Shown here piece by piece: positions 1 to 64,000 of a stretch of 64,000 bases of DNA. The DNA is from Clostridia bacterium (GTDB lineage: Bacteria > Bacillota > Clostridia > RGIG6154). Numbering within the stretch: the first letter of the stretch is position 1; each line of letters opens with the position of its first letter. The stretch is from the NCBI GenBank assembly GCA_045589295.1, contig JAZNOU010000012.1, positions 1 through 64,000 of the forward strand, in the 5' to 3' direction. The notes under the pieces were generated by a model. That model made no database searches and was not told the origin of the DNA. It saw only the letters and a list, made by a program, of their open reading frames with translations. Both the position numbers and the translations under genes were made by a program.

Positions 1-509
1 TCAAAACCGTCATTTATAGAACCGTCGTGCTTGCAGTAAATTCTTTCCTCGTTCTTATTTGCAATATCGAGCAGTTTTTGAGCGTTGGAGTGTTCTTCAC
101 CACCTTTGTCGATTTCCAATTCAACCCCATAAAAAAGATTGGCTGAGCCGCAGAAAATCGGCTCAGGCTTATAACTATAATTTTTAATCGCATCATTATT
201 TAATTTCTCGAAACAATCTCTACAATAAGGGTAGTCCTCGCCATCCTCATACAAAGCATCTTCGTTATGTATCAATCTTCCGCAATCCTCGCAAGTAGTA
301 TAGCTATATTCGTAACAATGACTGCATAGTGTATAGTTGGAATCGCCCTCTGCATTATCTCTCCAAATTCTTTCACCGCAGTTATCACAGGTGGTTGTGC
401 ATCTGTTAAAACAATCCTCGCAAAAAATCTGTCCGTCAAAACTGTGTGTGTTACTCTCCGTTAATACTGCTCCGCACTCAGAACATACAACATTATTTGT
501 TTCTCTCAT
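1..509 (-). CDS. Putative amidoligase (COOH-NH2 ligase family) with N-terminal CxxC-rich region; partial, runs off the left edge
   Basis: Not in the ORF track. Manual translation from ATG 509 (SD AAAGGAGG) is open to base 1: six CxxC pairs, then FYGVELEID...YCKHDGSINDGFE, typical of mobile-element amidoligases. Confidence 0.75.
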   Translation of the reverse strand, partial: MRETNNVVCSECGAVLTESNTHSFDGQIFCEDCFNRCTTTCDNCGERIWRDNAEGDSNYTLCSHCYEYSYTTCEDCGRLIHNEDALYEDGEDYPYCRDCFEKLNNDAIKNYSYKPEPIFCGSANLFYGVELEIDKGGEEHSNAQKLLDIANKNEERIYCKHDGSINDGF

Positions 510-525
510 TTCTGAAAATCCTCCT

Positions 526-819
526 TTAATATTCGTTTGCTAATATCATTGTGGAATGTGTTTTATCGTCTATCACAAAAACCTTTTCTGTAACAGGGTT
601 TTCGATAAAGATAACATATTCCTTGCTATACTCAGGAAGTTCCTGAGTGTGTCTAATTCTCTGTCTGCCATCTTTTGCGGACAAAGAAAAAACCTGTAGA
701 GAATCTCTATCTACAGGCATCTGTTTAATAAGCTCCCACATAATGATTTGCAGAAGCGGCGGCACATTGTTTCTGATACCGCTTGATATAAAATGTGTGT
801 TGTTAAATATGTAAATCAC
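526..819 (-). CDS. DUF960-like protein
   Basis: FNNTHFISSGIRNNVPPLLQIIMWELI...LQVFSL...KVFVIDD...TMILANEY matches the DUF960 pattern; start may be ATA at 810. Confidence 0.7.
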   Translation of the reverse strand: MIYIFNNTHFISSGIRNNVPPLLQIIMWELIKQMPVDRDSLQVFSLSAKDGRQRIRHTQELPEYSKEYVIFIENPVTEKVFVIDDKTHSTMILANEY

Positions 820-931
820 CTCTCGTTTATTGATTTCATAGTTATTATATCTGTTTTTTGGTTGTCAGAAACCGATTAAAAACGAATAATAATGACATTT
901 AAATATACTTAATGTGAGGAGTGGTTTTATA

Positions 932-1126
932 ATGTTCAACAACGATTATGATGTTTTAACCGCTTATGAGGCTATGGAATATCTCGGCATTGGCGAGAAC
1001 ACATTATACCGCCTCTTAAATAGTGGTGAACTTGGTGCATTTCGTATCGGCAGGATATGGAAAATCCCAAGAAAAGAATTAGACAAATACATTGATAAAA
1101 GTGTAGAAAGGATGTTCAGCAAATGA
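932..1126 (+). CDS. Excisionase-like HTH DNA-binding protein
   Basis: LTAYEAMEYLGIGENTLYRLLNSGELGAFRIGRIWKIP; ATG 932 follows SD GAGGAG. Confidence 0.85.
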   Translation: MFNNDYDVLTAYEAMEYLGIGENTLYRLLNSGELGAFRIGRIWKIPRKELDKYIDKSVERMFSK

Positions 1127-1800
1127 ATAGTTATGATTTTTTAAAATATCTTACTGTAAATATAAGTGCAAAAAAATTTTTAGAAGATAAACCGCATATA
1201 TGCTCCGCAACAGGATTTTATGCAATAATAAACAATACTCCTGTAATAGTTACAGCAAGGCACTTTGTTATTCCTACAGAATCGGCTATAACAGTTTCGG
1301 TTCATTACAAAGAAAACGATACTATTATTACAATACCGATTACTGCAAATGTCAGTTGGTATTGTTCTGATGAATACGATATTGCATATTGCAAGGTAAA
1401 GCCGATAGCTGAAAAATTCAAAGAGATTACAGGAAAAGAAATGTTTTACACCGCTATATCTGAAAAGGATATTATGACTAAAGAGGAATTTAACAAAATA
1501 AATATATTAAGCGAAGTGCTGACAATAGGTTATCCAAAAGGGATAAGCAGCACACATCACAAGTTCCCGCTATTCAAGAAAGGATATATTTCCTCATTAC
1601 CAAGTGATTTTACAGAGGACAGAGAGGGTTATCTTGACCTTTGTACAGAAGAAGGTTTCTCAGGCTCTCCAATTTTCTTAAACAATTCACAGATAAAGCT
1701 TGTTGGTGTGTTAGTTCAATGTGTAGGTAACTCAAAGAAACCTCAAAGCACAACCATATATGTTTCAGCAGATAAAATACTAGATTTGATAAAAAAATGA
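1123..1800 (+). CDS. Trypsin-like serine protease
   Basis: Triad motifs VTARH, YDIAY, EGFSGSP; no signal peptide; ATGA overlap with the upstream HTH gene. Confidence 0.75.
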   Translation: MNSYDFLKYLTVNISAKKFLEDKPHICSATGFYAIINNTPVIVTARHFVIPTESAITVSVHYKENDTIITIPITANVSWYCSDEYDIAYCKVKPIAEKFKEITGKEMFYTAISEKDIMTKEEFNKINILSEVLTIGYPKGISSTHHKFPLFKKGYISSLPSDFTEDREGYLDLCTEEGFSGSPIFLNNSQIKLVGVLVQCVGNSKKPQSTTIYVSADKILDLIKK

Positions 1801-1871
1801 GCAAAAAAATAAAATTTCCTCTAAAACACAGAACACCGTAAACCCTTGTAGAATAAGGGTTTACGGCACTT

Positions 1872-1946
1872 TCCTTAAATTACTAATTTCGGTGAAATTA
1901 TGAACCAGTTAAATGAATTAAAAGACAAGAAGAAGTTTTATTAAAA
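1872..1946 (+). repeat. 75-bp direct repeat, copy A (att-like)
   Basis: 71/75 identical to 2887-2961; core TTCGGTGAAATTATGAACCAGTTAAATGAATTAAAAGACAA. Confidence 0.9.
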
Positions 1947-1947
1947 T

Positions 1948-1982
1948 AACCCCCTATGACAAATTATTTGTCATAGGGGGTT
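1948..1982 (-). terminator. Intrinsic terminator after the barstar-like gene
   Basis: AACCCCCTATGACAAA...TTTGTCATAGGGGGTT hairpin. Confidence 0.7.
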
Positions 1983-1992
1983 CATATTTACC

Positions 1993-2277
1993 TCACTTAT
2001 ATTCAAGCACAACTTGTTTATCTAAATCTTTATACCATTCGATAGTACGATCAAAAACTTCCTTTAGCACCTCATATTTATCTGCCATAATATGTGTTAA
2101 AAATTCCCCTCCAATTACTGTAATATGCACAGGTGCATCCATATGTCCTGTAAGCATATCCCAGATGGCATCTAAATTCTCACCGCACCAGTCAGGAAAT
2201 TCAAGCCCTTTTATTATCCTTTGATAAAAGTCTGATAAATCGGATGTACCGGTAAAATCTATTGTGTAATATTTCAT
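1993..2277 (-). CDS. Barstar-family ribonuclease inhibitor (immunity protein), copy 1
   Basis: FPDWCGENLDAIWDMLTG resembles barstar LPEYYGENLDALWDCLTG. Confidence 0.9.
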   Translation of the reverse strand: MKYYTIDFTGTSDLSDFYQRIIKGLEFPDWCGENLDAIWDMLTGHMDAPVHITVIGGEFLTHIMADKYEVLKEVFDRTIEWYKDLDKQVVLEYK

Positions 2278-2286
2278 ATTTTTCTC

Positions 2287-2738
2287 CTAAATTATTTCAT
2301 AAAATGTTTGATAATGGTCATAAGTAACAAATACAAGTCCGTCATTTGAATATAAAAGTCTGTGAGTATTCCTAAAACCACCTGTATAATTTATATCTGC
2401 CTCATACCATATTCTTCCCGGTTTTTCGGGAAGTGTATGTTCGTTGTTGTAGTATACATCCCCGCCTATTGTTGCATCAGGAAAAACCTTTCTTAAATTT
2501 CCCAAATAAAATTTCCAACCGTGTTTCTCCGCATATTTTTTATCCACATAATTCCCAGGCAATTCCCCATACATTTTTGGTGCAAAGGAGGTTTTTCATA
2601 GTTATATTTGGGGAAAATTCTCAAATGATTCTCTCTACACCTTTTGCAAGTCGCCAGTGAAATCAACGTGTACCACAAATTCCAATTATCACTTGTTGTA
2701 ATACTTGGCGTAAAATTATTGTTAAAAATTATAATCAC
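2287..2738 (-). pseudogene. MuF-motif + barnase-family RNase toxin, copy 1, split by a frameshifting internal deletion
   Basis: ORFs 2493-2759 (CKRC...PPLH) and 2287-2574 (WYEADINYTGGFRNTHRLLYSNDG...DHYQTF) align to the N- and C-terminal parts of the intact paralog 45116-45646; net 88 nt missing. Confidence 0.8.
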
Positions 2739-2886
2739 CCCTTTCGTTATTATTTGCAAATAACGTTATTTTGGGTGATTGTATCACAAGTGTTGTGTGA
2801 CATTCAAGGACAAGTTTCATTATACACTAAAATACAATTTTTTGCAAACACCTCAACCTCTTACGGCTGTAAGGCGGAAGGGAATC

Positions 2887-2961
2887 TCCTTAAATTAGTA
2901 AGTTCGGTGAAATTATGAACCAGTTAAATGAATTAAAAGACAAAAAGAGGTTTTATTAAAA
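2887..2961 (+). repeat. 75-bp direct repeat, copy B (att-like)
   Basis: 71/75 identical to 1872-1946; offset 1015 bp. Confidence 0.9.
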
Positions 2962-2986
2962 AAAGGAAGGGAAATCCCTTCCTTTT

Positions 2987-3685
2987 TTATTCTGAAAATA
3001 AGCCGTCGGTTACTAAATTCTGGCCTGTTACAAAGTCTGACTTTTCGCTTACAAAAAACATTACTGCATTTGCAACGTCTTTGGGGTTTCCAAGTCTGCC
3101 GACGGGGGTCTGGTTTTTTAACTCCTCCAATTCTTCATCAGAATACTGGTTTAGCATATCTGTTAAAATTACTCCGGGTGAAACGCAGTTTACTGTAATT
3201 CCGCTTGGTGCAAGTTCTTTTGAAAGTGCTTTTGTAAAGCCGATTACTCCTGCTTTGGAAGCTGAATATATAACCTCGCACGACGCACCTTTTACTCCCC
3301 AAACGGAGCTTATATTTACAATCCTTCCGCTTTTTTTATTTATCATAAAGGAAGAAACCTCTTTTGAAAACAAAAACATACTTTTTAAGTTAGTATTTAT
3401 AATTTCATCAAAATCGCTTGCTGAAAAGTCCTGAAAAACACCTGTTTTGCAAATTCCTGCGTTGTTAACCAAAACATCAATTCTGCCTGTCTGGTCCACC
3501 GCTGTTTTTACAAGTTTTTTTATATCATCTTCATTTGTTACGTCGCATTTTACTGCAGTTATTCCGCTTTCTTCAAACGGATTTTTTAAATATGTGCCAA
3601 ACACCGTGTAGCCCTCATTTTTAAGGCTTTTGGCTATTTCTCTTCCTATTGCGCCTGATGCGCCTGTTACTATTGCTGTTTTCAT
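2987..3685 (-). CDS. SDR oxidoreductase, FabG/YmfI-like
   Basis: TGASGAIG, NNAG, YSASK; SSVWG..GASCEV.YS resembles the YmfI subgroup. Confidence 0.85.
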   Translation of the reverse strand: MKTAIVTGASGAIGREIAKSLKNEGYTVFGTYLKNPFEESGITAVKCDVTNEDDIKKLVKTAVDQTGRIDVLVNNAGICKTGVFQDFSASDFDEIINTNLKSMFLFSKEVSSFMINKKSGRIVNISSVWGVKGASCEVIYSASKAGVIGFTKALSKELAPSGITVNCVSPGVILTDMLNQYSDEELEELKNQTPVGRLGNPKDVANAVMFFVSEKSDFVTGQNLVTDGLFSE

Positions 3686-3689
3686 TTTA

Positions 3690-4577
3690 TTACCTTTTCC
3701 TTAAAACATAAGCTTTTTTTATATTTTTTACCAATATTTCTTTTTCACCTTTTTCAAACTCGCCGTCTAATGTCCAGTCAAAATCTGCATTTGTTGATAT
3801 TCTAAGTTCATTTGTCTTAAAAAACTCAAAAACAGGGTTTGAAAAATCTGAAAATGTAAGCCCGTGAATTATGTTTGTTAGGTCAACCGGATTTTGTGGC
3901 TGTTTTATCAAAATTACTTCAAACACACCATCTGACATACTTACCAGTTCTTCTTTTAATTTGATAAGCCCGCCGATTGAGGTAGAATTTCCTATCGCAC
4001 CAAACGAATAATCACCCTCATAAACCTTTCCGTTTGCCTCAATTTTAACATAACACGGCTTTATTGAACCTAAATCTTTAATCCCTTCTATTACATAAGC
4101 CAAATGCCCAAGCGCATTTTTAGTTTCCTGTGGTGTTTTATATGAAACCGAGGTAAATGCCCCGAATGATGCTACATAATTAAAATAGCTTTTATTGAAA
4201 AGACCAATGTCTATCAGGCAGTCTTTTCCTTCAATTACATCTTTTACTGCTTTTTTAACATTTGATGAAATGCCTGCAGACACCGCAAAATCATTTGTGC
4301 TTCCTGCGGGGATATATCCGATTGGTATAACAGATTTTGCTGTAACTACACCTTCTGTTACTTCACTTAAAGTTCCGTCACCGCCTGATACAATCAAAAG
4401 ATCATACTTTTCATCTGCTGCTTTTATTGCAAGTTCTTTTGCATGGTCTTTATATTGAGTGATAAAGCTGGTTACTTGGTAATCATTTTTGCAAAGCTCG
4501 TCAGTTATATCAAAAAGTATTGTTTTTGAACGGCTTTTACCCGCTTTTGGATTTATAATCACAAATGCTTTTTTCAT
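3690..4577 (-). CDS. Diacylglycerol kinase-family lipid kinase (YegS/DagK-like)
   Basis: INPKAG, GGDGT, PAGSTNDFA, LDGE motifs. Confidence 0.9.
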   Translation of the reverse strand: MKKAFVIINPKAGKSRSKTILFDITDELCKNDYQVTSFITQYKDHAKELAIKAADEKYDLLIVSGGDGTLSEVTEGVVTAKSVIPIGYIPAGSTNDFAVSAGISSNVKKAVKDVIEGKDCLIDIGLFNKSYFNYVASFGAFTSVSYKTPQETKNALGHLAYVIEGIKDLGSIKPCYVKIEANGKVYEGDYSFGAIGNSTSIGGLIKLKEELVSMSDGVFEVILIKQPQNPVDLTNIIHGLTFSDFSNPVFEFFKTNELRISTNADFDWTLDGEFEKGEKEILVKNIKKAYVLRKR

Positions 4578-4643
4578 AATCTTTTCCTTTCATAAAATGT
4601 TAATTTTATTATACTATTTCATATAAATTTGTCAATAAAGTTA

Positions 4644-4672
4644 TTGCAATTTTATTTAAAAAATGCTACAAT
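4644..4672 (+). promoter_or_regulatory. SigA-type promoter for rpiB
   Basis: TTGCAA-17-TACAAT with extended TG. Confidence 0.55.
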
Positions 4673-4708
4673 ATACTAAACTTATTCTTTGTTAGGAGTT
4701 GTTTTTTT

Positions 4709-5149
4709 ATGAAAATTGCAATCGGTTCTGACCACGCAGGCTTAGAACTTAAAAATTATATCAAGGATTACCTTGAAAAAAAAGGTTTTGAAATAACAGA
4801 CTGCGGCACATACACTGCTGGCAGCTGTAACTACCCCGAATTTGGTGAAAAGGTTGCTTTAAAAGTTGCATCTGGCGAAGTCGAAAAGGGCGTTTTGGTA
4901 TGTGGAACAGGCGTTGGAATTTCAATTGCTGCAAACAAGGTTAAGGGAATAAGAGCGGTTGTTTGCTCTGAAGCTTATAGCGCAGAAATGGCTGTAAGAC
5001 ACAACAATGCAAATATTGTTTCTTTCGGTGCAAGAGTAATCGGTCCTGCAACTGCTGAAAGTATTGTTGATGCGTTTTTCGGTGCAACTTATGAAGGCGA
5101 AAGACACGAAAAACGAGTTCAGATGATTATTGATATTGAAAATAAATAA
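4709..5149 (+). CDS. rpiB: Ribose-5-phosphate isomerase B
   Basis: IGSDHAG, CGTGVGISIAANKVKGIRA, RHEKRV. Confidence 0.95.
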   Translation: MKIAIGSDHAGLELKNYIKDYLEKKGFEITDCGTYTAGSCNYPEFGEKVALKVASGEVEKGVLVCGTGVGISIAANKVKGIRAVVCSEAYSAEMAVRHNNANIVSFGARVIGPATAESIVDAFFGATYEGERHEKRVQMIIDIENK

Positions 5150-5151
5150 GT

Positions 5152-5178
5152 AAAAAGTCAGGCTTTTGCCTGACTTTT
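5152..5178. terminator. Bidirectional terminator between rpiB and pyrR
   Basis: AAAAGTCAGGC-TTTT-GCCTGACTTTT between convergent genes. Confidence 0.75.
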
Positions 5179-5710
5179 ATTTTTCGTAAATTTCTATATC
5201 TTCTTTTCCGTCGGTTTCTTTTAAATTGACTTTAATTGCCTCTGATTTTGAAGTTGGAATATTTTTCCCCACATAGTCGGCTCTTATTGGAAGCTCGCGG
5301 TGGCCTCGGTCAACCAATACTGCAAGCTGGATTGATTTTGGTCTTCCTTTTTTTATAACCGCTTCCATTGCGGCACGGGCGGTTCTGCCTGTATATAAAA
5401 CATCATCTGCTATTATTACTGTTTTATTTTCTGTATCTATGCTTATTACGTCTGAATTTATTGAAATTTCAGTTAAATCGTCGCGGTAACTTGTAACGTC
5501 TAAAATTTCACACTCAACTTCGCTTCCTGCAAAGCTTTTTATATTTTCTTTAAGGCGGTTTGCAATATGTATCCCTCTGGTTTTAACTCCCAAAAGGCAT
5601 ACATTTTTTAAATCTTCATTTTTTTCTATTATTTGATGAGATATTCTGGCTAAGCATTTTTTAATATCATTTTCATCATATACAACTGCTTTAAGATTTA
5701 TTTTTACCAC
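5177..5710 (-). CDS. pyrR: PyrR pyrimidine regulatory protein/uracil phosphoribosyltransferase
   Basis: [40 protein letters not shown]; start uncertain (GTG 5710 or ATA 5701). Confidence 0.9.
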
Positions 5711-5812
5711 CTCTTTTTTCTTTAATATTATCATATTTTATGTATAAAGTAAATCTTTTTATTGATTTTTTCCATATATTATTGTAAACTTTTATGTAGA
5801 GGCGGTGATTTA

Positions 5813-6631
5813 ATGAATTTTGGTCGTGCAAAAACAATTTTAATTATTTTATTTGCAATTGTTAACATTTTTCTTGCAAGCTATATTTTTGTTACTTCAA
5901 CCGATAATACAACTCCGAATTCAAAAACTGTTTCTGATACAATTGAAATTTTAAAAAGCCGTAATGTTTATTTAGCAGATAATATTAAACTTACTACATC
6001 AGAAAATATAAATTTTCTTAACTTAAAAGGTATTACAAGTGACGAAAAAGTTCTTGCATCAAAACTTTTGGATGAATTTACTGTAAACGGCTCTACATAC
6101 AAAAGCGATTTTGGAGATTTAACTATTAATAACGGCGAATTTGTGCTTAATTGCAAGGATAATCACACTTTTTATGAAATAAACGATAAAAGTGTTGAAA
6201 AATATGCGATTAAATTTTTAAAAGACAGAGAAATTGACTTAACTTCCTTAAAAGCTATTAAAACTGAAAGAGAAGACGGAAACTACAAGGTTACTTTTGC
6301 TCACTATTTTTTAGACAAACCTATTTTTAATCTAAACACTTATGTTTATGTATCAGGCGGAGGAGTCTATATGATAAAAGGCAGTATTTTCAACCTTGAG
6401 TCTATTTCTCCTGCAAGTAACACCAACAATCCGATTAACGTTTTACTTAATTTTTCAGCAAACAAAAATACTAATGAAAAATTTACAATCGTTTCTGTAA
6501 ACGGAGGATATTTTACCGAAAACAATCCTGCTGATTTTAAATCTGTTTCTGCCATTCCTTGTTATGAGATTGTTTTATCTGACGGAAAACGCCTTTATTA
6601 CGATGCAATTTCAGCCACTGCCATTAAATAG
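5813..6631 (+). CDS. YycI/WalI-like membrane-anchored regulatory protein
   Basis: MNFGRAKTILIILFAIVNIFL N-terminus and ...AIPCYEIVL...YYDAISA C-terminus resemble YycI. Confidence 0.6.
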   Translation: MNFGRAKTILIILFAIVNIFLASYIFVTSTDNTTPNSKTVSDTIEILKSRNVYLADNIKLTTSENINFLNLKGITSDEKVLASKLLDEFTVNGSTYKSDFGDLTINNGEFVLNCKDNHTFYEINDKSVEKYAIKFLKDREIDLTSLKAIKTEREDGNYKVTFAHYFLDKPIFNLNTYVYVSGGGVYMIKGSIFNLESISPASNTNNPINVLLNFSANKNTNEKFTIVSVNGGYFTENNPADFKSVSAIPCYEIVLSDGKRLYYDAISATAIK

Positions 6632-6741
6632 CCTTAAATTTAAAATATTTAAAATTTTACGTTACCCTAATCAAAAAAGACCTCTTTTTTTAAATTAGGG
6701 GCTTTTTTTTGTTTTAAAATTAAAATAATAAAATTTTTTTC

Positions 6742-6770
6742 TTGATATTTTAATTTTTTTATGGTATAAT
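6742..6770 (+). promoter_or_regulatory. SigA-type promoter of dnaA
   Basis: TTGATA-17-TATAAT with extended TG. Confidence 0.65.
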
Positions 6771-6810
6771 TAGCTTGTATAAATTTTTTTAGATTTTATG
6801 GTGATTTTTT

Positions 6811-8145
6811 ATGAGTATACATGAAAATATATGGCAGGAAACCTGCCTTAGAATTAAAAATTCAGGTCTTATTATGGATGTTCAGTACAACACATGGATT
6901 AAACCTATTGAAAAAGCTAAGTTCGGCAGCGAATTTATGTTTTTATGGGCTCCTAACTCCATTGCAAAGGCTTCTATTGAAGACAGATATGCTGAACTTA
7001 TTAAAGACGCTGTTTTTAAGGTGACAAAAAAAGTTTACAAGCTTAAAGTATTGGTTCACGGTGAAGAGGAGCCTTTAGAATCTGAGGCAGATGAATATAA
7101 GAAAATAGGAATAAAAAAAGACGAAACTTTACTTAATCCAAAATACACTTTTGATAATTTTATTGTAGGTAACTCAAACAGATACGCTCACGCTTATGCA
7201 CTTTCTGTTGCAGAAGCTCCAGGCGGAAAATACAACCCACTATTTTTATATGGCGGTGCAGGACTTGGTAAAACCCATCTTTGCCAGGCAATTGGTAATT
7301 TTTTTAAAGCTCAAAGGCCTGATGCAAAAGTTATCTATGTTTCTTCTGAAAAATATACTAACGAGTTTATTAACTCACTCGCTAACAAAACTACAGACCT
7401 TTTCAGAGAAAAATACAGAAATGCTGATATTTTAATTGTTGACGATATCCAGTTTATAGCAGGAAAAGAATCGACTGTTGAGGAATTTTTCCACACTTTT
7501 AACGAGCTTTATGAAAATTCAAAGCAGATTGTTTTAACTTCAGACCGTCCGCCAAATGAAATTCAGCCTATTGAAGAAAGACTTCGTTCAAGATTTGCAT
7601 GGGGACTTACATCTGATATTACTCCGCCTGACTTTGAAACAAGAATTGCCATTCTTAAAAATAAAGCTGAAAATGAAGGCATTTCATTTTCTGATGATGT
7701 TTATGTATACATAGCAGATAATATAAGGTCAAATATACGTGAGCTTGAAGGTGCTCTTAATAAAATTATTGCTTATAAAGATGTTAATTTCGGAACTGAA
7801 ATAACAGAAGAAATCGCATCAGACATTTTAAAAGATTTAGTTTACGAATCTGATATAAATGTTACTGTTGATATGGTTAAAAAAGCAGTTTGTAAATATT
7901 TTAATATTACTGTTGAAGACCTTATGGGCGAAAGCAGAAAAAAAGAAATTGCTACCGCAAGACAAATTGCTATGTACATTTGCTCTGTTTGTGTTAAAAA
8001 AATTACATCAACTGCAATTGGAAAAGCGTTTGAAAGAAAACATTCAACCACACTTTATGCAATTGACAAGGTTGAAGACGATATTAAAAAAGATGAGGAA
8101 ATTAAAACTGCTGTTAATGATATTAAAAATTTAATTTATCAGTAA
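6811..8145 (+). CDS. dnaA: Chromosomal replication initiator DnaA
   Basis: LNPKYTFDNF, YNPLFLYGGAGLGKTHL, DDIQF, RLRSRF, NIRELEGAL. Confidence 0.98.
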   Translation: MSIHENIWQETCLRIKNSGLIMDVQYNTWIKPIEKAKFGSEFMFLWAPNSIAKASIEDRYAELIKDAVFKVTKKVYKLKVLVHGEEEPLESEADEYKKIGIKKDETLLNPKYTFDNFIVGNSNRYAHAYALSVAEAPGGKYNPLFLYGGAGLGKTHLCQAIGNFFKAQRPDAKVIYVSSEKYTNEFINSLANKTTDLFREKYRNADILIVDDIQFIAGKESTVEEFFHTFNELYENSKQIVLTSDRPPNEIQPIEERLRSRFAWGLTSDITPPDFETRIAILKNKAENEGISFSDDVYVYIADNIRSNIRELEGALNKIIAYKDVNFGTEITEEIASDILKDLVYESDINVTVDMVKKAVCKYFNITVEDLMGESRKKEIATARQIAMYICSVCVKKITSTAIGKAFERKHSTTLYAIDKVEDDIKKDEEIKTAVNDIKNLIYQ

Positions 8146-8345
8146 GTTTTAGACATTTTTTGTAGATATGTAAATAATTTCTTTTTAACTATGTTTATAA
8201 TTTTAATTTTAAAATAGTTATCTTAGTGTTTTCTTTAAAATTATGAAATACAAATTTTGCTTTATTAAAGGGAATTTTTGACTTTTCTACAGTTTCGACA
8301 AGATATACTACTGTTATATACTATAATTAAAAGATAGATATATTT
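8146..8345. other. Probable oriC unwinding region (dnaA-dnaN intergenic)
   Basis: Very AT-rich; tandem degenerate boxes TTTTCTACA-GTTTCGACA (8283-8300) followed by trio-like TACTACTGTTATATACTAT; more degenerate boxes at 8147-8200. Confidence 0.7.
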
Positions 8346-8369
8346 TTTTTGGTTAGGAGAGCGAAGGTT

Positions 8370-9476
8370 ATGAAGTTCAGATGTTTAAGAAATGATATTT
8401 TGTCTGCCATTCAAAAGGCTGAAAAAGCTGTGGCTGTTAATTCAACACTTCCTGTTATGGAAGGCCTTTTGATTGAAACAATTGGAAATGAAGTTTGCAT
8501 TACAGGTAACGATTTGGAAATTGCAATCGAAGCTTCATTTGAGGCAGAAATAACAGAGGGCGGAAAAATTGTTTTAAATGCAAGAATGTTTGGCGATATC
8601 GTAAGACGTTCAGGCGGAGAATTTATTGTTTTTGAATCTGATGAAAAATTTATTACAACTATTACATCAGGTCAGTCTGTTTTCCAAATTTCAGGTCTTA
8701 ATGCTGATGAATATCCTTCTTCTTTTGATATTGATGCAGATAAAAAAATTGTTATTGAATGTGAAAAATTAAAAGCAATGGTAAAGCAAACTCTTTTTGC
8801 TGTTGCAAAATCAGAGGCTAAGCCTATTTTAACCGGTGAACTTTTTTCTGTTAAAGACGGTGTTTTAAATATAGTAGCTTTAGACGGTTTCCGTCTTGCA
8901 ATAAGAAAAGAACCTGTTATTGAAGCTTTGGGTATTAAAGATTTTGTTGTTCCTTTTAAAACACTTAATGAACTTTTAAAAGTGCTGGGTGAAAACGGCG
9001 AAATTGAAATTTATCCTGCTGACAGATTTGTTATGTTTGAATTTGATAATTGCAGACTTATTTCAAGAATGCTTGAGGGTGAATACATAAATTATCAGAA
9101 GTTTATTCAGACACAAAGCCCTGTTAAATGCAAAGGACAAGTTAGAAAATTAAGAGATACATTTGAAAGAGTTTCTCCTATTATAAGCGGTCAGAAAGTT
9201 AAAAGTCCTGTTAAAATTAATATAAATGATGATAATATTGTTATTGACTGTGAAACTTTAACAGGTAAAGTTCACGATGAAACTGCAATTGAAAAACTTT
9301 ACGGAGAAAATCTTGAAATTGGTTTTACAAATCAATTCCTTTTGGATGTATTTAATTCATGTGATACAGAAGAAGTTTTTGTTGAATTTTCGACACCTCT
9401 TTCACCAATGGTTGTAACTCCTTTAGATGGTGACAGATTTTTCTACATTATTCTTCCTATAAGACTTAAAAAATAG
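8370..9476 (+). CDS. dnaN: DNA polymerase III beta clamp
   Basis: Directly after dnaA; ALDGFRLA, IGFTNQFLLD, YIILPIRL. Confidence 0.97.
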   Translation: MKFRCLRNDILSAIQKAEKAVAVNSTLPVMEGLLIETIGNEVCITGNDLEIAIEASFEAEITEGGKIVLNARMFGDIVRRSGGEFIVFESDEKFITTITSGQSVFQISGLNADEYPSSFDIDADKKIVIECEKLKAMVKQTLFAVAKSEAKPILTGELFSVKDGVLNIVALDGFRLAIRKEPVIEALGIKDFVVPFKTLNELLKVLGENGEIEIYPADRFVMFEFDNCRLISRMLEGEYINYQKFIQTQSPVKCKGQVRKLRDTFERVSPIISGQKVKSPVKININDDNIVIDCETLTGKVHDETAIEKLYGENLEIGFTNQFLLDVFNSCDTEEVFVEFSTPLSPMVVTPLDGDRFFYIILPIRLKK

Positions 9477-9484
9477 GTAATTTT

Positions 9485-9727
9485 ATGCTAATAAATATAG
9501 GCGGTAATATTCATCTTTTTAAAAAAGACATAGTTGGAATTTTCGATTTTGAAGAAATTACTTCCTCCGATGAGGGAAGGGAGTTTTTCCGTCAGCTTAA
9601 AAAAAGTCAAACTCTTGAAATTTGTGAAAAGGAAAAAATTCCGCAGTCGCTTATTTTGATAATAGATGAATTTAAGAAAGAAAGATACTATCTTTCTTCA
9701 GTAAGTGTTTCATCCTTAAGAAAATAA
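9485..9727 (+). CDS. RemB/YaaB-like (DUF370-related) small protein
   Basis: MLINIGGN...KKDIVGIFD...YYLSSVSVSSLRK; origin-cluster location. Confidence 0.7.
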   Translation: MLINIGGNIHLFKKDIVGIFDFEEITSSDEGREFFRQLKKSQTLEICEKEKIPQSLILIIDEFKKERYYLSSVSVSSLRK

Positions 9728-9745
9728 GGTAGCGGAGAAAAATAA

Positions 9746-10831
9746 ATGCAGGTTTTAAATTTAAAGCTTAAAGATTTCAGAAATTATGAAAATTTAGATC
9801 TTGATTTTGCTCCGGGTATTAATATGATTTACGGGCTTAACGGTCAGGGAAAAACAAATATTGTTGAAGCTATATACTTTTTTGCAGTTTTAAAAAGTCA
9901 TAGAGTTTTAAAGGATAAAGATTTAATAAATTATGATAAGGATTTTGCAAAAATAGAGCTAGATTTTTTAAATATTGAGAGAAATTTTAATGCTAAAATA
10001 AATATGTTTCCTGATAAAAACCGAGATGTTTTTGTAAATGATATAAAAATAAACAAAAATAGTGAGCTTATAGGTAAATTTAATGCAGTTTTATTTTCAC
10101 CTGAAGATTTTTCCTTAATAAAAGATGGTCCGGGTGAGAGAAGAAGATTTACAGATATTGCAATCTCTCAGGTTAAACCAAATTATTTTTTAAGGCTTAC
10201 AGAGTATAATAAAGTGTTAAAAATGAAAAACAAGGTTTTAAAAGAGGGTCTTTCCTATGCGGGAATGATTGATATTTATAATGAAAAGCTTGCAGAAATA
10301 GGCGCAGATATAATTTTTTACAGAAATAAATTTTTTGAGTTTTTAAAACCTGTTGCGCAAGATTTTCACAGAGGAATTGCCCTTAATCTTGATAAATTTG
10401 AAATAGATTATGAGTCATGCGTTAAAATTAATGATCGTAAAAAAATGAAACAGGATATTTACGATAAACTTGAAAGTTTGAAGTTAAAAGAACTTGATGA
10501 AAGATTTTGTATATTTGGAACTCATAGAGAAGATGTAACATTTTATATAAATGGGAAAAAAGTCAAAGAATTTGCATCTCAAGGACAGCAGAGAACTGTT
10601 ATTTTAATTTTAAAGCTTGCTCAGGCAGAATATATGAAAGAAATTACAGGTGAATATCCTGTGCTTTTGCTTGATGATATTTTATCAGAGCTTGACTCTA
10701 CAAGAAGAAAGTATTTTTTGAATGAAATAAAAGATAAACAAGTAATAATAACAGCTACTGATAAAGGAAGTTTTGGCAGAAGAAAAGATACAAAATTAAT
10801 TCATATTGATCAGGGAAAAGTGATTTTATAA
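9746..10831 (+). CDS. recF: DNA replication/repair protein RecF
   Basis: FRNY, GLNGQGKTN, GPGERRRF, SQGQQRT, LLLDDILSELD. Confidence 0.97.
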   Translation: MQVLNLKLKDFRNYENLDLDFAPGINMIYGLNGQGKTNIVEAIYFFAVLKSHRVLKDKDLINYDKDFAKIELDFLNIERNFNAKINMFPDKNRDVFVNDIKINKNSELIGKFNAVLFSPEDFSLIKDGPGERRRFTDIAISQVKPNYFLRLTEYNKVLKMKNKVLKEGLSYAGMIDIYNEKLAEIGADIIFYRNKFFEFLKPVAQDFHRGIALNLDKFEIDYESCVKINDRKKMKQDIYDKLESLKLKELDERFCIFGTHREDVTFYINGKKVKEFASQGQQRTVILILKLAQAEYMKEITGEYPVLLLDDILSELDSTRRKYFLNEIKDKQVIITATDKGSFGRRKDTKLIHIDQGKVIL

Positions 10832-10836
10832 TAAAT

Positions 10837-10852
10837 TGTTCCACGTGGAACG
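10837..10852. promoter_or_regulatory. parS site
   Basis: TGTTCCACGTGGAACG versus consensus TGTTNCACGTGAAACA. Confidence 0.85.
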
Positions 10853-10983
10853 CGCAAGAAAAACCGCTGTTATTTTCGCAGTTTTTCTTGCTTTTCAAAA
10901 TCAAATATTCATTTGATTTTTTATGACGGGTATTCTTGTGGGGGAATTATTAAATAGTAAAATTTTTTAAGATGTTTATATAA

Positions 10984-12927
<1,944 letters not shown>

Positions 12928-12951
12928 TCTGTATTTGAAAGGAGAACAAAA

Positions 12952-15471
12952 ATGAAAAATCAAAACACCGATACAAATTTTGTTGAACATTTACAGAATC
13001 AGAAAATCGTTGATGTTAACATAGAAAAAAGAATGAAAGAGGCTTTTATTGACTATTCAATGTCTGTAATTATCAGCCGTGCTCTTCCTGATGTAAGAGA
13101 TGGTTTAAAGCCTGTTCACAGAAGAATTTTATACTCAATGTACGAAGAGCATTTAACTGCCGACAAGCCATTTTTTAAATCTGCTACAACAGTTGGTAAT
13201 GTTATCGGTAGATACCATCCTCATGGTGATGCTTCTGTTTATGATGCTTTGGTTCGTATGGCACAGGACTTTTCTTTAAGATATCCTTTAATTGACGGCC
13301 ATGGTAACTTTGGTACAATCGATGGCGACCCGCCGGCTGCTTACCGTTATACCGAGGCAAGAATGAGCAAAATTTCAAATGAGCTTTTAGCTGATATTGA
13401 TAAAAATACCGTTGATTTTGTTCCAAACTTTGACGAAAAAAGAAAAGAACCTGTTGTACTTCCAACAAGAATACCTGTTCTTTTAGTTAATGGTTGTTCT
13501 GGTATTGCTGTTGGTATGGCTACAAATATTCCTTCTCACAACTTAAGAGAGGTTATTGATGCTGCTATAGCGCAGATTGACAATCCTGAAATTACTGTTG
13601 ATGAGCTTATGGAATATGTAAAAGGTCCTGATTTCCCTACACGCGCTACTATTATGGGCAGAAATGGCATAAGAAGCGCTTATGAAACAGGAAGAGGAAA
13701 AATTGTAATACGTGCTAAATGCGAAATTGTTGAATCTGGAAGAGATGACAGATATTCTATTATAATTTCTGAAATTCCTTATCAGGTAAATAAGTCTGCT
13801 TTAGTTAAATCCATTGCAGATTTGGTTAAAGACAAGCGTGTTGAAGGAATTGCAGATATTCGTGACCTTACTTCAGACCGCGTAGGTCTTAAAATTGTTA
13901 TTGACTTAAAGCGTGATGCAAATCCGCAGGTTGTTTTAAATCATCTTTATAAGTTTACACGTCTTCAGGACAGCTTTTCTATTAATATGCTTGCTATTGA
14001 AGACGGAAGACCAAAAGTACTTACTTTAAAAGAATATCTTAATAACTATATTAGATTCCAACAGGAAATTGTTACAAGAAGAACAGCTTTTGACCTTGAA
14101 AAAGCATTGGCAAGAATGCATATTTTAGAAGGTCTTAAAACTGCTATTGATAATATAGATGAAGTTATTGAAATAATCAGAAATTCTTATGATGATGCTA
14201 AAGAAAGACTTATGAATCGCTTCCAGTTTTCAGAAATTCAGGCACAGAGTGTACTTGATATGCGTCTTATCCAGCTTCAGCGTTTAAACGGCGAAAAAAT
14301 TGATGATGAATATAACGAGTTAAAAGCTAAAGCTGATGAATTTAGAGCAATTTTGTCAGACGAAGAAAAATTAAAAGAAACAATTAAGCTTGAACTTAAA
14401 GCAATTGCAGAAAAATACGGTGATGATAGAAGAACAAGCATTGAAGCTGCAATTGATGATGTTGACTTTGAAGATTTGATAGAGAGAGAAGAAGTTGTAA
14501 TTACACTTACCCACGTTGGTTACGTAAAACGTCTTACAACTGATACCTACAGAAGTCAAAGACGTGGTGGCAGAGGCGTTTCAGGGCTTTCAACAAGAGA
14601 AGAAGACTTTGTTGAAAATCTGTTTGTATGCAATACACACGATTATATTCTGTTCTTTACAACACTCGGAAGACTTTACAAATTAAAAGGCTATCAGATT
14701 CCTGAGGCAGGAAGAACTGCAAAAGGTACTGCAATTGTTAACCTTTTGCCTTTAATGGATGGCGAAAAAGTTACAACTGCTATTCCGATTTCATCATTTG
14801 AGGGCGATAACTACCTCACAATGATTACAAAACGCGGTTTAATTAAGAAAACTGCTTTAGAAGAATACAATACCAATAGAAAAGGCGGCGTTTATGCTAT
14901 TTCTCTCAATGAAGATGATGAACTTATAAACGTAAGTCTTACTGATGGAAATAATCAGGTATTTATTGTAACACGCGGCGGAAAATCTATCAGATTTAAC
15001 GAAACTGATGTTCGTCCTATGGGAAGACTTGCTCATGGTGTTAGAGCTATCAACTTAGCTGAGGATGATTATGTTATTGGCTCGGCTGTTATGGCAGACG
15101 GCAAAAACCTGTTGGTTGTTACCGAAAACGGACTTGGTAAAGTTACCGAAAGCTCAGAATATAAGGTACAAACACGTGGCGGTAAGGGTGTTAAGACCTA
15201 CAGGATTACTGAAAAATCAGGTTTGGTTGCAGGTGTTAAAGCAATTACTAATGATGATGACGTTATGCTTATAACCTCGAAAGGTATTGTAATCAGAACA
15301 GCTGTTTCAGGCATCAGCGTTATGGGTAGAGCAACTCAGGGTGTTATGTTAATGCGTGCGCAAGATGGTGAAAAGGTTGTATCTATCGCAATTTCTGCTC
15401 ATGAAGATGAAGAAGATTTAGTTGAAGAAACACTTACACCACCACAAGCAGAAATTAAAGGTGAAGAATAA
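12952..15471 (+). CDS. gyrA: DNA gyrase subunit A
   Basis: [29 protein letters not shown], GyrA box QRRGGRG. Confidence 0.98.
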
Positions 15472-16094
15472 TGTTAGGCTTTGAAAACGTTCCTAAAGGG
15501 AAAAGACTTAAATATTTTAAAGACTATTATTTAATTTCCACAGTTATACTTATTATTTGTATACTTATGGTTGTAAGTATTATAAGAGTTACTGTTTTTA
15601 AGGAAAGAGAAGACTTAAACATTATGGTTGCAGCGGCAAGTTCTGATTACAGTTATGAACACGGCGATGCCATAGCCGAAGCTATAAAGAATAATTATGA
15701 TGTTGATTATAACGGCAACGGAAATGAACTTGTTGTTATGAACGAGGCGATACTTGCATCTTCTGATATTACCGATTATAAGTCTGCAGAGCAGGATATG
15801 GCTTCAGGTATGAAACTTAATGCCATTATTGAGACATCTCTTTGTACGATACAGCTTGTTGATGAAAATATGTATAATTTTCTCTTAAAAGAAGAAATGA
15901 TTGAAACCTATGAAAACCTCGAAAAATACGGGCTTAGCGGTGAAGGATATATTAAAATTCCATTATCAGAAACAAAACTAGATTCCAAAATGCAAGATCC
16001 TCTGTTCCTTACAGTAAGACCGGAAGCCAGCTCAAAACTTAAAGAGGAAATATATAAAAGTCATATAGAATTGGTTAAACAAATCATTATGTAG
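15471..16094 (+). CDS. Hypothetical membrane-anchored protein
   Basis: 207-aa ORF coupled to the gyrA stop; one N-terminal TM segment. Confidence 0.75.
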   Translation: MLGFENVPKGKRLKYFKDYYLISTVILIICILMVVSIIRVTVFKEREDLNIMVAAASSDYSYEHGDAIAEAIKNNYDVDYNGNGNELVVMNEAILASSDITDYKSAEQDMASGMKLNAIIETSLCTIQLVDENMYNFLLKEEMIETYENLEKYGLSGEGYIKIPLSETKLDSKMQDPLFLTVRPEASSKLKEEIYKSHIELVKQIIM

Positions 16095-16104
16095 GAGGTA
16101 ATGT

Positions 16105-17091
16105 ATGAAAAAGATAGCATCTTTACTTATGTGCCTTATGCTTCTTTTGTGCTCATGCTCAAATAACAAAAATAATGAAGAAACAATAGCAATTGAAATT
16201 CCGTTCCAAAAAGTTGCTGCTTGTAACAACAGAGCAAAACTTTTAGAAAAGTACGGATCCATTACCGAAAGAACGGCTTCAAGAGAAAGCGAAAATGAAA
16301 ATTTTGGTTATTGGACAATTTATTATGAAAAAGACGGCGAAAATATTAATGCTATTTTAGACTATTCTGTTAATTATCAGTGTTTTTACTATAATAATGA
16401 GATATTTACACAATATGGCGATGGAATAACGAGAAAGGTTTTGACATATAGAGAGGATTATAATAAGATTATGACCAATCTAATGGCAAGAACTGATACA
16501 TTAAGCTACGTATTTATAATTGAGGACAGTGCAGAAATCGATACTAATGAAGAAGGTTTCATTGCACGCTATGAATTTATTGTAAATAATGATATTTTGT
16601 CAGAGCTTAAGGGGTTAGGTCTTGAAGCTGGCGACAGAGTACAGGTAGAATATGACCTTGATAGAGATTATATAATTAAAAGATGTCGTTATTACAAAAT
16701 TGATAATGGAAAAAGAAGTCAAATTGCAAGAATTGATGTAGTTTACGGCGAAAAGAAGAGTTTTCCTGGCGAAGTTGTGTTTGCAAATGATGAAAACAAA
16801 GAGTTTGTTGAAATAACTGTTATTGAGAATTTTGGTACAGGTTCACAATACAGCGAAACATTCAAGGTTGAAAAAGGCGGGTACATTGTTGAAAACGAAA
16901 GGTTGCTAAGATACTATTTGTTTAAGGACCCGATTTATCAGACCGAATTTAATGCAATGGAAGAAAGTGTTGATAAAAATACAGATATATTTATAATTGA
17001 TGTCGAGTACTCTGAACAAATTAGAGCACAGCAGGAATATATGGAACAACAGCTGCAAGAATATGAAAACCAGAAAAAAGAGCAAATGTAA
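16105..17091 (+). CDS. Hypothetical lipoprotein
   Basis: SD AGGAGG; signal peptide with lipobox LCSC. Confidence 0.75.
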   Translation: MKKIASLLMCLMLLLCSCSNNKNNEETIAIEIPFQKVAACNNRAKLLEKYGSITERTASRESENENFGYWTIYYEKDGENINAILDYSVNYQCFYYNNEIFTQYGDGITRKVLTYREDYNKIMTNLMARTDTLSYVFIIEDSAEIDTNEEGFIARYEFIVNNDILSELKGLGLEAGDRVQVEYDLDRDYIIKRCRYYKIDNGKRSQIARIDVVYGEKKSFPGEVVFANDENKEFVEITVIENFGTGSQYSETFKVEKGGYIVENERLLRYYLFKDPIYQTEFNAMEESVDKNTDIFIIDVEYSEQIRAQQEYMEQQLQEYENQKKEQM

Positions 17092-17100
17092 AATAATACA

Positions 17101-17143
17101 AACCAATAAAAAACCGCTTTTAAAAGCGGTTTTTTATTGGTTT
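17101..17143 (+). terminator. Intrinsic terminator of the gyr operon
   Basis: AAACCAATAAAAAACCGCTTT-TAAAAGCGGTTTTTTATTGGTTT palindrome. Confidence 0.75.
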
Positions 17144-17151
17144 AAATTAAA

Positions 17152-17167
17152 TGTTCCACGTAGAACA
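17152..17167. promoter_or_regulatory. parS site
   Basis: TGTTCCACGTAGAACA, near consensus. Confidence 0.8.
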
Positions 17168-17335
17168 TCTTTAAGCACCGTCAAAATTTTTGTTAAAATT
17201 ATTTGGTATTAGTTTAAAAAAAGAGGATGCAAAAGCATCCTCTTATATAAAAGCGTTTACGCTGTGTGTGAGTGCTAAAATTTATATTAAGGGTTTTTAT
17301 TCCCTGCTTTATTATATGAAATAAAGATTTATTTG

Positions 17336-19660
17336 TTACTTATAAATTTCAGCTGCTATTTTAACACCGCCTTGTGCATCTTTAGCATAAAAGTCTGCAC
17401 CGACCATTTGAGCGTAATCTTCAGTTAAAACTGCACCGCCAACCATTATTTTAATTTCAGGCACCTCGTTTTTTACAAGTTTAATGGTTTCTTCCATGCT
17501 TTTTACTGTTGTTGTCATTAGTGCACTTAATCCTAAAAGTTGTGCTTGGTGCTCTTTTACGGCTTTTAATACTTCTTCAGGTTCAACATCTTTGCCAAGG
17601 TCAATTATCTCATACCCGTAGTTTTGCATAAGCATCTTTACTATATTTTTACCAATATCGTGGATATCGCCTTTAACTGTGGCAAGTATTACTTTGCCTT
17701 TAGATGAATTTGATTTTTCTGATTTTAAAAGCTCAAAGCCTGTTTTTACTGCTTCGGCAGACGCCATAAGCTGCGGCAAAAACATTTCCCCTTTTTCAAA
17801 CTTTTCACCCACAATGTCAAGAGCAGGAATAAATTCGTTATCTATTATTTCCAAAGGAGTTTTTGTCTTTAAAAGCTCTTTTGTCTTGCTTTCTGCTTCT
17901 CCTTTAAGTCCGTTTATGATTATTTCCCTCATATTTAGATTGCTTTTTCCTGCAGGTTTTTGAGCTGTTTCATTTGAATAAGATGAAATATAGATTTCGG
18001 CATTTTTATCTTCGTTATTTAAAACTTTAAAAGCCGCTACTGTTTTTGAATACTCTTTAGAAAGTGGATTTAATATCGGCATATCAAGCCCTGCACCAAA
18101 AGCAGCTGCAAGAAAAGTTGCGTTTAAAACCTCTCTAGATGGCAGACCAAATGATACATTGCTTACACCTAAAACTGTTTTCACACCAAGATTTCTTTTA
18201 ACTAAAGTAATTGCTTTTAGAGTTTCCATTACTGCCTTTTGGTTGGTAGAAGCAGTTAAAACAAGGCAATCAATAAAAATGTCTGATTTATCAATGCCAT
18301 AAGATTTGGCTGTGTTTACAATTTTTTCTGCTATTTTATATCTGCCCTCTGCAGTTTCAGGAATTCCGTCTTCGTCAAGTGTTAATGCTACTACGGCTGC
18401 ACCATATTTTTTGACAATAGGGAAAATTTTCTCCATATTCTCTTTTTTGCCATTTACCGAGTTAATGATTGGTTTTCCTGCATAAACTCTTGCGGCTTTT
18501 TCTATTGCAGAAATATTGGCAGAGTCGATTTGAAGAGGAAGTGTTGTTACCGCTTGAAGTTTTTTAATAATTTGTTTTAAAACCTCTTCCTCGTCTATAT
18601 CGGGAAGTCCTGCATTTACATCTAAAATATCTGCTCCTGCATTTTGTTGAGCAACTGCCTCAGATACGATATAATCAAAATCTCTATTTTTAAGTGCCTC
18701 TTTTAATTTTGGCTTGCCTGTAGGGTTTATACGCTCTCCTATTATGGCGGTATTGTCTGTTAAGATAACCTCTGCCTGACCGCTTGTAATGGCACTGACC
18801 CTTTTTATTTCTCTTTTAACAGGTGTTTTGTCTTGCGTTAATTTTTTTACTTCCTTTATATGTTCAGGGGTTGTTCCGCAGCATCCTCCGATGATGGAAA
18901 CGCCCATATCTATCATTTTTTGTATTGCTTTTGCGTAATCAGCAGGAGTTACTTCAAACACTGTTTTTCCGTTTACAACCTTTGGAAGTCCTGCGTTTGG
19001 TTGTACAATTACGGGTTTAGTTGAAAACTCACATATTTTTTTAACTACGTCCAAAAGCTCATTAGGACCAAGTGAGCAGTTTACACCAACTGCATCTACG
19101 CCAAGGGCACAAAGTGTTATTGCTGCGTTTTCGGGGCTTGTACCCATAAAAGTTCTTTTATCTTCGCCAAAAGTCATAGTAGCTATAACGGGAAGTGTAC
19201 AATTTTCCTTTGCTGCAAGTATTGCAGCTTTTGTTTCTAAAATATCAGACATTGTTTCAATTAAAACTACATCTGCTCCTGCTTTTGCACCAGCTAAAAT
19301 CTGTTCTTTGTAAAGGTCATACGCTTCTTCAAAAGACAGCGTTCCGATTGGTTCTAAAACCTGACCTGTAGGGCCTAAATCAAGAGCAACAAGTTTTGCA
19401 CCTACTTTTTTGGCAATTTTCACCGCCTGTGTTACTACATCTTCAACTGTGGCATTGTTTCCAAGCTTTAAGCGGTTTGCACCAAATGTGTTAGTGGTTA
19501 TTATATCTGCACCTGCTTGTAAATACTCTTTGTGAATTTTTTCAACAATATCAGGGTGTGAAAAGTTTAAAAGCTCAGGTAATTCCCCTGCTGCCAGGCC
19601 GTATTTTTGAAGACTTGTGCCCATTGCACCATCAAAGATTATAAATTTTCCTTCAAACAT
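17336..19660 (-). CDS. metH: Cobalamin-dependent methionine synthase (Hcy-, pterin- and B12-binding domains; no reactivation domain)
   Basis: FDGAMGT, GVNCSLGP, GGCCGTTP, IGERINPTG, KGDIHDIGKNIV, SALMTTT. Confidence 0.9.
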   Translation of the reverse strand: MFEGKFIIFDGAMGTSLQKYGLAAGELPELLNFSHPDIVEKIHKEYLQAGADIITTNTFGANRLKLGNNATVEDVVTQAVKIAKKVGAKLVALDLGPTGQVLEPIGTLSFEEAYDLYKEQILAGAKAGADVVLIETMSDILETKAAILAAKENCTLPVIATMTFGEDKRTFMGTSPENAAITLCALGVDAVGVNCSLGPNELLDVVKKICEFSTKPVIVQPNAGLPKVVNGKTVFEVTPADYAKAIQKMIDMGVSIIGGCCGTTPEHIKEVKKLTQDKTPVKREIKRVSAITSGQAEVILTDNTAIIGERINPTGKPKLKEALKNRDFDYIVSEAVAQQNAGADILDVNAGLPDIDEEEVLKQIIKKLQAVTTLPLQIDSANISAIEKAARVYAGKPIINSVNGKKENMEKIFPIVKKYGAAVVALTLDEDGIPETAEGRYKIAEKIVNTAKSYGIDKSDIFIDCLVLTASTNQKAVMETLKAITLVKRNLGVKTVLGVSNVSFGLPSREVLNATFLAAAFGAGLDMPILNPLSKEYSKTVAAFKVLNNEDKNAEIYISSYSNETAQKPAGKSNLNMREIIINGLKGEAESKTKELLKTKTPLEIIDNEFIPALDIVGEKFEKGEMFLPQLMASAEAVKTGFELLKSEKSNSSKGKVILATVKGDIHDIGKNIVKMLMQNYGYEIIDLGKDVEPEEVLKAVKEHQAQLLGLSALMTTTVKSMEETIKLVKNEVPEIKIMVGGAVLTEDYAQMVGADFYAKDAQGGVKIAAEIYK

Positions 19661-20313
19661 TTTATCTGCTCCTTTTTGCTTTTACACTTATCTTTTAAAT
19701 TGCAGGTTTCACAGCCTGTTTTTTTGAATTTTTGTTCATCTTTAAAAAGACCGACTATGGCGGTTATGCTTTTTCTTGGCACTAAAATGTTACTTTCTGT
19801 AACAGTAAGCCCTATTCGTTTACCAAGAGAAAGGCAAGAAATAATATCTTGCTGAGTTTCAAGCGGTAAATCCCCGTATCCAGGACTAAATCTTGAACTT
19901 ATAAAAAGACCTTCTGCCTTTGCTTTTTCCTCGATTTTTTGCTGAATTTCGTCTGCAACAGTTTCTACAAACGCGTCAAAGACCGCGTCTGATATAACTG
20001 TGCTTACCATATCGGTATGCTGATACTTTAAAATGGTACGTTCTGCCTCAATTCCTAATGTTACCGCCATTACTGCTACTTTTTCAGCACCATTTAAATG
20101 ATTTAAAATGCTTTTTCCTCTTAAAACCAGGGAAGTTTCTTTTAAATATATAACATCTTCAAATTCAGGCTCAAAAATTTCAAAAAAAGCTTTTGGTTTT
20201 AAAGTTTTTTTTGCATCGGCAACTAAAAAGTCAATCTTTTGGTCAAGCTCAGCAGAAATTTTTTGATTTTTATAACCTAAATATCTTAAAACTTCGTTTT
20301 TATCAATTTTCAT
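19639..20313 (-). CDS. Methionine synthase reactivation-domain protein
   Basis: EVLRYLGY, RFSPGYGDLPL, PRKSITA, C-terminal CETC..C. Confidence 0.85.
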   Translation of the reverse strand: MKIDKNEVLRYLGYKNQKISAELDQKIDFLVADAKKTLKPKAFFEIFEPEFEDVIYLKETSLVLRGKSILNHLNGAEKVAVMAVTLGIEAERTILKYQHTDMVSTVISDAVFDAFVETVADEIQQKIEEKAKAEGLFISSRFSPGYGDLPLETQQDIISCLSLGKRIGLTVTESNILVPRKSITAIVGLFKDEQKFKKTGCETCNLKDKCKSKKEQIKCLKENL

Positions 20314-20314
20314 A

Positions 20315-21160
20315 TTATTTCAGACCGTTAATAATGGTTGTTGCGATTGCAGGTTTGTTCATTGTGTAAATATGAACGCCGTCTACACCGCCGTCCAAAA
20401 GCCCTCTTATTTGGGTCAGGGCCTCGTAAATGCCTGCTTTTTCAAGGTCTTCAGGGCTATGTTCATATTTATTCAAAATTCTTATTATGTGCGCGGGCAA
20501 ACTTGCTCCGCACATAAAAATCATTCTTGTAATCTGCGATTTGCTTAAAATGGGCATAACACCTGCCTCAATCGGTTTTGTAACACCCTTTTTTCTTGCT
20601 TTTTCAATAAATTTGAAAAACACATTGTTATCAAAAAAAAGTTGGGACAAGAAAAAGTCGGCACCCAAAGTCTGTTTTTCGTACATATGATTTAAGTCAT
20701 CTTCTAAGCTTTGGCAGGCGACATGGCCTTCGGGGTAACACGCACCGCCTACACAAAAATCATTTTCTTTCAAAACCGGAATCAAGTCTGTGGCATATTT
20801 AAAATCGTGTGCTTTAGAACCTTCTACAATGTCCCCTCTTAAAGCAAGAACATTCTCTATATTGTTTTGTTTAAGCGTGTCTAAAGTTTTTAAAACGTCA
20901 GCCTTTGTGGAATTTATACAGGTTAAGTGCGAAACTGCCTCAACACAGTAGTCATTTTTTATCATGGAACAAAGCTCGGCTGTTTTAAAGCTGTTTCCAG
21001 TGCCCCCGGCAGAATAGGTAACGCTTATAAAGGCGGGGTTTAAGTCTTTAAGCTCTTTTACTGTGTCTTTAACTGTGTCAAAAGACAAGTCCCCTTTCGG
21101 CGGAAAAATCTCAAACGATTTAGGTTGTTTTACATTCTGATATATTTCTGAAATTTTCAT
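20315..21160 (-). CDS. metF: 5,10-methylenetetrahydrofolate reductase
   Basis: SFEIFPPK, SVTYSAGG, HLTC, LALRGD, YPEGH, SQLFFD, HIYTMN. Confidence 0.93.
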   Translation of the reverse strand: MKISEIYQNVKQPKSFEIFPPKGDLSFDTVKDTVKELKDLNPAFISVTYSAGGTGNSFKTAELCSMIKNDYCVEAVSHLTCINSTKADVLKTLDTLKQNNIENVLALRGDIVEGSKAHDFKYATDLIPVLKENDFCVGGACYPEGHVACQSLEDDLNHMYEKQTLGADFFLSQLFFDNNVFFKFIEKARKKGVTKPIEAGVMPILSKSQITRMIFMCGASLPAHIIRILNKYEHSPEDLEKAGIYEALTQIRGLLDGGVDGVHIYTMNKPAIATTIINGLK

Positions 21161-21226
21161 ATATCCCACTCCAATCGTTATTATTTTATCACACTAAAGC
21201 GGGTTTGTAAAGGAAATAAAAGGCAT

Positions 21227-21280
21227 AAAAAAATTCGGAATGAACCGAAGTCCATTCCGACGTGGTGCAGGTGGTGGGAA
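21227..21280 (-). repeat. 54-bp duplicate of the tRNA-Leu 3' end plus trailer hairpin
   Basis: Identical to 21533-21586; offset 306 bp. Confidence 0.9.
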
Positions 21281-21568
21281 GTAACTCGCTTCGCGATTTA
21301 CCCTGCTTGGCGACCGAAAGCTACCGCTTTCAGTACCCGCCTGCACACCATTTTGCGAAAAACTTGCCTTTTGGCAACTTTTTACTCCGCAAAATGCCCT
21401 CTCAGGGTTCGATTCCATTTGTTTTATACACATGAAAAAGCACACGCGACCAACCCCAACCGCAAAAAATTGTTAGCGAAGCGATGTTTTTGCGGAAAAG
21501 GAGGAATGACGGAGCATTTGACGGATTTTTGCAAAAAAATTCGGAATGAACCGAAGTCCATTCCGACG

Positions 21569-21655
21569 TGGTGCAGGTGGTGGGAATCGAACCCACACGG
21601 TATCACTACCACAGGATTTTGAGTCCAGCGCGTCTGCCAGTTCCACCACACCTGC
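21569..21655 (-). tRNA. tRNA-Leu (CAA)
   Basis: GCAGGTG...TGGCAGAC...CTCAAAA loop, long variable arm, GGTTCGATTCC, encoded CCA. Confidence 0.95.
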
Positions 21656-21741
21656 ATATTATCAGCAAGTGGTATTATACCATAGGTTTTGACCTGTGTC
21701 AATCATTTTGAAAAATTTTTTAAAAAATTTCGCAATACCTA

Positions 21742-21770
21742 TTGCATTTTTTAAAAAGTTGTGTTATACT
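21742..21770 (+). promoter_or_regulatory. SigA-type promoter of tRNA-Pro
   Basis: TTGCAT-17-TATACT with extended TG. Confidence 0.6.
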
Positions 21771-21783
21771 ATCTATTGCATTT

Positions 21784-21860
21784 CGAGGCGTAGCTCAGTT
21801 TGGTAGAGTGCTTGGTTTGGGACCAAGATGCCGCAGGTTCAAGTCCTGTCGCCTCGACCA
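21784..21860 (+). tRNA. tRNA-Pro (TGG)
   Basis: CGAGGCGTAGCTCAG...CTTGG-TTTGGGA-CCAAG...GGTTCAAGTCC...CGCCTCGACCA. Confidence 0.95.
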
Positions 21861-21898
21861 CGTCGAAGTAAAGGGAAAACTTTGCTTCGACTTTTTTT

Positions 21899-22798
21899 AT
21901 GATTAGGAGGATTAAAGTGAGAAGATTTAACGAACATTTAAGCATTAAAAATATTATTATGCTTACGCTTGCGGGAATTATCAATGCTTTTGGTGTTACA
22001 TTATTCTTGTCGCCCGTTAAGCTCTATGACAGCGGTATTTCGGGAACGTCAATGCTTTTATCACAACTTACTCCTGAGTTATTTTCACTTTCATTTTTTC
22101 TTGTAATTTTAAATATTCCACTGTTTTTGTACGGCCTTAAAAGGCAGGGAAAAATATTTACCGGTTATGCCATTTATACAGTTGTTGTCTATTCTGCGAC
22201 CGCATACTTAATTATGTATGTTTTGCCTATTGATGTGAATTTGGCATCTCCGCTTGCGGGAACTGACCTTTTACTTTGTGCTTTGTTTGGCGGGGCGATT
22301 TCAGGAATTGGCAGCGGTCTTGCAATACGCTACGGCGGGGCTATGGACGGCGTTGAAGTTATGGCGGTTATTTTCGCAAAAAGGCTTGGAATTACTGTTG
22401 GTACATTTGTTATGGTATACAACATAGTGCTGTATGTAATTTCGGGGATTGCAATAAACAGCTGGATACTTCCTCTTTATTCTATTGTAACGTACGGGGC
22501 GGCGCTTAAGACAATTGACTTTATTGTAGAGGGCTTAGACCGTGCAAAATGCGCCATGATTGTAACAGAGCACGCGGCAGAGATCTGCAGTGCAATTTCT
22601 GAAGAGTTTGAAAGCGGAACTACAAAAATAGACGCAAAGGGCGGTTATTCCAATGCACAAAAGACAATGATTTATTTTGTGGTCAACCGTTTCCAGGTGG
22701 TTAAATTAAAGCAAATCGTTCATGAGATTGACCCTGCTGCTTACATTATAATCAGCGAGGTTGCAGACATATTTAAAGCAAATATTGATAAACAATAA
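21899..22798 (+). CDS. YitT-family membrane protein
   Basis: DSGISG, LNIPLF, GGAMDG, GGYS, EIDPAAYI; start may be GTG 21917. Confidence 0.88.
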   Translation: MIRRIKVRRFNEHLSIKNIIMLTLAGIINAFGVTLFLSPVKLYDSGISGTSMLLSQLTPELFSLSFFLVILNIPLFLYGLKRQGKIFTGYAIYTVVVYSATAYLIMYVLPIDVNLASPLAGTDLLLCALFGGAISGIGSGLAIRYGGAMDGVEVMAVIFAKRLGITVGTFVMVYNIVLYVISGIAINSWILPLYSIVTYGAALKTIDFIVEGLDRAKCAMIVTEHAAEICSAISEEFESGTTKIDAKGGYSNAQKTMIYFVVNRFQVVKLKQIVHEIDPAAYIIISEVADIFKANIDKQ

Positions 22799-22852
22799 GA
22801 AAAGACACCCGACAGGGTGCCTTTTTTGTGTCATGATTAAATTCTCTTTTTA

Positions 22853-25462
22853 TTACTCTACAATAACTACTTCTTTAACTTCATCTTTGTAAATTCTGAT
22901 GAATACTCTTTGCTCATTTGCGCCATCTTCCCATTTTGCGATTTCGCCTGAGTCTGTGATTGTAAGTTTGTTTCTGCCTGTGTCAAACTTGTAAACAAGT
23001 GCACCTGATACGTTGTAGTTAATTGCACTTTCGCCGTTTACTGATACGTTAACAGAGTCTGAGAATTTCTTTGTTACTTTTCCGTAAATAACAGCCATTT
23101 CGTCTGCTGCGCCGTAGCTTGCATAGAATTCTGTATCTTTTTCACTTACGTCAAATAATACTGTGATTTTATCAATTTCGCCTTTTGAGTTTAAGGTGTA
23201 CTGAATAATGTCACCAGGCTGTAATTTTTCGCTTTCGTTTTTAACCAAGATGCCTGCTTCTTCGGTCATCAGTTCGATTTTTTCTCCGTCTACTGCAGCA
23301 TAGAGTTTATCAACTAAAAGTTCTTCTGCGTTTTGAATTGATGTGATTTTGTCAACTACTGCAATAGGTGCTTCAATCTTACCGTTTGAAACTGTGTTTG
23401 TAACTCTTATCATACCTGCTGTGTGATCTTCTTTGATGTCAAACACTTCTACATTGTAAGTGCTTCCGTCAACAAAGCTTTTAAGTGAACCCATTTCCAT
23501 TTTATCTGTGTCTGTTTCATTTTCTGCAATGTTAAAGATAATTGTTTCCTCTGATACTTTGATTGAACCTGTTGTAGCACCGCTTTCGTCTACAATGTTA
23601 AGTCTGTTGCCTGCTGACTTAAATACTAAGCCGTCGCCACTGAAGTTTAAGGCAAACATTGATTTTTCAAAGCTCTGAGGGAAACTTGCAGTTTTGTCTG
23701 TTGCTCTTTCTATTCCTGAAAGTTCGCCTTTTGAGTTTGTTTCAAAAGTAACCATTTGTTTTACTACGCTTCCGTCTGTTTTAAGAGCCTCAAGTGCCGC
23801 TTCTGTTGTAAGGCCTGAAACGCCGTCAACTTTGATTTTATCTGCTGCTGTTAATGTTTTTACTTCGCCGCCTACGGTGAAGAGTTTTATCTGAAGTGAC
23901 TGGTCAAGACCTGAAGTAAGACCTGCATTAATTAAATATGCATAGTTAGTTCCAAGTCTGCTTTGAGCGTCAAATGCTGCGATTTTTCCTGAAGCATCTA
24001 AATAAAATCTGCCTTCTAATCTTAAAGTAAAGTCGCCGAAATTCATATTTTCTGCTATCTTGTACTCTTTTCCGCCGATTACTACTACTTCTTCAGATGC
24101 TGATTTTTCGGTGATTACACCAGAAACCATTTCTGTTGAAACTACAGCTTTTACATAGTTTGTGTTTTTGTAAACTGAAAGCACGTTCCATTCTTTGATG
24201 TCTTTAATATCTACGGGATTTCCGTTTTTGTCTGTTAAAATAACTTTTAAGTTTTTGTTGTTGTCTGTATTTAAATCAAGTGCAGGAAGACCGTTTTTAT
24301 CGTAAATCTTTTTGCCTGCTGTTGATACTGAATCCACAACGTAGTTTACATATTCATTAATGAAAACTGTGTCGTATTTGTCATCTCTTGTTGTTTCTAA
24401 AAGTGTAATTGTACCGGTTGCAGGATTTTTAAGTGCACCAGCTTTATCGTTGTAAATTACTTTAACATCGTCTGCGAGCATCAGTTCTTCTTCATCTGAA
24501 TCATCACCCTCGGTATAGAAAATGCTTGTTGAATTTTCTAAGATTTCCTGTGAAAGATCTGATGCGTTGATGGTAATTGATTTGTTTCTGCTTTTGTCTG
24601 CCATTGCAAGAAGAACAACTTTGTCGCCATCTTCTTTTTCTTCAACGTAATAAGTTACATATTGGCCGAGCATTGTATCTGCCTTTGAAGAACCTGTGAA
24701 GAATACATCTGAGCCAATCTGAACTTCTGTATCTTTAAGTGAGCTTGTGCCGTCAAGTCTTGTTACAGAGTTGCCTGTTACAATGCCTGTGCCTTTAATT
24801 ACGCCCAATTTATCCTTTAAAAGTGTTTTATTTACTTCTTCATATTTTCCGTCGTCGCCAAAGCCTACCTGCTCCATTAAGTTGATTGTAAGAGCGTTAA
24901 AAGTAAGCTGAGCTGTGATGCCACGTGATGCACCTTTATTTGCTTCTGTTGAAGCTTTTTTTGTAAGACCGATGTTGTTACCTGTTACAAGATAGCCTGT
25001 AGGGTATCCGCCTCTGGCAAGTGCTGCAGGCTCGTGACCTAATACTCTTACTAAAATTGTAACTGCTTCTTGATATGTGATAACATCTTCAGGTGCAAAA
25101 AGACCTGTATCGTGACCTACTACAATTTTTTGAGCGGTTGCTATATTGATATAGCCGTTTGCCCAGTGGTCAATACCAACGTCAGGAAATTTTGTTATTC
25201 CTTTTGACGCTTCTGCAACGTCTTGTAAGCCTAATGCGTGGATTGCAATTTTTGCAAATTCTGCCCTTGTTACTGTGTCGTTCGGACGAAATCCGCCTTC
25301 GTCACCAATCATAATGCCGAGCGCACCAAGTACTGTTGCAGCTTCTTCGTAAACTGTGCCTGCAACATCTTCGCTTACTTCAAAGCCGTGCGCAGGTGTT
25401 ACGATACCGATTGCCATAACAAGTGTTAAAACAACCGATAAAACTTTTTTAAATGCTGACAT
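22853..25462 (-). CDS. S-layer homology (SLH) domain cell-surface protein
   Basis: Signal peptide; FRPNDTVTRAEF, FPDV..DHWA.GYI, FAPEDVITYQEA. Confidence 0.9.
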   Translation of the reverse strand: MSAFKKVLSVVLTLVMAIGIVTPAHGFEVSEDVAGTVYEEAATVLGALGIMIGDEGGFRPNDTVTRAEFAKIAIHALGLQDVAEASKGITKFPDVGIDHWANGYINIATAQKIVVGHDTGLFAPEDVITYQEAVTILVRVLGHEPAALARGGYPTGYLVTGNNIGLTKKASTEANKGASRGITAQLTFNALTINLMEQVGFGDDGKYEEVNKTLLKDKLGVIKGTGIVTGNSVTRLDGTSSLKDTEVQIGSDVFFTGSSKADTMLGQYVTYYVEEKEDGDKVVLLAMADKSRNKSITINASDLSQEILENSTSIFYTEGDDSDEEELMLADDVKVIYNDKAGALKNPATGTITLLETTRDDKYDTVFINEYVNYVVDSVSTAGKKIYDKNGLPALDLNTDNNKNLKVILTDKNGNPVDIKDIKEWNVLSVYKNTNYVKAVVSTEMVSGVITEKSASEEVVVIGGKEYKIAENMNFGDFTLRLEGRFYLDASGKIAAFDAQSRLGTNYAYLINAGLTSGLDQSLQIKLFTVGGEVKTLTAADKIKVDGVSGLTTEAALEALKTDGSVVKQMVTFETNSKGELSGIERATDKTASFPQSFEKSMFALNFSGDGLVFKSAGNRLNIVDESGATTGSIKVSEETIIFNIAENETDTDKMEMGSLKSFVDGSTYNVEVFDIKEDHTAGMIRVTNTVSNGKIEAPIAVVDKITSIQNAEELLVDKLYAAVDGEKIELMTEEAGILVKNESEKLQPGDIIQYTLNSKGEIDKITVLFDVSEKDTEFYASYGAADEMAVIYGKVTKKFSDSVNVSVNGESAINYNVSGALVYKFDTGRNKLTITDSGEIAKWEDGANEQRVFIRIYKDEVKEVVIVE

Positions 25463-25753
25463 ACTTTAGTTTCCTCCTAATATATTTTTATTGTTGCTGG
25501 TTGCTATAAATGTCGATTATGTCAACCACAGTTACAATAATAACGGATTTTATTCGCCTTTTCAATGCAAAATATTTGGAAGTTCTGGCGTGATTTTGAA
25601 GCAAAAAAGTCAGTCTTAAAAGCTATATAATGAAGAAATGAAAAAAATAAAGAAAAATTTGTATTTTTTTGATAAAAATGTGTATTTGTATTGTTTTTTT
25701 TATTAAAAAGTGGTATACTTGATAGGAAGTAGAATGTTTTTTGCGGAGGATAT

Positions 25754-26518
25754 ATGGCAAAGATAATTTCGGTAGCAAATCAGAAAGGCGGAGTGGGCAA
25801 AACCACTACAGCCGTAAACCTTGCCTCGTGTTTGGCAGAGCAGGGTAAAAAAGTTCTGATTATTGATGCTGACCCTCAGGGCAATGCCACAACCGGACTT
25901 GGAATTGAAAAAGAAACTCTTTCCGGTACAGTTTACGATATTTTGGTAAACGAGGCAGAGGCAGATGAGGTAATTACAAAAACAAAATATTTTGATATGG
26001 ATATAATCGCATCCGATATAGGTCTTTCGGGGGCGGAAATTGAGCTGGTATCTACGAACAAAAGAGAGTTTAAGCTTAAAGATGCACTTTTAAAGGTAAA
26101 AGACAGTTATGATTTTATTATTATCGACTGTCCCCCGTCGCTTGGACTTGTTACAATTAACGCTTTAACTGCAACTGATACCGTTTTAATACCTATTCAG
26201 TGCGAGTATTACGCCTTAGAGGGCGTTATGCAACTTACAAACACAATTAATCTTGTTAAAAAGGCGCTTAATCCTGAACTTGACATTGAGGGCGTTGTTA
26301 TGACAATGTTCGACGGAAGAACAAATCTTTCAATTCAGGTGGTAGAAGAAGTTAAAAAGTGCTTTGGCAAAAAGGTTTATCGCTCGGTTATACCAAGAAA
26401 TGTAAGACTTTCGGAGGCACCTAGCTTTGGAGAACCTATAAACGTGTTTGACCGCACCGCAACAGGTGCTTTTGCGTATACGTCGCTGGCAAAAGAAGTA
26501 ATTGAAAAAAACAATTAA
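25754..26518 (+). CDS. soj: ParA/Soj ATPase
   Basis: NQKGGVGKTTT, DADPQGNAT, DCPPSLG, RNVRLSEAPSFG. Confidence 0.95.
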   Translation: MAKIISVANQKGGVGKTTTAVNLASCLAEQGKKVLIIDADPQGNATTGLGIEKETLSGTVYDILVNEAEADEVITKTKYFDMDIIASDIGLSGAEIELVSTNKREFKLKDALLKVKDSYDFIIIDCPPSLGLVTINALTATDTVLIPIQCEYYALEGVMQLTNTINLVKKALNPELDIEGVVMTMFDGRTNLSIQVVEEVKKCFGKKVYRSVIPRNVRLSEAPSFGEPINVFDRTATGAFAYTSLAKEVIEKNN

Positions 26519-26549
26519 TTATTCAGTATACTGTTTGTGAGGAATATAT

Positions 26550-27419
26550 ATGAAAAAAAGAGGACTGGGAAAGGGGTTCGGGCTTGGCGCCTTAATCCCC
26601 GACACAATACAAGAACAGGTTAAAGATGCGTCTTTGGCACAGGAGCTTGACATAAATTTAGTTGAGCCGAACAAAGACCAGCCAAGAAAAGACTTTGATG
26701 AACAAAAGCTTTCAGCACTTGCAGAGTCTATTAAAGAGCACGGTATGGTTCAGCCAATCGTTGCCGTTAAGGAAAACGACTACTACCGCATTGTAGCAGG
26801 CGAAAGAAGATGGCGTGCTGCAAAAAGTTTAGGGCTTAAAACAGTTCCTGTTATTGTAAAAGAATATTCTGTTTTGCAGGCGGAAAGTATTGCTTTGGTT
26901 GAAAATCTTCAAAGAGAAAACTTAAACCCAATTGAAGAGGCAAACGGATACAGAAGACTTATGGACACTTACGGCTTAACTCAAGAACAGGTTGCCGAAA
27001 AAGTTGGAAAAAGCAGACCTGCCGTTGCAAACGCATTAAGATTTTTAATGATGCCCAAAAAGCTTCGTGATATGTTGGCAGCAGGTGAGATAAGTCAGGG
27101 GCACGCAAAAGTTTTAATGTCGGTTACCGACCTTAACAAAATGGAAACCCTTGCTGACAGGGTGAAAAATGAGGAACTTAGCGTAAGACAGCTGGAAGCC
27201 CTTGCGAAAGAACAACAACCTAAGAAGAAAAAGCAAATTGTTTTAGATAAAGATGTGAAAAATCAGCTTGATAAATCACAAAAGGTTTTGGAAGAAAAGT
27301 ATGGAGTTAAGGTAAAACTTAATTATTCAGAAAAATTTAAAGGTAAAGTTGAACTTGGCTTTAAAAACTATGCCCAGATGACAGAGCTTTTGGAAAAACT
27401 TGGCATAGAACAGGAATAG
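26550..27419 (+). CDS. spo0J: ParB/Spo0J partition protein
   Basis: KRGLGKG, QPRKDF, AGERRWRA, ENLQRENLNPIEEA, KSRPAVAN. Confidence 0.95.
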   Translation: MKKRGLGKGFGLGALIPDTIQEQVKDASLAQELDINLVEPNKDQPRKDFDEQKLSALAESIKEHGMVQPIVAVKENDYYRIVAGERRWRAAKSLGLKTVPVIVKEYSVLQAESIALVENLQRENLNPIEEANGYRRLMDTYGLTQEQVAEKVGKSRPAVANALRFLMMPKKLRDMLAAGEISQGHAKVLMSVTDLNKMETLADRVKNEELSVRQLEALAKEQQPKKKKQIVLDKDVKNQLDKSQKVLEEKYGVKVKLNYSEKFKGKVELGFKNYAQMTELLEKLGIEQE

Positions 27420-27431
27420 GAGGCACTTTAA

Positions 27432-27839
27432 TTGAAAAAGTTTGACGCAAAATTTATTAAATATTCCGTTTTGCTTTTTGTTGTTTCGGTGCTGTTTATA
27501 GGGATTGGGGCGGTAAGCCTTACAAGAAGTTCTGAAAGAACTGACAAGATAAATGCGTCTGCAAAAACAAGAATTGAAGTTTTAAGCAGCGAGAACGTAA
27601 CCTTAAAACAGGAAGTGGATGCGTTAAAGGAAGAAAATAAAAATCTTTACGAAACAGCTGAAAGATATCACGCATTAAACTCAATTTTTGAGGCAGAAAA
27701 AATGATAGAAGGCAGTTACTATGAAGATGCTTTAATCTGTCTTGAAAAAATTGACAAAAAATACATTGAGGGCACTTTTGCCATCACAAATTACGAAAAA
27801 TTGTTAGAAATTGCAAAGGAGAATACCAAAAATGATTGA
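27432..27839 (+). CDS. Hypothetical membrane-anchored coiled-coil protein
   Basis: SD GGAGG, TTG start, one TM segment then coiled coil. Confidence 0.7.
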
Positions 27840-29109
27840 TATTAAGGTTTTAAGAAACGAGCCTGAAAAGGTACAGCGTGCATTTTTAAAAAGACGTGAA
27901 AAATTTGACGTTGAAGGCGTTTTAGAGCTTGATGACAAAAGAAAAGAAACCATCTACAAGGCAGAACAACTTAAAAATAAGCAAAACACCGTTTCCAAAC
28001 AAATTCCTATGCTTAAAAAAGAGGGCAAAGACGTTGCTCCAATTTTTGCAGAAATGAAACAGATTTCAGATGAAATCAAAGAGCTTGATGCAATTGTTCG
28101 TGATTTGGATGAAAAAATTGAAAAAATTATGCTCACTATCCCAAATATTCCTAACGAAACTGTTCCTGAGGGTGAAACAGACGAGGATAATATCGAAATA
28201 AGAAAATGGGGCGAGCCTACTAAATTTGATTTTGAGCCAAAAGCGCACTGGGATATTGGTAAAGATCTTAATATTTTAGATGCTGAGCGTGCAGGCAAGG
28301 TTACAGGAACAAGATTTACCTTCTACAAAGGCACAGGCTCACAATTAGAGCGTGCAGTAATCAACTTCTTTTTAGATACTCACACTTTAGAAAGCGGATA
28401 TAAAGAGGTTTTCCCTCCTTACATGGTTCACAGAAACTCAATGGTTGGAACAGGTCAGCTTCCTAAGTTTGAAGAAGATGCTTTTAAAGTTTCAGGAACT
28501 GATTATTTCTTAATTCCGACTGCTGAAGTTCCTGTTACAAATATGTATCGTGATGAGATTTTAGATGGCTCAAAGCTTCCTATCAAGCACGTTGCGTATT
28601 CAGCATGCTTCAGAGCAGAAGCGGGTTCTGCAGGAAGAGACACAAGAGGCTTGGTGCGTCAGCATCAGTTCAACAAAGTGGAATTGGTTAAGTTTACAAA
28701 GCCTGAGCAGTCTTATGAAGAACTTGAAAAGCTCACAAAAGATGCTGAAAAAGTACTTCAGCTTTTGGGCATTCCTTACAGAGTTGTTAAAATATGTGCA
28801 GGTGACCTTGGTTTTACAGCCGCTATGAAATATGATATTGAAGTTTGGATGCCAAGTTACAACCGTTACGTTGAAATTTCTTCTTGCTCAAACTTTGAAG
28901 AATTTCAGGCTCGCCGTGCTAACATTAAATATAAAGATTCACCAAAGGACAAGGCTCAGTTTGTTCACACTTTAAATGGCTCAGGTGTCGCTATAGGCCG
29001 AACTGTTGCGGCAATCTTGGAAAACTTCCAGCAAAAAGATGGCTCGGTTGTTATTCCTGAGGTTCTTCGTCCTTACATGAGAAAGGAAATTATTACAGTA
29101 GAAGAATAA
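27832..29109 (+). CDS. serS: Seryl-tRNA synthetase
   Basis: [43 protein letters not shown]. Confidence 0.97.
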
Positions 29110-29120
29110 TCCATTTCAAG

Positions 29121-29149
29121 TTGACAACAAAACATAAATATGATAAAAT
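29121..29149 (+). promoter_or_regulatory. SigA-type promoter
   Basis: TTGACA-17-TAAAAT with extended TG. Confidence 0.7.
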
Positions 29150-29226
29150 TTTTGTTGGCTTTTGCCACATAAGATAAGTATATATTAGATTTTCTAATGA
29201 TATAAAATTTTCAGGAGGTATGACAA

Positions 29227-29919
29227 ATGAACTACACACATGAAGTAGAAAATATGTGTCCGGTTGCTAAGGGCCCACATCACGGTCCCGCACCCATTCC
29301 GGAAGAGGGCAAATGGGTAAAATCAACACAGATTTCAGACATTTCAGGTCTGTCACACGGTGTTGGCTGGTGCGCACCTCAGCAGGGTGCCTGCAAAATT
29401 ACTTTAAACGTTAAAAAAGGTATTATCGAAGAAGCTTTGGTTGAAACATTGGGTTGCTCAGGTATGACTCACTCAGCTGCTATGGCTGCTGAAATCTTAC
29501 AGGGCAAGACAATTTTAGAAGCATTAAACACTGACCTTGTTTGTGATGCTATTAACGTTGCTATGAGAGAAATCTTTAAGCAGCTCGCTTACGGTAGAAC
29601 TCAGACAGCTTTCTCTGAAGATGGTCTTCCAATCGGTGCTTCACTTGAAGACCTTGGTAAAGGTCTTTGCTCACAGGTTGGTACTATGTTTGCTACCAAC
29701 AAAAAAGGTGTTAGATACATGCAGATGGCTGAAGGCTATATCTTAAGCGTTGGGTTGGATAAAAACAACGAAGCTATCGGCTACAAATTCGTAAAAACAG
29801 GAAAAATGTTAGAAGACATCAGACATGGTGTTGATCCTAAAGAAGCTTACGAAAAGAACATCGGAACTTATGGCAGATATGACGATGCTGTAAAATACAT
29901 CGATCCGAGAGAAGAATAA
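29227..29919 (+). CDS. NifU/IscU-like Fe-S scaffold-related protein, partner of GGGtGRT
   Basis: HGVGWCAPQQGACK, ETLGCSGMTHSA, TDLVCDA. Confidence 0.8.
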   Translation: MNYTHEVENMCPVAKGPHHGPAPIPEEGKWVKSTQISDISGLSHGVGWCAPQQGACKITLNVKKGIIEEALVETLGCSGMTHSAAMAAEILQGKTILEALNTDLVCDAINVAMREIFKQLAYGRTQTAFSEDGLPIGASLEDLGKGLCSQVGTMFATNKKGVRYMQMAEGYILSVGLDKNNEAIGYKFVKTGKMLEDIRHGVDPKEAYEKNIGTYGRYDDAVKYIDPREE

Positions 29920-29937
29920 GAAAGGAGGAAGCAAATA

Positions 29938-30936
29938 ATGGCACAGTTTGAAGGTAAAGAAAGACGTCAGGCGAAAATTGACGTTTGTCTTAAAGAATAT
30001 GGTATGGCTACCTTAGAAGAAGCAAAAGAACTTTGCGAATCTAAAGGTATTGAAGTTGATAAAATTGTTAAAGGTGTTCAGCCTATCGCATTTGAAAATG
30101 CAGTTTGGGCATACACTTTAGGTTGCGCTATCGCACTTAAAAAAGGCGTTAAGACAGCTGCTGACGCTGCTGAAGCTATTGGCGAAGGCTTACAGGCATT
30201 CTGTATCCCCGGTTCAGTTGCTGAAACAAGAAAAGTAGGTTTAGGTCATGGTAACTTAGCTGCTATGCTTCTCCGTGAAGAAACAAAATGTTTCTGTTTC
30301 TTGGCAGGTCATGAATCTTTTGCAGCAGCAGAAGGTGCTATCGGTATCGCAAGAAGTGCTAACAAAGTTAGAAAAGAACCACTTCGCGTTATCTTGAACG
30401 GTCTTGGTAAAGACGCTGCTTATATTATTTCAAGAATTAACGGATTCACTTATGTTGAAACAGATTACGATTTCTACACAAGCGAACTTAAAGTTGTAAG
30501 AGAAGTCGCTTTCTCTGACGGTGAAAGATCAAAAGTTAAATGCTACGGTGCTAACGACGTTTTAGAAGGCGTTGCAATTATGATTAAGGAAGATGTTGAC
30601 GTTTCTATCACAGGTAACTCAACCAATCCTACAAGATTCCAGCACCCTGTTGCAGGCTCATACAAAAAATGGTCATGGGAAAATGGTAAAAAGTACTTCT
30701 CAGTTGCATCAGGCGGCGGTACAGGAAGAACACTTCACCCTGACAACATGGCTGCAGGTCCTGCTTCTTATGGTTTAACAGACACAATGGGCAGAATGCA
30801 CGGCGATGCTCAGTTTGCAGGTTCTTCATCACTTGCGGCTCACGTTGAAATGATGGGTCTCATTGGCGCAGGTAACAACCCAATGGTTGGTATGACTGTA
30901 GCAGTTGCTGTAGCTGTAGAAGAATCTTCAAAATAA
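29938..30936 (+). CDS. GGGtGRT-family protein (unknown function)
   Basis: Literal SGGGTGRTLHPDN motif; the last 93 nt are also the att of the adjacent element. Confidence 0.93.
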   Translation: MAQFEGKERRQAKIDVCLKEYGMATLEEAKELCESKGIEVDKIVKGVQPIAFENAVWAYTLGCAIALKKGVKTAADAAEAIGEGLQAFCIPGSVAETRKVGLGHGNLAAMLLREETKCFCFLAGHESFAAAEGAIGIARSANKVRKEPLRVILNGLGKDAAYIISRINGFTYVETDYDFYTSELKVVREVAFSDGERSKVKCYGANDVLEGVAIMIKEDVDVSITGNSTNPTRFQHPVAGSYKKWSWENGKKYFSVASGGGTGRTLHPDNMAAGPASYGLTDTMGRMHGDAQFAGSSSLAAHVEMMGLIGAGNNPMVGMTVAVAVAVEESSK

Positions 30937-31000
30937 TAAGTAATATCAAGGGTTTCAAGCCTTTTGAATATTTCTTTATTATCTTAAATTAAAAATTTAT

Positions 31001-31052
31001 AGTTAGACACATCATTTTGTGATTTTTGCACATGATGTGTCTAACTTTTTTT
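31001..31052 (+). terminator. 15-bp perfect inverted repeat plus T-tract just upstream of the integrase
   Basis: AGTTAGACACATCAT-16nt-ATGATGTGTCTAACT-TTTTTT. Confidence 0.55.
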
Positions 31053-31073
31053 ATGTTTTGAAAGGGATTTTTT

Positions 31074-32009
31074 ATGAAGAAAATGCAGATGTTTGAAACC
31101 GAAAGAATTACATTCCAAGAGGGATGCAATATGTATCTTGATAATTGCAGGCAAAGAAATTTGCGAGAAGGAACAATTAATCATTATAAGCAAAGTTATA
31201 ATCAATTTTACAAGTATTTTAACCCTCAAATGCCTATAACTGATTTAACGCAGGATGTTTATAAACAATTTGTCGTTCATTTGAGAGAAACACTTCACAA
31301 CGACGTAAGCATCAACGCATATTTACGCGATTTAATTACAACTATTCACTTCTGGATGAATGAAGGATACGTGGAACATTACAAAATGCAATCAATTAAA
31401 GTAGATAAAACAAACGTTGAAACATATACGGAAGCGGAACTTCGTGTTCTACTGGCTAAACCAAATATTAAGAAGTGTAGTTTTGCAGAATATCAGAGTT
31501 GGGTTATGACAAACTTTTTATTTTCAACCGGCATCAGACAACGAAGTCTGATTCATATCCAAGTGAAAGACATAGATATTGATAATAGCATTGTAAGAAT
31601 CAACGTTACTAAAAACAGAAAGCCGCTTCTTGTTCCGATAAATCAGACAATGATAAACATTTTAAAGGAATATTTGAAACACAGACAATATAAAACAACA
31701 GACGATTTTCTATTTTGCAATGTATTTGGTGAACAGTTGGTGCGAAGCACTTGTTATCATCGACTTTATGAATATAACAAAAAACGTGGGGTTGAAACAA
31801 CCGGAATCCACAGATACAGGCACACTTTCGCCAAACAATGGATTTTGAATGGTGGTAACGTTGTAACTCTATCAAGACTTTTAGGTCATTCAAATCTTGC
31901 AATAACGCAGAACTACATAAATTTGCTTGTAAGTGATATTTCAGAACAAGTAAACGAAATAAATCTGTTAGATAAATTTTCCGGCAAAAAAATGATAAAA
32001 ATGAAGTAG
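31074..32009 (+). CDS. Tyrosine recombinase/integrase
   Basis: TGIR, HRYRHTFA, LLGHS, TQNY catalytic motifs. Confidence 0.95.
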   Translation: MKKMQMFETERITFQEGCNMYLDNCRQRNLREGTINHYKQSYNQFYKYFNPQMPITDLTQDVYKQFVVHLRETLHNDVSINAYLRDLITTIHFWMNEGYVEHYKMQSIKVDKTNVETYTEAELRVLLAKPNIKKCSFAEYQSWVMTNFLFSTGIRQRSLIHIQVKDIDIDNSIVRINVTKNRKPLLVPINQTMINILKEYLKHRQYKTTDDFLFCNVFGEQLVRSTCYHRLYEYNKKRGVETTGIHRYRHTFAKQWILNGGNVVTLSRLLGHSNLAITQNYINLLVSDISEQVNEINLLDKFSGKKMIKMK

Positions 32010-32083
32010 TTAGGAAACATCTTCCTAACTACTTTTTAACATCTTTTATAATACTTTCAAACAACTATTTAACAACTTTTTGG

Positions 32084-33211
32084 TTACTTTATAGCATATT
32101 CTTCACTCAGAAGATTAGGAATATCATGTCTTTTGGATAAGCTGAATTCGGTGGTTGCCTTTGCAAGTACTTCTTCTGGTGACAATTTGAAAAATGGTAA
32201 GTTTTTTAAATTAATTTCTGCAGTAACATCTCCACTTAACCCACAAGCAGTAATAAAATGTTTATTGTTTCTAAGTTCTTTTTGTAACGTAGGATTTATA
32301 AAAACATTTTCAATGTATGAAAAAATAATATAGTTAATAGCAGAAAGTTTATCTTCAGGAGATAGCTTCTGAAATTGTTTATAGAATCGTTTGTATCTGT
32401 TTTCATTATCCTTTGCAAATAATATAACAACACTTGTTTTTTCTAATGGAAAAACTGCTACGTGAATATCTTTTGTCTTATATTCCGAAGATAATGAATA
32501 TATATCATTTACTACATTGCCTTCAAAATCTCCTATGAGTGTTATTGCAGATTGAGCGGCATAAGGAACAACATAATCAAGTGTTTTGTAATAGTATACG
32601 TGGTAGTATTTGTCTCTTGCTTTTTTGATAGCTTTTTGTGCATATTCAAATTCTGAAAGATATCCGGCTAAATCCAGATTTTCGATAAGTATTTGTTCAT
32701 CGGTATAGTCCTTATGATAAGGAAATTGTTTTTCAAGTATTTTGTACGTTTCTATTCCTTCAAGTTTTTTATAAATCATTAACAAATAGTTTTTTAATGC
32801 AATTTGTGCAAGCATTTTATTAGTAGGGAAATTGGAATAAGATTGTGGATTTTCATAGTCCTGAAAACTTTCGTTATCACAATTATTGCAAATTATATGG
32901 AATGTGCCGGTTTTGTTAATTCCTATGCATTTTACATTGAAAGGTTCTTTGTTTTGTAATGCTGATGAAACCATACCGTTTTCTGCAATTCGTAGAAGTG
33001 CAAATTTGGGTACAGAATGAGAATTGCAAAAACTGGAGCATTCTTTTTTGCATAATAAACAATGAGAAGGCTTGGCATTACGATGTGCTTCAGAAAAAAT
33101 TCTATTTGTATTTTTATTAAATTCAATTTGTTCTGAGGTTAATTTTTCGTTATAAGTTGTTTCAAAATCTGCCAGTTTTACCATCTCGAAATTGTGCTTG
33201 AATTTATTCAT
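32084..33211 (-). CDS. Hypothetical protein with CxxC...SH...CxxC (HNH-like) N-terminus
   Basis: CLLC, NSHSVP, ICNNCDN; ATG 33211 after GAGG. Confidence 0.6.
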   Translation of the reverse strand: MNKFKHNFEMVKLADFETTYNEKLTSEQIEFNKNTNRIFSEAHRNAKPSHCLLCKKECSSFCNSHSVPKFALLRIAENGMVSSALQNKEPFNVKCIGINKTGTFHIICNNCDNESFQDYENPQSYSNFPTNKMLAQIALKNYLLMIYKKLEGIETYKILEKQFPYHKDYTDEQILIENLDLAGYLSEFEYAQKAIKKARDKYYHVYYYKTLDYVVPYAAQSAITLIGDFEGNVVNDIYSLSSEYKTKDIHVAVFPLEKTSVVILFAKDNENRYKRFYKQFQKLSPEDKLSAINYIIFSYIENVFINPTLQKELRNNKHFITACGLSGDVTAEINLKNLPFFKLSPEEVLAKATTEFSLSKRHDIPNLLSEEYAIK

Positions 33212-33227
33212 ATTGTATCCTCGTATT

Positions 33228-34352
33228 TTAATACATCTTTCTGATGTTATCAATGTATTCGGTGAACTTGTCTTTTACACTTTGTGGTTCAAGAATTTTC
33301 ACTTGTTTGCCGAACCCCAATAGCCAACCGAAGAACTGATTACTAACTTCAAGTTTTGTAATAACTGTAAAATGTCTGTCATCATTCTTGGAATAAGAAA
33401 CATCTTTTGTGCCGAAGCGGTCAATGGCAGTATCTAACAGATTGTTTGTAAATTGTAGTGTCAACATTTTTTCTTCACCACTAAACATTGAAAAAACTTT
33501 TTTGGTATAGTTCTTTATGTCAATTTTTAAAAATTCTTCTTCGCCTTCTCTTTTTTCGCCAAAAAGTTCAACATTTTTCATTCGGTCAATTCTATAATTT
33601 ATGAATTTCTTCTTTTTATCATCAAAGGCAAGCACATAATAATATCCATCATTTATAAGTAAGGCAAACGGACTTGCAATATATGAATCACCATGTCTGC
33701 GCTCTACTTGTTTTTTTGTATCGTTAAGTGTGTATTTCAAATAATTAAAACGAATTTTTTCAGGAATATGTTTTTCACCTTCAATTTCTTTACTCATGGC
33801 TTGGTTTATTGTTAAAATGCTATTTAAACCCTCGACATTGTTCGTTCTGACTCTGTCTACCAGAAGAACATCGTGTTTGATTTTCTCGGCTTGTCTTTTA
33901 TTTAGATTTCTACAAACTATATCAATAAGAAAATCTGTCTGTCCTTTATCAAGAAATTTGGCTGAATAAACGCACTCTGCCAAAAGTCGAATATCATTTT
34001 CTTCGTAATTGCGAGGTCGTGCATAGAAACCTTTTTTGCTTTTGTTGTATAAGAGCAATTTATCATTGTCGTATTTATCATTTTCAAGGATGTCTGCCGA
34101 TTCCGTTATGTTGCACCCTTGCTCCAGCATTATAATCGCTTTATTGATTTCTTCTATATCACGATAAATAGAACGGCGTTCGGCATATATGCCTTTTTTA
34201 TCTAATTCTGCTACTATATCATCTGCTTTTTTGGGATGTTGTTCATCAGAATTTTCAAGTAAATATTGCATAACGAGATAAGGCTTCATCTTCTGATGAT
34301 GTTGCCTACCGTGATTTAATTCCGGATGTTTCTTTTCTTTTTTGTCTTTCAT
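33228..34352 (-). CDS. WYL-domain transcriptional regulator (wHTH-WYL-WCX)
   Basis: AERRSIYRDI HTH; SPFALL..DGYYYV...YRIDRM; FFGWLLGFG..VKILEP. Confidence 0.9.
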   Translation of the reverse strand: MKDKKEKKHPELNHGRQHHQKMKPYLVMQYLLENSDEQHPKKADDIVAELDKKGIYAERRSIYRDIEEINKAIIMLEQGCNITESADILENDKYDNDKLLLYNKSKKGFYARPRNYEENDIRLLAECVYSAKFLDKGQTDFLIDIVCRNLNKRQAEKIKHDVLLVDRVRTNNVEGLNSILTINQAMSKEIEGEKHIPEKIRFNYLKYTLNDTKKQVERRHGDSYIASPFALLINDGYYYVLAFDDKKKKFINYRIDRMKNVELFGEKREGEEEFLKIDIKNYTKKVFSMFSGEEKMLTLQFTNNLLDTAIDRFGTKDVSYSKNDDRHFTVITKLEVSNQFFGWLLGFGKQVKILEPQSVKDKFTEYIDNIRKMY

Positions 34353-34369
34353 AATGTCTGTCCTTCCCG

Positions 34370-34699
34370 CTATTTCAACGATTCTAAATAAACAGAAAGT
34401 AATTTTAATGCAGTTTCCTTATCTTTTGAAGAACACAAATTTAATCGTTCCCATAATTCTTGTTGTTTTGCATAAATTGAAGAATCATCTGTTGTCAAAA
34501 TTTCATCTGGTGTAATATGCAAAACATTACAAATCTTTAAAACGGTTTCAATGCGCATATTAACACTTCCACGTTCTATGTCTGCGTATGTCCTTGTAGA
34601 TAATTCTGCCGCCTCTGCAACCTCTGCTTGTGTTAACCCCATTCTTTTACGAATAGAAAACAGTCTATCTCCAATAGTAGAAAAATTAAAAATAAGCAC
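34370..34699 (-). CDS. XRE-family HTH regulator
   Basis: RKRMGLTQAEVAE...YADIERG...ICNVLHITPDEIL. Confidence 0.9.
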   Translation of the reverse strand: MLIFNFSTIGDRLFSIRKRMGLTQAEVAEAAELSTRTYADIERGSVNMRIETVLKICNVLHITPDEILTTDDSSIYAKQQELWERLNLCSSKDKETALKLLSVYLESLK

Positions 34700-34817
34700 T
34701 TTAACTCCTCCTTTTACCTTATAATATGAATTATATCTCCTGTTTTTATTGACTTAAAGGAAGAAAAGGTGTATAATTGTAAGAAGAATAGTTCCTAACA
34801 AGTGATGGGGTGATAAA

Positions 34818-35033
34818 ATGTTAAAATTGAAGTATGCAACTAATGGTGCACAATTTCAGAAAGAGGCAAAAAAGTATGTGATAAATATGCTTGGGAATAA
34901 GCAAAAATTACATAAAAAGAACTGTTGTCAATATTCGAAATGTTATGATAAATATTATGATTTTGACACTTTGGAAGAAGTAAATAAATGTGGAATCGAA
35001 TTCACAAAATGCAAATTATGTTTTAAGGAGTGA
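34818..35033 (+). CDS. Small Cys/His protein, Ada-type metal-binding-like
   Basis: YVIN...KLHKKNC...FDTLEE...CKLC spacing. Confidence 0.5.
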   Translation: MLKLKYATNGAQFQKEAKKYVINMLGNKQKLHKKNCCQYSKCYDKYYDFDTLEEVNKCGIEFTKCKLCFKE

Positions 35034-35040
35034 ACACATT

Positions 35041-38000
35041 ATGAAAAAGAAAATTTTGTTAACAGTTATAGTGATTATGTTAAGTTTAATCGTCTTTGGT
35101 GCAATTAGTGCATCAGCGGCAACAACGGTGAATGTTTCAACAGTTTCTGAATTGCAGTCTGCACATCCGTATTCAAGTAATATGGATACAACTTGGGTAT
35201 ATACTTATCCAACAGAGGCAGATAGTTTGGAAATTACATTTTCAAGTGATACTGCAACGGAGAGTAATTATGACTGGATTTATATACTTGACGGCGATGG
35301 GAATCAAATTGAAAAACAATCAGGAACAACTCTTGCAGGAAAAACTGTGACAGTACCGGGAAATATTGTTAAAATTCGTTTGACATCGGATGGAAGTGTT
35401 ACGAAAAACGGTTTTACAGTAACGAATATTGAGGCTATTTCCAGCATATCCGGTACTGTTTACGTGTCATCTGTTGACCAATTTCAGTCTGCTCACAGTT
35501 ATGCAAATAATATGGATAAGACATGGGTGTATACTCATCCTACTACAGCAGAGAACCTTTCTGTAACATTTTCAAGCGATACGGAAACCGAAAATAATTA
35601 TGACTATATTTACATACTTGACGGCAATGACAATCAAATAGGAAAATACAGCGGGACTTCTCTTACAGGTAAAACTGTAACAGTACCGGGAAATGTTGTA
35701 AAAATTCGTTTAACCTCAGATAGTAGTCAAACAAGATATGGTTTTCGGATAACAAATATTGTTACAACTGGTTCTTCATCATCTTCAAATGAAGAAACTT
35801 ATCAAGCTGCAACCTACAGAAATGGATATTACGAAATAGCTAATGCAAGTCAATTGTATTGGTTTGCGCAGCAGGTTAATTCAGGTAGAACTTCAATAAA
35901 CGGAAAATTAGTTGCTAATATTGTAGTTAATGAGGGTAATGTATACGGAAGTTCCCGAGATTACGAGGTAACATCATACAAAAAATGGAAATCAATAGGC
36001 AGTTCAGACAAACCATATTCGGGAATTTTTAACGGCAATAACTATACCATCAGCGGGCTATATTTTTACTGTGCAAATACTACTGCAGCAAGCGAATACG
36101 GAAGATGCGGAAGTATGTTCTATAAAATTACAGGAACAATTTATGATTTGAACATCGAAAATTCATATTTCTATCATTACAACGATGGTGCTGCAATTTG
36201 TGCATTTAATTCAGGCATAATTAAAAACTGCTATGTAAAAGCACGTGTTCAAGCTCATAACAGATTAGGAATAGTCTATCAGAATGACGAAAAAATTATA
36301 GATTGTGATTTCGATGGAGATTTATTAGGTGTAGGGGCTACCGGTGGTGCAGTCGGAGGAATTTGCAATAACAATAACGGAGAAATAATAAATTGTACAA
36401 ATACCGGAGATATTTTGGATGGTGGCGGTATCTGTCGATATAACGAAGGAACCGTTCAGAATTGTTATAATTATGGTGATATAATAAATGGTTCAGGTTC
36501 TTATTTGGGTGGTATTTGTGCTCATAATTATGGGACAATAACAGGATGCACTAACGAAGGAAAAATCAGCACGTCTCAGTTAACCTCTTACAGTTATGCC
36601 GGAGGCATTTGCGGAGAAAACTCAGGAGCAATTGAACGTTGCGCAAACCTTGCTGATATTTCTTATTATAAAGGATATGTTGGTGGTATTTGCGGGCAGA
36701 ATAAAGGAGACGGGCTTGGAGCAAATGTGATAAAAGACTGTTATAATATTGGTCGTGTAGAGGCTTCCTCACCATACGGTTGTGGTGGTATCGTTGGTAG
36801 AAACTATGCAAATGTTATCGGATGTTATCATAGGACAGGAAATATTTATATTACAAGCCAAAGTAATACAGGCACTATCTGTGGTGTCAATGGTTATAAT
36901 ACAAACGCAGATGGTTACAAAGGTGTTATCAGAAACTGTATTGATTTTTGGTACTATAGCGGCTATCAGATTGGAACTTCCGAATCGGGTTCTGTTTCTA
37001 AATACGTATACCCATCAAATCAATTATATGGTACAAACGCAGCATATTTCTTGAACGAGTTTTCTTCGCTGGGTGTAGTTAATTGGCGTCAAAATATAGA
37101 TAACGGACAGACTGTTGATTCATATCCGGTTCTCGATTCTTCTCATGGAATAGTATACAGCAATAATAGCAACACTCAGTCAGCAAGCGCTTTGCCTGAC
37201 AATTTAATTGCTCGAGGAGGTAATGCATATATTTCTTGGTCTTTGGATAAAAACGGATTATTAACTGTTACATTATCTCAAACAAGTACATCAGGATATT
37301 ATGCTTATGAAGCTCCGTGGTATCCTTATCGTGATCAAATCTTAACTGTTAAAGTTAAAGGTGACAACACTAGAGTGTGGGATTACGCATTCTTCAACTG
37401 TACTAACCTAAAAAGTGTGCAGCTTTCAAGCAATATACAAATAGTCGGTGAAAGAGCTTTTGCAAATTGTACCAGTTTAAAATCAATCTATATCAGCAAT
37501 GGTACCTATCAATGTTTCATTGAGGACTATGCTTTTTATAATTGTACATCATTAAAAGAAGCTTCGTTTTCCATTTATACTAAAGTAGGTAAACATGCTT
37601 TTGATGGCTGTACCGATTTGGATGCCATTTATATTAACTCTATTGGTTCTAATGGTGATATTATAGAGGAAGATTACGCTTTTGATGACGTAGTTGCTAC
37701 AGTATATTATCCACGCTCAACCTATATGTACGCACTACCCGATGATTTTTCAGGTGATCTTACTTTACAAAGTGCTGATAACGGAATGTGTGGAAGTGAC
37801 GTTAAGTGGCGATTTGATTCAGCTACAGGAACACTAACTCTTTCAGGAAGCGGAAGCACTACAGTTTATTCATCCGGAACGAATGTCCCTTGGGGAAGGT
37901 TCAATGGATCTGTTTCAAAAATTGTTGTAGAAGAAGGCATAACTGAACTGCCAAGTTATATTTTTGAGTACTGCTCTTCAGCAGAAGAAATCATTTTGCC

Positions 38001-40539
38001 CAATACCTTGAAAAACTTAGCATTTAATGCGTTTAACGACTGTGAAAAACTTAAAAATCTTTTGATTCCATCATCGTTAGAAAACTTTACTGATGGCATA
38101 TACGGATTTAACAGATGTGGTAGCCTTACAGATGTTTATTATGTTGGAACAAAAGAAGAATTTAAACAAATTCCAAATTACTACTATGCAACATACAACA
38201 GACAAACGCTCCATTTCCTTGTATGGAATGAACCGTCTGCGACTTGCACAGAAGCAGGCGTTGAGGGATATTATTCCTTTGATGATATTTCTGTATACAA
38301 TACCAAGTATGATATAAACAAAAATGTGAAGACTTATTTAAATTCTGTTCCCGCAACAGGTCATAATATTGTGTGGATGGAAGAAATCCCTGCAAACTGT
38401 CATGAAACAGGAAAAAAAGAACGTTGGGAATGTGAGAACTGCGGAACGATTTATACGGATAAATCCAGCGCAACCGAAAGAACAGACGCAATTATAGAAA
38501 TCAATCCGAATAATCATCACGGAGAAACAGAATTAAGAGATGCAACTGACGGATTTACCGGAAATACGTATTGCCTTGGATGTGAACAAATAATCAGCAG
38601 CGGCGAAAACATCTATAAAATCAAGGTATCAGGAACGGAATTAGCAGTTGTTGGTTCAACCGAAATCTTAAAAACTGTAGAAGTAGGAACTGATAAGAAT
38701 GTAAATGCTTTATATTGCCTCATCAAATATCCTGATGCTTTAACATTAAAATCTATAACAGCAAAGGATTTTGCTTATGCAGAATTAGAAGATGAATACA
38801 CAGAAGATGGATTTACAACTGCAGTTATTTTAGCACAGTATTCTGATACAGAATTGATTCCTAAAAATGTTGTTCATACTCCTTTGGAATTAACATTTGA
38901 TGTTTCCAAATCAGCAGTTCCAGGAATTGTTCAAATTGAAGTAACCGAAGAATCTTGTTTGATCGGAAATGATACATATTTCTTTGGGGAGAGAATTCCG
39001 GGAACACTTGAAATTCTACCAAAGCTTGCAGAGAGTATCGAAATATCAGGTGAAGATGTTATTTCTTCCGAGGCAACATATAATGCGATTGTAAGTCCTG
39101 ATTACACAACAGATAAATCAATTGAATGGTCTGTAAATGACGAAACAATCGCAACAGTTTCAGAAGATGGTGTTGTAACACCTGTTACAAGTGGTACATT
39201 TACTTTAACAGCGACTGCAAAAGACGGAAGCGGTGTTTCTGCATCGAAAATAATTACTGTAACCAGAGGTGTTACAAGTATTGAAATTGTAGGAGCTGAC
39301 AGTATTACAGAAGCGACTACATATTCTGCAAATATTACACCTGACTATGCTACCAACAAAGAAGTGGAATGGTCAATCAGTAATACAGAAATTGCAATTG
39401 TTTATGATAACGGTGTGGTAACACCTATAACAAGTGGTTTAGTAACGATAACTGTTACGGCAAAGGATGGAAGTGGAGTTTCTGCATCAAAAGAGATTAA
39501 TATTATCAAGCTTGCGGAAAGTATTGAGATTACGGGTGAAGATAGTATTTCATCACCTGCACAGTACACAGCAATTGTATCACCTGATTATACATCTGAC
39601 AAAGAAGTTAGTTGGTCGGTTGATAATGAAGCAATTGCAACAGTTGACGAACTTGGTATTGTAACACCTTTAACAAGTGGTAATATAATCCTTACTGCAA
39701 TAGCAAAAGACGGTAGCGGTGTATATGCAACCAAAACAATTGAAATTGTAAAATTTGCAGAAAGTATTGAAATTGTCGGCAATGAAGAAATTACCGAACC
39801 ATCACAATACAGTGTAGTAATTCTTCCTGAATATACTACAAACAAAAATGCAGAGTGGTCTGTAAGTGATGAATCAATAGCAACTGTTGATGAAAACGGA
39901 CTTGTAACACCTCTTAAAAACGGCAAAATAGTTCTGACTGCAAAAGCAGAGGATGCAAGCGGAATTGAAACCACAAAGTCAATTGTTATTACCGTTAGTG
40001 TAAGAGCAAATTCCATTACCTCGGATGTTGGCGTATGGGACAAAAATTTTGATTCAGATATAACAGAGTATACAATTTCTGTACCTTCAGAAACATCTGC
40101 TATTTATCTGACTTCAAGCTTTACAAATGCGACTGCAAAGGTAAACGGAAGTGTTGCGGTAAATGGCGTTCGCAAAAAGGTTTCTTTAACAGGAACAGAA
40201 ACAGAAATTGAAATTGTATTATCACCAACATCAGGAAACAACTTAAATTCAAACACATACAAAATTACTGTAGCTTGTGGTTCGTATACAAAGACAATAG
40301 TTTCAGAAGATGGTAAATCATTCATTATTACACCTGTTAATATTGAAAATGGTAAAACTGTAATTCTTGCTTTGTATGACGGACAGAAACTTGTAGAAAT
40401 AAAACAAGCAATTTATCAAGGTGAAGAAATTCACTTTGCAACATCAAAGACCTATGACAAAGCAAAAATCTTTGTATGGGAAGATTTGAAAACAATGATT
40501 CCGCTGTGCGAAGAAAAAGAAATTTTGTTGAATAATTAA
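35041..40539 (+). CDS. Giant secreted adhesin-like protein: 2 CUB-like, GLUG-like repeats, BspA-type LRRs, cohesin-like, 4 Big_2 Ig, cadherin-like beta-sandwich
   Basis: Signal peptide; duplicated SAH.Y...TE.NYD.IYI...SD.S; GGICG.N.G repeats; AF.NCTSL; WSV..E.IATV.E.G.VTP x4. Confidence 0.85.
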   Translation: MKKKILLTVIVIMLSLIVFGAISASAATTVNVSTVSELQSAHPYSSNMDTTWVYTYPTEADSLEITFSSDTATESNYDWIYILDGDGNQIEKQSGTTLAGKTVTVPGNIVKIRLTSDGSVTKNGFTVTNIEAISSISGTVYVSSVDQFQSAHSYANNMDKTWVYTHPTTAENLSVTFSSDTETENNYDYIYILDGNDNQIGKYSGTSLTGKTVTVPGNVVKIRLTSDSSQTRYGFRITNIVTTGSSSSSNEETYQAATYRNGYYEIANASQLYWFAQQVNSGRTSINGKLVANIVVNEGNVYGSSRDYEVTSYKKWKSIGSSDKPYSGIFNGNNYTISGLYFYCANTTAASEYGRCGSMFYKITGTIYDLNIENSYFYHYNDGAAICAFNSGIIKNCYVKARVQAHNRLGIVYQNDEKIIDCDFDGDLLGVGATGGAVGGICNNNNGEIINCTNTGDILDGGGICRYNEGTVQNCYNYGDIINGSGSYLGGICAHNYGTITGCTNEGKISTSQLTSYSYAGGICGENSGAIERCANLADISYYKGYVGGICGQNKGDGLGANVIKDCYNIGRVEASSPYGCGGIVGRNYANVIGCYHRTGNIYITSQSNTGTICGVNGYNTNADGYKGVIRNCIDFWYYSGYQIGTSESGSVSKYVYPSNQLYGTNAAYFLNEFSSLGVVNWRQNIDNGQTVDSYPVLDSSHGIVYSNNSNTQSASALPDNLIARGGNAYISWSLDKNGLLTVTLSQTSTSGYYAYEAPWYPYRDQILTVKVKGDNTRVWDYAFFNCTNLKSVQLSSNIQIVGERAFANCTSLKSIYISNGTYQCFIEDYAFYNCTSLKEASFSIYTKVGKHAFDGCTDLDAIYINSIGSNGDIIEEDYAFDDVVATVYYPRSTYMYALPDDFSGDLTLQSADNGMCGSDVKWRFDSATGTLTLSGSGSTTVYSSGTNVPWGRFNGSVSKIVVEEGITELPSYIFEYCSSAEEIILPNTLKNLAFNAFNDCEKLKNLLIPSSLENFTDGIYGFNRCGSLTDVYYVGTKEEFKQIPNYYYATYNRQTLHFLVWNEPSATCTEAGVEGYYSFDDISVYNTKYDINKNVKTYLNSVPATGHNIVWMEEIPANCHETGKKERWECENCGTIYTDKSSATERTDAIIEINPNNHHGETELRDATDGFTGNTYCLGCEQIISSGENIYKIKVSGTELAVVGSTEILKTVEVGTDKNVNALYCLIKYPDALTLKSITAKDFAYAELEDEYTEDGFTTAVILAQYSDTELIPKNVVHTPLELTFDVSKSAVPGIVQIEVTEESCLIGNDTYFFGERIPGTLEILPKLAESIEISGEDVISSEATYNAIVSPDYTTDKSIEWSVNDETIATVSEDGVVTPVTSGTFTLTATAKDGSGVSASKIITVTRGVTSIEIVGADSITEATTYSANITPDYATNKEVEWSISNTEIAIVYDNGVVTPITSGLVTITVTAKDGSGVSASKEINIIKLAESIEITGEDSISSPAQYTAIVSPDYTSDKEVSWSVDNEAIATVDELGIVTPLTSGNIILTAIAKDGSGVYATKTIEIVKFAESIEIVGNEEITEPSQYSVVILPEYTTNKNAEWSVSDESIATVDENGLVTPLKNGKIVLTAKAEDASGIETTKSIVITVSVRANSITSDVGVWDKNFDSDITEYTISVPSETSAIYLTSSFTNATAKVNGSVAVNGVRKKVSLTGTETEIEIVLSPTSGNNLNSNTYKITVACGSYTKTIVSEDGKSFIITPVNIENGKTVILALYDGQKLVEIKQAIYQGEEIHFATSKTYDKAKIFVWEDLKTMIPLCEEKEILLNN

Positions 40540-40614
40540 AAAACAAAATAAAGTCAGATTATTAACAGAAATTATTATAAAATATCAATGTTAATAGTCT
40601 GACTTAAATTTTAT

Positions 40615-41202
40615 CTATTTTTCCAAAAGAGAAACATATTTATAAACTGTGGTTCGGCTCATATCACATACGCGAGCAAGTTCTGAAACATTCAGTTTTC
40701 CAGATTTCAAAGACGGGTAATGCCGTAAAAAGATAGACGGTATATCTTCTTTAGTTGATTGCGGTCGCCCGATAATCGCTCCTTTTGCTCTGGCATTTGC
40801 CATACCGGAACGGACTCTGGCTCTTATCATTGCTAGTTCTAATTGGCTGAATACTCCTGCCATTTGTAGAAATGCTTCACTCATAGGATCGCATTTACCG
40901 AAGCGACAATCAAGAGTTATACTGCCAACAATCATAAGTCTTAATTTTTTATCGCGAATAATATCGATGATTTCACAAAGTTGCTTTGTACTTCTGGCAA
41001 GTCTGGGAACTTCAAGAGTGATAATTGTATCGCCCTCTTTTGCCACTTCGAACATTGCTTTCTGTTGGTCTTTAATTTTACTGTCGCCGTGTTCGTATTC
41101 AAGATATATTTCTTCTGCCCCTGCCCCTTTCAGTTCTCTGACTTGTCGGTTAATATCCTGCTTTGATTCGTTTGTGCTACATCTGGCATATCCGTAATTC
41201 AT
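40615..41202 (-). CDS. Small serine recombinase (resolvase/invertase)
   Basis: YGYARCST, RLARST, GRP, C-terminal HTH SRTTVYKY. Confidence 0.92.
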   Translation of the reverse strand: MNYGYARCSTNESKQDINRQVRELKGAGAEEIYLEYEHGDSKIKDQQKAMFEVAKEGDTIITLEVPRLARSTKQLCEIIDIIRDKKLRLMIVGSITLDCRFGKCDPMSEAFLQMAGVFSQLELAMIRARVRSGMANARAKGAIIGRPQSTKEDIPSIFLRHYPSLKSGKLNVSELARVCDMSRTTVYKYVSLLEK

Positions 41203-41256
41203 AATTTATCCTTTCTACCGCTTCGCAAGGTTTCCCTCACGAAGCGGCTTTTATAT

Positions 41257-41535
41257 TTAACAAGAGATTGAAAATCTTCTGCTCGCACTCTGTTTTGTGA
41301 ATGCCTTGTAAAGTTCGCCGTACATTTTCTTAAAGTTTGTTGTGTCAAAACGATTACTTAATACGGAAGTCCAACGGATGATGTAACTGCCTGCAATAAG
41401 TTCTTCGGTTTCTCTTTCGAGCATTTCTTCTTTAATGCTATCGCGGATTGCTTCGGCTTCTGCCTTTGCTTGTTCCATAAGTTCTTCCCATTCGTTAAGT
41501 GCTTCGATTTTTGTGATAAGTTCTGATTTAGTCAT
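41257..41535 (-). CDS. Phage/MGE-type hypothetical protein
   Basis: Coiled coil then RFDTTNFKK...LYKAFTK...SRRF; clear SD. Confidence 0.65.
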   Translation of the reverse strand: MTKSELITKIEALNEWEELMEQAKAEAEAIRDSIKEEMLERETEELIAGSYIIRWTSVLSNRFDTTNFKKMYGELYKAFTKQSASRRFSISC

Positions 41536-41729
41536 TTTTAATTTCTCCTTTGGTTTGTTATTTATTTTAGGGTGTTTCCCTTGACTACATCTATATTATA
41601 ATACGAAAATCGTAATTTGTCAATACCTTTTTCGTAATTTATATTACTTTTTTAGAAATATTTTTTCGATTTATGTATTGATTTATTACGAAAGTCGTGA
41701 TATAATACCAAAAGGAAGGATGTGTTATT

Positions 41730-41939
41730 ATGATTAAATTTAAAGTTAAAGTTATGCTTGCCATTCGCGAGATGAATCAAAAAGAACTTGCGAAAGAAAC
41801 CGGCATCAGACCTCCGACAATTTCGGCAATTTGTAATAATTCTGTTAAGCATTTGCCAGTAGATGGATTAAATAAGATTTGTAAGGCTCTTGACTGCCAG
41901 CCGGCAGACTTAATGGAATACATTCCGGACGAAGAATAG
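41730..41939 (+). CDS. Cro/C1-type HTH regulator
   Basis: MNQKELAKETGIRPPTIS...ICKALDCQPADLMEY. Confidence 0.9.
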   Translation: MIKFKVKVMLAIREMNQKELAKETGIRPPTISAICNNSVKHLPVDGLNKICKALDCQPADLMEYIPDEE

Positions 41940-42247
41940 GGTGTATAATAAAACATCTGTTTTCGTGAACGGTTTTCCGCACATACCAAATGCCAAAAGT
42001 GAGACGAAAAACGGCGTGTTTTTGTTCAGGTAATTGCCGTCACCCTTTCGCGAACATAGGGGGGTAGTCTTTCGTGAAGAAAATTTTTTCAAAGGTGCTT
42101 GAGGTTTTTGGGTGGCTCATTTAATTATGGAATGATATTTTGATTTGGAATTACGATTATTATGTTCGTTTGCGTTAGAATATTTTTGCGACTCTGACGG
42201 CAATAAACGACAAAAACGGCAAGCAGTTATCAAAAACTACTTGCCGT

Positions 42248-42385
42248 TTATTTGAAATCTTTTAAAATTTCATCGAGTGCCATATCAAGTGCCGTTTTCA
42301 GGCTCTTTTGCATAATGCTGAACAACTCCTACTCTAATACTGATTTTTTCTTTTTCTTCTGGTCTTTCTTTTTATTATATCTCAT
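42248..42385 (-). pseudogene. 45-codon small ORF with an internal TAG
   Basis: MRYNKKKDQKKKKKSVLE*ELFSIMQKSLKTALDMALDEILKDFK; ATGA-coupled to the upstream ORF. Confidence 0.5.
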
Positions 42386-42555
42386 TTTGTTTTTTCCTTT
42401 GTTGTAATTATAATTTCGGTGGAGTCGTCATCATCTTCTGTGTGTTGCTCTATCATTTTTTTATGTAAAGCATTAAGTATTTCTTCTGGTGTGTATCCAT
42501 CCAGATACATTTCTGGATAATATTCCGGGAATTTTTCGTATTTATCTTTTAACAT
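42382..42555 (-). CDS. 57-aa hypothetical protein (not in ORF track)
   Basis: SD GAAAGGAG; MLKDKYEKFPEYYPEMYLDGYTPEEILNALHKKMIEQHTEDDDDSTEIIITTKEKTK. Confidence 0.65.
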   Translation of the reverse strand: MLKDKYEKFPEYYPEMYLDGYTPEEILNALHKKMIEQHTEDDDDSTEIIITTKEKTK

Positions 42556-42582
42556 TGTAATTCTCCTTTCTTATGGATGTGT

Positions 42583-42697
42583 AGGTTTTTGTCGCTTGCG
42601 ACAAAAACCTTAAGAATTGAGTGCTTGCACTCAATTCTTTTAGAGTAGTTTGCGCGCGATAGCGCAATAATTTTGTTTCTTTTGTTAGCAAAAGAAA
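42583..42697. repeat. Cluster of four inverted repeats
   Basis: Two adjacent perfect 13-bp stems with TT loops (42583-42610, 42612-42639), plus 6-bp and 9-bp stems. Confidence 0.85.
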
Positions 42698-42784
42698 ATA
42701 CTATGCCCTAATTTTCTATTATATATGAAATTTGTTGTATATCTATTTTTTTACTTTGTCCAAAAAATTTTTGATTCATAGATG

Positions 42785-43165
42785 CTATGCACTCAAGCCA
42801 AATTCTACTATTTCTGGATATTTTTTTAAGAACCATTTCTTGATTGTTGGATAACGTAAGCCTTGTCTGTGGCATTTGGAAATAGTGCGTAATTCGTTGA
42901 ACTCCTTAATAGTTGCGAGTGCAGTTTTTTCTTCTTCGTGTCTTAAAATATAATCTTCCATATATTCATAAGTTAATCCTTTGTATGATTCTCTGCTTGT
43001 GTTATAATTTATCGAACGTTTTACAACTTTGTATTCCGGATAATCTCGACGGACTTCTTGTAAATGTGCATACTCGGTGCTGCTGGTATTTTCTGATTTT
43101 ATTGCGAAGGTTCTGTCCATCACAATTAATTTTTTTTCGTGGTTTACTTTTAATAAATTTTTCAT
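42785..43165 (-). CDS. Hypothetical protein, paralog of 43199-43600
   Basis: Shared S.EY..L...R.D(Y/F)P, KGLT..YM..YI, IK.WFLKKYP. Confidence 0.75.
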   Translation of the reverse strand: MKNLLKVNHEKKLIVMDRTFAIKSENTSSTEYAHLQEVRRDYPEYKVVKRSINYNTSRESYKGLTYEYMEDYILRHEEEKTALATIKEFNELRTISKCHRQGLRYPTIKKWFLKKYPEIVEFGLSA

Positions 43166-43198
43166 AGTTATGATTCCTTTCTTTATATATTTTCTTTA

Positions 43199-43600
43199 TT
43201 AGGCACTTTTTAAAATCTTTTCTACTTTTCGTGTATATTCATTAAAAATCGGATATTTCTTCAAAAACCAAGCTTTGATTTCACCATAAGTTGCAGTTGC
43301 GGCAAGTTCAGTAATCTCCCATTCTTCGTTACGACCACAAAGAATGCAGAAGTCTTTCATAATCTCTTTTTCTTCGTTGTCATGGTTTTCAATGTATTTT
43401 TTCATATAGTCAATTGTTAAGCCTTTGAATGAATTATTTTTCTTTCCTGAATTTATTGCAACGACCTTGAAATTAGGGAAGTCGGCACGCGCCGCTTTTA
43501 ACATATTGTATTCGTCTGATCCAAAAATACTTGCTTTGTTTGAAAATGATTTTGCTACCTCAATTGTTCTGTTTTTTTCATTGATTTTGATATTGTTCAT
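43199..43600 (-). CDS. Hypothetical protein, paralog of 42785-43165
   Basis: Same shared motifs; SD GAGG. Confidence 0.75.
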   Translation of the reverse strand: MNNIKINEKNRTIEVAKSFSNKASIFGSDEYNMLKAARADFPNFKVVAINSGKKNNSFKGLTIDYMKKYIENHDNEEKEIMKDFCILCGRNEEWEITELAATATYGEIKAWFLKKYPIFNEYTRKVEKILKSA

Positions 43601-43675
43601 AATTATTTACCTCATTTCTAAAATTTTTAAATTAAATTTGAAATTTTTCCTTTCTTTGTTAATAAATTTTTTGTT

Positions 43676-43912
43676 TTAATTATTATTTTCTTGTTGATTC
43701 ATGAATTCAATGTAATCGAATTTGATTTTCTTCTGCATAAGTAAGTATTCTGTTTTGCCTTGCGGCACATCGTTGATTACTTTATGCATTGCGGCAATCC
43801 ATTTGCATTTTTCAATATCTTCTTCTGTTGGATTGCTTAATGATATTTCCTCAATGTCATAAGACATTTTAAGGATTTTATCATAAAGACGTTGGTAATC
43901 TTTTAACTGCAT
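43676..43912 (-). CDS. Hypothetical protein
   Basis: SD AGGAGG; overlaps the upstream ORF in the same operon. Confidence 0.6.
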   Translation of the reverse strand: MQLKDYQRLYDKILKMSYDIEEISLSNPTEEDIEKCKWIAAMHKVINDVPQGKTEYLLMQKKIKFDYIEFMNQQENNN

Positions 43913-44157
43913 ATTCTTATCCTCCTTTCTATTAAAAATATATTGTTTAAGGGAAGCGGCTTTACATCGGAAACTATCACTTCTTTATAGTCTGGGTATT
44001 TCTTTTTATACTGAAAATACATTTTGGTTGAATACATTCCCAGATCGTTGAGATTTTTGACTGTTTCTTCTGGTAATCGTAATTGCTTCTTTCTTAAATC
44101 GGCAGTTACCGGACAAACCAGAAATAATTGATTTGTTTCTTTTTTGTTGTTCTTCAT
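43903..44157 (-). CDS. Hypothetical protein
   Basis: First ORF of the leftward small-gene operon; SD-like GCAGGT. Confidence 0.55.
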   Translation of the reverse strand: MKNNKKETNQLFLVCPVTADLRKKQLRLPEETVKNLNDLGMYSTKMYFQYKKKYPDYKEVIVSDVKPLPLNNIFLIERRIRICS

Positions 44158-44591
44158 TTTAATACCTGCTTTCTAGTATGTTTTTTATTAAGAGGGTTTT
44201 GCTTTCTTCCCCTCTCTGTGATTTTATTATAGCATTTTGACAAAAAGGATGTGTCGTTATAATGGTAATTTTTAAACAATTTTAAAAAAGTTTTTAGAAT
44301 ATTTTTTAAGGGAAGCGGCAAGTACATATTTGCCGAATAGAAAGAAGGTTTTAAAATGATGTTTAAAAGATGTTAAATTGATGTTTGCATCTGGAATAAA
44401 AGTTATTTAAAAGATGAATGAATCTGTATAGAAATATGTTTTGACAGAAGATATAACTTTGTGTTATAATGTGGGTAATGAATCACACTATTGATGGTGA
44501 TAACTATAAATTATTAATTGAAAAAGACTGTAATATCAAGGGTTGAATGTTCCGGCTTCCTTTCATCAAGACCACGAAGTGGGCTTGATAT

Positions 44592-44684
44592 GTTGAAATG
44601 ATGGGTCTCATTGGCGCTGGTAACAACCCAATGGTTGGTATGACTGTTGCAGTTGCAGTTGCTGTAGAAGAGGCTTCAAAATAA
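44592..44684 (+). repeat. attR: displaced 3' end of the GGGtGRT gene
   Basis: Encodes VEMMGLIGAGNNPMVGMTVAVAVAVEEASK*; followed by a terminator-like hairpin at ~44710-44754. Confidence 0.92.
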
Positions 44685-44821
44685 TTTAAGAATTATATTA
44701 TGATGATTTTACGGGGGAAAACCGCATCGACAAAGAAAGCGGTTTCCCCCGTACTCTTTTTTTAAATAATTTTGTAAAAAAAAGGCTGTTTTTTAGACAG
44801 CCTTTTTGATTTAAATTAAAC

Positions 44822-45106
44822 TCACTTATATACAATTATAACTTGTTTATTTAAATCTTGATACCATTCAATAGTATCATCGAAGGTTTCCTTGATATAA
44901 GGAAATTCATATGCAGGAATTCTTGGTAGATTATTACTTCCAATAACCGTAATATGAGCAGGTGCTTCCATATGTCCTGTAAGCATATCCCAGATGGCAT
45001 CGGGATTTTCTCCGCACCATTCGGGAAAGTCAAGCCCCTTGATAATTCTTTGATAAAAGGCTGATAAATCTGTCACATTTGTAAAGTCGATAGTGTAATA
45101 ATTCAT
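44822..45106 (-). CDS. Barstar-family ribonuclease inhibitor, copy 2
   Basis: FPEWCGENPDAIWDMLTG; close paralog of 1993-2277. Confidence 0.9.
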   Translation of the reverse strand: MNYYTIDFTNVTDLSAFYQRIIKGLDFPEWCGENPDAIWDMLTGHMEAPAHITVIGSNNLPRIPAYEFPYIKETFDDTIEWYQDLNKQVIIVYK

Positions 45107-45115
45107 ATTTCCCTC

Positions 45116-45646
45116 CTAAATGATTTCATAAAAAGTGTTATAATGGTCATAGGTTACAAATAAGAGTCCGTCATTTGAATACAAAAGTCTGTGAGTATTT
45201 CTGAACCCACCTATATAATTTATATCCGCTTCATACCACACTCTTCCTGGTTTTTCGGGAAGTTTGTGCTTTCTGTCTCGAAATATGTCTCCGCCCATTG
45301 TTGCCCACGGAAGAACCGATCTTAAATTTCCTTTACGCTTGTCCCAACCGTGTTTTTCCGCATATTTTTTATCCACATAGTTTTTCGGTAATTCTCCATA
45401 CATTTTCAGCGACATATCTGCTCCTGAAAGTCCGTTTATTGTAGCAGTACCGCTATATATAGCGCCAAGAGGTGCTAAAGTGCAGCGACAATTAGGGTGC
45501 AAAGGGGGAGTAAATAAATCGTAAACTGCAAAAATTCTTAAATTAAGTTTAAGACATCTTTCGCATGTGGTAGGTGAAATTTTTACATACCAACAGTTCC
45601 AATTTTCACTTTTGGTTATTGCAGGATTTAGATTGTTATCACCCAA
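45116..45646 (-). CDS. Barnase-family RNase toxin with an N-terminal MuF-type CxxC...PPLHPNCRC motif
   Basis: TCERC...PPLHPNCRC; WYEADINY.GGFRN.HRLLYS.DG...DHY retains the barnase catalytic E, R, R and H. Confidence 0.85.
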   Translation of the reverse strand: MGDNNLNPAITKSENWNCWYVKISPTTCERCLKLNLRIFAVYDLFTPPLHPNCRCTLAPLGAIYSGTATINGLSGADMSLKMYGELPKNYVDKKYAEKHGWDKRKGNLRSVLPWATMGGDIFRDRKHKLPEKPGRVWYEADINYIGGFRNTHRLLYSNDGLLFVTYDHYNTFYEII

Positions 45647-46325
45647 AATAGTATCGTTCCTTTCTTTTTTAAAGTAAATAACGTTATTTTAGGTGTGATT
45701 ATAACATATAGGTAATGTGACATTCAAGGACAAGATTTATTTTATACTAATTACAGGTTTGCGTCAAGTAAAGAAAAAAGATTTGCAAGGTTACATGAAT
45801 TGAGCTATAATGTGTGGCAAATGACACGCAGATGATGTGGACAATGTCGGAGCAAACAGGGCTTTGGCTATGAGAAATACCCACTCGCAAGAGTGGGTAT
45901 TTTGAATGCAGCGTAGTTTGCTGCGACGTGGTGGAGATGAAATGTACTTTCACAGTTTCACTAACAAAACCCGTAAAGCCTATGAAACTCTATGGTGTCG
46001 GACAATTTCTACATACCATTTCACAACAGATTTTGACATCTGTTTCATCCTTCTCTCGACCGCCATTTGGTGTGTGCAAATTTTTTGGATTTTCTGTTGG
46101 TGGAAACCATCGAACACAGAGAGTTTCAAAACTGCATTTTCTTCATCACGAAAGCCATCTCTCTTTTTGCGATGGCTTTGTTTTATTAGTAATGTATATT
46201 AAACCTTTTTAAGATTACACTTAACAAAATAACCTAAAGTAAATCAGTAAATTTGACTTTACATCATGATTTAAATATGATATAATTATAATTAAATCAT
46301 GGAATAAATTAAAAGGAGGATATTT

Positions 46326-46517
46326 ATGAATAAAACTCCATCTCTTTGTGGTCGCCCATCTGGAAGAAAAAAGACTGCTAAAATTGAAGTTGTTATTGAA
46401 CCAGAAATAAAAGAAAAATTTATGAAAATTATTTCAAACGAAGGAAAGACAGCATCGGCTGAAATAGGATGTTGGATTAGAAAATATATCAAAGAAATGA
46501 ATACAGATAATATATGA
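46326..46517 (+). CDS. Small ribbon-helix-helix-like protein, possible R-M controller
   Basis: SD AAGGAGG; GRP...KIEVVIEPEIKEKF...ASAEIGCWIRKYI. Confidence 0.6.
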   Translation: MNKTPSLCGRPSGRKKTAKIEVVIEPEIKEKFMKIISNEGKTASAEIGCWIRKYIKEMNTDNI

Positions 46518-46558
46518 TATTTAAATTATGTATTTTGTGAAAGAAAAGGAGTTTAGAT

Positions 46559-48151
46559 ATGGATAAAAACCGTTTAACAGGTTCCTATTATACATCACAA
46601 AAGATTGCTCAGTATATGGTTAATTGGGCAATAAGAAGTGCAGATGATTTATTTCTGGAGCCTTCATTTGGCGATGGTGTTTTCATAGATGCTGCATTAA
46701 CTAGATATTCGAATTTGGGAAATAATTCACCGAGTATTATAGGCGTTGAATTGCAACCAACTATTTATTCAAAATATATGGATTTATCTGCTGATGGCAT
46801 TGAAGGATACTGCCAAGATTTTCTGACTTTTACTCCAAACTCAGAAATCACGGCGGCTGTTGGAAACCCTCCGTACGTAAGGCTAAGAAATCTCGATGAA
46901 AATTCTAAAACTATTGCAATAGATTGCACAGCAAAAAATAAAGTAAAGATGCTTACTAGTGGCAGTTTATGGATGCCTTTTACAATTCACAGCACTTCAA
47001 TGTTGGCAAATGGTGGTCGACTCGCTTTTGTTTTACCTTTTGAGCTTACCTATGTTAAATATGCACACTCATTGTGGAGTTTTCTAGGGGAGAACTATGG
47101 GGAACTGAAAATCATACGCATACATGAAGACTTCTTCCCTGATGTAGATGTTGAAACAATCATCTTGCTGGCAGATAATAAGGGTGGCAGTACTTCAACA
47201 ATTGATTTTTTAGTATATGAAAATGTTGATAATATGTTTGCTCAAAATACATCTTTGCAATCACAAATTAATATTTCAGATATAATACATGGTAAAAAAC
47301 CATTTGTATTGTCATTATTGAACACAGAACAACGTGCGATGCTAGAAAATATACGTAATAAGCAAATTGTTACGCCTCTTGTTGATGTTTGCAAATTTAA
47401 TATTGGTTATGTGTGCGCTGATAAGGAGTTTTTTCATCCAACTTCAGCAACACAAATAAGTTTTAATATTCCAAAGGACAATATGATTCCTTGCATTAGC
47501 AATGCTAAAGAAATTAATGGTGGCACAAATATTGGTGCAGTTGTGGAAACAGACAAATGCAAGAGCCGTCTATATTTGCCAAAAGAAATAACCAAATCAG
47601 ATAAAAAGTATATTAAACATGGCGTTGATAAAGGCGTTAATTTACGATACAAATGCCAGCAACGTAGTCCTTGGTATATAACCCCGAATGTTGAAATTCC
47701 AGAACTGATACTAACGGTATTTGGTGATGCCCCAAAATTAATTGCCAATAAGGGCAAATATGCAGTATCTAACAGTTTACTTGCTGGGCGCATTGTTTCT
47801 GAGATTACGGCTGAACAAATCATATGTATGTGGTATAATAGTCTTACTTTGTTATCCATTGAGTTGAATATTCATTCATTGGGCGGAGGTGTATTAGTAC
47901 TTATTCCTGGTGAGACGGACAAATTAGAAATAATAAATAAAATTCCTGATAAATATACCGAAAAAGTATTAAGGCAAATTGACGAATGTATTAAAACGCA
48001 AGGTGTTCAAGCTGCATATGAACTAGGGGATACATTAGTGCTTAAAAATATTCTTGGATTTTCAAATGAGCAAATTAATCAAATTAAAGATGCGGTTTCG
48101 TTGTTGCAATTTTGGAGAAAGCCTGAAATACGGCGTAATAAAAACAGGTGA
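46559..48151 (+). CDS. N6-adenine DNA methyltransferase (gamma-type order)
   Basis: GSYYT, FLEPSFGDGVF (motif I), GNPPY (motif IV), C-terminal TRD region. Confidence 0.9.
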   Translation: MDKNRLTGSYYTSQKIAQYMVNWAIRSADDLFLEPSFGDGVFIDAALTRYSNLGNNSPSIIGVELQPTIYSKYMDLSADGIEGYCQDFLTFTPNSEITAAVGNPPYVRLRNLDENSKTIAIDCTAKNKVKMLTSGSLWMPFTIHSTSMLANGGRLAFVLPFELTYVKYAHSLWSFLGENYGELKIIRIHEDFFPDVDVETIILLADNKGGSTSTIDFLVYENVDNMFAQNTSLQSQINISDIIHGKKPFVLSLLNTEQRAMLENIRNKQIVTPLVDVCKFNIGYVCADKEFFHPTSATQISFNIPKDNMIPCISNAKEINGGTNIGAVVETDKCKSRLYLPKEITKSDKKYIKHGVDKGVNLRYKCQQRSPWYITPNVEIPELILTVFGDAPKLIANKGKYAVSNSLLAGRIVSEITAEQIICMWYNSLTLLSIELNIHSLGGGVLVLIPGETDKLEIINKIPDKYTEKVLRQIDECIKTQGVQAAYELGDTLVLKNILGFSNEQINQIKDAVSLLQFWRKPEIRRNKNR

Positions 48152-48170
48152 GTTTACTCACCTGTTTTTA
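48139..48170. terminator. Bidirectional terminator between the convergent R-M genes
   Basis: TAAAAACAGGTGAG-TTTA-CTCACCTGTTTTTA. Confidence 0.75.
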
Positions 48171-48172
48171 TA

Positions 48173-48901
48173 TTATCTTTTTTTAATTGGATTGAAAATA
48201 TTTCGATTATTATGGGTATCAATTAACTTATCAAAGAAATTTTGAATCTGCAGAATTTCTTTTGTTGGCAACAATACTGGTGGATTTTGTGTAAAATCAA
48301 CTTTTAAAAATGCAAAATGTTCATATTTATCGTGTGCATCTCTCCAATCAGAACGCCCAGTAATTTTCTCAAAAAGATTTTCTGCTTTATCAAGCTTTAC
48401 CTCTTCAGTTAAACCTGGCTTAATTGGTGCTGTAGGTAACAGGTACACATAACCGATGGTAGCCATTGGAAAACGGTCATGAAGAGAAATACATTCACCA
48501 ATTATACCTTCATAATAGTTTTCAAGATTTTTCGCAACCGAAGACATTTGACTGCGAACGCCTATAATGATTTGAGGACCATTCGCATAATGTGAAAGCA
48601 CAATATCAGCATCTTTATTCTTGTGAGAACCAAACAATGTAGCTTCTTGCATTATTTGAAGACCATTCGTTGCTATATTCACCCTTGGATAATGTGGTAT
48701 GTCCTTTGAGCGAACCATGTCACTTAAAGGGATGTATTGGATATTCACGCTTGGGTCAATAATGTTTTTTAACTGTTCTATGCAGTATTGATGTAATGGA
48801 AAGATAAAATTAGAGCCACGGACTGAAGCTACAGGGTCGTTTAAATAAATCTCCTTCATATTTGTCAAACAATTTATAAGTTCTGTCATGTTAGCGGGCA
48901 T
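48173..48901 (-). CDS. Putative type II restriction endonuclease
   Basis: Convergent with the MTase; KDADIVL...IGVRSQMSS..KN..N..E..IGE resembles PD-(D/E)xK-type REases. Confidence 0.6.
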   Translation of the reverse strand: MPANMTELINCLTNMKEIYLNDPVASVRGSNFIFPLHQYCIEQLKNIIDPSVNIQYIPLSDMVRSKDIPHYPRVNIATNGLQIMQEATLFGSHKNKDADIVLSHYANGPQIIIGVRSQMSSVAKNLENYYEGIIGECISLHDRFPMATIGYVYLLPTAPIKPGLTEEVKLDKAENLFEKITGRSDWRDAHDKYEHFAFLKVDFTQNPPVLLPTKEILQIQNFFDKLIDTHNNRNIFNPIKKR

Positions 48902-49051
48902 AATAACACCATCCTTTTTTATTAATTATACCACACATTTACAATTTTTTCTACATTTTGTTGAAATATATATGCTAACACGCTGTTACTAATATAGACA
49001 ATTCTATAAATGAGGATGATATTTACAAAAAATGTTTGACCTATTTGTACA

Positions 49052-50605
49052 TTATGCAGATTTTTTATGTTCCTTTTTATGTTCCGAAGATGTTTTGAGT
49101 GTGATTTCAACTCTGTCATGGTGCACAACAATTTCATCAACAAAGCTACGGATTAGCTTTCTGCACACAAGCAGGTCTTTCTTCAAAAGATATTTTTTAA
49201 ATAACTTCTTAACCTTATCTATCTCATCGGAAGTTACGGTATCAGCTTTATAGTTATTATAGTATTCATATTTATTATTAAGAGCTATCTTCTTATTTTC
49301 AAGCTCTTTGAGTTTATCGGTTAATGACTCTAAATTATCAGATTGTATCAATGCATCAGTTAACTTATTTATAGCAATATCAAGCTGTGTGAGTTCATTT
49401 TTTATAGATTTTTTCTTGTTGATTGACAGAACATTTCTCTTTTCAATTTTCTCATTCAGAGCCTTCAATATCCGTCTGTAATTTTTTTCATCAAATATTA
49501 TATCGAGAAGTAAATCAAGAACAAAATCGTTTAAATACTTAATATTTACCGCTTTATTCTTGCATCCGTCTCTGTACGCACCACATCTGTATGTTGCGTA
49601 TTCTGTCTTGTTTCTTCCTGAAAAACTTGTGTTGCCTGTGTAGGCTTTGCCACACTCTCCGCAGACAATCAAGCCGTTAAGCAGATAGTATCTTTTACTG
49701 TGATATGTACCTGCAATTTCTCTATTGGCTTCTTTCTTAGCTAAAAATTTATTATATGTTTCATCATCAATTATCCTTGGCATACCATCAGGAATTCTAA
49801 TTATCTCGCTATCGTCCTTGTATCTGTGAGAGTTGCGAGTTCCATCATTATATTTTGAAGCGGCTCTGTTATAGATGTATACTCCTGTGTATCTCTCTGC
49901 GTTTTCAAGAATTGAGCTAAAGGAATTTTTATTAAATGGTAATTCCTTCTTGGTGGTATATCCATTTTTATTAAGATAATCCGCTATTTGTTTATATGAG
50001 TAATCATTTATATACATCTGAAAAATGAGTTTAACAACTCTGCTTTCTTTATCATTATTAATATACTTTCTATCCTCGCCTACATCGTAACCATATGGTG
50101 GCAATCCACCAACATGCCAACAGTTGTATGCCGCTTCTTTCTTTCCTTTTTGTACCTCTGTTGCGAGATTTCTGCTAAAGTAATCACTCAGAGAAAACAT
50201 CATGTTTCTTGTAAATACACTTGCAGGCGAAGCATCATTAGGCTCTGTAACACTAATTAACTTAACCCCGAGTTTCTCTAACATACATTCATAAGTATGT
50301 GCATTATTCATGTTTCGTGAAAACCTGTCGAACTTGTGTACTACAACAGCATATATGCCTGCCTTTTTTGCTTCTTTCATCATCTGCTGAAAGGCTTCTC
50401 GGTCATCGGTGGTCGCAGATTTTGCCTCGTCAACAAATTCCTTTTCAATTATGTAGCCTTGCTTTTTGCAAAATTCACGGATGGCTCTGCGTTGGGCATC
50501 AATTGACATTGGATTTTGCATGTTAGACGAGTATCTCATATATATGAAAACTCTTTTTAAAAACCTTCTGTCTGTCGGTCTGTTTTTCTTCTTTTTCTTA
50601 GTCAT
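49052..50605 (-). CDS. Large serine recombinase 1
   Basis: YMRYSS, DRFSR, PPYGY, Zn ribbon CGECG...YRC...C, coiled coil. Confidence 0.95.
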   Translation of the reverse strand: MTKKKKKNRPTDRRFLKRVFIYMRYSSNMQNPMSIDAQRRAIREFCKKQGYIIEKEFVDEAKSATTDDREAFQQMMKEAKKAGIYAVVVHKFDRFSRNMNNAHTYECMLEKLGVKLISVTEPNDASPASVFTRNMMFSLSDYFSRNLATEVQKGKKEAAYNCWHVGGLPPYGYDVGEDRKYINNDKESRVVKLIFQMYINDYSYKQIADYLNKNGYTTKKELPFNKNSFSSILENAERYTGVYIYNRAASKYNDGTRNSHRYKDDSEIIRIPDGMPRIIDDETYNKFLAKKEANREIAGTYHSKRYYLLNGLIVCGECGKAYTGNTSFSGRNKTEYATYRCGAYRDGCKNKAVNIKYLNDFVLDLLLDIIFDEKNYRRILKALNEKIEKRNVLSINKKKSIKNELTQLDIAINKLTDALIQSDNLESLTDKLKELENKKIALNNKYEYYNNYKADTVTSDEIDKVKKLFKKYLLKKDLLVCRKLIRSFVDEIVVHHDRVEITLKTSSEHKKEHKKSA

Positions 50606-50780
50606 TTTTTAGTGCCTTCTTTCTGATATGTTTTAATATTCTGTAAATTACGGGAACAGGTGTTTTGAGTTTTAACTTTTCGTCAAAACTGCCTTTAATG
50701 ATTTTGATTTTAACATTTGAATATTCTTCGTTGTATAGACTTTCTCTGTCGATGATATATCTGGCAATCAAGTTTATCAC
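50598..50780 (-). CDS. Small basic hypothetical protein overlapping the LSR1 start
   Basis: SD GGGGGTG; stop overlaps the recombinase start. Confidence 0.55.
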   Translation of the reverse strand: MINLIARYIIDRESLYNEEYSNVKIKIIKGSFDEKLKLKTPVPVIYRILKHIRKKALKND

Positions 50781-50805
50781 CCCCTTTCTTTGCCTTTTAT
50801 TGATA

Positions 50806-51204
50806 CTATTTAATCTTCACAAACGCTGTCACAATTCCATTGATGCTTTTTACCTTTACATTATCAAACGACATAGATGTTCGTTCGCTAAAATCGAGGC
50901 CGAAAATTACTGTTATGTATTTTACCAAAGCGGCATTATATACAATTCCTTTTCCTTTATTTGATACAGAATACTTGTTGCCTGCTTCATCTATGTCCGC
51001 AGCAATTATCAGGAATCCATTACCGACATCTGCTGCAAGCTTTATAAATTCAGGCTTTCCCAATGCTTCAAACAGGCTCTTGGATAAGGTGAGTCGCTTG
51101 CCATTATCACAGAATACCAATGATACGGATTTTGTTGATTTACCCCCTTTCTCGCTTGATACGTTAATAGCTTTTGCGTTAGCTAAAATTTCTTGTGCTT
51201 TCAT
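50806..51204 (-). CDS. Hypothetical beta-rich protein
   Basis: SD AAGGAAG; between the helicase and LSR1; NGKRLTLSKSLFEALG is AbrB-like in pattern. Confidence 0.65.
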   Translation of the reverse strand: MKAQEILANAKAINVSSEKGGKSTKSVSLVFCDNGKRLTLSKSLFEALGKPEFIKLAADVGNGFLIIAADIDEAGNKYSVSNKGKGIVYNAALVKYITVIFGLDFSERTSMSFDNVKVKSINGIVTAFVKIK

Positions 51205-51252
51205 AGCACAACACTTCCTTTCATTTTATATTTTAAATAATAATGATATTAT

Positions 51253-52677
51253 TTAATTAACAAATACATCATTGCCATCGTCTGTGTATGGTAAATTTAA
51301 TTTGCAATAGGTTGTGCAACCTAAAGGTCTGTATTTCTTTAAAGAAATATTCATCGTTCGTCTGTTTCCATTAGACTTTTTTGTAATCATACCCTGTCCT
51401 GTCTTTTTTATAAAAATCAGATTGAACTCCATCCAAAATTTAGTGGTTGAAATATGAGCATATTTAATATGATTATTAGCTTTACACCAATTTATAAATG
51501 CCTGATAAACTGCACTCCTTGTTTCCCATATGGATTTATCTTCCGACACCTTGAAATAAATACACTCATTCCAAAATGCTTCAAATGGATTGGACATAGT
51601 TATATACTGATTTTTCAGTTTCTCTATCTTTTCCGAGTCAGTAAATCTGAAATCATTGGAATTAAGCCTGTTAAAACCTTTTATCGCCAAATTAAAAATT
51701 CCTGGCAACTCTTTCTTTAACTTTTCTTCCAGATGAATATCAGCTGTTCCGTCTTTAATAGAGAATTGTTTTTCAAAAGGAACGATGATAATTCGGCGGA
51801 AAAATCCGTCAGAAATATCTTTAAACTGCGGTAGTGTATTGGTGCTGAATATCAGCTTACAGAATGGTTTGAATGAAAAAACATCTTTACCTTTAAACTC
51901 TGCCGATATAGCATCACCGCCTGTGATAGCCTTTATATATTGTGTATCAGTAACCTGTCCGTTGTAGCTTTCGTTTTCAGTAGATATATTAACTAATTTA
52001 TCCAATAAAACCGATTTATTAAATCTCTTTGCAAAATCCCTTATTGGTACAGTAGAACAATTATCTTCGCCGACTAATGCCATAATCAAATTGCACAGTA
52101 CAGATTTTCCGTTTGCTCCCGTTCCGAAAAACAAGAAGAAGCATTGTGCTGAATTATTCCTTGTCATTATATATCCCATCAACTCCTGAATGACTTTCAT
52201 TATCTCTCTGTCATCATCAAATATGCTTTTTAAAAATTTGATAAATTGAGGACATTTTGCCTTTTTATCATATTTAATCGGGAGCTGTACAGTGCAATAA
52301 TATTCAGGGCTATGCGGAATAAGCTTGTTAGTCTCCAAATCATACATTCCATTTTTCAGGCAAATCAAGTTTTGGTATTTGTTGAATTCACCGCCATAAA
52401 ATGCAATTCTTTTCAGTGCAGTAAAATAGTACTCCTCTGCTCTTTTGTTAAATGAATTCGGATATGATGTGGAAAGAATCAGTTTCGCCATAATCGCTTT
52501 TAAGCGTTCTTCTGAAATCGGCTTATATGCTCCGTGACGATACATATAATATTTACCGTTATCTGCATAAATAATATTGTACTTCCTATGTACATACAAT
52601 GCGAATAAATTACTGTCAAGATAAACCCCATCATCACCTGTTTCTCTGAAGCCCATTTCTTGTTCATTGTTCTTCAT
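51253..52677 (-). CDS. D5/P4-family SF3 helicase (no primase domain evident)
   Basis: LKNGMYDL, CPQFIKFL, GTGANGKS, KAITGGD, FSTN.LP, FFRRIIIVPF. Confidence 0.9.
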   Translation of the reverse strand: MKNNEQEMGFRETGDDGVYLDSNLFALYVHRKYNIIYADNGKYYMYRHGAYKPISEERLKAIMAKLILSTSYPNSFNKRAEEYYFTALKRIAFYGGEFNKYQNLICLKNGMYDLETNKLIPHSPEYYCTVQLPIKYDKKAKCPQFIKFLKSIFDDDREIMKVIQELMGYIMTRNNSAQCFFLFFGTGANGKSVLCNLIMALVGEDNCSTVPIRDFAKRFNKSVLLDKLVNISTENESYNGQVTDTQYIKAITGGDAISAEFKGKDVFSFKPFCKLIFSTNTLPQFKDISDGFFRRIIIVPFEKQFSIKDGTADIHLEEKLKKELPGIFNLAIKGFNRLNSNDFRFTDSEKIEKLKNQYITMSNPFEAFWNECIYFKVSEDKSIWETRSAVYQAFINWCKANNHIKYAHISTTKFWMEFNLIFIKKTGQGMITKKSNGNRRTMNISLKKYRPLGCTTYCKLNLPYTDDGNDVFVN

Positions 52678-52792
52678 AATAACCTCCTAAAATAATATTT
52701 TGAATTCGAATTCTGAAGTTATTATATCAAATATTATTTTAAAAAACCAATTGGAATATTCTTATATTATCAGAGAATATAAATATTTTTTG

Positions 52793-52833
52793 CAAGAAAT
52801 ATTCTTGAAAAAATTCTCAGCAAGTGATATAAT
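52793..52833 (+). promoter_or_regulatory. SigA-type promoter with an overlapping palindrome (candidate operator)
   Basis: TTGAAA(52805)-17-TATAAT(52828) with TG; CAAGAA-ATA-TTCTTG overlaps the -35. Confidence 0.55.
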
Positions 52834-52895
52834 AGTAAAGGGTATTGAAAAAAACTATACTTCTGTTTGAGCATAAAAAAGTTGAGGTGAATTAA

Positions 52896-53438
52896 ATGGC
52901 GTATATGAGACGCAAGAAAAAAATGAGTCCCGAACTAGAAAAAGACTATTATCAGCAGTTGATGTCCTTGGTTAATAAAAATCTTCCGGGGCTCACACAA
53001 AATCAGCTATTAATAGAGATTAATAAGTATGCAAGAGATAAAGGATATCAAATAACCCAACCTGAATTATCAAAAGATTTATCAAAGATTAATATAGTTA
53101 AAGTAAAGGAAACTATAAAAAGCATTGTTAATGGTGAAGAAATACTAGAAACACAAAATGTATTCAGATACAAAGAACCCATCCCCACAGCAACTCTTCC
53201 GCCGATATTTAGCGAATATATAAGAGGCAAATCGACCTTATTTAAAAAACCTAAGTGTTTAAAAATACCAGTAAAAGAAGGAACTGAACAAATAGTGTGT
53301 AAGGAACTTTGTGAACATTACGGGCATGCAAATTTAATATATATTCCAGCATACAAAGCAGTTTGTATCATTGTTCTGAATTCTGAAAGTGCTATAACGA
53401 AGATAGAAACCATACAAGAACAAATTAACAAATTATAG
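52896..53438 (+). CDS. Divergent ArgR/AhrC-like regulator
   Basis: TQNQLL...GYQITQPELSKDLSKINIVKV matches the ArgR wHTH (TQ.EL...G..VTQATVSRD..EL.LVKV). Confidence 0.65.
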   Translation: MAYMRRKKKMSPELEKDYYQQLMSLVNKNLPGLTQNQLLIEINKYARDKGYQITQPELSKDLSKINIVKVKETIKSIVNGEEILETQNVFRYKEPIPTATLPPIFSEYIRGKSTLFKKPKCLKIPVKEGTEQIVCKELCEHYGHANLIYIPAYKAVCIIVLNSESAITKIETIQEQINKL

Positions 53439-53541
53439 ATTTTTGAAATTAGTAATCATTCAAATATATATCATATTATTGAAAGCCAATAGGAAATCAA
53501 ATTCCTATTGGCTTTTAATATTTTATGAAAGGATTGTTAAA

Positions 53542-55116
53542 ATGAATGAAAAGCAAGGATTAAAGGTTGTTTTATATGCTCGTTTTTCATCTGACCTACA
53601 ACGCTCCGAGAGCATTGATGCACAGGTCAGGGCGATGAAGAAATATTGCGAGCAAAACCACATGCAGATTATTGACACCTATGTGGACGAGGCAAAGTCT
53701 GCCACCACAGACAAGCGACCTTCGTTTCAAAGAATGATTGAAGACAGCAAAAAGCACATCTTTGAGGGCATTGTCGTTCACAAGCTTGACCGCTTTGCAA
53801 GAAACCGCTATGATTCAGCAATGTACAAGAGAACTCTAAGGCTCAACGGCGTTCGGGTTTTCAGCGTTCTTGAAAATCTTGATGACTCCCCTGAGTCAAT
53901 TATGCTTGAATCACTGCTTGAAGGTATGAATGAATACTATTCCAAAAACCTTGCAAGAGAGGTTATGAAAGGATTAAAGGAAAATGCTCTCCAATGCAAA
54001 CATACAGGTGGAAGTCCACCTTTGGGTTACTATGTTGATGAAAATAAGCATCTTGCCATTGATGAAAAGGAAGCTGAAGCTGTGAGGATAATTTTTGATA
54101 TGTTTTCCAACGGACATTCCTATGATGAAATAATATCAACTCTTAACCAAAGAAAGTTTTACACCAAGAAGGGTAATATGTTTGGAAGAAACTCTATTCA
54201 CAGCATACTGACGAATGAAAAATATGTCGGTACTTATGTGTTTAACAAAAGCTCTTCTAAAGACATGTATAACAGAAGAAATTCTCACAAGTACAAAGAT
54301 GATAATCTGATTATTAAAGTACCTGACGGTTGCCCTCAGCTTGTAGATAGAGAAACCTTTGAAAAAGTTCAGCAAAGATTGCTTGAAAACAAGCATCAGG
54401 GAGGAATGTACAACGCAAAGCACAGATACCTTTTAAGCGGATTTTTATATTGTGGTTACTGCGGTAAAAGATTAACTGGCAACCGAAGATACAGCGGAAG
54501 AAACAAGTCACTTTCTGTTACTTACCGATGTCTAACACACAAAGACAGTTGTATTAGCAAGGAATATAACAGATACTTTTTAGAGGATTTTGTATTTAAT
54601 CAAATTAAAGAACATTTTGGGTATAAAGCAAGGCTTGCATCTATGTATAACAAGGTTAACCGATATGCAGAAAAAAGCCTTAAAACTCTGCAAACTGATT
54701 TAGATGCACTTACCAACAGACTTATATCTGTTAATGAAGCAATTTTAAATATTACTATGGCTATTGAGAAAGGAGTATGCACAGATGATATACTCGAAAG
54801 ATTGGAAGCACTTAAACACGAAAAAGCGACTATCCAAACGGAAATGTCAAAAAAGTCACAGATACAAAAGATTAGATATACTGATGCTGATGTAAGCAAA
54901 ACTTTAAATGAGTGCAAAGAGCTCATGAAACAACCTACACATCCTAAAAACAGATGGTTTCTTAAAAAGGTGATTTCAAGGATTGTTTTATATCGTGAAG
55001 AAATTCTTATAGTCCTCAATACAGGTCTATCTGTAAATGATGATTTTAATACTGAAATAAGAGCATCAAGAAAAGAAATATACGATTACGGAAGGAGCAT
55101 AAAAAATGCTAGTTGA
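53542..55116 (+). CDS. Large serine recombinase 2
   Basis: YARFSS, DRFARN, PPLGY, CGYCG...YRC...C; ATG 53542 after GAAAGGA. Confidence 0.95.
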   Translation: MNEKQGLKVVLYARFSSDLQRSESIDAQVRAMKKYCEQNHMQIIDTYVDEAKSATTDKRPSFQRMIEDSKKHIFEGIVVHKLDRFARNRYDSAMYKRTLRLNGVRVFSVLENLDDSPESIMLESLLEGMNEYYSKNLAREVMKGLKENALQCKHTGGSPPLGYYVDENKHLAIDEKEAEAVRIIFDMFSNGHSYDEIISTLNQRKFYTKKGNMFGRNSIHSILTNEKYVGTYVFNKSSSKDMYNRRNSHKYKDDNLIIKVPDGCPQLVDRETFEKVQQRLLENKHQGGMYNAKHRYLLSGFLYCGYCGKRLTGNRRYSGRNKSLSVTYRCLTHKDSCISKEYNRYFLEDFVFNQIKEHFGYKARLASMYNKVNRYAEKSLKTLQTDLDALTNRLISVNEAILNITMAIEKGVCTDDILERLEALKHEKATIQTEMSKKSQIQKIRYTDADVSKTLNECKELMKQPTHPKNRWFLKKVISRIVLYREEILIVLNTGLSVNDDFNTEIRASRKEIYDYGRSIKNAS

Positions 55117-55639
55117 AAAGAATATTTTAAAAACAGATTTATCATACAGTGATGATAAATCAAGAAGATACTTACTTAACATTGAATGGGATAAAACGAA
55201 AAAGAAGGCTTGTATTATCATGCTGTCGGCAGGGCGAGCCAATGGCTTGTTTTTTGACCGAACAACAAACAATGTGATTGAAAATCTGGTTGAGACAGAC
55301 TACGGAAGTGTGGATGTGCTCAACCTTTTTTCTTGCCTTGATGAGAAGGTCGAGGACGTTGGCGATTCTGAGAATTTGCAGATGATTGAACAATCAGCCA
55401 AAAATGCGGACATTATCATTTTTGCTGCGGGCACGGGCAAAAAAGCTGACAAGAGAGTACAGACAAGACAGAAAGATGTGCTTGCAACACTTAAAAAGTA
55501 CGATAAAAAGCTATTCTGTATCGCTGATGATGACGGAAAGAAATTCTATCACCCTTTATGTCCTAAGGTGAAAAAGTGGAATTTAGTTAAATTTGATGTC
55601 GAAGAACTTACAAAGAAGGGATACGATTATGAGTATTAA
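55106..55639 (+). CDS. DUF1643-like protein
   Basis: SDDKSRRYLL...W...IIML...D.T...NLFS...IIFAAG...HPL pattern. Confidence 0.75.
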   Translation: MLVEKNILKTDLSYSDDKSRRYLLNIEWDKTKKKACIIMLSAGRANGLFFDRTTNNVIENLVETDYGSVDVLNLFSCLDEKVEDVGDSENLQMIEQSAKNADIIIFAAGTGKKADKRVQTRQKDVLATLKKYDKKLFCIADDDGKKFYHPLCPKVKKWNLVKFDVEELTKKGYDYEY

Positions 55640-55931
55640 ATTAGGAACTAAAAAAGAGCTTTACAAGGTAAATCACTTACCCAAAAGAGTTAGAGAATAT
55701 ATTGAGGGTGATGTTGCTGCTTTAGATTGCTTTTATGGTGATGACAGGAATATAGATGCTGATTTTGGCGGTTTTGTTGTAGTATGCGAAGCGGATGAAG
55801 TGCTTGACATTGAAAATTTTGTAGAAGATTTGGAACAAGCGGAGTACATACAAGACATTTGTCCCTATCGAAAAGCACTTTATATTGCGGGAACTGAGCG
55901 AAATATCATTATCTACAGAAAGAGGAACTAA
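55629..55931 (+). CDS. Hypothetical protein
   Basis: Overlaps the DUF1643 stop; LDCFYGDDRNIDADFGGFVVV. Confidence 0.65.
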   Translation: MSIKLGTKKELYKVNHLPKRVREYIEGDVAALDCFYGDDRNIDADFGGFVVVCEADEVLDIENFVEDLEQAEYIQDICPYRKALYIAGTERNIIIYRKRN

Positions 55932-56006
55932 ATGGACAAACGCAAGGACAATGGGATTTTACTTGGGAAATCAGATTTGGTAAAATATTCCTCAGAGGTG
56001 ATTTTA

Positions 56007-56264
56007 ATGGGAGGTGAAACACAAAAAGAGTTATTAAACTCTGTGTATAAAGACATAGCCGAAGCTTTTGGAATAGATGTTGCCATACAGTTTTACCAAA
56101 TGTATAAGGGTATGCAGATGACTTTTCCAACAAGATTGTTTAATCCTGAATATGTGAAAAAGCAGATACCTGTTGAGTATGACGGAAAGAATATCAAACA
56201 ATTGGCTAAAAAATATGGTTATAGTGAAAAAACCGTAAGAAGAATGATAAAGGAAAGCGTGTAA
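56007..56264 (+). CDS. Mor/C-family transcription activator-like protein
   Basis: YKDIAEAFG...YKGMQMTFP...YDGKNIKQLAKKYGYSEKTVRRMI; upstream ATG 55932 also possible. Confidence 0.8.
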   Translation: MGGETQKELLNSVYKDIAEAFGIDVAIQFYQMYKGMQMTFPTRLFNPEYVKKQIPVEYDGKNIKQLAKKYGYSEKTVRRMIKESV

Positions 56265-56277
56265 AGGAGAACAGTAT

Positions 56278-57333
56278 ATGCAATATTTGTTAATTTCCAT
56301 AATATTAATCTTGATTGCACAACGAAAAAAAGGAACAAATTTAAGTAAATTTTTAAACATTGTTGCTACAATAATTTTATGTGTATTTATATCTACTAAT
56401 ACTAAAGGCTGTATGAAATTAGATAACACTAATATAAATTCATCACATGTAGATACCTCAAATATTAAAGTGGAATTGAATGGTTACAATAAAACAAGTG
56501 TTCCAATAGGTGTTGGAGAATACTCGTTTGAAAAAGATAAATATAGTGATGGAATGTATTTTTGTCTTGATGTAAGTAAAAATTCAAATTCTCCTTGGTG
56601 TGGTGCTATTACTGCTGAAATAGAGTTTTTTGATGAACAGGACAATTCTATCGGCAAGGATATTGCCAAAAGCGGTAGTTTGCGTATGGATATGGGTGAT
56701 AGGTTGAAATTCGGTTTTTCCACTAATGACGGAAAAATTGTTTACAATCAAAAGGAAATTGTCAAGATTGTTTTAAGCTCGATTTATGAAGAAAATGATT
56801 TGCATCGTTTCTTGAAATCAAACTTCATCAACAAAAAACATGAGCTTCAAAAATGTATTGATGAAAAAAATTATGATATGTTTTATTCTAAACTTGAAAG
56901 CGTGAGGAAAGAATATCCCAGAGAGGAATTCCCTGATGAAAATATGGTTTTAGATGATATGGAAAACAGTGTTAGTGGAGTGAAAAGCCAAGAAAAACAA
57001 ACAGAAAACCAAACTCAAAAGACAATTCAGCAAACTCAGCAAAACACTAATGGTTATATGGATTGTTGGATATATGACATACAGGTTGATGATAGCTTGC
57101 TATCAAGGGATTTGGGCTTTGGTACAGGTTATAATATAATTTGCTTTTTCACTACATATGATTCACAAGCAACTAAAACAGCAAATGATTTTGAAGGTGT
57201 CTTTTTTACAACCGAAGAAAAAGGGAAACTTGCTAATATTGGAACGGGGTGGCATAAAGTTAACCTTAAAAGAATTGGCGACAGAAAAATTAATGTTTTA
57301 GGAATGGACGCATATGTATTTATACATCAGTAA
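56278..57333 (+). CDS. Hypothetical membrane-anchored protein (cargo)
   Basis: 351-aa ORF, SD AAGGAG, two N-terminal hydrophobic segments. Confidence 0.7.
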   Translation: MQYLLISIILILIAQRKKGTNLSKFLNIVATIILCVFISTNTKGCMKLDNTNINSSHVDTSNIKVELNGYNKTSVPIGVGEYSFEKDKYSDGMYFCLDVSKNSNSPWCGAITAEIEFFDEQDNSIGKDIAKSGSLRMDMGDRLKFGFSTNDGKIVYNQKEIVKIVLSSIYEENDLHRFLKSNFINKKHELQKCIDEKNYDMFYSKLESVRKEYPREEFPDENMVLDDMENSVSGVKSQEKQTENQTQKTIQQTQQNTNGYMDCWIYDIQVDDSLLSRDLGFGTGYNIICFFTTYDSQATKTANDFEGVFFTTEEKGKLANIGTGWHKVNLKRIGDRKINVLGMDAYVFIHQ

Positions 57334-57399
57334 AGTGCAAACGGCTATGAGGGAAATCAAACCTCATAGCCTTATTTTCTATGCAAAGGAGTTGATAAA

Positions 57400-57477
57400 A
57401 TGCAATATACATTATTGGGATTCGGTTTAACACTTACAGTATTATTAGGTATTGAAGCATTAAGAGAAAGGGCGTGA
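57400..57477 (+). CDS. 25-aa hydrophobic peptide (not in ORF track)
   Basis: SD AAAGGAG; MQYTLLGFGLTLTVLLGIEALRERA. Confidence 0.5.
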   Translation: MQYTLLGFGLTLTVLLGIEALRERA

Positions 57478-57481
57478 TAGG

Positions 57482-57595
57482 ATGATGTTTTTAGTCGGTG
57501 CAAGCACAACTGCATTTCTGACAGCCTTCGGCGAGGGTGCAATGCTTGCCGCATCTGTTTATCTTGCAAGCAGAGGGGTCAGAAGAAGACGATGA
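57482..57595 (+). CDS. 37-aa hydrophobic peptide with basic tail (not in ORF track)
   Basis: MMFLVGASTTAFLTAFGEGAMLAASVYLASRGVRRRR; starts 4 nt after the previous stop. Confidence 0.5.
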   Translation: MMFLVGASTTAFLTAFGEGAMLAASVYLASRGVRRRR

Positions 57596-57746
57596 GGGCA
57601 GGTCGAGGACAGCTTTTGGGGCACTTCCAAAACCTCAAATGCCAGTACCGAACTGCCTTTGGGCAAGAGGGCAAGTCAGTGGTCGCAAAGTCTCCACAAA
57701 AAGAAAATCACATACACGGACTTAGCTCCGTGTATGTGAAAGTCGA

Positions 57747-58095
57747 TGGTGGAGATGAGGAGAATTGAACTCCTGTCCGAAAATTTGTCCTTCGATACGT
57801 CTACAGGTTTAGTTTACGGATTTGTTTTCTTTCCCTCGGGGCACCGTAAACGAAGCCCTTTGGGACATAGCTTTTTATACCTGACTTGCTAAAAGCATCA
57901 CAAGTTCACGTTCACTGCGAAACTTTTCGCCTTGGGCTCTGCCGCAGTATCAGAGAACAAGACGGCAGCCGTTAATTAGGCAGCGTAAGCTAAATTTTTG
58001 TTAGCGTTTAAAATTTAATTGCACATTTTTAAGATGCTGTGCGCATCTACCTGCAATACCGAGCTCTTAATCCCCGTCGAAACCATTGCACCCCC
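57747..58095 (-). ncRNA. ssrA: tmRNA, tag peptide ANKNLAYAA
   Basis: 5' GGGGGTG...TTCGAC; 3' GTTCAATTC...CATCTCCACCA; tag GCT AAC AAA AAT TTA GCT TAC GCT GCC TAA; next to smpB. Confidence 0.95.
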
Positions 58096-58187
58096 ATATT
58101 TGAATTAATAGAGTGAAGTGTGGAGTTAAAATCCAGAATTCACTAAACTATTTTAATATAATATCATTTTATTGTCAACAGGAAATT

Positions 58188-58646
58188 TTATCTGTTTTTC
58201 ATAGCTCTTTCCATGTCTCGTTTTGCCGATTTTTTTGCTTCTGTTTCACGCTTATCATAAAGCTTTTTACCTTTTGCCAGAGCAACCTCAACTTTTACAT
58301 GTGAGCCTTTTAAGTACACAGAGGTGGGAATTAAAGAATATCCATCTTGCTTTACAAGGCCATAAAGTTTGGCAATTTCTCTTTTATGCAACAAAAGTTT
58401 TCTTACTCTTAAGGGGTCTTTATTAAAAATATTCCCCTTTTCGTACGGACTTATGTGCATTCCCATAACAAAAGCCTCACCTGATTTGATATTTACCCAG
58501 CTGTCTTTTAAATTAACACTTCCCTGTCTTACAGATTTTACTTCTGTTCCTAAAAGCTCAATTCCTGCTTCATATTTATCTTCAATAAAATAATCATGGT
58601 ATGCTTTTTTATTATTTGCAATTACCTTGATATTATCTTGTGACAT
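58188..58646 (-). CDS. smpB: SsrA-binding protein
   Basis: [42 protein letters not shown]. Confidence 0.97.
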
Positions 58647-59328
58647 TTTTTTCTCCCTTTTCAATTATTCGGTTATGGACATAAAGCCCTATTAAGCTTA
58701 CCGTACCTATTACCAGATATACTATTAATGTGCTTAAAAAGTTCCCGTCTGCAAAAGTTGCGCCTGCATAGGTAGATGACACAACTGACGGTATTCTTGC
58801 AATACATGATAAAACTAAAAACTTTCTTACGGAAATTTTTGTAAGCGGAACAAAATACGTAAGCATATCCTTTGGCGTTCCTGGTATAAAAAATAACAAA
58901 AATATTACATACTCTAATTTCTTTTCGTTATTCAAAAATTTTGCGTTTTTTAGTTTTTCGGGGACTTTTACCCTTTCGGGATGATGGCAGCTTAAAACTT
59001 CTACAAATTTAAAAATTAAAAATTCGCCGATTACAATACCAATCAGACAGATAACTGCTCCCAGTGTAGTTTTATAAAGCACGCCTGCTGTAAATTCAAC
59101 AAGTTCGCCAGGTATAAAGGCTACAATAATCTGAAAAATCTGTATTAATAGCAAAACAAGTGCGCCCCATACACCAAAGCTTTCGATGTATGTAAGAAGT
59201 CTTTCAGAGTTGCTATATGATGCAAAAACAGGTGCAAGCATCCAAATCAGAGTGATGCAGACTGCGATTGCAGCCAGTATTGATGAAATTTTCAAAAAGT
59301 TTACTTTTTCTTTCATATAAAGTCCCAT
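58633..59328 (-). CDS. TVP38/TMEM64 (VTT/DedA) family membrane protein
   Basis: [24 protein letters not shown]. Confidence 0.85.
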
Positions 59329-59458
59329 ATAAATATATGTTTTTTAAAATAATACCATAAAAAATTCCCTTTGTCAAAAAATAATAGTCATTTTTTGTTG
59401 AAAACGACCCTACTTTATGATAAAATAATTTAACAAAAGAAACTTAAGGAGAGATAAA

Positions 59459-61324
59459 ATGAGCGACGCACCAAGAATACAAGAAAAAGCGTTGAAACAA
59501 AAGGCTAAAATTGACTTTTTTGGCTTTTTTCTTGCTCCGCTTTTTGTTTTAATAATGCTTGAAATTATGCATTTATCACATTTAACGGGTTATCCGCAGT
59601 TTTTCGGCAACCCTTATTTTTTGGTAAAATGGCTTATTTCTTATGTTTTTTTACTCCTTTTTCAGAGTGTTTTGCTTGTTATTATTCCAAATATTGCGGT
59701 TTGCCATACTGTACAGACTGTGATTTTTTTCTGTCTTGGCTTTGTTACCGAGGTGCTTCTTAAAGTTACTGGCGACCCTCTTTTGCCATCTGACTTTTTT
59801 TTGATTGACAATATGGGTGAAATTGCCGGCTTTGTTGAGATACCTCTTTTGGTACAATGCATAGTATCTTTGATATTTGCGGTATTTTCAATAATATTTT
59901 TTATACGAAGAAGAAAATCAAAAAAATCATTGCTTAACACAAAACAAAAAGTAGCGTTTGGTCTTGCGGCTGTAATGCTCTTTTCAGGGTTTTGTTATGG
60001 GATGTGCTTTAACAGAAATATAAAGTACAGAGTTTTTCCTAAAATTAAGGTGGAAATTGCGGCATTTAATCCGCAGGCAGACTATTTTGCAAATGGATTT
60101 GTGCTTACATTTTTCCCGAGAATCGGTGAGCTTGTGGTACAAAAACCCGAAGGGTATACACAAGAAAAAATTAACGCACTTAAAGTTCAGGGAACAAAAA
60201 GCGAAAGTGCTGAAACACTAAAACCTAACATTATTGCAATTCAAAGCGAGGCGTTTTGGGATGTGACAAGACTTCCTGAAACTACTTTTTCAGCAGACCC
60301 GATGCAAAATATAAGAAAAATCGGAGCGGAGAAAAATGCCAAGCTGGGAACTATGATTTCGCCTGTTTTTGCAGGTGGCACGTGTTTACCTGAGTTTGAG
60401 TTTTTAACAGGGCTTTCTGTCAACTTTCTGCCTGCAAGTGTTTATCCTTATATTCAATCAGTTAACAAGCCTACGGCATCCATTGTTTCAAGCTTTAAAA
60501 GCAACGGTTACGAGACCTATGCACTTCACACCTACAAGAAGAATTTTTACGCAAGAAACAAGGCATATCCGCTTTTGGGTTTTGAAACCTTTTTGGGTGA
60601 CAGTGACTTAGACCAGCCTGAAATTAAGGGATGGTATATTTCTGACATGGAGGTTACACGTCAGCTTATAAAGGCATTTGAAAACAAGCAAAAGGAAAGA
60701 ATTTTTGAATTTGCAGTTACTATGCAAAATCACGGCGGTTATGGTTACCAAAGGTATGCGAATTATGATATTTTAGCAGAAAACGAAAAACTAAATGAAA
60801 AGGATTTACTTGGCGTTAAAGAATTTACCCAGGGCGTTTATGATGCTGATGTAGCTTTTGCTGCTTTGGTAGATTATTTCAGAAATGTTGATGAGCCGAC
60901 AGTTATTGTTATGTATGGCGACCATTTGCCGCTTTTAGGTGATGAGGGCAGCACATATATTGACGCAGGGCTGATACCAAAACCTGAGGATAAATTTGTT
61001 GCAAAGGACAACCCTGTTCTGTTTGAAACACCTTACATTGTATGGGCGAATTATGATGTTGATTTAAACGGTTTTGCTGACCCTATAAGTCCTGCTAATT
61101 TAGGGCTTTCGGTGTATAGCCTTGCAAATCTTAATGATGTGCCGTGGTATTACAACTGGATTTACAATTTCTATTCGGAATACCCTGTTTACAGCCCTTA
61201 CACAATTGAAAACAAAAACCATGTTACAATAGAGCAGACTGAGGAAAAACATCATGGTATGGCGGTTGAATACAAATACATTCAGTATGATATTCTTCAC
61301 GGCAAGAAATATGCAGAGCAATGA
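59459..61324 (+). CDS. LTA synthase-family sulfatase-fold protein
   Basis: N-terminal TM segments; PNII.IQSEAF, GGTC..EFEFLTG, TMQNHG, YGDHLP. Confidence 0.9.
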   Translation: MSDAPRIQEKALKQKAKIDFFGFFLAPLFVLIMLEIMHLSHLTGYPQFFGNPYFLVKWLISYVFLLLFQSVLLVIIPNIAVCHTVQTVIFFCLGFVTEVLLKVTGDPLLPSDFFLIDNMGEIAGFVEIPLLVQCIVSLIFAVFSIIFFIRRRKSKKSLLNTKQKVAFGLAAVMLFSGFCYGMCFNRNIKYRVFPKIKVEIAAFNPQADYFANGFVLTFFPRIGELVVQKPEGYTQEKINALKVQGTKSESAETLKPNIIAIQSEAFWDVTRLPETTFSADPMQNIRKIGAEKNAKLGTMISPVFAGGTCLPEFEFLTGLSVNFLPASVYPYIQSVNKPTASIVSSFKSNGYETYALHTYKKNFYARNKAYPLLGFETFLGDSDLDQPEIKGWYISDMEVTRQLIKAFENKQKERIFEFAVTMQNHGGYGYQRYANYDILAENEKLNEKDLLGVKEFTQGVYDADVAFAALVDYFRNVDEPTVIVMYGDHLPLLGDEGSTYIDAGLIPKPEDKFVAKDNPVLFETPYIVWANYDVDLNGFADPISPANLGLSVYSLANLNDVPWYYNWIYNFYSEYPVYSPYTIENKNHVTIEQTEEKHHGMAVEYKYIQYDILHGKKYAEQ

Positions 61325-62094
61325 CAAAAAGAGAAATTATAGATAAAACGGCCATAGAAAAAGAAGATAAAATTTTACTTTCCCATCTTTTCGACCTTGA
61401 TGAAAAAGCAAATTCCAGAGGGTTTGTGACATCAAGCGGTTTTTTGGACTTAAATCGCTTAAGCATGGCAGAGGGAATTGAAAAGCATTTTAAATGCCAA
61501 AATGTAACCTTTGGCGGATATGAAGATGCTGAAAGAAAGGTTATTTATTTTCTGCCGCAGGGAGATATGCAACCAGATTTTTCTGACATCAGAGTTTTAT
61601 GTTCTAAAATAAGCACCCCGTTAAATCACAGAGAGGTTCTGGGCTCTTTAATGGGACTTGGCATTGACAGAAGTCTTGTTGGTGATATTCTCATATCTGA
61701 AAAAAGTGTACAGATTATTGTAAAAAAAGAGATTGCTCAGTTTATTGTGCAAAATTTTTTGCGAGCTTCAAAAACAAGGCTTTCGTTTGAAGTTGGCGGT
61801 ATAGAAAATATCGAAATTCCTGAAAAAACCACAAAGGAAATAACAGGAACAATAAAATCTTTGAGGCTTGACAGCGTTATTTCGCTTGCTTTTTCTGTTT
61901 CAAGAACGCTTTGTAAAGATTTGATTGCGGCATCTAAAGTTTTTGTAAATGACAGATGTGTGACAAAGCCGGATTTTATAGTTTCTGAAGGTGACAAGCT
62001 TACACTTCGTGGTAAGGGTAAGGCGTTTTTAGTCGAAATCGGCAGTTTAAGCCGCAAAGAAAGAATATTTGTAAAAATTCAAAGGTATATTTAG
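61321..62094 (+). CDS. YlmH-family S4 RNA-binding protein
   Basis: GGYEDAER, HREVLGSLMGLG, SLRLDSV, LRGKGK. Confidence 0.88.
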   Translation: MTKREIIDKTAIEKEDKILLSHLFDLDEKANSRGFVTSSGFLDLNRLSMAEGIEKHFKCQNVTFGGYEDAERKVIYFLPQGDMQPDFSDIRVLCSKISTPLNHREVLGSLMGLGIDRSLVGDILISEKSVQIIVKKEIAQFIVQNFLRASKTRLSFEVGGIENIEIPEKTTKEITGTIKSLRLDSVISLAFSVSRTLCKDLIAASKVFVNDRCVTKPDFIVSEGDKLTLRGKGKAFLVEIGSLSRKERIFVKIQRYI

Positions 62095-62105
62095 GGAGTG
62101 GTCAA

Positions 62106-62351
62106 ATGAGATACTTTACAAAAGGAGTTTGTTCGGCGGCTATTGATTTTGAAGTCGAAGACGGCAAGCTTGCAAATGTTAAATTTACAGGCGGTTGCTC
62201 TGGTAATACCCAGGGAGTTGCATCTTTGGTAGAGGGAATGGATGTGGACGAAGTTATAAGACGTTGCGAAAACATTAAATGCGGTTTTAAAAATACATCT
62301 TGTCCTGACCAACTTGCTAAGGCATTAAAAGAGTACAAAGAAAATAATTAA
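62106..62351 (+). CDS. TSCPD-domain protein (TIGR03905-like)
   Basis: GVCS, GGCSGN, CGFKNTSCPDQL. Confidence 0.9.
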   Translation: MRYFTKGVCSAAIDFEVEDGKLANVKFTGGCSGNTQGVASLVEGMDVDEVIRRCENIKCGFKNTSCPDQLAKALKEYKENN

Positions 62352-62369
62352 AAAGGTAGAGAAAGTAAT

Positions 62370-63116
62370 ATGAAAAAATTTTCAAGTTTGATTTTGGTAT
62401 TGGCGTTTTGCTTTGGGTTGGTTTCGTGCGGGCAAAAGAATGCAGAAAATTCTGCCGGCGATGATATTAAGGGCAAAACACCAATAAGTGCAACAGCAAA
62501 AGATGAATATGGCATGACATATACCATTAAATTTGATGAAAATGGAAACAAGATATATTCTGAAAATAAAGTAGGTGACTGGGAAAAGTGGGAATATGAT
62601 GAAAACGGGAACCAGACATTCTACGAAACCTCACTTGGTGACTGGGAAAAGTATGAATATGATGAAAACGGCAATAAGATATATGCTGAAGATGTAAGCG
62701 GTGACTGGAAGAAGTACGAATATGACGAAAACGGGAACCAGACATATTTTGAAAACGCATCCGGCGAATGGAATAAGGCAGAATATGATGAAAACGGCAG
62801 AGAGATATATTACGAAAACTCAAAGGGTGAACGTTACGATACATATAAATATGACGAAAAAGGAAACGTTTTGAGTAAAGAAAATGCCGATGGTGCCATG
62901 ATAAAGTACGAATATGACGAAAATGGAAACCAGACATATTACGAAGATTCATCTAAATACTGGCGCAAGTGGGAATATGATGAAAACGGCAACTGCACAT
63001 ATTACGTAGACGCATACAAATACTGGCGTATGTGGAAATACGATGAAAACGGCAGAGAGATATATTACGGGACCTCACATGGTGATGGAACAAGCACAAC
63101 TTACGTATACGAATAA
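62370..63116 (+). CDS. Lipoprotein with nine ~21-aa YD-like repeats
   Basis: Lipobox LVSC; repeat (W/Y)EYDENGN..Y.E...G.W.K with a 63-bp period. Confidence 0.85.
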   Translation: MKKFSSLILVLAFCFGLVSCGQKNAENSAGDDIKGKTPISATAKDEYGMTYTIKFDENGNKIYSENKVGDWEKWEYDENGNQTFYETSLGDWEKYEYDENGNKIYAEDVSGDWKKYEYDENGNQTYFENASGEWNKAEYDENGREIYYENSKGERYDTYKYDEKGNVLSKENADGAMIKYEYDENGNQTYYEDSSKYWRKWEYDENGNCTYYVDAYKYWRMWKYDENGREIYYGTSHGDGTSTTYVYE

Positions 63117-63120
63117 AAAA

Positions 63121-63819
63121 CTATTTGCATTCCAGCACAGATTCGAGTTCTGTTACTGATTTAATTTCAAATGTAACAGGAAGTGTGGCAGGCTTTCCTT
63201 TTGGGTTTACCCAGGCGGTGTCGATACCGGCATTTATTCCGCCCTGAATGTCAGATGAAAGGGAATCACCGATAATTAAAATTTTTGATTTGTCTTTCTC
63301 TCGGATTTCAGAAAATACAACATCAAAAAATTCTTTGTTGGGTTTGTTTGCACCTATCTCGTCAGAATTGAATACTTTTAAAAACAGAGGGTAAAATCCG
63401 CTTCCTTTTAAACGTGCGGTTGAAACCTTTAAAAGTGCATTTGTTACGGCATAAACATCATATTTTTCTTTAAGTTTTATAACGGTATCTTTTGCACCCT
63501 CAATTTCAAAAAATCCTTTTGAGGTGTTTTTTATAAAACATTCGTTTGCGTGTTGTGAATCATAATTAAATCCATAGATTTGTTTTAAATCTTCAAATCT
63601 TTTAACAATAAGACTTTGCTTTGTTATTTCTTTTCTCTGATACATTTCCCAGAGCTTTATGTTGATTTGGTTATAGGTTTTAACTACTTCTTCATTACAA
63701 AAACACCCCAGCTCTTTTAAAGCAAGGTTGAGTGCAAAATGTTCAGTTTTGCCAAAGTCTAATAATGTGTCGTCAATATCAAAAAGTAATGTTGTATACA
63801 TAATAATCCTTATATTCAA
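63121..63819 (-). CDS. HAD-family nucleotidase, YjjG-like
   Basis: FDIDDTLLDF, VTN, KP, IGDSLSSDIQGG. Confidence 0.9.
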   Translation of the reverse strand: MNIRIIMYTTLLFDIDDTLLDFGKTEHFALNLALKELGCFCNEEVVKTYNQINIKLWEMYQRKEITKQSLIVKRFEDLKQIYGFNYDSQHANECFIKNTSKGFFEIEGAKDTVIKLKEKYDVYAVTNALLKVSTARLKGSGFYPLFLKVFNSDEIGANKPNKEFFDVVFSEIREKDKSKILIIGDSLSSDIQGGINAGIDTAWVNPKGKPATLPVTFEIKSVTELESVLECK

Positions 63820-63866
63820 AAGCGGAAGGTATAAAACCTTCCGCTTATGTAGTTTTTTAACTTAAA

Positions 63867-64000
63867 TTATTTGCTTGTGAGGGTAGCTGTCTGTGTTTCT
63901 CCATCCCAGCCAACGTCAACTCCCATAGCGTCTGAAATAGCACGAAGCGGAACAAGTGTTCTCCAGTTAACTTCTCTTGCAGGAACATCTAATTTAACGG
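63867..64000 (-). CDS. C-terminus of a protein with a copper amine oxidase N-terminal-like (stalk) domain; partial
   Basis: ...LDVPAREVNWRTLVPLRAISDAMGVDVGWDGETQTATLTSK*. Confidence 0.8.
   Translation of the reverse strand, partial: VKLDVPAREVNWRTLVPLRAISDAMGVDVGWDGETQTATLTSK

Follow-up and report, generated by a model that had tools for sequence, protein, structure and literature searches.

Barnase of Bacillus amyloliquefaciens is a Sec-secreted RNase, made with a signal and a propeptide. Orphan cassettes of CDI and Rhs loci usually stand behind a full-length gene, without a start or promoter of their own, and satellite promoters answer the late activator of a helper phage (SaPI/RinA-LtrC). 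Relevant to all that follows are the MuF polymorphic toxins of temperate phages (Jamet et al. 2017, PMC5576092; for Apk2 and Bxa, PMC11699363), whose published descriptions include a MuF-derived N-terminus, a C-terminal toxin with cytoplasmic targets, a small immunity gene next to it, occurrence in gut Firmicutes and mosaic histories of N-terminal part versus toxin, all being features in which the cassette considered here resembles them. In that survey 96% of muf genes are reported to sit in prophages or remnants (Jamet et al., PMC5576092). For MuF a capsid-targeting role has been hypothesised, the portal is reported to be bound by SPP1 gp7, and MuF toxins are described as common in gut phages, with a delivery route that is still hypothetical. 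The same combination of toxin, immunity protein and trafficking domain (Tox-Barnase/Imm-Barstar with 'MuF') stands in a table of Zhang et al. (2012, PMC3482391), so that the pairing of domains is already in print; MuF toxins are marked there by adjacent capsid-packaging genes, and truncated MuF, stand-alone loci and shared promoters do not figure in the passages concerned. A further comparison is offered by T4 Alt, treated by Iyer et al. (2017, PMC5512222) among capsid-targeted, injected proteins, which is made late and packed in heads.

The stretch analysed, 64,000 nucleotides from one end of a contig of a Clostridia bacterium (the window), holds at 44822-45735 an intact two-gene operon, toxin then barstar (copy 1), in which AGGAGG overlaps the toxin stop codon ahead of the barstar gene. 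A second, decayed copy lies near the start of the window. Features of both are collected in Table 1.

Table 1. Coordinates of the two cassettes and of associated features in the window
Feature	Position	Strand	Remarks
Copy 1, toxin ORF	45116-45646	-	176 aa, TTG start
Copy 1, mini-MuF Zn-knuckle module	45449..45646	-	toxin residues 1-66; C28, C31, H50, C53, C55; S13 and W19 invariant
Copy 1, complete barnase domain	45116..45448	-	toxin residues 67-176; no linker to mini-MuF
Copy 1, barstar immunity gene	44822..45106	-	94 aa; starts 9 nt past toxin stop
Copy 1, terminator-like hairpin at operon end	44779..44807	.	T-run on gene strand
Copy 1, P1, upstream promoter-like site (predicted)	45739..45767	-	TTGACG, 17 nt, TAAAAT; consensus scan 10/12
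Copy 1, P2, predicted promoter	45698..45732	-	TGTC-N6-TGTC box, 18-nt spacer, TGn-TATAAT; consensus scan
Copy 1, perfect 14-nt palindrome AAATAACGTTATTT	45676..45689	.	just downstream of P2 -10; operator-like
Displaced duplicate of GGGtGRT-family gene 3' end, beside copy 1 barstar	44592..44685	+	94 nt, 93.6% identity to 30844-30937
Copy 2, barstar, intact	1993..2277	-	Pfam 2.8e-18; 69% identical to copy 1 barstar
Copy 2, toxin pseudogene	2287..2759	-	mini-MuF frame 2493-2759 (88 aa); barnase frame 2287-2574 (95 aa)
Copy 2, leader	2758..2848	-	P1-like 2819-2848; TGTC box 2796-2812; P2 2778-2807; palindrome 2758-2771
78-nt direct repeat, left of copy 2	1872..1949	.	93.6% identical to right copy
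78-nt direct repeat, right of copy 2	2887..2964	.	brackets copy 2

That copy 1 is a fusion of a MuF segment to barnase, followed by barstar, had been proposed from the letters and reading frames, and is borne out by the ORF, by Pfam and by alignments to PDB entries. Pfam Ribonuclease matches the toxin at 2.9e-10 (aa 85-175), and residues 68-175 align to residues 2-109 of the 110 of mature barnase (E 3e-31, PDB barnase). The residues matching barnase WREADINY, GFRNSDR and DHY are retained as E139, R149, R153 and H168; these align to the catalytic Glu73, Arg83, Arg87 and His102, and are invariant across 28 family members. With a Foldseek TM for the barnase domain of 0.88-0.90 normalised to target, at about 51% identity, the copy 1 toxin is predicted to be a full barnase-type RNase with its catalytic residues kept. 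Its barstar scores 5e-16 with Pfam Barstar and E 3e-6 against PDB barstar, and retains the barnase-binding helix GENxDAxWDxLTG, GENPDAIWDMLTG being aligned to GENLDALWDALTG of known barstar (the helix with two Asp, a Trp and Thr-Gly); it is the predicted cognate inhibitor. Likeness to the B. amyloliquefaciens pair (PDB 1BRS, 1A2P) thus takes in about 51% identity over the mature enzyme, the fold, the catalytic residues and the barstar helix. In copy 1, by contrast, a MuF zinc knuckle stands where signal and propeptide would be, and the gene has ties to a phage-like element. The toxin appears to be without a signal peptide, a judgement made by eye alone from its hydrophilic N-terminus and in agreement with the earlier one. 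PADLOC matched neither toxin nor barstar, which shows solely that the pair is an uncatalogued system.

Kinship of the N-terminus with MuF, the other half of the original proposal, is agreed on by Pfam, TIGR01641, PHROG, a fold search and BLAST on a phage MuF end. Phage_Mu_F matches aa 19-57 at 8.6e-4, under cut-off, over profile positions 69-111 of 112, and one and the same N-terminal segment is matched by Pfam, TIGR01641 and five PHROG head-protein families. A whole MuF domain of ~110 residues is not present by PF04233 (20.5 vs 29.6 bits) or TIGR01641 (28.3 vs 39.65), coverage in the copy 1 toxin being of profile positions 63/69-111 only; relatives exceed the PF04233 cut-off, with 30-54 bits, on positions 50-111 only. 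A profile made from mini-MuF N-termini also recovers the true full-length MuF proteins P0238 and P0246. By BLAST the segment corresponds to the last 42 codons of the MuF gene of Clostridium phage phi8074-B1, which lies between portal and scaffold, and it is 45-48% identical to the ends of Clostridium phage MuF proteins. The top 50 fold matches in BFVD are mostly MuF-type, minor capsid and head morphogenesis proteins (query TM about 0.6, rmsd 1.3-2 A across 45-52 columns). Among solved structures the N-terminal profile found no sequence match, and the best VIA-align Z, 2.1, lets no fold be named. The motif CxxC...PP.H..CxC is present, with C28, C31, H50 and C55 invariant and C53 at least 90% conserved in the family. 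Toxin residues 1-66 are accordingly best read from these alignments as the end of a MuF/SPP1-gp7 domain, its last ~60 residues, with the CxxC...H..CxC zinc knuckle. Set beside what Jamet et al. use to recognise MuF toxins, copy 1 has the toxin extension (110 aa) and the immunity ORF, with a partial MuF domain only. Unlike the described MuF toxins, it keeps the last ~60 of about 112 domain positions and none of the ~200-300-aa body. Prediction of a complex of two resident-element portal copies with a mini-MuF alignment scored 0.00, giving no answer either way.

The short form is not peculiar to this locus. Its relatives number 551 proteins of 96-308 aa, and at least 544 of the 605 candidate stretches listed (species genomes) encode one; hundreds of gut Clostridia species are among the carriers, cultured ones such as Caproicibacter fermentans and Hydrogeniiclostridium mannosilyticum included. 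Family members are labelled 'phage head morphogenesis protein' or 'minor capsid protein' in databases. An upstream stop bounds the short frame (170-343 aa) in 80 of 80 loci; in 69 of these a barstar could be recognised after the toxin, and seven have extra barstars in tandem. Longer upstream frames in six loci (L049, L065, L067, L018, L028 and L023) look like non-coding read-through, with no extra MuF. For the mini-MuF module dN/dS is 0.02-0.35 in 27 of the 28 computable pairs (37 pairs in all). That such genes might be remnants of prophage muf truncated in place does not fit with 80/80 stop-closed frames and dN/dS of at most 0.35 in 27/28 pairs; the short form is, on these comparisons, a widespread gut Clostridia family under purifying selection and not a local truncation. 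Searches for a longer form gave, with the whole protein, one PT-HINT+barnase protein in which the barnase part alone matched (a non-exhaustive search), and with the N-terminal profile proteins of 128-301 aa only among the matches listed. The short form, over its full length, was found in 0 of 50,697 phage records, plasmids gave barnase-domain matches only (of 56 records, none reached 80% query coverage), and a full-length muf gene was found neither in this genome nor in seven cassette-bearing relatives. Among the 120 best matches of the N-terminal module no toxin family other than barnase-type RNases is its partner, and one mini-MuF+Ntox37 protein was seen among the relatives. Between copy 1 and the cassette G002A of a related genome, leader and N-terminus are 92-97% identical and barnase and barstar only 59-80%, which suggests a mosaic history typical of polymorphic toxins. 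Decay is also evident, with C-terminal remnants in G001 and G003 and internal-deletion forms among database representatives.

Copy 2 illustrates such decay within the window. It had been read as a second cassette; its barstar is indeed intact, but its toxin is a pseudogene. An 88-nt internal deletion directly after PPLH (junction at about 2578/2579) has taken out PNCRC along with the beginning of barnase, and the resulting frameshift splits the toxin in two. In the syntenic copy of a same-genus genome (L098) the 88 nt are present and the frame is unbroken, and the same 78-nt repeat brackets both loci. An empty site was sought in G001 and G003, where no flank could be aligned. Copy 2 is a decayed copy and is now the source of only a second barstar.

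The two upstream blocks said to be common to both copies are there as exact matches, TGTCCTTGAATGTCACA, with the TGTC-N6-TGTC box, at 45716-45732 and 2796-2812, and the palindrome AAATAACGTTATTT. The palindrome occurs exactly at these two places in the genome (45676-45689 and 2758-2771), and also in both sister-genome cassettes. As a genome-wide operator it was rejected (2 exact sites; one-mismatch sites 3 vs 4 in the control). It is absent, terS promoter included, from a phage-like element that lies on the same contig 34 kb to the right, a 14-kb, MuF-less, siphovirus-like entity with an SPP1-type portal. The 17-mer TGTCCTTGAATGTCACA, in contrast to the palindrome, has exactly three sites in the 1.54-Mb genome, these being the two cassettes and the terS promoter of that element (C12:79818-79834); a reversed control pattern gave none, and no other TGTC-N6-TGTC site in the genome has P2-like architecture. 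The box with its -10 hexamer stands at the same distance from terS in 12/12 elements of the lineage, set against a background rate of 9.4e-6 per base. Moreover, the cassette of G007 has TGTCATTTAATGTCA and the element of G007 itself TGTCATTGAATGTCA; at the position of a C in G000 and G002, both show A. Direct sequence support for a phage connection comes from this copying of the element's terS promoter by the cassette.

Position tells a similar story. In L007 the cassette is inside the element late operon, in the order endolysin, toxin, barstar, holin with gaps of 11 nt or smaller, and on an IMG/VR contig (L091) a decayed cassette is right behind endolysin and a holin-like ORF. The picture of a purely host-side module is contradicted by these relatives, in which the cassette is within a phage lysis module; placement 'outside any prophage' holds for both copies within the window, where the prophage location of described MuF toxins is lacking, but the related element is on the same contig 34 kb to the right. 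The cassette also differs from MuF toxins in not lying between portal and scaffold, its phage link being through a copied late promoter or lysis-module position. The muf slot is missing in 12/12 of the resident element lineage. That lineage is present in 6/6 cassette-bearing genomes of this bacterial family, and six further genomes have it with no cassette by the query used. The element of G000 is without the 177-aa and 499-aa tail-region genes that L007 has, and it may not make particles. ORF96 ahead of terS matched no family.

How far such wiring extends is another matter. The TGTC box is missing from 78 of 80 family loci, and the conserved regulatory leader of the sequence-only reading turns out to be confined to one lineage, its blocks being in one of 80 other loci. 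No phage structural Pfam match was found within 6.5 kb in 22 of 26 loci, and in 0/26 was the cassette directly behind a recognised portal. Since most loci are without the box and 22/26 without phage structural genes, phage wiring is shown solely for this lineage, represented by four genomes in three genera that are related and non-independent.

The reading that we favour, with a probability of about 0.55, is that the cassette is a self-contained toxin-immunity operon which has its origin in the MuF polymorphic toxins of phages and is turned on together with phage late genes. Transcription of the cassette along with the element's late (head, tail, lysis) genes, via a factor reading the TGTC box, is probable, and protection by barstar of the producer and of any other cassette carrier is more probable still, indeed highly so. 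What mini-MuF does is a more delicate issue. As a capsid/portal tag it would lead to packing of the RNase, stripping of barstar on ejection and delivery to barstar-free cells. Loading into capsids via mini-MuF is plausible, but the whole chain, taken as one, is put forward tentatively, with the odds somewhat against it. The C-terminal third to half of MuF alone is kept, which may not include the portal-binding part, so that targeting may be lost; in addition, the AlphaFold model of the toxin (pLDDT 93, pTM 0.87) has both halves as one compact unit, and this, with the near-exclusive pairing to barnase, speaks no less for an integral accessory domain than for a generic trafficking tag. Being co-transcribed with barstar, the toxin would not be freed by induction alone, and if unpacked it would simply escape at lysis.

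The surroundings of the cassettes bring a different possibility to mind. A GGGtGRT-family gene at 29938-30936 (Pfam 2e-193) is followed by a tyrosine recombinase (31074-32009), and because the displaced duplicate of the gene's 3' end (tblastn match 44562-44681) marks the right end of this 13.7-kb integrase element, copy 1 is just outside it. Duplication of a tmRNA 3' end was considered as an island border by copy 1, and none of at least 16 nt was found. A type II R-M pair adjoins copy 1, a PDC-S45/LmuA-like protease adjoins copy 2, and neighbours in L004, L058, L079 and L014 are SLFN-ATPase, TIR and ParE/Phd. Such company of defence and mobile genes would suit a phage-sensing abortive-infection or toxin-antitoxin module, in which a decoy copy of a phage late promoter would set off the cassette once a phage of this lineage enters its late phase, leading to RNA breakdown and an aborted infection, with mini-MuF perhaps binding portal or procapsid and so freeing barnase. 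The late-promoter box common to cassette and element, the toxin's N-terminus, which by eye has no signal peptide, and the lack of a full MuF gene in the seven cassette-bearing relatives are in keeping with it. We consider it unlikely, however, as a single transcript couples the translation of toxin and inhibitor, so that induction would yield an inert complex, as neither protein has a PADLOC family, and as the element itself carries the cassette in its lysis module, which would be self-defeating against that lineage.

Somewhat less likely again is that the product is an extracellular RNase, set free when holin and endolysin of the element lyse the cell, that scavenges nucleic acids or harms neighbouring cells, mini-MuF helping in folding or RNA binding and playing no part in capsids. 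The presence of the cassette in or beside lysis genes in L007 and L091, and the shared late promoter, are as expected for this, and the N-terminal module takes the exact position of signal and propeptide before a complete mature barnase, is modelled with it as one unit and is nearly exclusive to barnase-type partners. But intact bacteria are closed to free barnase, release would be as a very tight barstar complex, and this reading leaves unexplained why it is a Zn knuckle of MuF origin that purifying selection has kept.

Very improbable is the reading of the cassette as a mere orphan for recombination or a selfish leftover, in which the displaced C-terminal tip of a MuF toxin gene has stayed on with its immunity gene, as a toxin-swap reservoir for phage muf genes or just as an addictive pair, and mini-MuF is only a homology arm. 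In its favour, polymorphic toxins are reported to diversify by recombining with stand-alone cassettes (Zhang 2012, PMC3482391), the mosaic breakpoint falls at the domain junction, decay is frequent (copy 2, the G001 and G003 remnants, internal-deletion forms) and seven loci have tandem extra barstars, but a start codon, an RBS, two promoter-like sites and a terminator all belong to the cassette itself, the protein sequence of its N-terminal module is conserved (dN/dS well below 1), and no recombination partner is on offer, either as a full-length muf in this genome or other cassette-bearing relatives or as a muf slot in the resident element lineage (12/12). CDI and Rhs orphans are indeed similar in their short conserved N-terminal piece with toxin and immunity gene, their frequent decay and their extra immunity genes; the cassette differs in being an autonomous operon (start, RBS, promoter-like sites, terminator) in a genome without full-length muf.

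If the late-expressed, phage-derived operon that we favour does load its toxin, the cassette would resemble T4 Alt-type proteins combined with satellite late promoters. A bolder version, which we hold to be rather unlikely, is that chromosomal cassettes parasitise or arm a MuF-less, possibly gene-transfer-agent-like, 14-kb particle whose genes are structural and lysis only; through the copied late promoter, and with the ~60-residue MuF knuckle as minimal portal or capsid tag, barnase supplied in trans would be packed into heads and injected into recipients, so that cells with barstar survive and others die.

Should mini-MuF merely be an accessory of the RNase, the finding would be a modest annotation correction. 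Either way, the family is a natural minimal MuF toxin, in which some 60 MuF residues are joined to an enzyme that is well understood, simple to assay and has a known inhibitor. Since this minimal toxin is in one lineage tied by its promoter to a defined small phage-like element, it can be asked directly whether the short segment is enough for encapsidation and whether a host gene product is loaded in trans. If the bolder version were true, a particle-delivered toxin would be encoded off the particle's genome, and a minimal encapsidation signal of MuF toxins would be defined.

Copy 1 of the cassette, in which a hairpin terminator follows the barstar ORF, had been read as a catalytically intact barnase-like domain and then barstar, and this is upheld at the level of sequence and predicted structure. 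The C-terminal part of the toxin matches Ribonuclease in Pfam (2.9e-10) and, among solved structures, residues 68-175 align to 2-109 of the 110 residues of mature barnase (E 3e-31), the alignment showing the active-site equivalents E139, R149, R153 and H168 to be retained. An AlphaFold model from 28 family members (pLDDT 93, pTM 0.87) superposes on barnase with a TM of 0.88-0.90, normalised to the target, and the barnase-binding helix is preserved in the barstar, which has its own Pfam match. There is no linker, as the strand after CRC passes directly into the first barnase helix, and no hydrophobic stretch was seen by eye at the toxin N-terminus.

Features of the contig to which the text refers (window positions, except the last line)
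Feature	Position	Strand	Remarks
Left window end	3-1800		Zn-ribbon/LIM-like protein, DUF960, Xis-like HTH_17 protein, trypsin-like protease
Direct repeats, 78 nt	1872-1949 and 2887-2964		bracket copy 2
Integrative element, 13.7 kb	30844-44685		ends are a 94-nt repeat of GGGtGRT-family gene 3' end
Tyrosine recombinase	31074-32009		in 13.7-kb element
LRR/Big_2/CUB surface protein	34990-40539		1849 aa, in 13.7-kb element
Small resolvase	40615-41202		in 13.7-kb element
Copy 1 barstar ORF	44822-45106	-	94 aa, begins 9 nt past toxin gene, Pfam Barstar 5e-16
Copy 1 toxin ORF	45116-45646	-	176 aa, TTG start, ribosome-binding site GAAAGGAA
R-M pair and island	46326-57747		
Type II R-M methylase	46559-48151		
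Type II R-M nuclease	48173-48901		
tmRNA gene	57747-58095		island end, next to smpB
Phage-like element, 14.3 kb	C12:79185-93483		between holA and rpsO, L112-L114, outside window

The MuF kinship claimed for the toxin N-terminus stands. Residues 19-57 match Phage_Mu_F in Pfam below threshold, the match being limited to positions 69-111 of the 112 of PF04233; that to TIGR01641 is limited to 63-108 of 109, and five PHROG head-protein families match the same segment with the same model end. Several relatives pass the Pfam cut-off, on PF04233 positions 50-111 only. A profile from 51 N-termini finds 3755 proteins at E <=1e-3, including true MuF proteins such as P0238 (SAP plus a full MuF domain) and P0246. 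With a model of residues 1-66 (pLDDT 86), most matches in a viral structure library are to proteins of the MuF, minor capsid or head morphogenesis type, with weak E-values (1.7e-3 to 0.3) for a very short query and with consistent geometry; solved structures gave no match for this module. By plain tblastn, residues 19-60 match the 3'-terminal 42 codons of a head morphogenesis gene in Clostridium phage phi8074-B1, a gene that stands in the canonical terS-terL-portal-MuF-scaffold-capsid order. Since three independent libraries agree on the model end, and with the phage match, the module (mini-MuF) is assigned to the C-terminal zinc knuckle of MuF, the very part after which the toxin follows in MuF toxins.

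Short toxins of this kind form a family: 551 proteins of 96-308 aa in a word-based search, with at least 544 of 605 candidate stretches confirmed (one genome per species), the confirmed cassettes being all in Clostridia and mostly in gut metagenome-assembled genomes. The alternative that the homologues are truncated muf remnants without a conserved start is countered by the closure of the frame by an upstream stop, at 170-343 aa, in all 80 loci kept, and by selection on mini-MuF. For the latter, dN/dS could be computed for 28 pairs (from 37 at 70-97% identity, pairs that are not independent) and lies at 0.02-0.35 in all but one, an outlier with almost no substitutions, so that mini-MuF is kept by selection; the barnase part gives 0.05-0.30. 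The longest of the 80 frames do not look like extra MuF sequence, their upstream parts reading as non-coding run-in. A downstream barstar is detectable in 69 of the 80 loci, with two or three in seven, and at least four of the 11 loci without a detected one end at the toxin gene. The partner of mini-MuF is nearly always a barnase-type RNase, no other toxin family being among the best 120 hits of a length-open profile search with the N-terminal module; one mini-MuF+Ntox37 protein was found. Many database representatives have internal deletions or are fused to barstar-like tails, and recurrent disarming of the toxin seems, from such sequences, to be common in the family. In P0130, P0131, P0150, P0187, P0220, P0221, P0233, P0146, P0183, P0257 and P0328, what follows mini-MuF is either the final strands of barnase or a barstar-like tail.

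No full-length MuF gene was found in the genome. A terminase and an SPP1-type portal do lie on the window's contig, 34 kb to the right of copy 1, in an element with genes for HTH, a 96-aa ORF, terS, terL, portal, scaffold, major capsid, connectors, Dit, tail fibres and endolysin. On reading through this 14.3-kb block no integrase, replication or muf genes were seen; its portal-scaffold gap is 10 nt, and its head module is shared by eleven related elements from other species, none of which leaves room for a muf gene. The lineage is present in 12 species, adjoins holA in the two genus members that were checked, and could be a defective prophage or gene-transfer-agent-like element; the resident member is without the 177-aa and 499-aa tail-region genes of L007, a locus with its cassette between endolysin and holin. 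The placing of the cassettes outside any prophage holds within the window, but this related phage-like element is on the same contig.

Directly upstream of terS is TGTCCTTGAATGTCACA, which is the leader block of both window cassettes, then 18 nt, then TGG-TATAAT. With up to two mismatches allowed the 17-mer is at three genome sites, all exact, the two cassettes and terS; the reversed 17-mer has zero, and the genome's remaining 31 TGTC-N6-TGTC sites all lack the cassette/terS architecture. The TGTC-N6-TGTC box is at a constant distance from terS in 12 of 12 elements (background 9.4e-6 per base). Wiring was compared in the four genomes of this family with intact cassettes. For the present genome (G000) and its same-genus sister G002, with two copies each, the box in all four is identical to that of the resident element. 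In G007, cassette and element are 23 kb apart on one contig and carry TGTCATTTAATGTCA and TGTCATTGAATGTCA, respectively, both with A where G000 and G002 have C. The G008 cassette, without a box of its own, is inside the element late operon (endolysin, toxin, barstar, holin), and on one IMG/VR contig a decayed cassette comes after an endolysin gene and a holin-like ORF. Within this bacterial family the element lineage is present in all six genomes with a cassette, and six further genomes have the element but gave no cassette match with the query used; these counts carry no statistical weight, as the genomes are related. The conserved leader claimed for the copies is exact at both; outside this lineage the box is upstream of only two of 80 cassettes. 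Two TACCATATGGTA-type palindromes between the element's divergent HTH gene and ORF96 (L114 1415-1465, C12:79415-79465) are probably operators of its HTH protein, distinct from the TGTC box.

The claimed diverged copy, at 1993-2759, survives in part. Its barstar is whole (69% identity to that of copy 1), and its toxin is divided between two frames, alignment of both copies revealing an 88-nt gap immediately past PPLH, with PNCRC and the first barnase helix gone. At the syntenic place in G002, beside the same SDR and diacylglycerol-kinase genes, the cassette retains the 88 nt in an unbroken frame, making copy 2 a pseudogene of recent origin whose immunity gene survives; in two other genomes of the genus only the last 42-47 toxin codons remain. 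The bracket of 78-nt repeats is also in the sister genome (L098), each window repeat holding a + strand 14-codon mini-ORF, MNQLNELKDKK[K/R]FY, and being followed by a different hairpin. Entry of copy 2 through recombination at this repeat is suggested. Copy 2 adjoins the Xis-like HTH gene and the protease, which matches PADLOC candidate PDC-S45 and LmuA, and the left window end looks like a defence or mobile islet.

More widely, the full-length short-toxin form is absent from 50,697 sequenced phage records, plasmids yield barnase-domain matches only, and IMG/VR has two cassette contigs. Among 26 genomic loci flanked by 6.5 kb or more on either side, a phage structural Pfam match is near four (L009, L023, L049, L052) and the toxin is directly behind a recognised portal in none; several of the remainder adjoin mobile or defence genes, and the rest housekeeping genes. 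GGGtGRT or spoVAD genes, or fragments, are beside eight of 80 loci (L013, L019, L024, L026, L027, L031, L040, L079), a recurrent insertion neighbourhood. Copy 1 stands between the 13.7-kb integrase element, which also has WYL and HTH regulators, and the type II restriction-modification pair, past which is an island with two large serine recombinases, a D5-type primase, DUF1643 and a Mor-family regulator; no tmRNA-end repeat was found for this island. A 71-nt block (45798-45868) upstream of the copy 1 leader is matched in L004 of G002 (11068-11236), where it touches a GGGtGRT-gene fragment downstream of barstar, and the flanks in one genome are thus a circular permutation of those in the other. 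Between copy 1 and the G002A cassette, identity is 92-97% over leader and mini-MuF and falls to 59-80% over barnase and barstar, the copy 1 barnase being in places closer to that of copy 2; such exchange at the domain junction is the signature of polymorphic toxin loci.

The comparisons identify the cassette as a predicted RNase toxin and cognate inhibitor descended from MuF toxins, its MuF remnant evidently under selection, and its putative promoter common to the late genes of one phage-like element lineage, or the cassette itself placed among them. It would be expressed late, together with heads, tails and lysis functions. The zinc knuckle may still dock the toxin to portal or procapsid, so that it would be packed and injected, as is likewise proposed for MuF toxins (SPP1 gp7 is described as binding its portal), or the toxin may merely be released at lysis. 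Abortive defence, one of the two roles that the sequence-only reading offered, is also possible, here with a late-promoter decoy triggering the RNase. It is a poor match for an inhibitor that is co-translated and for an element that itself carries the cassette.

In print, Tox-Barnase is tabulated with MuF trafficking and Imm-Barstar (Zhang et al. 2012, PMC3482391), and MuF toxins are said to occur in temperate phages alone, 96% of muf genes lying in prophages or their remnants (Jamet et al. 2017, PMC5576092, whose main text lacks the words 'barnase' and 'truncated'). Iyer et al. 2017 (PMC5512222) and the 2024 Bxa paper (PMC11699363) served for comparison. Among the papers listed for MuF with barnase/barstar, and for barnase with phage defence, none concerns a truncated stand-alone form; supplements may list such proteins. 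The observation holds, except that one of the two copies is broken. What gives it value is the promoter link together with the minimal MuF tag, each of them directly testable.

Follow-up and report, generated by a model that had tools for sequence, protein, structure and literature searches.

Two large serine recombinases (LSRs) lie in an island at the 3' end of ssrA in the stretch of Clostridia bacterium DNA that we analysed (64,000 nucleotides; hereafter the window), and the locus raises the question of why an element with one pair of attachment sites should carry both. An earlier note, made from the letters of the DNA, had read this region as a satellite-like relative of the staphylococcal SCC cassettes, and the open reading frames that it named are all present where it placed them. 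We favor, with a probability of roughly 0.6, a single SCC-like ssrA island in which LSR1 and a 60-residue partner, orf60, form a switchable excisionase and LSR2 is likely an integrase that works free of a recombination directionality factor (RDF).

The island spans 11,818 bp and is flanked by 12-nt copies of the ssrA 3' end, with positions 45929 and 57758 as the outer limits of this direct repeat. The target, the host tmRNA gene ssrA (57747-58095, minus strand; ARAGORN), is intact. On the same strand, the far-end attachment site (45929-45961) consists of the 12-nt ssrA copy at 45929-45940 and an element arm with an A.TTTCAC motif at 45954-45961, and the ssrA-side site (57736-57758) consists of the 12-nt core at 57747-57758 and an element arm with the motif ACTTTCAC at 57736-57743. 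The 12-nt repeat is the longest word common to the ssrA end region and positions 44001-49100, and such repeats delimit elements of 11.3-11.8 kb in the window and in the related loci L028, L029, and L030. The far-end element arm is also present in L028, L029, L030, and L060, and a contig of run X3 matches 45929-45961 but continues into different cargo. A public contig of run X10 provides a precise empty site, joining 45929 to 57748 with omission of 11,818 nt; the short side of this joint is 31 nt with 88% likeness, and another organism could be its source.

The symmetry of attP, at 36 of 50 matches, was the highest of all centers and windows and was reached by 6 of 2000 column shuffles; in the window sequence alone, a different center scores 9 of 10. 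The A.TTTCAC motif occurs on both element arms at 14-21 bp from the inferred crossover, a position that fits that of the zinc-domain motif of serine integrases as given in PMC3783163. The ssrA arms do not have the motif where attB should carry it, shifted by 5 bp. From these features the crossover would be the TC dinucleotide at 45939-45940, at the 5' edge of the 12-nt repeat. No circular joint was found among the joints listed in eight runs (contigs only), and no internal attachment site was found in nine loci scanned with att profiles. With one att pair, no internal site, both recombinases in all seven family members, and a precise empty site, the reading of this region as a single element holds.

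LSR1 (517 residues; 49052-50605, minus strand) and LSR2 (524 residues; 53542-55116, plus strand), both assigned by family search, share 36% identity over 497 residues and are full-length paralogs, as had been noted; the catalytic serine motif is present in each, along with four zinc cysteines. In a quick tree the seven LSR1 and seven LSR2 rows fall on opposite sides of one branch (SH-aLRT 92). Purifying selection acts on all core genes; where not saturated, dN/dS is 0.10-0.13 for LSR1 and 0.05-0.09 for LSR2. The two recombinases differ at the C terminus. LSR1 ends 11 residues past the last conserved K/N-T-S/G motif and LSR2 continues into a conserved 29-residue tail, the corresponding lengths being 7-11 residues in five LSR1 proteins versus 24-29 in seven LSR2 proteins. 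C-terminal strands of SCCmec LSRs could block the RDF site, according to the relevant part of PMC12286644; judged from its sequence and that account, the LSR2 tail would do the same.

The orf60 gene (50598-50780, minus strand) overlaps the start of LSR1 by 8 nt and lies immediately upstream of it in five of the seven elements. Its dN/dS is 0.10-0.30, and searches returned 14 clusters among 1.84 billion representatives and no sequence match in the PDB or Pfam. We predict orf60 to be an RDF of LSR1. The predicted LSR1-orf60 complex scored 0.68, compared with 0.00 for the top of three controls; 116 of 157 solved complexes attain the mark, as do 2 of 215 mismatched pairs. Contact agreement among runs was at least 64% and partner pLDDT at least 67. 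The predicted interface comprises LSR1 residues 351-386, 454-490, and 497-508, which form the zinc-domain core and the base of the coiled coil, with orf60 residues 5-12 pairing with the LSR1 strand 497-503. Verified RDFs are predicted to occupy this same site, the DBD2-coiled-coil junction, usually adding a strand, in the portion of PMC12286644 that treats them, in which 3 of 9 predicted RDFs failed. The prediction thus places orf60 where directionality factors bind LSR1, and the suggestion that the 60-residue protein might set direction gains support from this modeled complex. It is a more tentative proposal, possible but doubtful, that the two paralogs divide direction control over one att pair, with LSR2 bearing the tail and needing no RDF and LSR1, which has no such tail, taking its 60-residue RDF in trans at the site that the tail would fill. 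LSR1 may also be dispensable, because it is in pieces in L031 and orf60 was not detected in either distant member, L031 or L076.

The family comprises seven elements, of which the window, L028, L029, L030, and L060 are close to one another and L031 and L076 are distant. Both LSRs, orf132, and the DUF1643 gene co-occur in all seven, even where the LSR2 proteins share only ~50% identity. The twin-LSR family is rare, and its five close members are not independent samples. IMG/VR holds one of the seven members. The two halves of the element lie in opposite orientation in three members and are colinear in four, so the divergent layout is not supported as a trait of the class; orientation follows helicase type in 7/7. 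The ancestry of LSR2 does not follow orientation, with the L060 protein grouping with those of the colinear L029 and L030. L060 is a mosaic relative to the window (orf132 93%, LSR1 57%, LSR2 70%).

The window's helicase (51253-52677, minus strand) is an SF3 protein of the D5/P4, Cch2-like type, with D5_N and DUF5906 domains, a TIGR01613 match over the cut-off, and a Walker A motif at residues 185-192. It matches PHROG 864 only at profile positions 212-616 of 1064, in agreement with the earlier observation that it lacks a primase domain. The same type is found in L028 and L060 (3/7), and a Cch-type helicase with DUF927 and HTH_56 stands instead in L029, L030, L031, and L076 (4/7); the score of 216 bits against the Cch1 model (cut-off 700) indicates the same family but another allotype. 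Alternation of Cch and Cch2 corresponds to SCC patterns 1 and 2 as described in PMC7581432. No polymerase family was detected among the element ORFs scanned (Pfam, NCBIfam, PHROG). Five iteron-like TG(C/T)CC repeats (57596-57673, minus strand) form a candidate origin for the D5-type helicase, as suggested by their distribution: within 130 nt there are five in the window and six in L028, and at most two in L029 and L030, which have the Cch type. The L060 contig stops before this region.

Besides the recombinases and helicase, the core includes orf132 (132 residues; 50806-51204, minus strand), whose weak MraZ/AbrB-like fold match (1n0e, Z 5.1, rmsd 2.9, 88 aligned residues) makes it a possible DNA-binding protein. 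Downstream of LSR2 on the plus strand are the DUF1643 gene (55106-55639; PF07799, E 3e-25; 7/7 elements), orf100 (100 residues; 55629-55931; 5/7, no Pfam match), and a Mor-family HTH activator (55932-56264; PF08765, E 4e-11; PHROG late activator; 5/7) that lies 5' of the second cargo slot. Two small hydrophobic peptides of 25 and 37 residues (57400-57595, plus strand), with the same DNA in L028, L029, and L030, close the LSR2 module.

The ArgR-like winged-helix gene (52896-53438, plus strand), which the earlier note had taken for a switch, occupies a variable slot and is not part of the core. The 218-nt gap that separates it from the helicase start holds no ORF. The protein scores 27.7 bits against PF01316 (cut-off 27) over 32 residues only and 22.9 bits against TIGR01529 (cut-off 130), has no Arg_repressor_C match in Pfam, and has two homologues; ArgR is the top fold match (E 0.013), and the C-terminal half is modeled at pLDDT below 50. 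The host has an ArgR of its own. Unrelated genes fill this slot in all four other elements that have it (L028, L060, L029, and L030; in the last two, unrelated ORFs of 245-274 residues), and it also differs in contigs of runs X7 and X10, where LSR2 is ~96% identical. The L060 slot gene resembles clusters with HTH_3 in 12-22% of their members. Just 5' of LSR2 is a 44-bp inverted repeat (53477-53520, plus strand), a terminator-like hairpin of 19 pairs with a 10-11-nt spacer, which is kept in 5/5 close elements with one compensatory pair in L060. Because the gap between the ArgR-like gene and LSR2 is 103 nt and contains this hairpin, the two are not plainly one operon. The proposed gene order of ArgR-like, LSR2, DUF1643, hypothetical, and Mor is correct, the place of the ArgR-like gene in an operon with LSR2 is doubtful, and the switch role finds no backing in so variable a slot.

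The restriction-modification cargo that had been proposed is present. It comprises a 63-residue RHH protein (46326-46517, plus strand; PF19839, E 0.0016, below cut-off) that is likely the controller, a Type II N6-adenine methyltransferase (46559-48151, plus strand; Pfam Eco57I/N6_Mtase; PADLOC MTase_II, E 3e-96), and a convergent Type II restriction endonuclease (48173-48901, minus strand; PADLOC REase_II, E 3e-14). A second slot holds a membrane-anchored protein of 351 residues without a family match (56278-57333, plus strand), the content of which is replaced in L028-L030, L060, and runs X7 and X10. The cargo slots of relatives hold defense systems including Pycsar and TIR. The family thus has a conserved core and two swappable cargo slots for defense and membrane genes. 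Relaxase, T4SS, and capsid families are absent from the 13 element ORFs scanned, as had been noted. No TraG-D_C coupling protein was found in the host assembly (97% complete), nor a TerL_ATPase (one model).

The SCC-like nature of the island is borne out by its helicase type, LSRs, and DUF1643. With SCC/SCCmec and SbCIccrDE it shares one or two LSRs, a Cch or Cch2 helicase (Cch2/D5 in the window) upstream of a recombinase, DUF1643, and restriction-modification cargo; tandem att-bounded and recombinase-less cassettes are common to both as well, as is a GA/TC central dinucleotide, inferred here and given as GA in PMC10581047. However, SCC targets rlmH (orfX) or rimL and this island ssrA, its two LSRs are separated and form no operon, and the LSRs score far below NCBIfam cut-offs for CcrB (155/157 bits, cut-off 900), CcrA (98/74, 700), and CcrC (57/74, 900). 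No CcPol-MP, LP1413, SAUGI, or DUF960 match was found among the element ORFs, so that of the SCC trio SAUGI-DUF960-DUF1643 only the last is present, and orf132, orf60, orf100, and Mor have no counterpart in the SCC comparison. An RDF is predicted here, whereas SCC is reported without one in the pertinent part of PMC12286644. SCC-like Pol-SSB/helicase islands at ssrA are reported from Clostridioides difficile, Clostridium perfringens, and Turicibacter sanguinis (PMC10061031). As far as their description goes, they share with ours the ssrA target, a COG3378 (D5-type) helicase, an LSR, conflict-system cargo, and SCC-like DUFs, and the features given for that class, a helicase followed by LSR(s), an rlmH/ssrA site, and target-end repeats of ~12 bp, are found here; those islands are listed with one LSR and a PolA-SSB (CcPol-MP) primase, in contrast to two LSRs and no primase. 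The Dehalococcoides ssrA islands, in the account of PMC3146451, likewise combine a CcrB-like (DsiB) and a second serine recombinase (DsiA) and show tandem accretion with recombinase-less att-bounded islands, but DsiA is a catalytic-only protein of 200 residues and our second recombinase is full length, their dsiB-dsiA-RecF-ParB-Mom module contrasts with no ParB or Mom match here, and their T-loop insertion and 20-bp repeat contrast with a 12-bp repeat. Known LSR-RDF pairs such as that of SPbeta (PMC12286644, bioRxiv 10.1101/2025.01.03.631226) similarly place beside the integrase a small protein that is predicted to attach at its DBD2-coiled-coil junction and contribute a beta strand, as far as described; the element of orf60 differs in having a second, tail-bearing LSR. 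We found no description of this twin-LSR family in the literature searched. To call the island an undescribed class was too strong, given the ssrA helicase-LSR islands of PMC10061031 and the two-recombinase islands of PMC3146451 as there described.

Could the two LSRs instead cooperate on the same sites like CcrA and CcrB, for example with one on the element arms and the other on the ssrA arms, orf60 being a structural strand donor that completes the zinc domain of LSR1 and not a direction switch? For SCC to integrate and excise, CcrA and CcrB are reportedly required together (in the part of PMC3146451 concerned), both LSRs are under purifying selection yet share one att pair, the motif is common to the element arms and missing from the ssrA arms, and the strand added by orf60 sits where LSR2 has its extra tail. 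We nevertheless consider cooperation unlikely: in no integrated element (7/7) do the LSR genes lie side by side or share a transcript, LSR1 is broken in L031, single-LSR ssrA islands (L032, L038) occur in the same wider clade, and orf60 does not significantly resemble the LSR2 tail in sequence (HMM E>1; hhalign probability 7.6%). It is improbable that a helicase-orf132-orf60-LSR1 half and an LSR2-DUF1643-orf100-Mor half, once independent, landed together and left one LSR as a passenger. No att lies between the halves, the 21+10+9+1 LSR/DUF1643 loci and the orf132 matches included neither half by itself, and they co-occur across diverged LSR2 proteins with both LSRs conserved, although tandem accretion at the ssrA att is real (L060, L029) and the mosaic composition and two orientations would suit such an origin.

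The two orientations, and an LSR2 ancestry independent of them, might also mean that one LSR is an invertase, actively turning the helicase operon on and off by inverting the LSR2 half; we regard this as the least probable reading. Inverted repeats or att-like sites were not found at the two junctions, no strand-changing joint appeared among those listed in the eight runs (contigs only), and the link of orientation to helicase type is what a single old event combined with module exchange would produce. Quite improbable, too, is a helper-dependent satellite resembling the PICIs, in which the ArgR-like protein would keep the divergent helicase operon repressed, relief would come from a helper phage, and Mor would activate late functions. 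PICI integrases are of the tyrosine type. Likeness to PICI/SaPI extends to the size of 11-12 kb, a self-loading SF3 or DUF927 helicase family, and the divergent layout in 3/7, where a putative DNA-binding gene and an integrase point away from the helicase; the slot gene of L060, with its resemblance to clusters in which some members carry HTH_3, fits as well. Against this, the island has serine recombinases and no terminase, primase, capsid, or capsid-interference gene was found among its ORFs (Pfam, PHROG), Mor precedes variable membrane cargo and not packaging genes, the slot holds no conserved repressor/activator pair and the other members are colinear, and the IMG/VR member has no viral genes. 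The earlier claim of helper dependence thus loses ground, with neither a packaging gene among the element ORFs nor evidence of a helper.

On our preferred reading of a single island with separate excisionase and integrase, LSR1 with its coupled orf60 is predicted to act as the switchable excisionase, and LSR2, its partner site blocked by the long tail, would serve as the RDF-free integrase. Once the element is excised, its origin would be the loading site of the helicase, and with host primase and polymerase the circle would be replicated or a second strand rebuilt. Transfer would be passive, by transduction or DNA uptake, because the element encodes neither a relaxase nor a packaging gene. 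As a circle, the colinear members would read helicase, LSR1, (cargo, attP), LSR2, DUF1643, which is the order of the SCC core interrupted by att. The divergent layout of the window would have arisen secondarily, by inversion of the LSR2 half, and be passed on together with the D5-type helicase.

The control of integration versus excision in SCCmec-type elements, and the reason why many have two LSRs, are stated to be poorly understood, and PMC12286644, in the part concerned, does not decide whether LSRs with a C-terminal extension can be expected to have no RDF. The island pairs an extension-bearing LSR with an extension-less LSR and a coupled candidate RDF at the same att sites in non-pathogenic gut Clostridia. 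If the more tentative proposal of divided direction control is true, this would be a natural matched pair in which either a C-terminal extension or an RDF fills the DBD2-coiled-coil junction, it would explain the two recombinases of SCC-type elements, and the same recombinases would also gather recombinase-less att-bounded defense cassettes at ssrA. The two candidate integrases for the ssrA 3' end, which almost every bacterium possesses, together with a mapped attP, could be of use in genome engineering of gut Clostridia. The family also displays the Cch/Cch2 helicase swap outside staphylococci and without any primase gene, and the island offers a natural test of direction control in serine recombinases.

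The open reading frames that the earlier note had listed for the island at 45929-57758 were found as given by ORF calling and Pfam searches. Its two large serine recombinases, LSR1 (49052-50605, minus strand, 517 aa) and LSR2 (53542-55116, plus strand, 524 aa), each contain resolvase, recombinase, and zinc-ribbon domains, retain the catalytic motif and four zinc cysteines, and are 36% identical across 497 aa. The helicase combines D5_N and DUF5906 domains and aligns with phage primase-helicase profiles only over their middle part, so it lacks a primase domain. The left cargo slot encodes an RHH protein, a type II methyltransferase, and a type II restriction endonuclease, and the GC content of the island is 33.8% vs 35.5% for the genome. 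The target gene, ssrA, lies at 57747-58095 on the minus strand, and a 12-nt copy of its 3' end marks the far end of the island (45929-45940). Just outside the island, 44822-45646 encodes a barnase-like RNase whose N-terminal part is Phage_Mu_F-like, paired with barstar; a second, apparently frameshifted RNase/barstar copy lies at the contig start (1986-2830), and two copies are also present in the genus relative G001. Another island, of 13.7 kb and with a tyrosine integrase, occupies 30844-44685 and is flanked by 94-nt direct repeats of the 3' end of the GGGtGRT gene; it has genes for the integrase (31074-32009), a WYL/WCX protein, an HTH protein, an 1849-aa CUB/LRR/Ig surface protein, and a resolvase.

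We searched for relatives of the island. Among 185,579 species genomes, LSR2 as query yielded 21 loci, four of which (L028-L031) are family members. A fifth member, L060, came from a DUF1643 search of viral contigs and a sixth, L076, from a profile of orf132, a 132-aa core ORF. With the window island included, all seven elements have two LSRs, orf132, DUF1643, and a helicase; LSR1 of L031 is in three pieces. Both ends were mapped in four of the seven, giving lengths of 11,818, 11,281, 11,686, and 11,439 bp. The far end alone is visible for L060 and L076 and the ssrA end alone for L031, whose far end was looked for and not found. No internal att sites were detected in nine loci scanned with profiles of both element arms. 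A contig from sequencing run X10 joins 45929 to 57748, skipping 11,818 nt, with a short side of 31 nt; this joint is an empty site, possibly from another organism. The reading as two unrelated insertions does not hold, because of the shared core, the mapped ends, the lack of internal att sites, and the empty-site joint.

Further comparisons addressed the distribution and history of the element. The core is missing from three genus relatives, in which the sequence after ssrA differs. A 10.7-kb contig from run X3 carries the same core (49052-56256), including the ArgR-like gene, together with the far-end att and different cargo. Contigs from runs X3 and X4 (two runs of one study) have a 1-nt gap inside LSR1 at 49714. 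No circular joint was present among the joints listed for contigs of eight runs. A quick tree was built from 29 LSRs; in it the seven LSR1s, and likewise the seven LSR2s, are split from the rest by a branch (SH-aLRT 92), with long branches for the L076 LSR1 and for the L031 LSR1 fragment, which is 42% filled. The two groups are weakly sisters (support 87). Where synonymous sites were unsaturated, dN/dS was 0.05-0.31 for all core genes, including orf60, a 60-aa ORF at the LSR1 start. We conclude that the island is a real, single, SCC-like element.

The family has two layouts. The window island, L028, and L060 are divergent with a D5-type helicase, and L029, L030, L031, and L076 are colinear with a DUF927 and Cch-HTH helicase, in the order ssrA side, LSR2 half, helicase, orf132, LSR1; DUF1643 stands ahead of LSR2 in L031 and L076. 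The divergent layout of the window is likely derived, because the deepest LSR2s sit in colinear elements. According to PMC7581432, SCC pattern 1 has Cch with DUF927 and pattern 2 has Cch2 with D5_N/primase_Cterm; the twin-LSR ssrA family shows the same Cch/Cch2 helicase swap. When circularised, the colinear order of helicase, LSR1, cargo, attP, LSR2, and DUF1643 would correspond to the SCC order split by att. The modules are mosaic: the L060 LSR2 groups with the LSR2s of colinear L029 and L030 in the quick tree, contigs of runs X7 and X8 carry ~95%-identical LSR1 and LSR2, and the X8 LSR1 contig has other sequence in the place expected for orf132 and the helicase. The window island and L028, unlike L029 and L030, have five to six TG(C/T)CC repeats a short way inside their ssrA end; these repeats are a candidate origin that may be linked to the D5-type helicase. 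Active inversion of the LSR2 half was considered unlikely, as no inverted repeats or att-like sites were found at the junctions. The island works like SCC, yet it falls outside that class by its target, the Ccr cut-offs, and SAUGI/DUF960.

Joining the two element arms produced a site whose centre of symmetry is the 5'-edge TC of the 12-nt repeat. Across five junctions, taken from elements that are kin, the arms agree at 36 of 50 positions, the highest count for any centre or 10-nt window; 36 matches were reached in 6 of 2000 column shuffles. The motif A.TTTCAC was found 14-21 bp out on both element arms, about where the zinc domain of serine integrases reads attP (positions 16-24 with the central base counted, according to PMC3783163). 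Crossover would take place at the repeat's 5' edge, which fits the observation that the far repeat tracks host-specific ssrA variants. Counting against this centre, the ssrA arms have no shifted A.TTTCAC motif and the window alone admits another centre. A degenerate att-like stretch at 46099-46130, ~170 nt inside the far end, has a TTCCACCA core on the minus strand and a low att profile score of 3.5 bits.

The orf60 gene overlaps the start of LSR1 by 8 nt and was found in all five close members (the window island, L028, L029, L030, and L060). It belongs to a small family of 14 clusters (E<=0.001), 13 of which are 56-74 aa, and gave no match in Pfam or PDB sequence searches. The predicted LSR1-orf60 complex scored 0.68 vs 0.00 for the best of three controls; likeness to the solved SPbeta integrase-RDF complex may have raised this score, though neither chain matches it by sequence. 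Of solved complexes, 116 of 157 attain the mark, as do 2 of 215 mismatched pairs; for the alignments used here these figures are only rough. Contact agreement between runs was at least 64% and partner pLDDT at least 67. The predicted interface comprises LSR1 residues 351-386, 454-490, and 497-508, on either side of the coiled coil; residues 5-12 of orf60 are placed against the LSR1 strand 497-503.

PMC12286644 reports that structure predictions place verified RDFs at the DBD2-coiled-coil junction, where most add a beta strand, and that six of nine RDF predictions worked. It also describes extra C-terminal strands in models of SCCmec LSRs that could block the RDF site and leaves open whether C-terminal tails are predictive of RDF absence. 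Past the last conserved motif, the five close LSR1s have 7-11 aa, and all seven LSR2s have 24-29 aa. Because of the orf60 interface score, the LSR2 tail, and these RDF-site findings, we predict that LSR1 with orf60 would form a switchable excision pair and that LSR2 would act as an RDF-free, SCC-like integrase. The main rival is CcrA/B-like cooperation of LSR1 and LSR2. By-eye likeness between the orf60 N-terminus and the LSR2 tail failed profile tests of homology, and no fused form of orf60 was present among longer proteins, which is weak evidence.

The ArgR-like gene had been put forward as a switch. It has only two homologues, and other genes fill its slot ahead of LSR2 in relatives, so a role as conserved switch is not upheld. 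The Pfam ArgR DNA-binding model was barely passed, over 32 aa, and the host genome has an ArgR of its own. The slot contains another ORF of 166-170 aa in L028 and L060 (a weak HTH lead), unknowns of 245-274 aa in L029 and L030, and other sequence in runs X7 and X10; a regulator in the slot of all three divergent members is possible. Between slot and LSR2, a 44-bp inverted repeat with a T run, present in five of five close members, may be a terminator or operator. A sigma-70 scan was uninformative (65 sites vs 55+-7 in shuffles).

Cargo varies after LSR1: the window island has type II R-M, L028 DUF4062, L029 PycTM and PycC, L030 a TIR protein, and L031 genes resembling type I R-M. Membrane or SPFH genes occupy the slot that follows Mor. 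In L060, a 695-bp recombinase-less cassette (2806-3512) with two att cores, both element arms, and an MNT/HEPN-like (type VII TA-like) pair sits in tandem behind the main element, an accretion at ssrA that resembles integrons. Elsewhere, gene 3'-end duplications in G001 and the window are flanked by repetitive post-tRNA sequence: the ssrA end is repeated ~175 nt downstream in G001 (L002/L021), and a 54-nt repeat lies at tRNA-Leu in the window (21227-21586). A different post-ssrA island in the genus relative G002 (L023, 940-4475) carries surface-protein cargo preceded by a Mor homologue (46%); the 5 kb examined contain no LSR. At 62530-63099 the window encodes a lipoprotein with seven 63-nt repeats. 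The host assembly contains further LSR islands on C10 (53474-57686 and 38969-43124) and C18 (L027, 1734-5180); a C10 island has a D5-type helicase 31% identical to that of the window, and the C18 LSR is 39% identical to LSR2, with a Mor homologue ~10 kb away. Many LSR relatives adjoin tRNA or tmRNA genes (L033, L034, L045, and L047, tRNA-Ser; L050, tRNA-Leu; L048, tRNA-Trp; L036, tRNA-Pro; L032 and L038, ssrA), which suggests a clade of tRNA-end-targeting serine integrases.

Members of the twin-LSR ssrA family were rare across the searched samples. A metagenome scan with LSR1 gave ten loci, none of this family, and five viral scans gave L060 and nine unrelated phage-type LSR loci. Among plasmids, orf132 had no match and LSR2 matches were at most 45% identical. 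A single-protein search with orf132 found none in 17 other genomes of the order. Its profile matched three of 398 class genomes: G172, which is L029's contig, G095, which is L076, and G151, a weak match without an element. Two further orf132 searches gave no new members, and none was found in 400 other genomes of the phylum. Fold comparison of orf132 gave a Z of only 5.1 and unnamed atlas matches. No packaging or transfer gene was found in the element, and scans of the host assembly for a coupling protein and for the large terminase, with one model each, detected neither. PMC10061031 already places islands with a helicase and an LSR at ssrA in C. difficile, C. perfringens, and T. sanguinis, all three with one LSR and a PolA-SSB primase. 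PMC3146451 and PMC10581047 describe, respectively, Dehalococcoides ssrA islands with DsiB and a short DsiA and an SCC-like ccrDE island outside rlmH. No description of this twin-LSR, primase-less ssrA family was found in full-text searches of openly accessible papers. The chief points of interest are the candidate pairing of RDF and tail and the att site mapped at ssrA.
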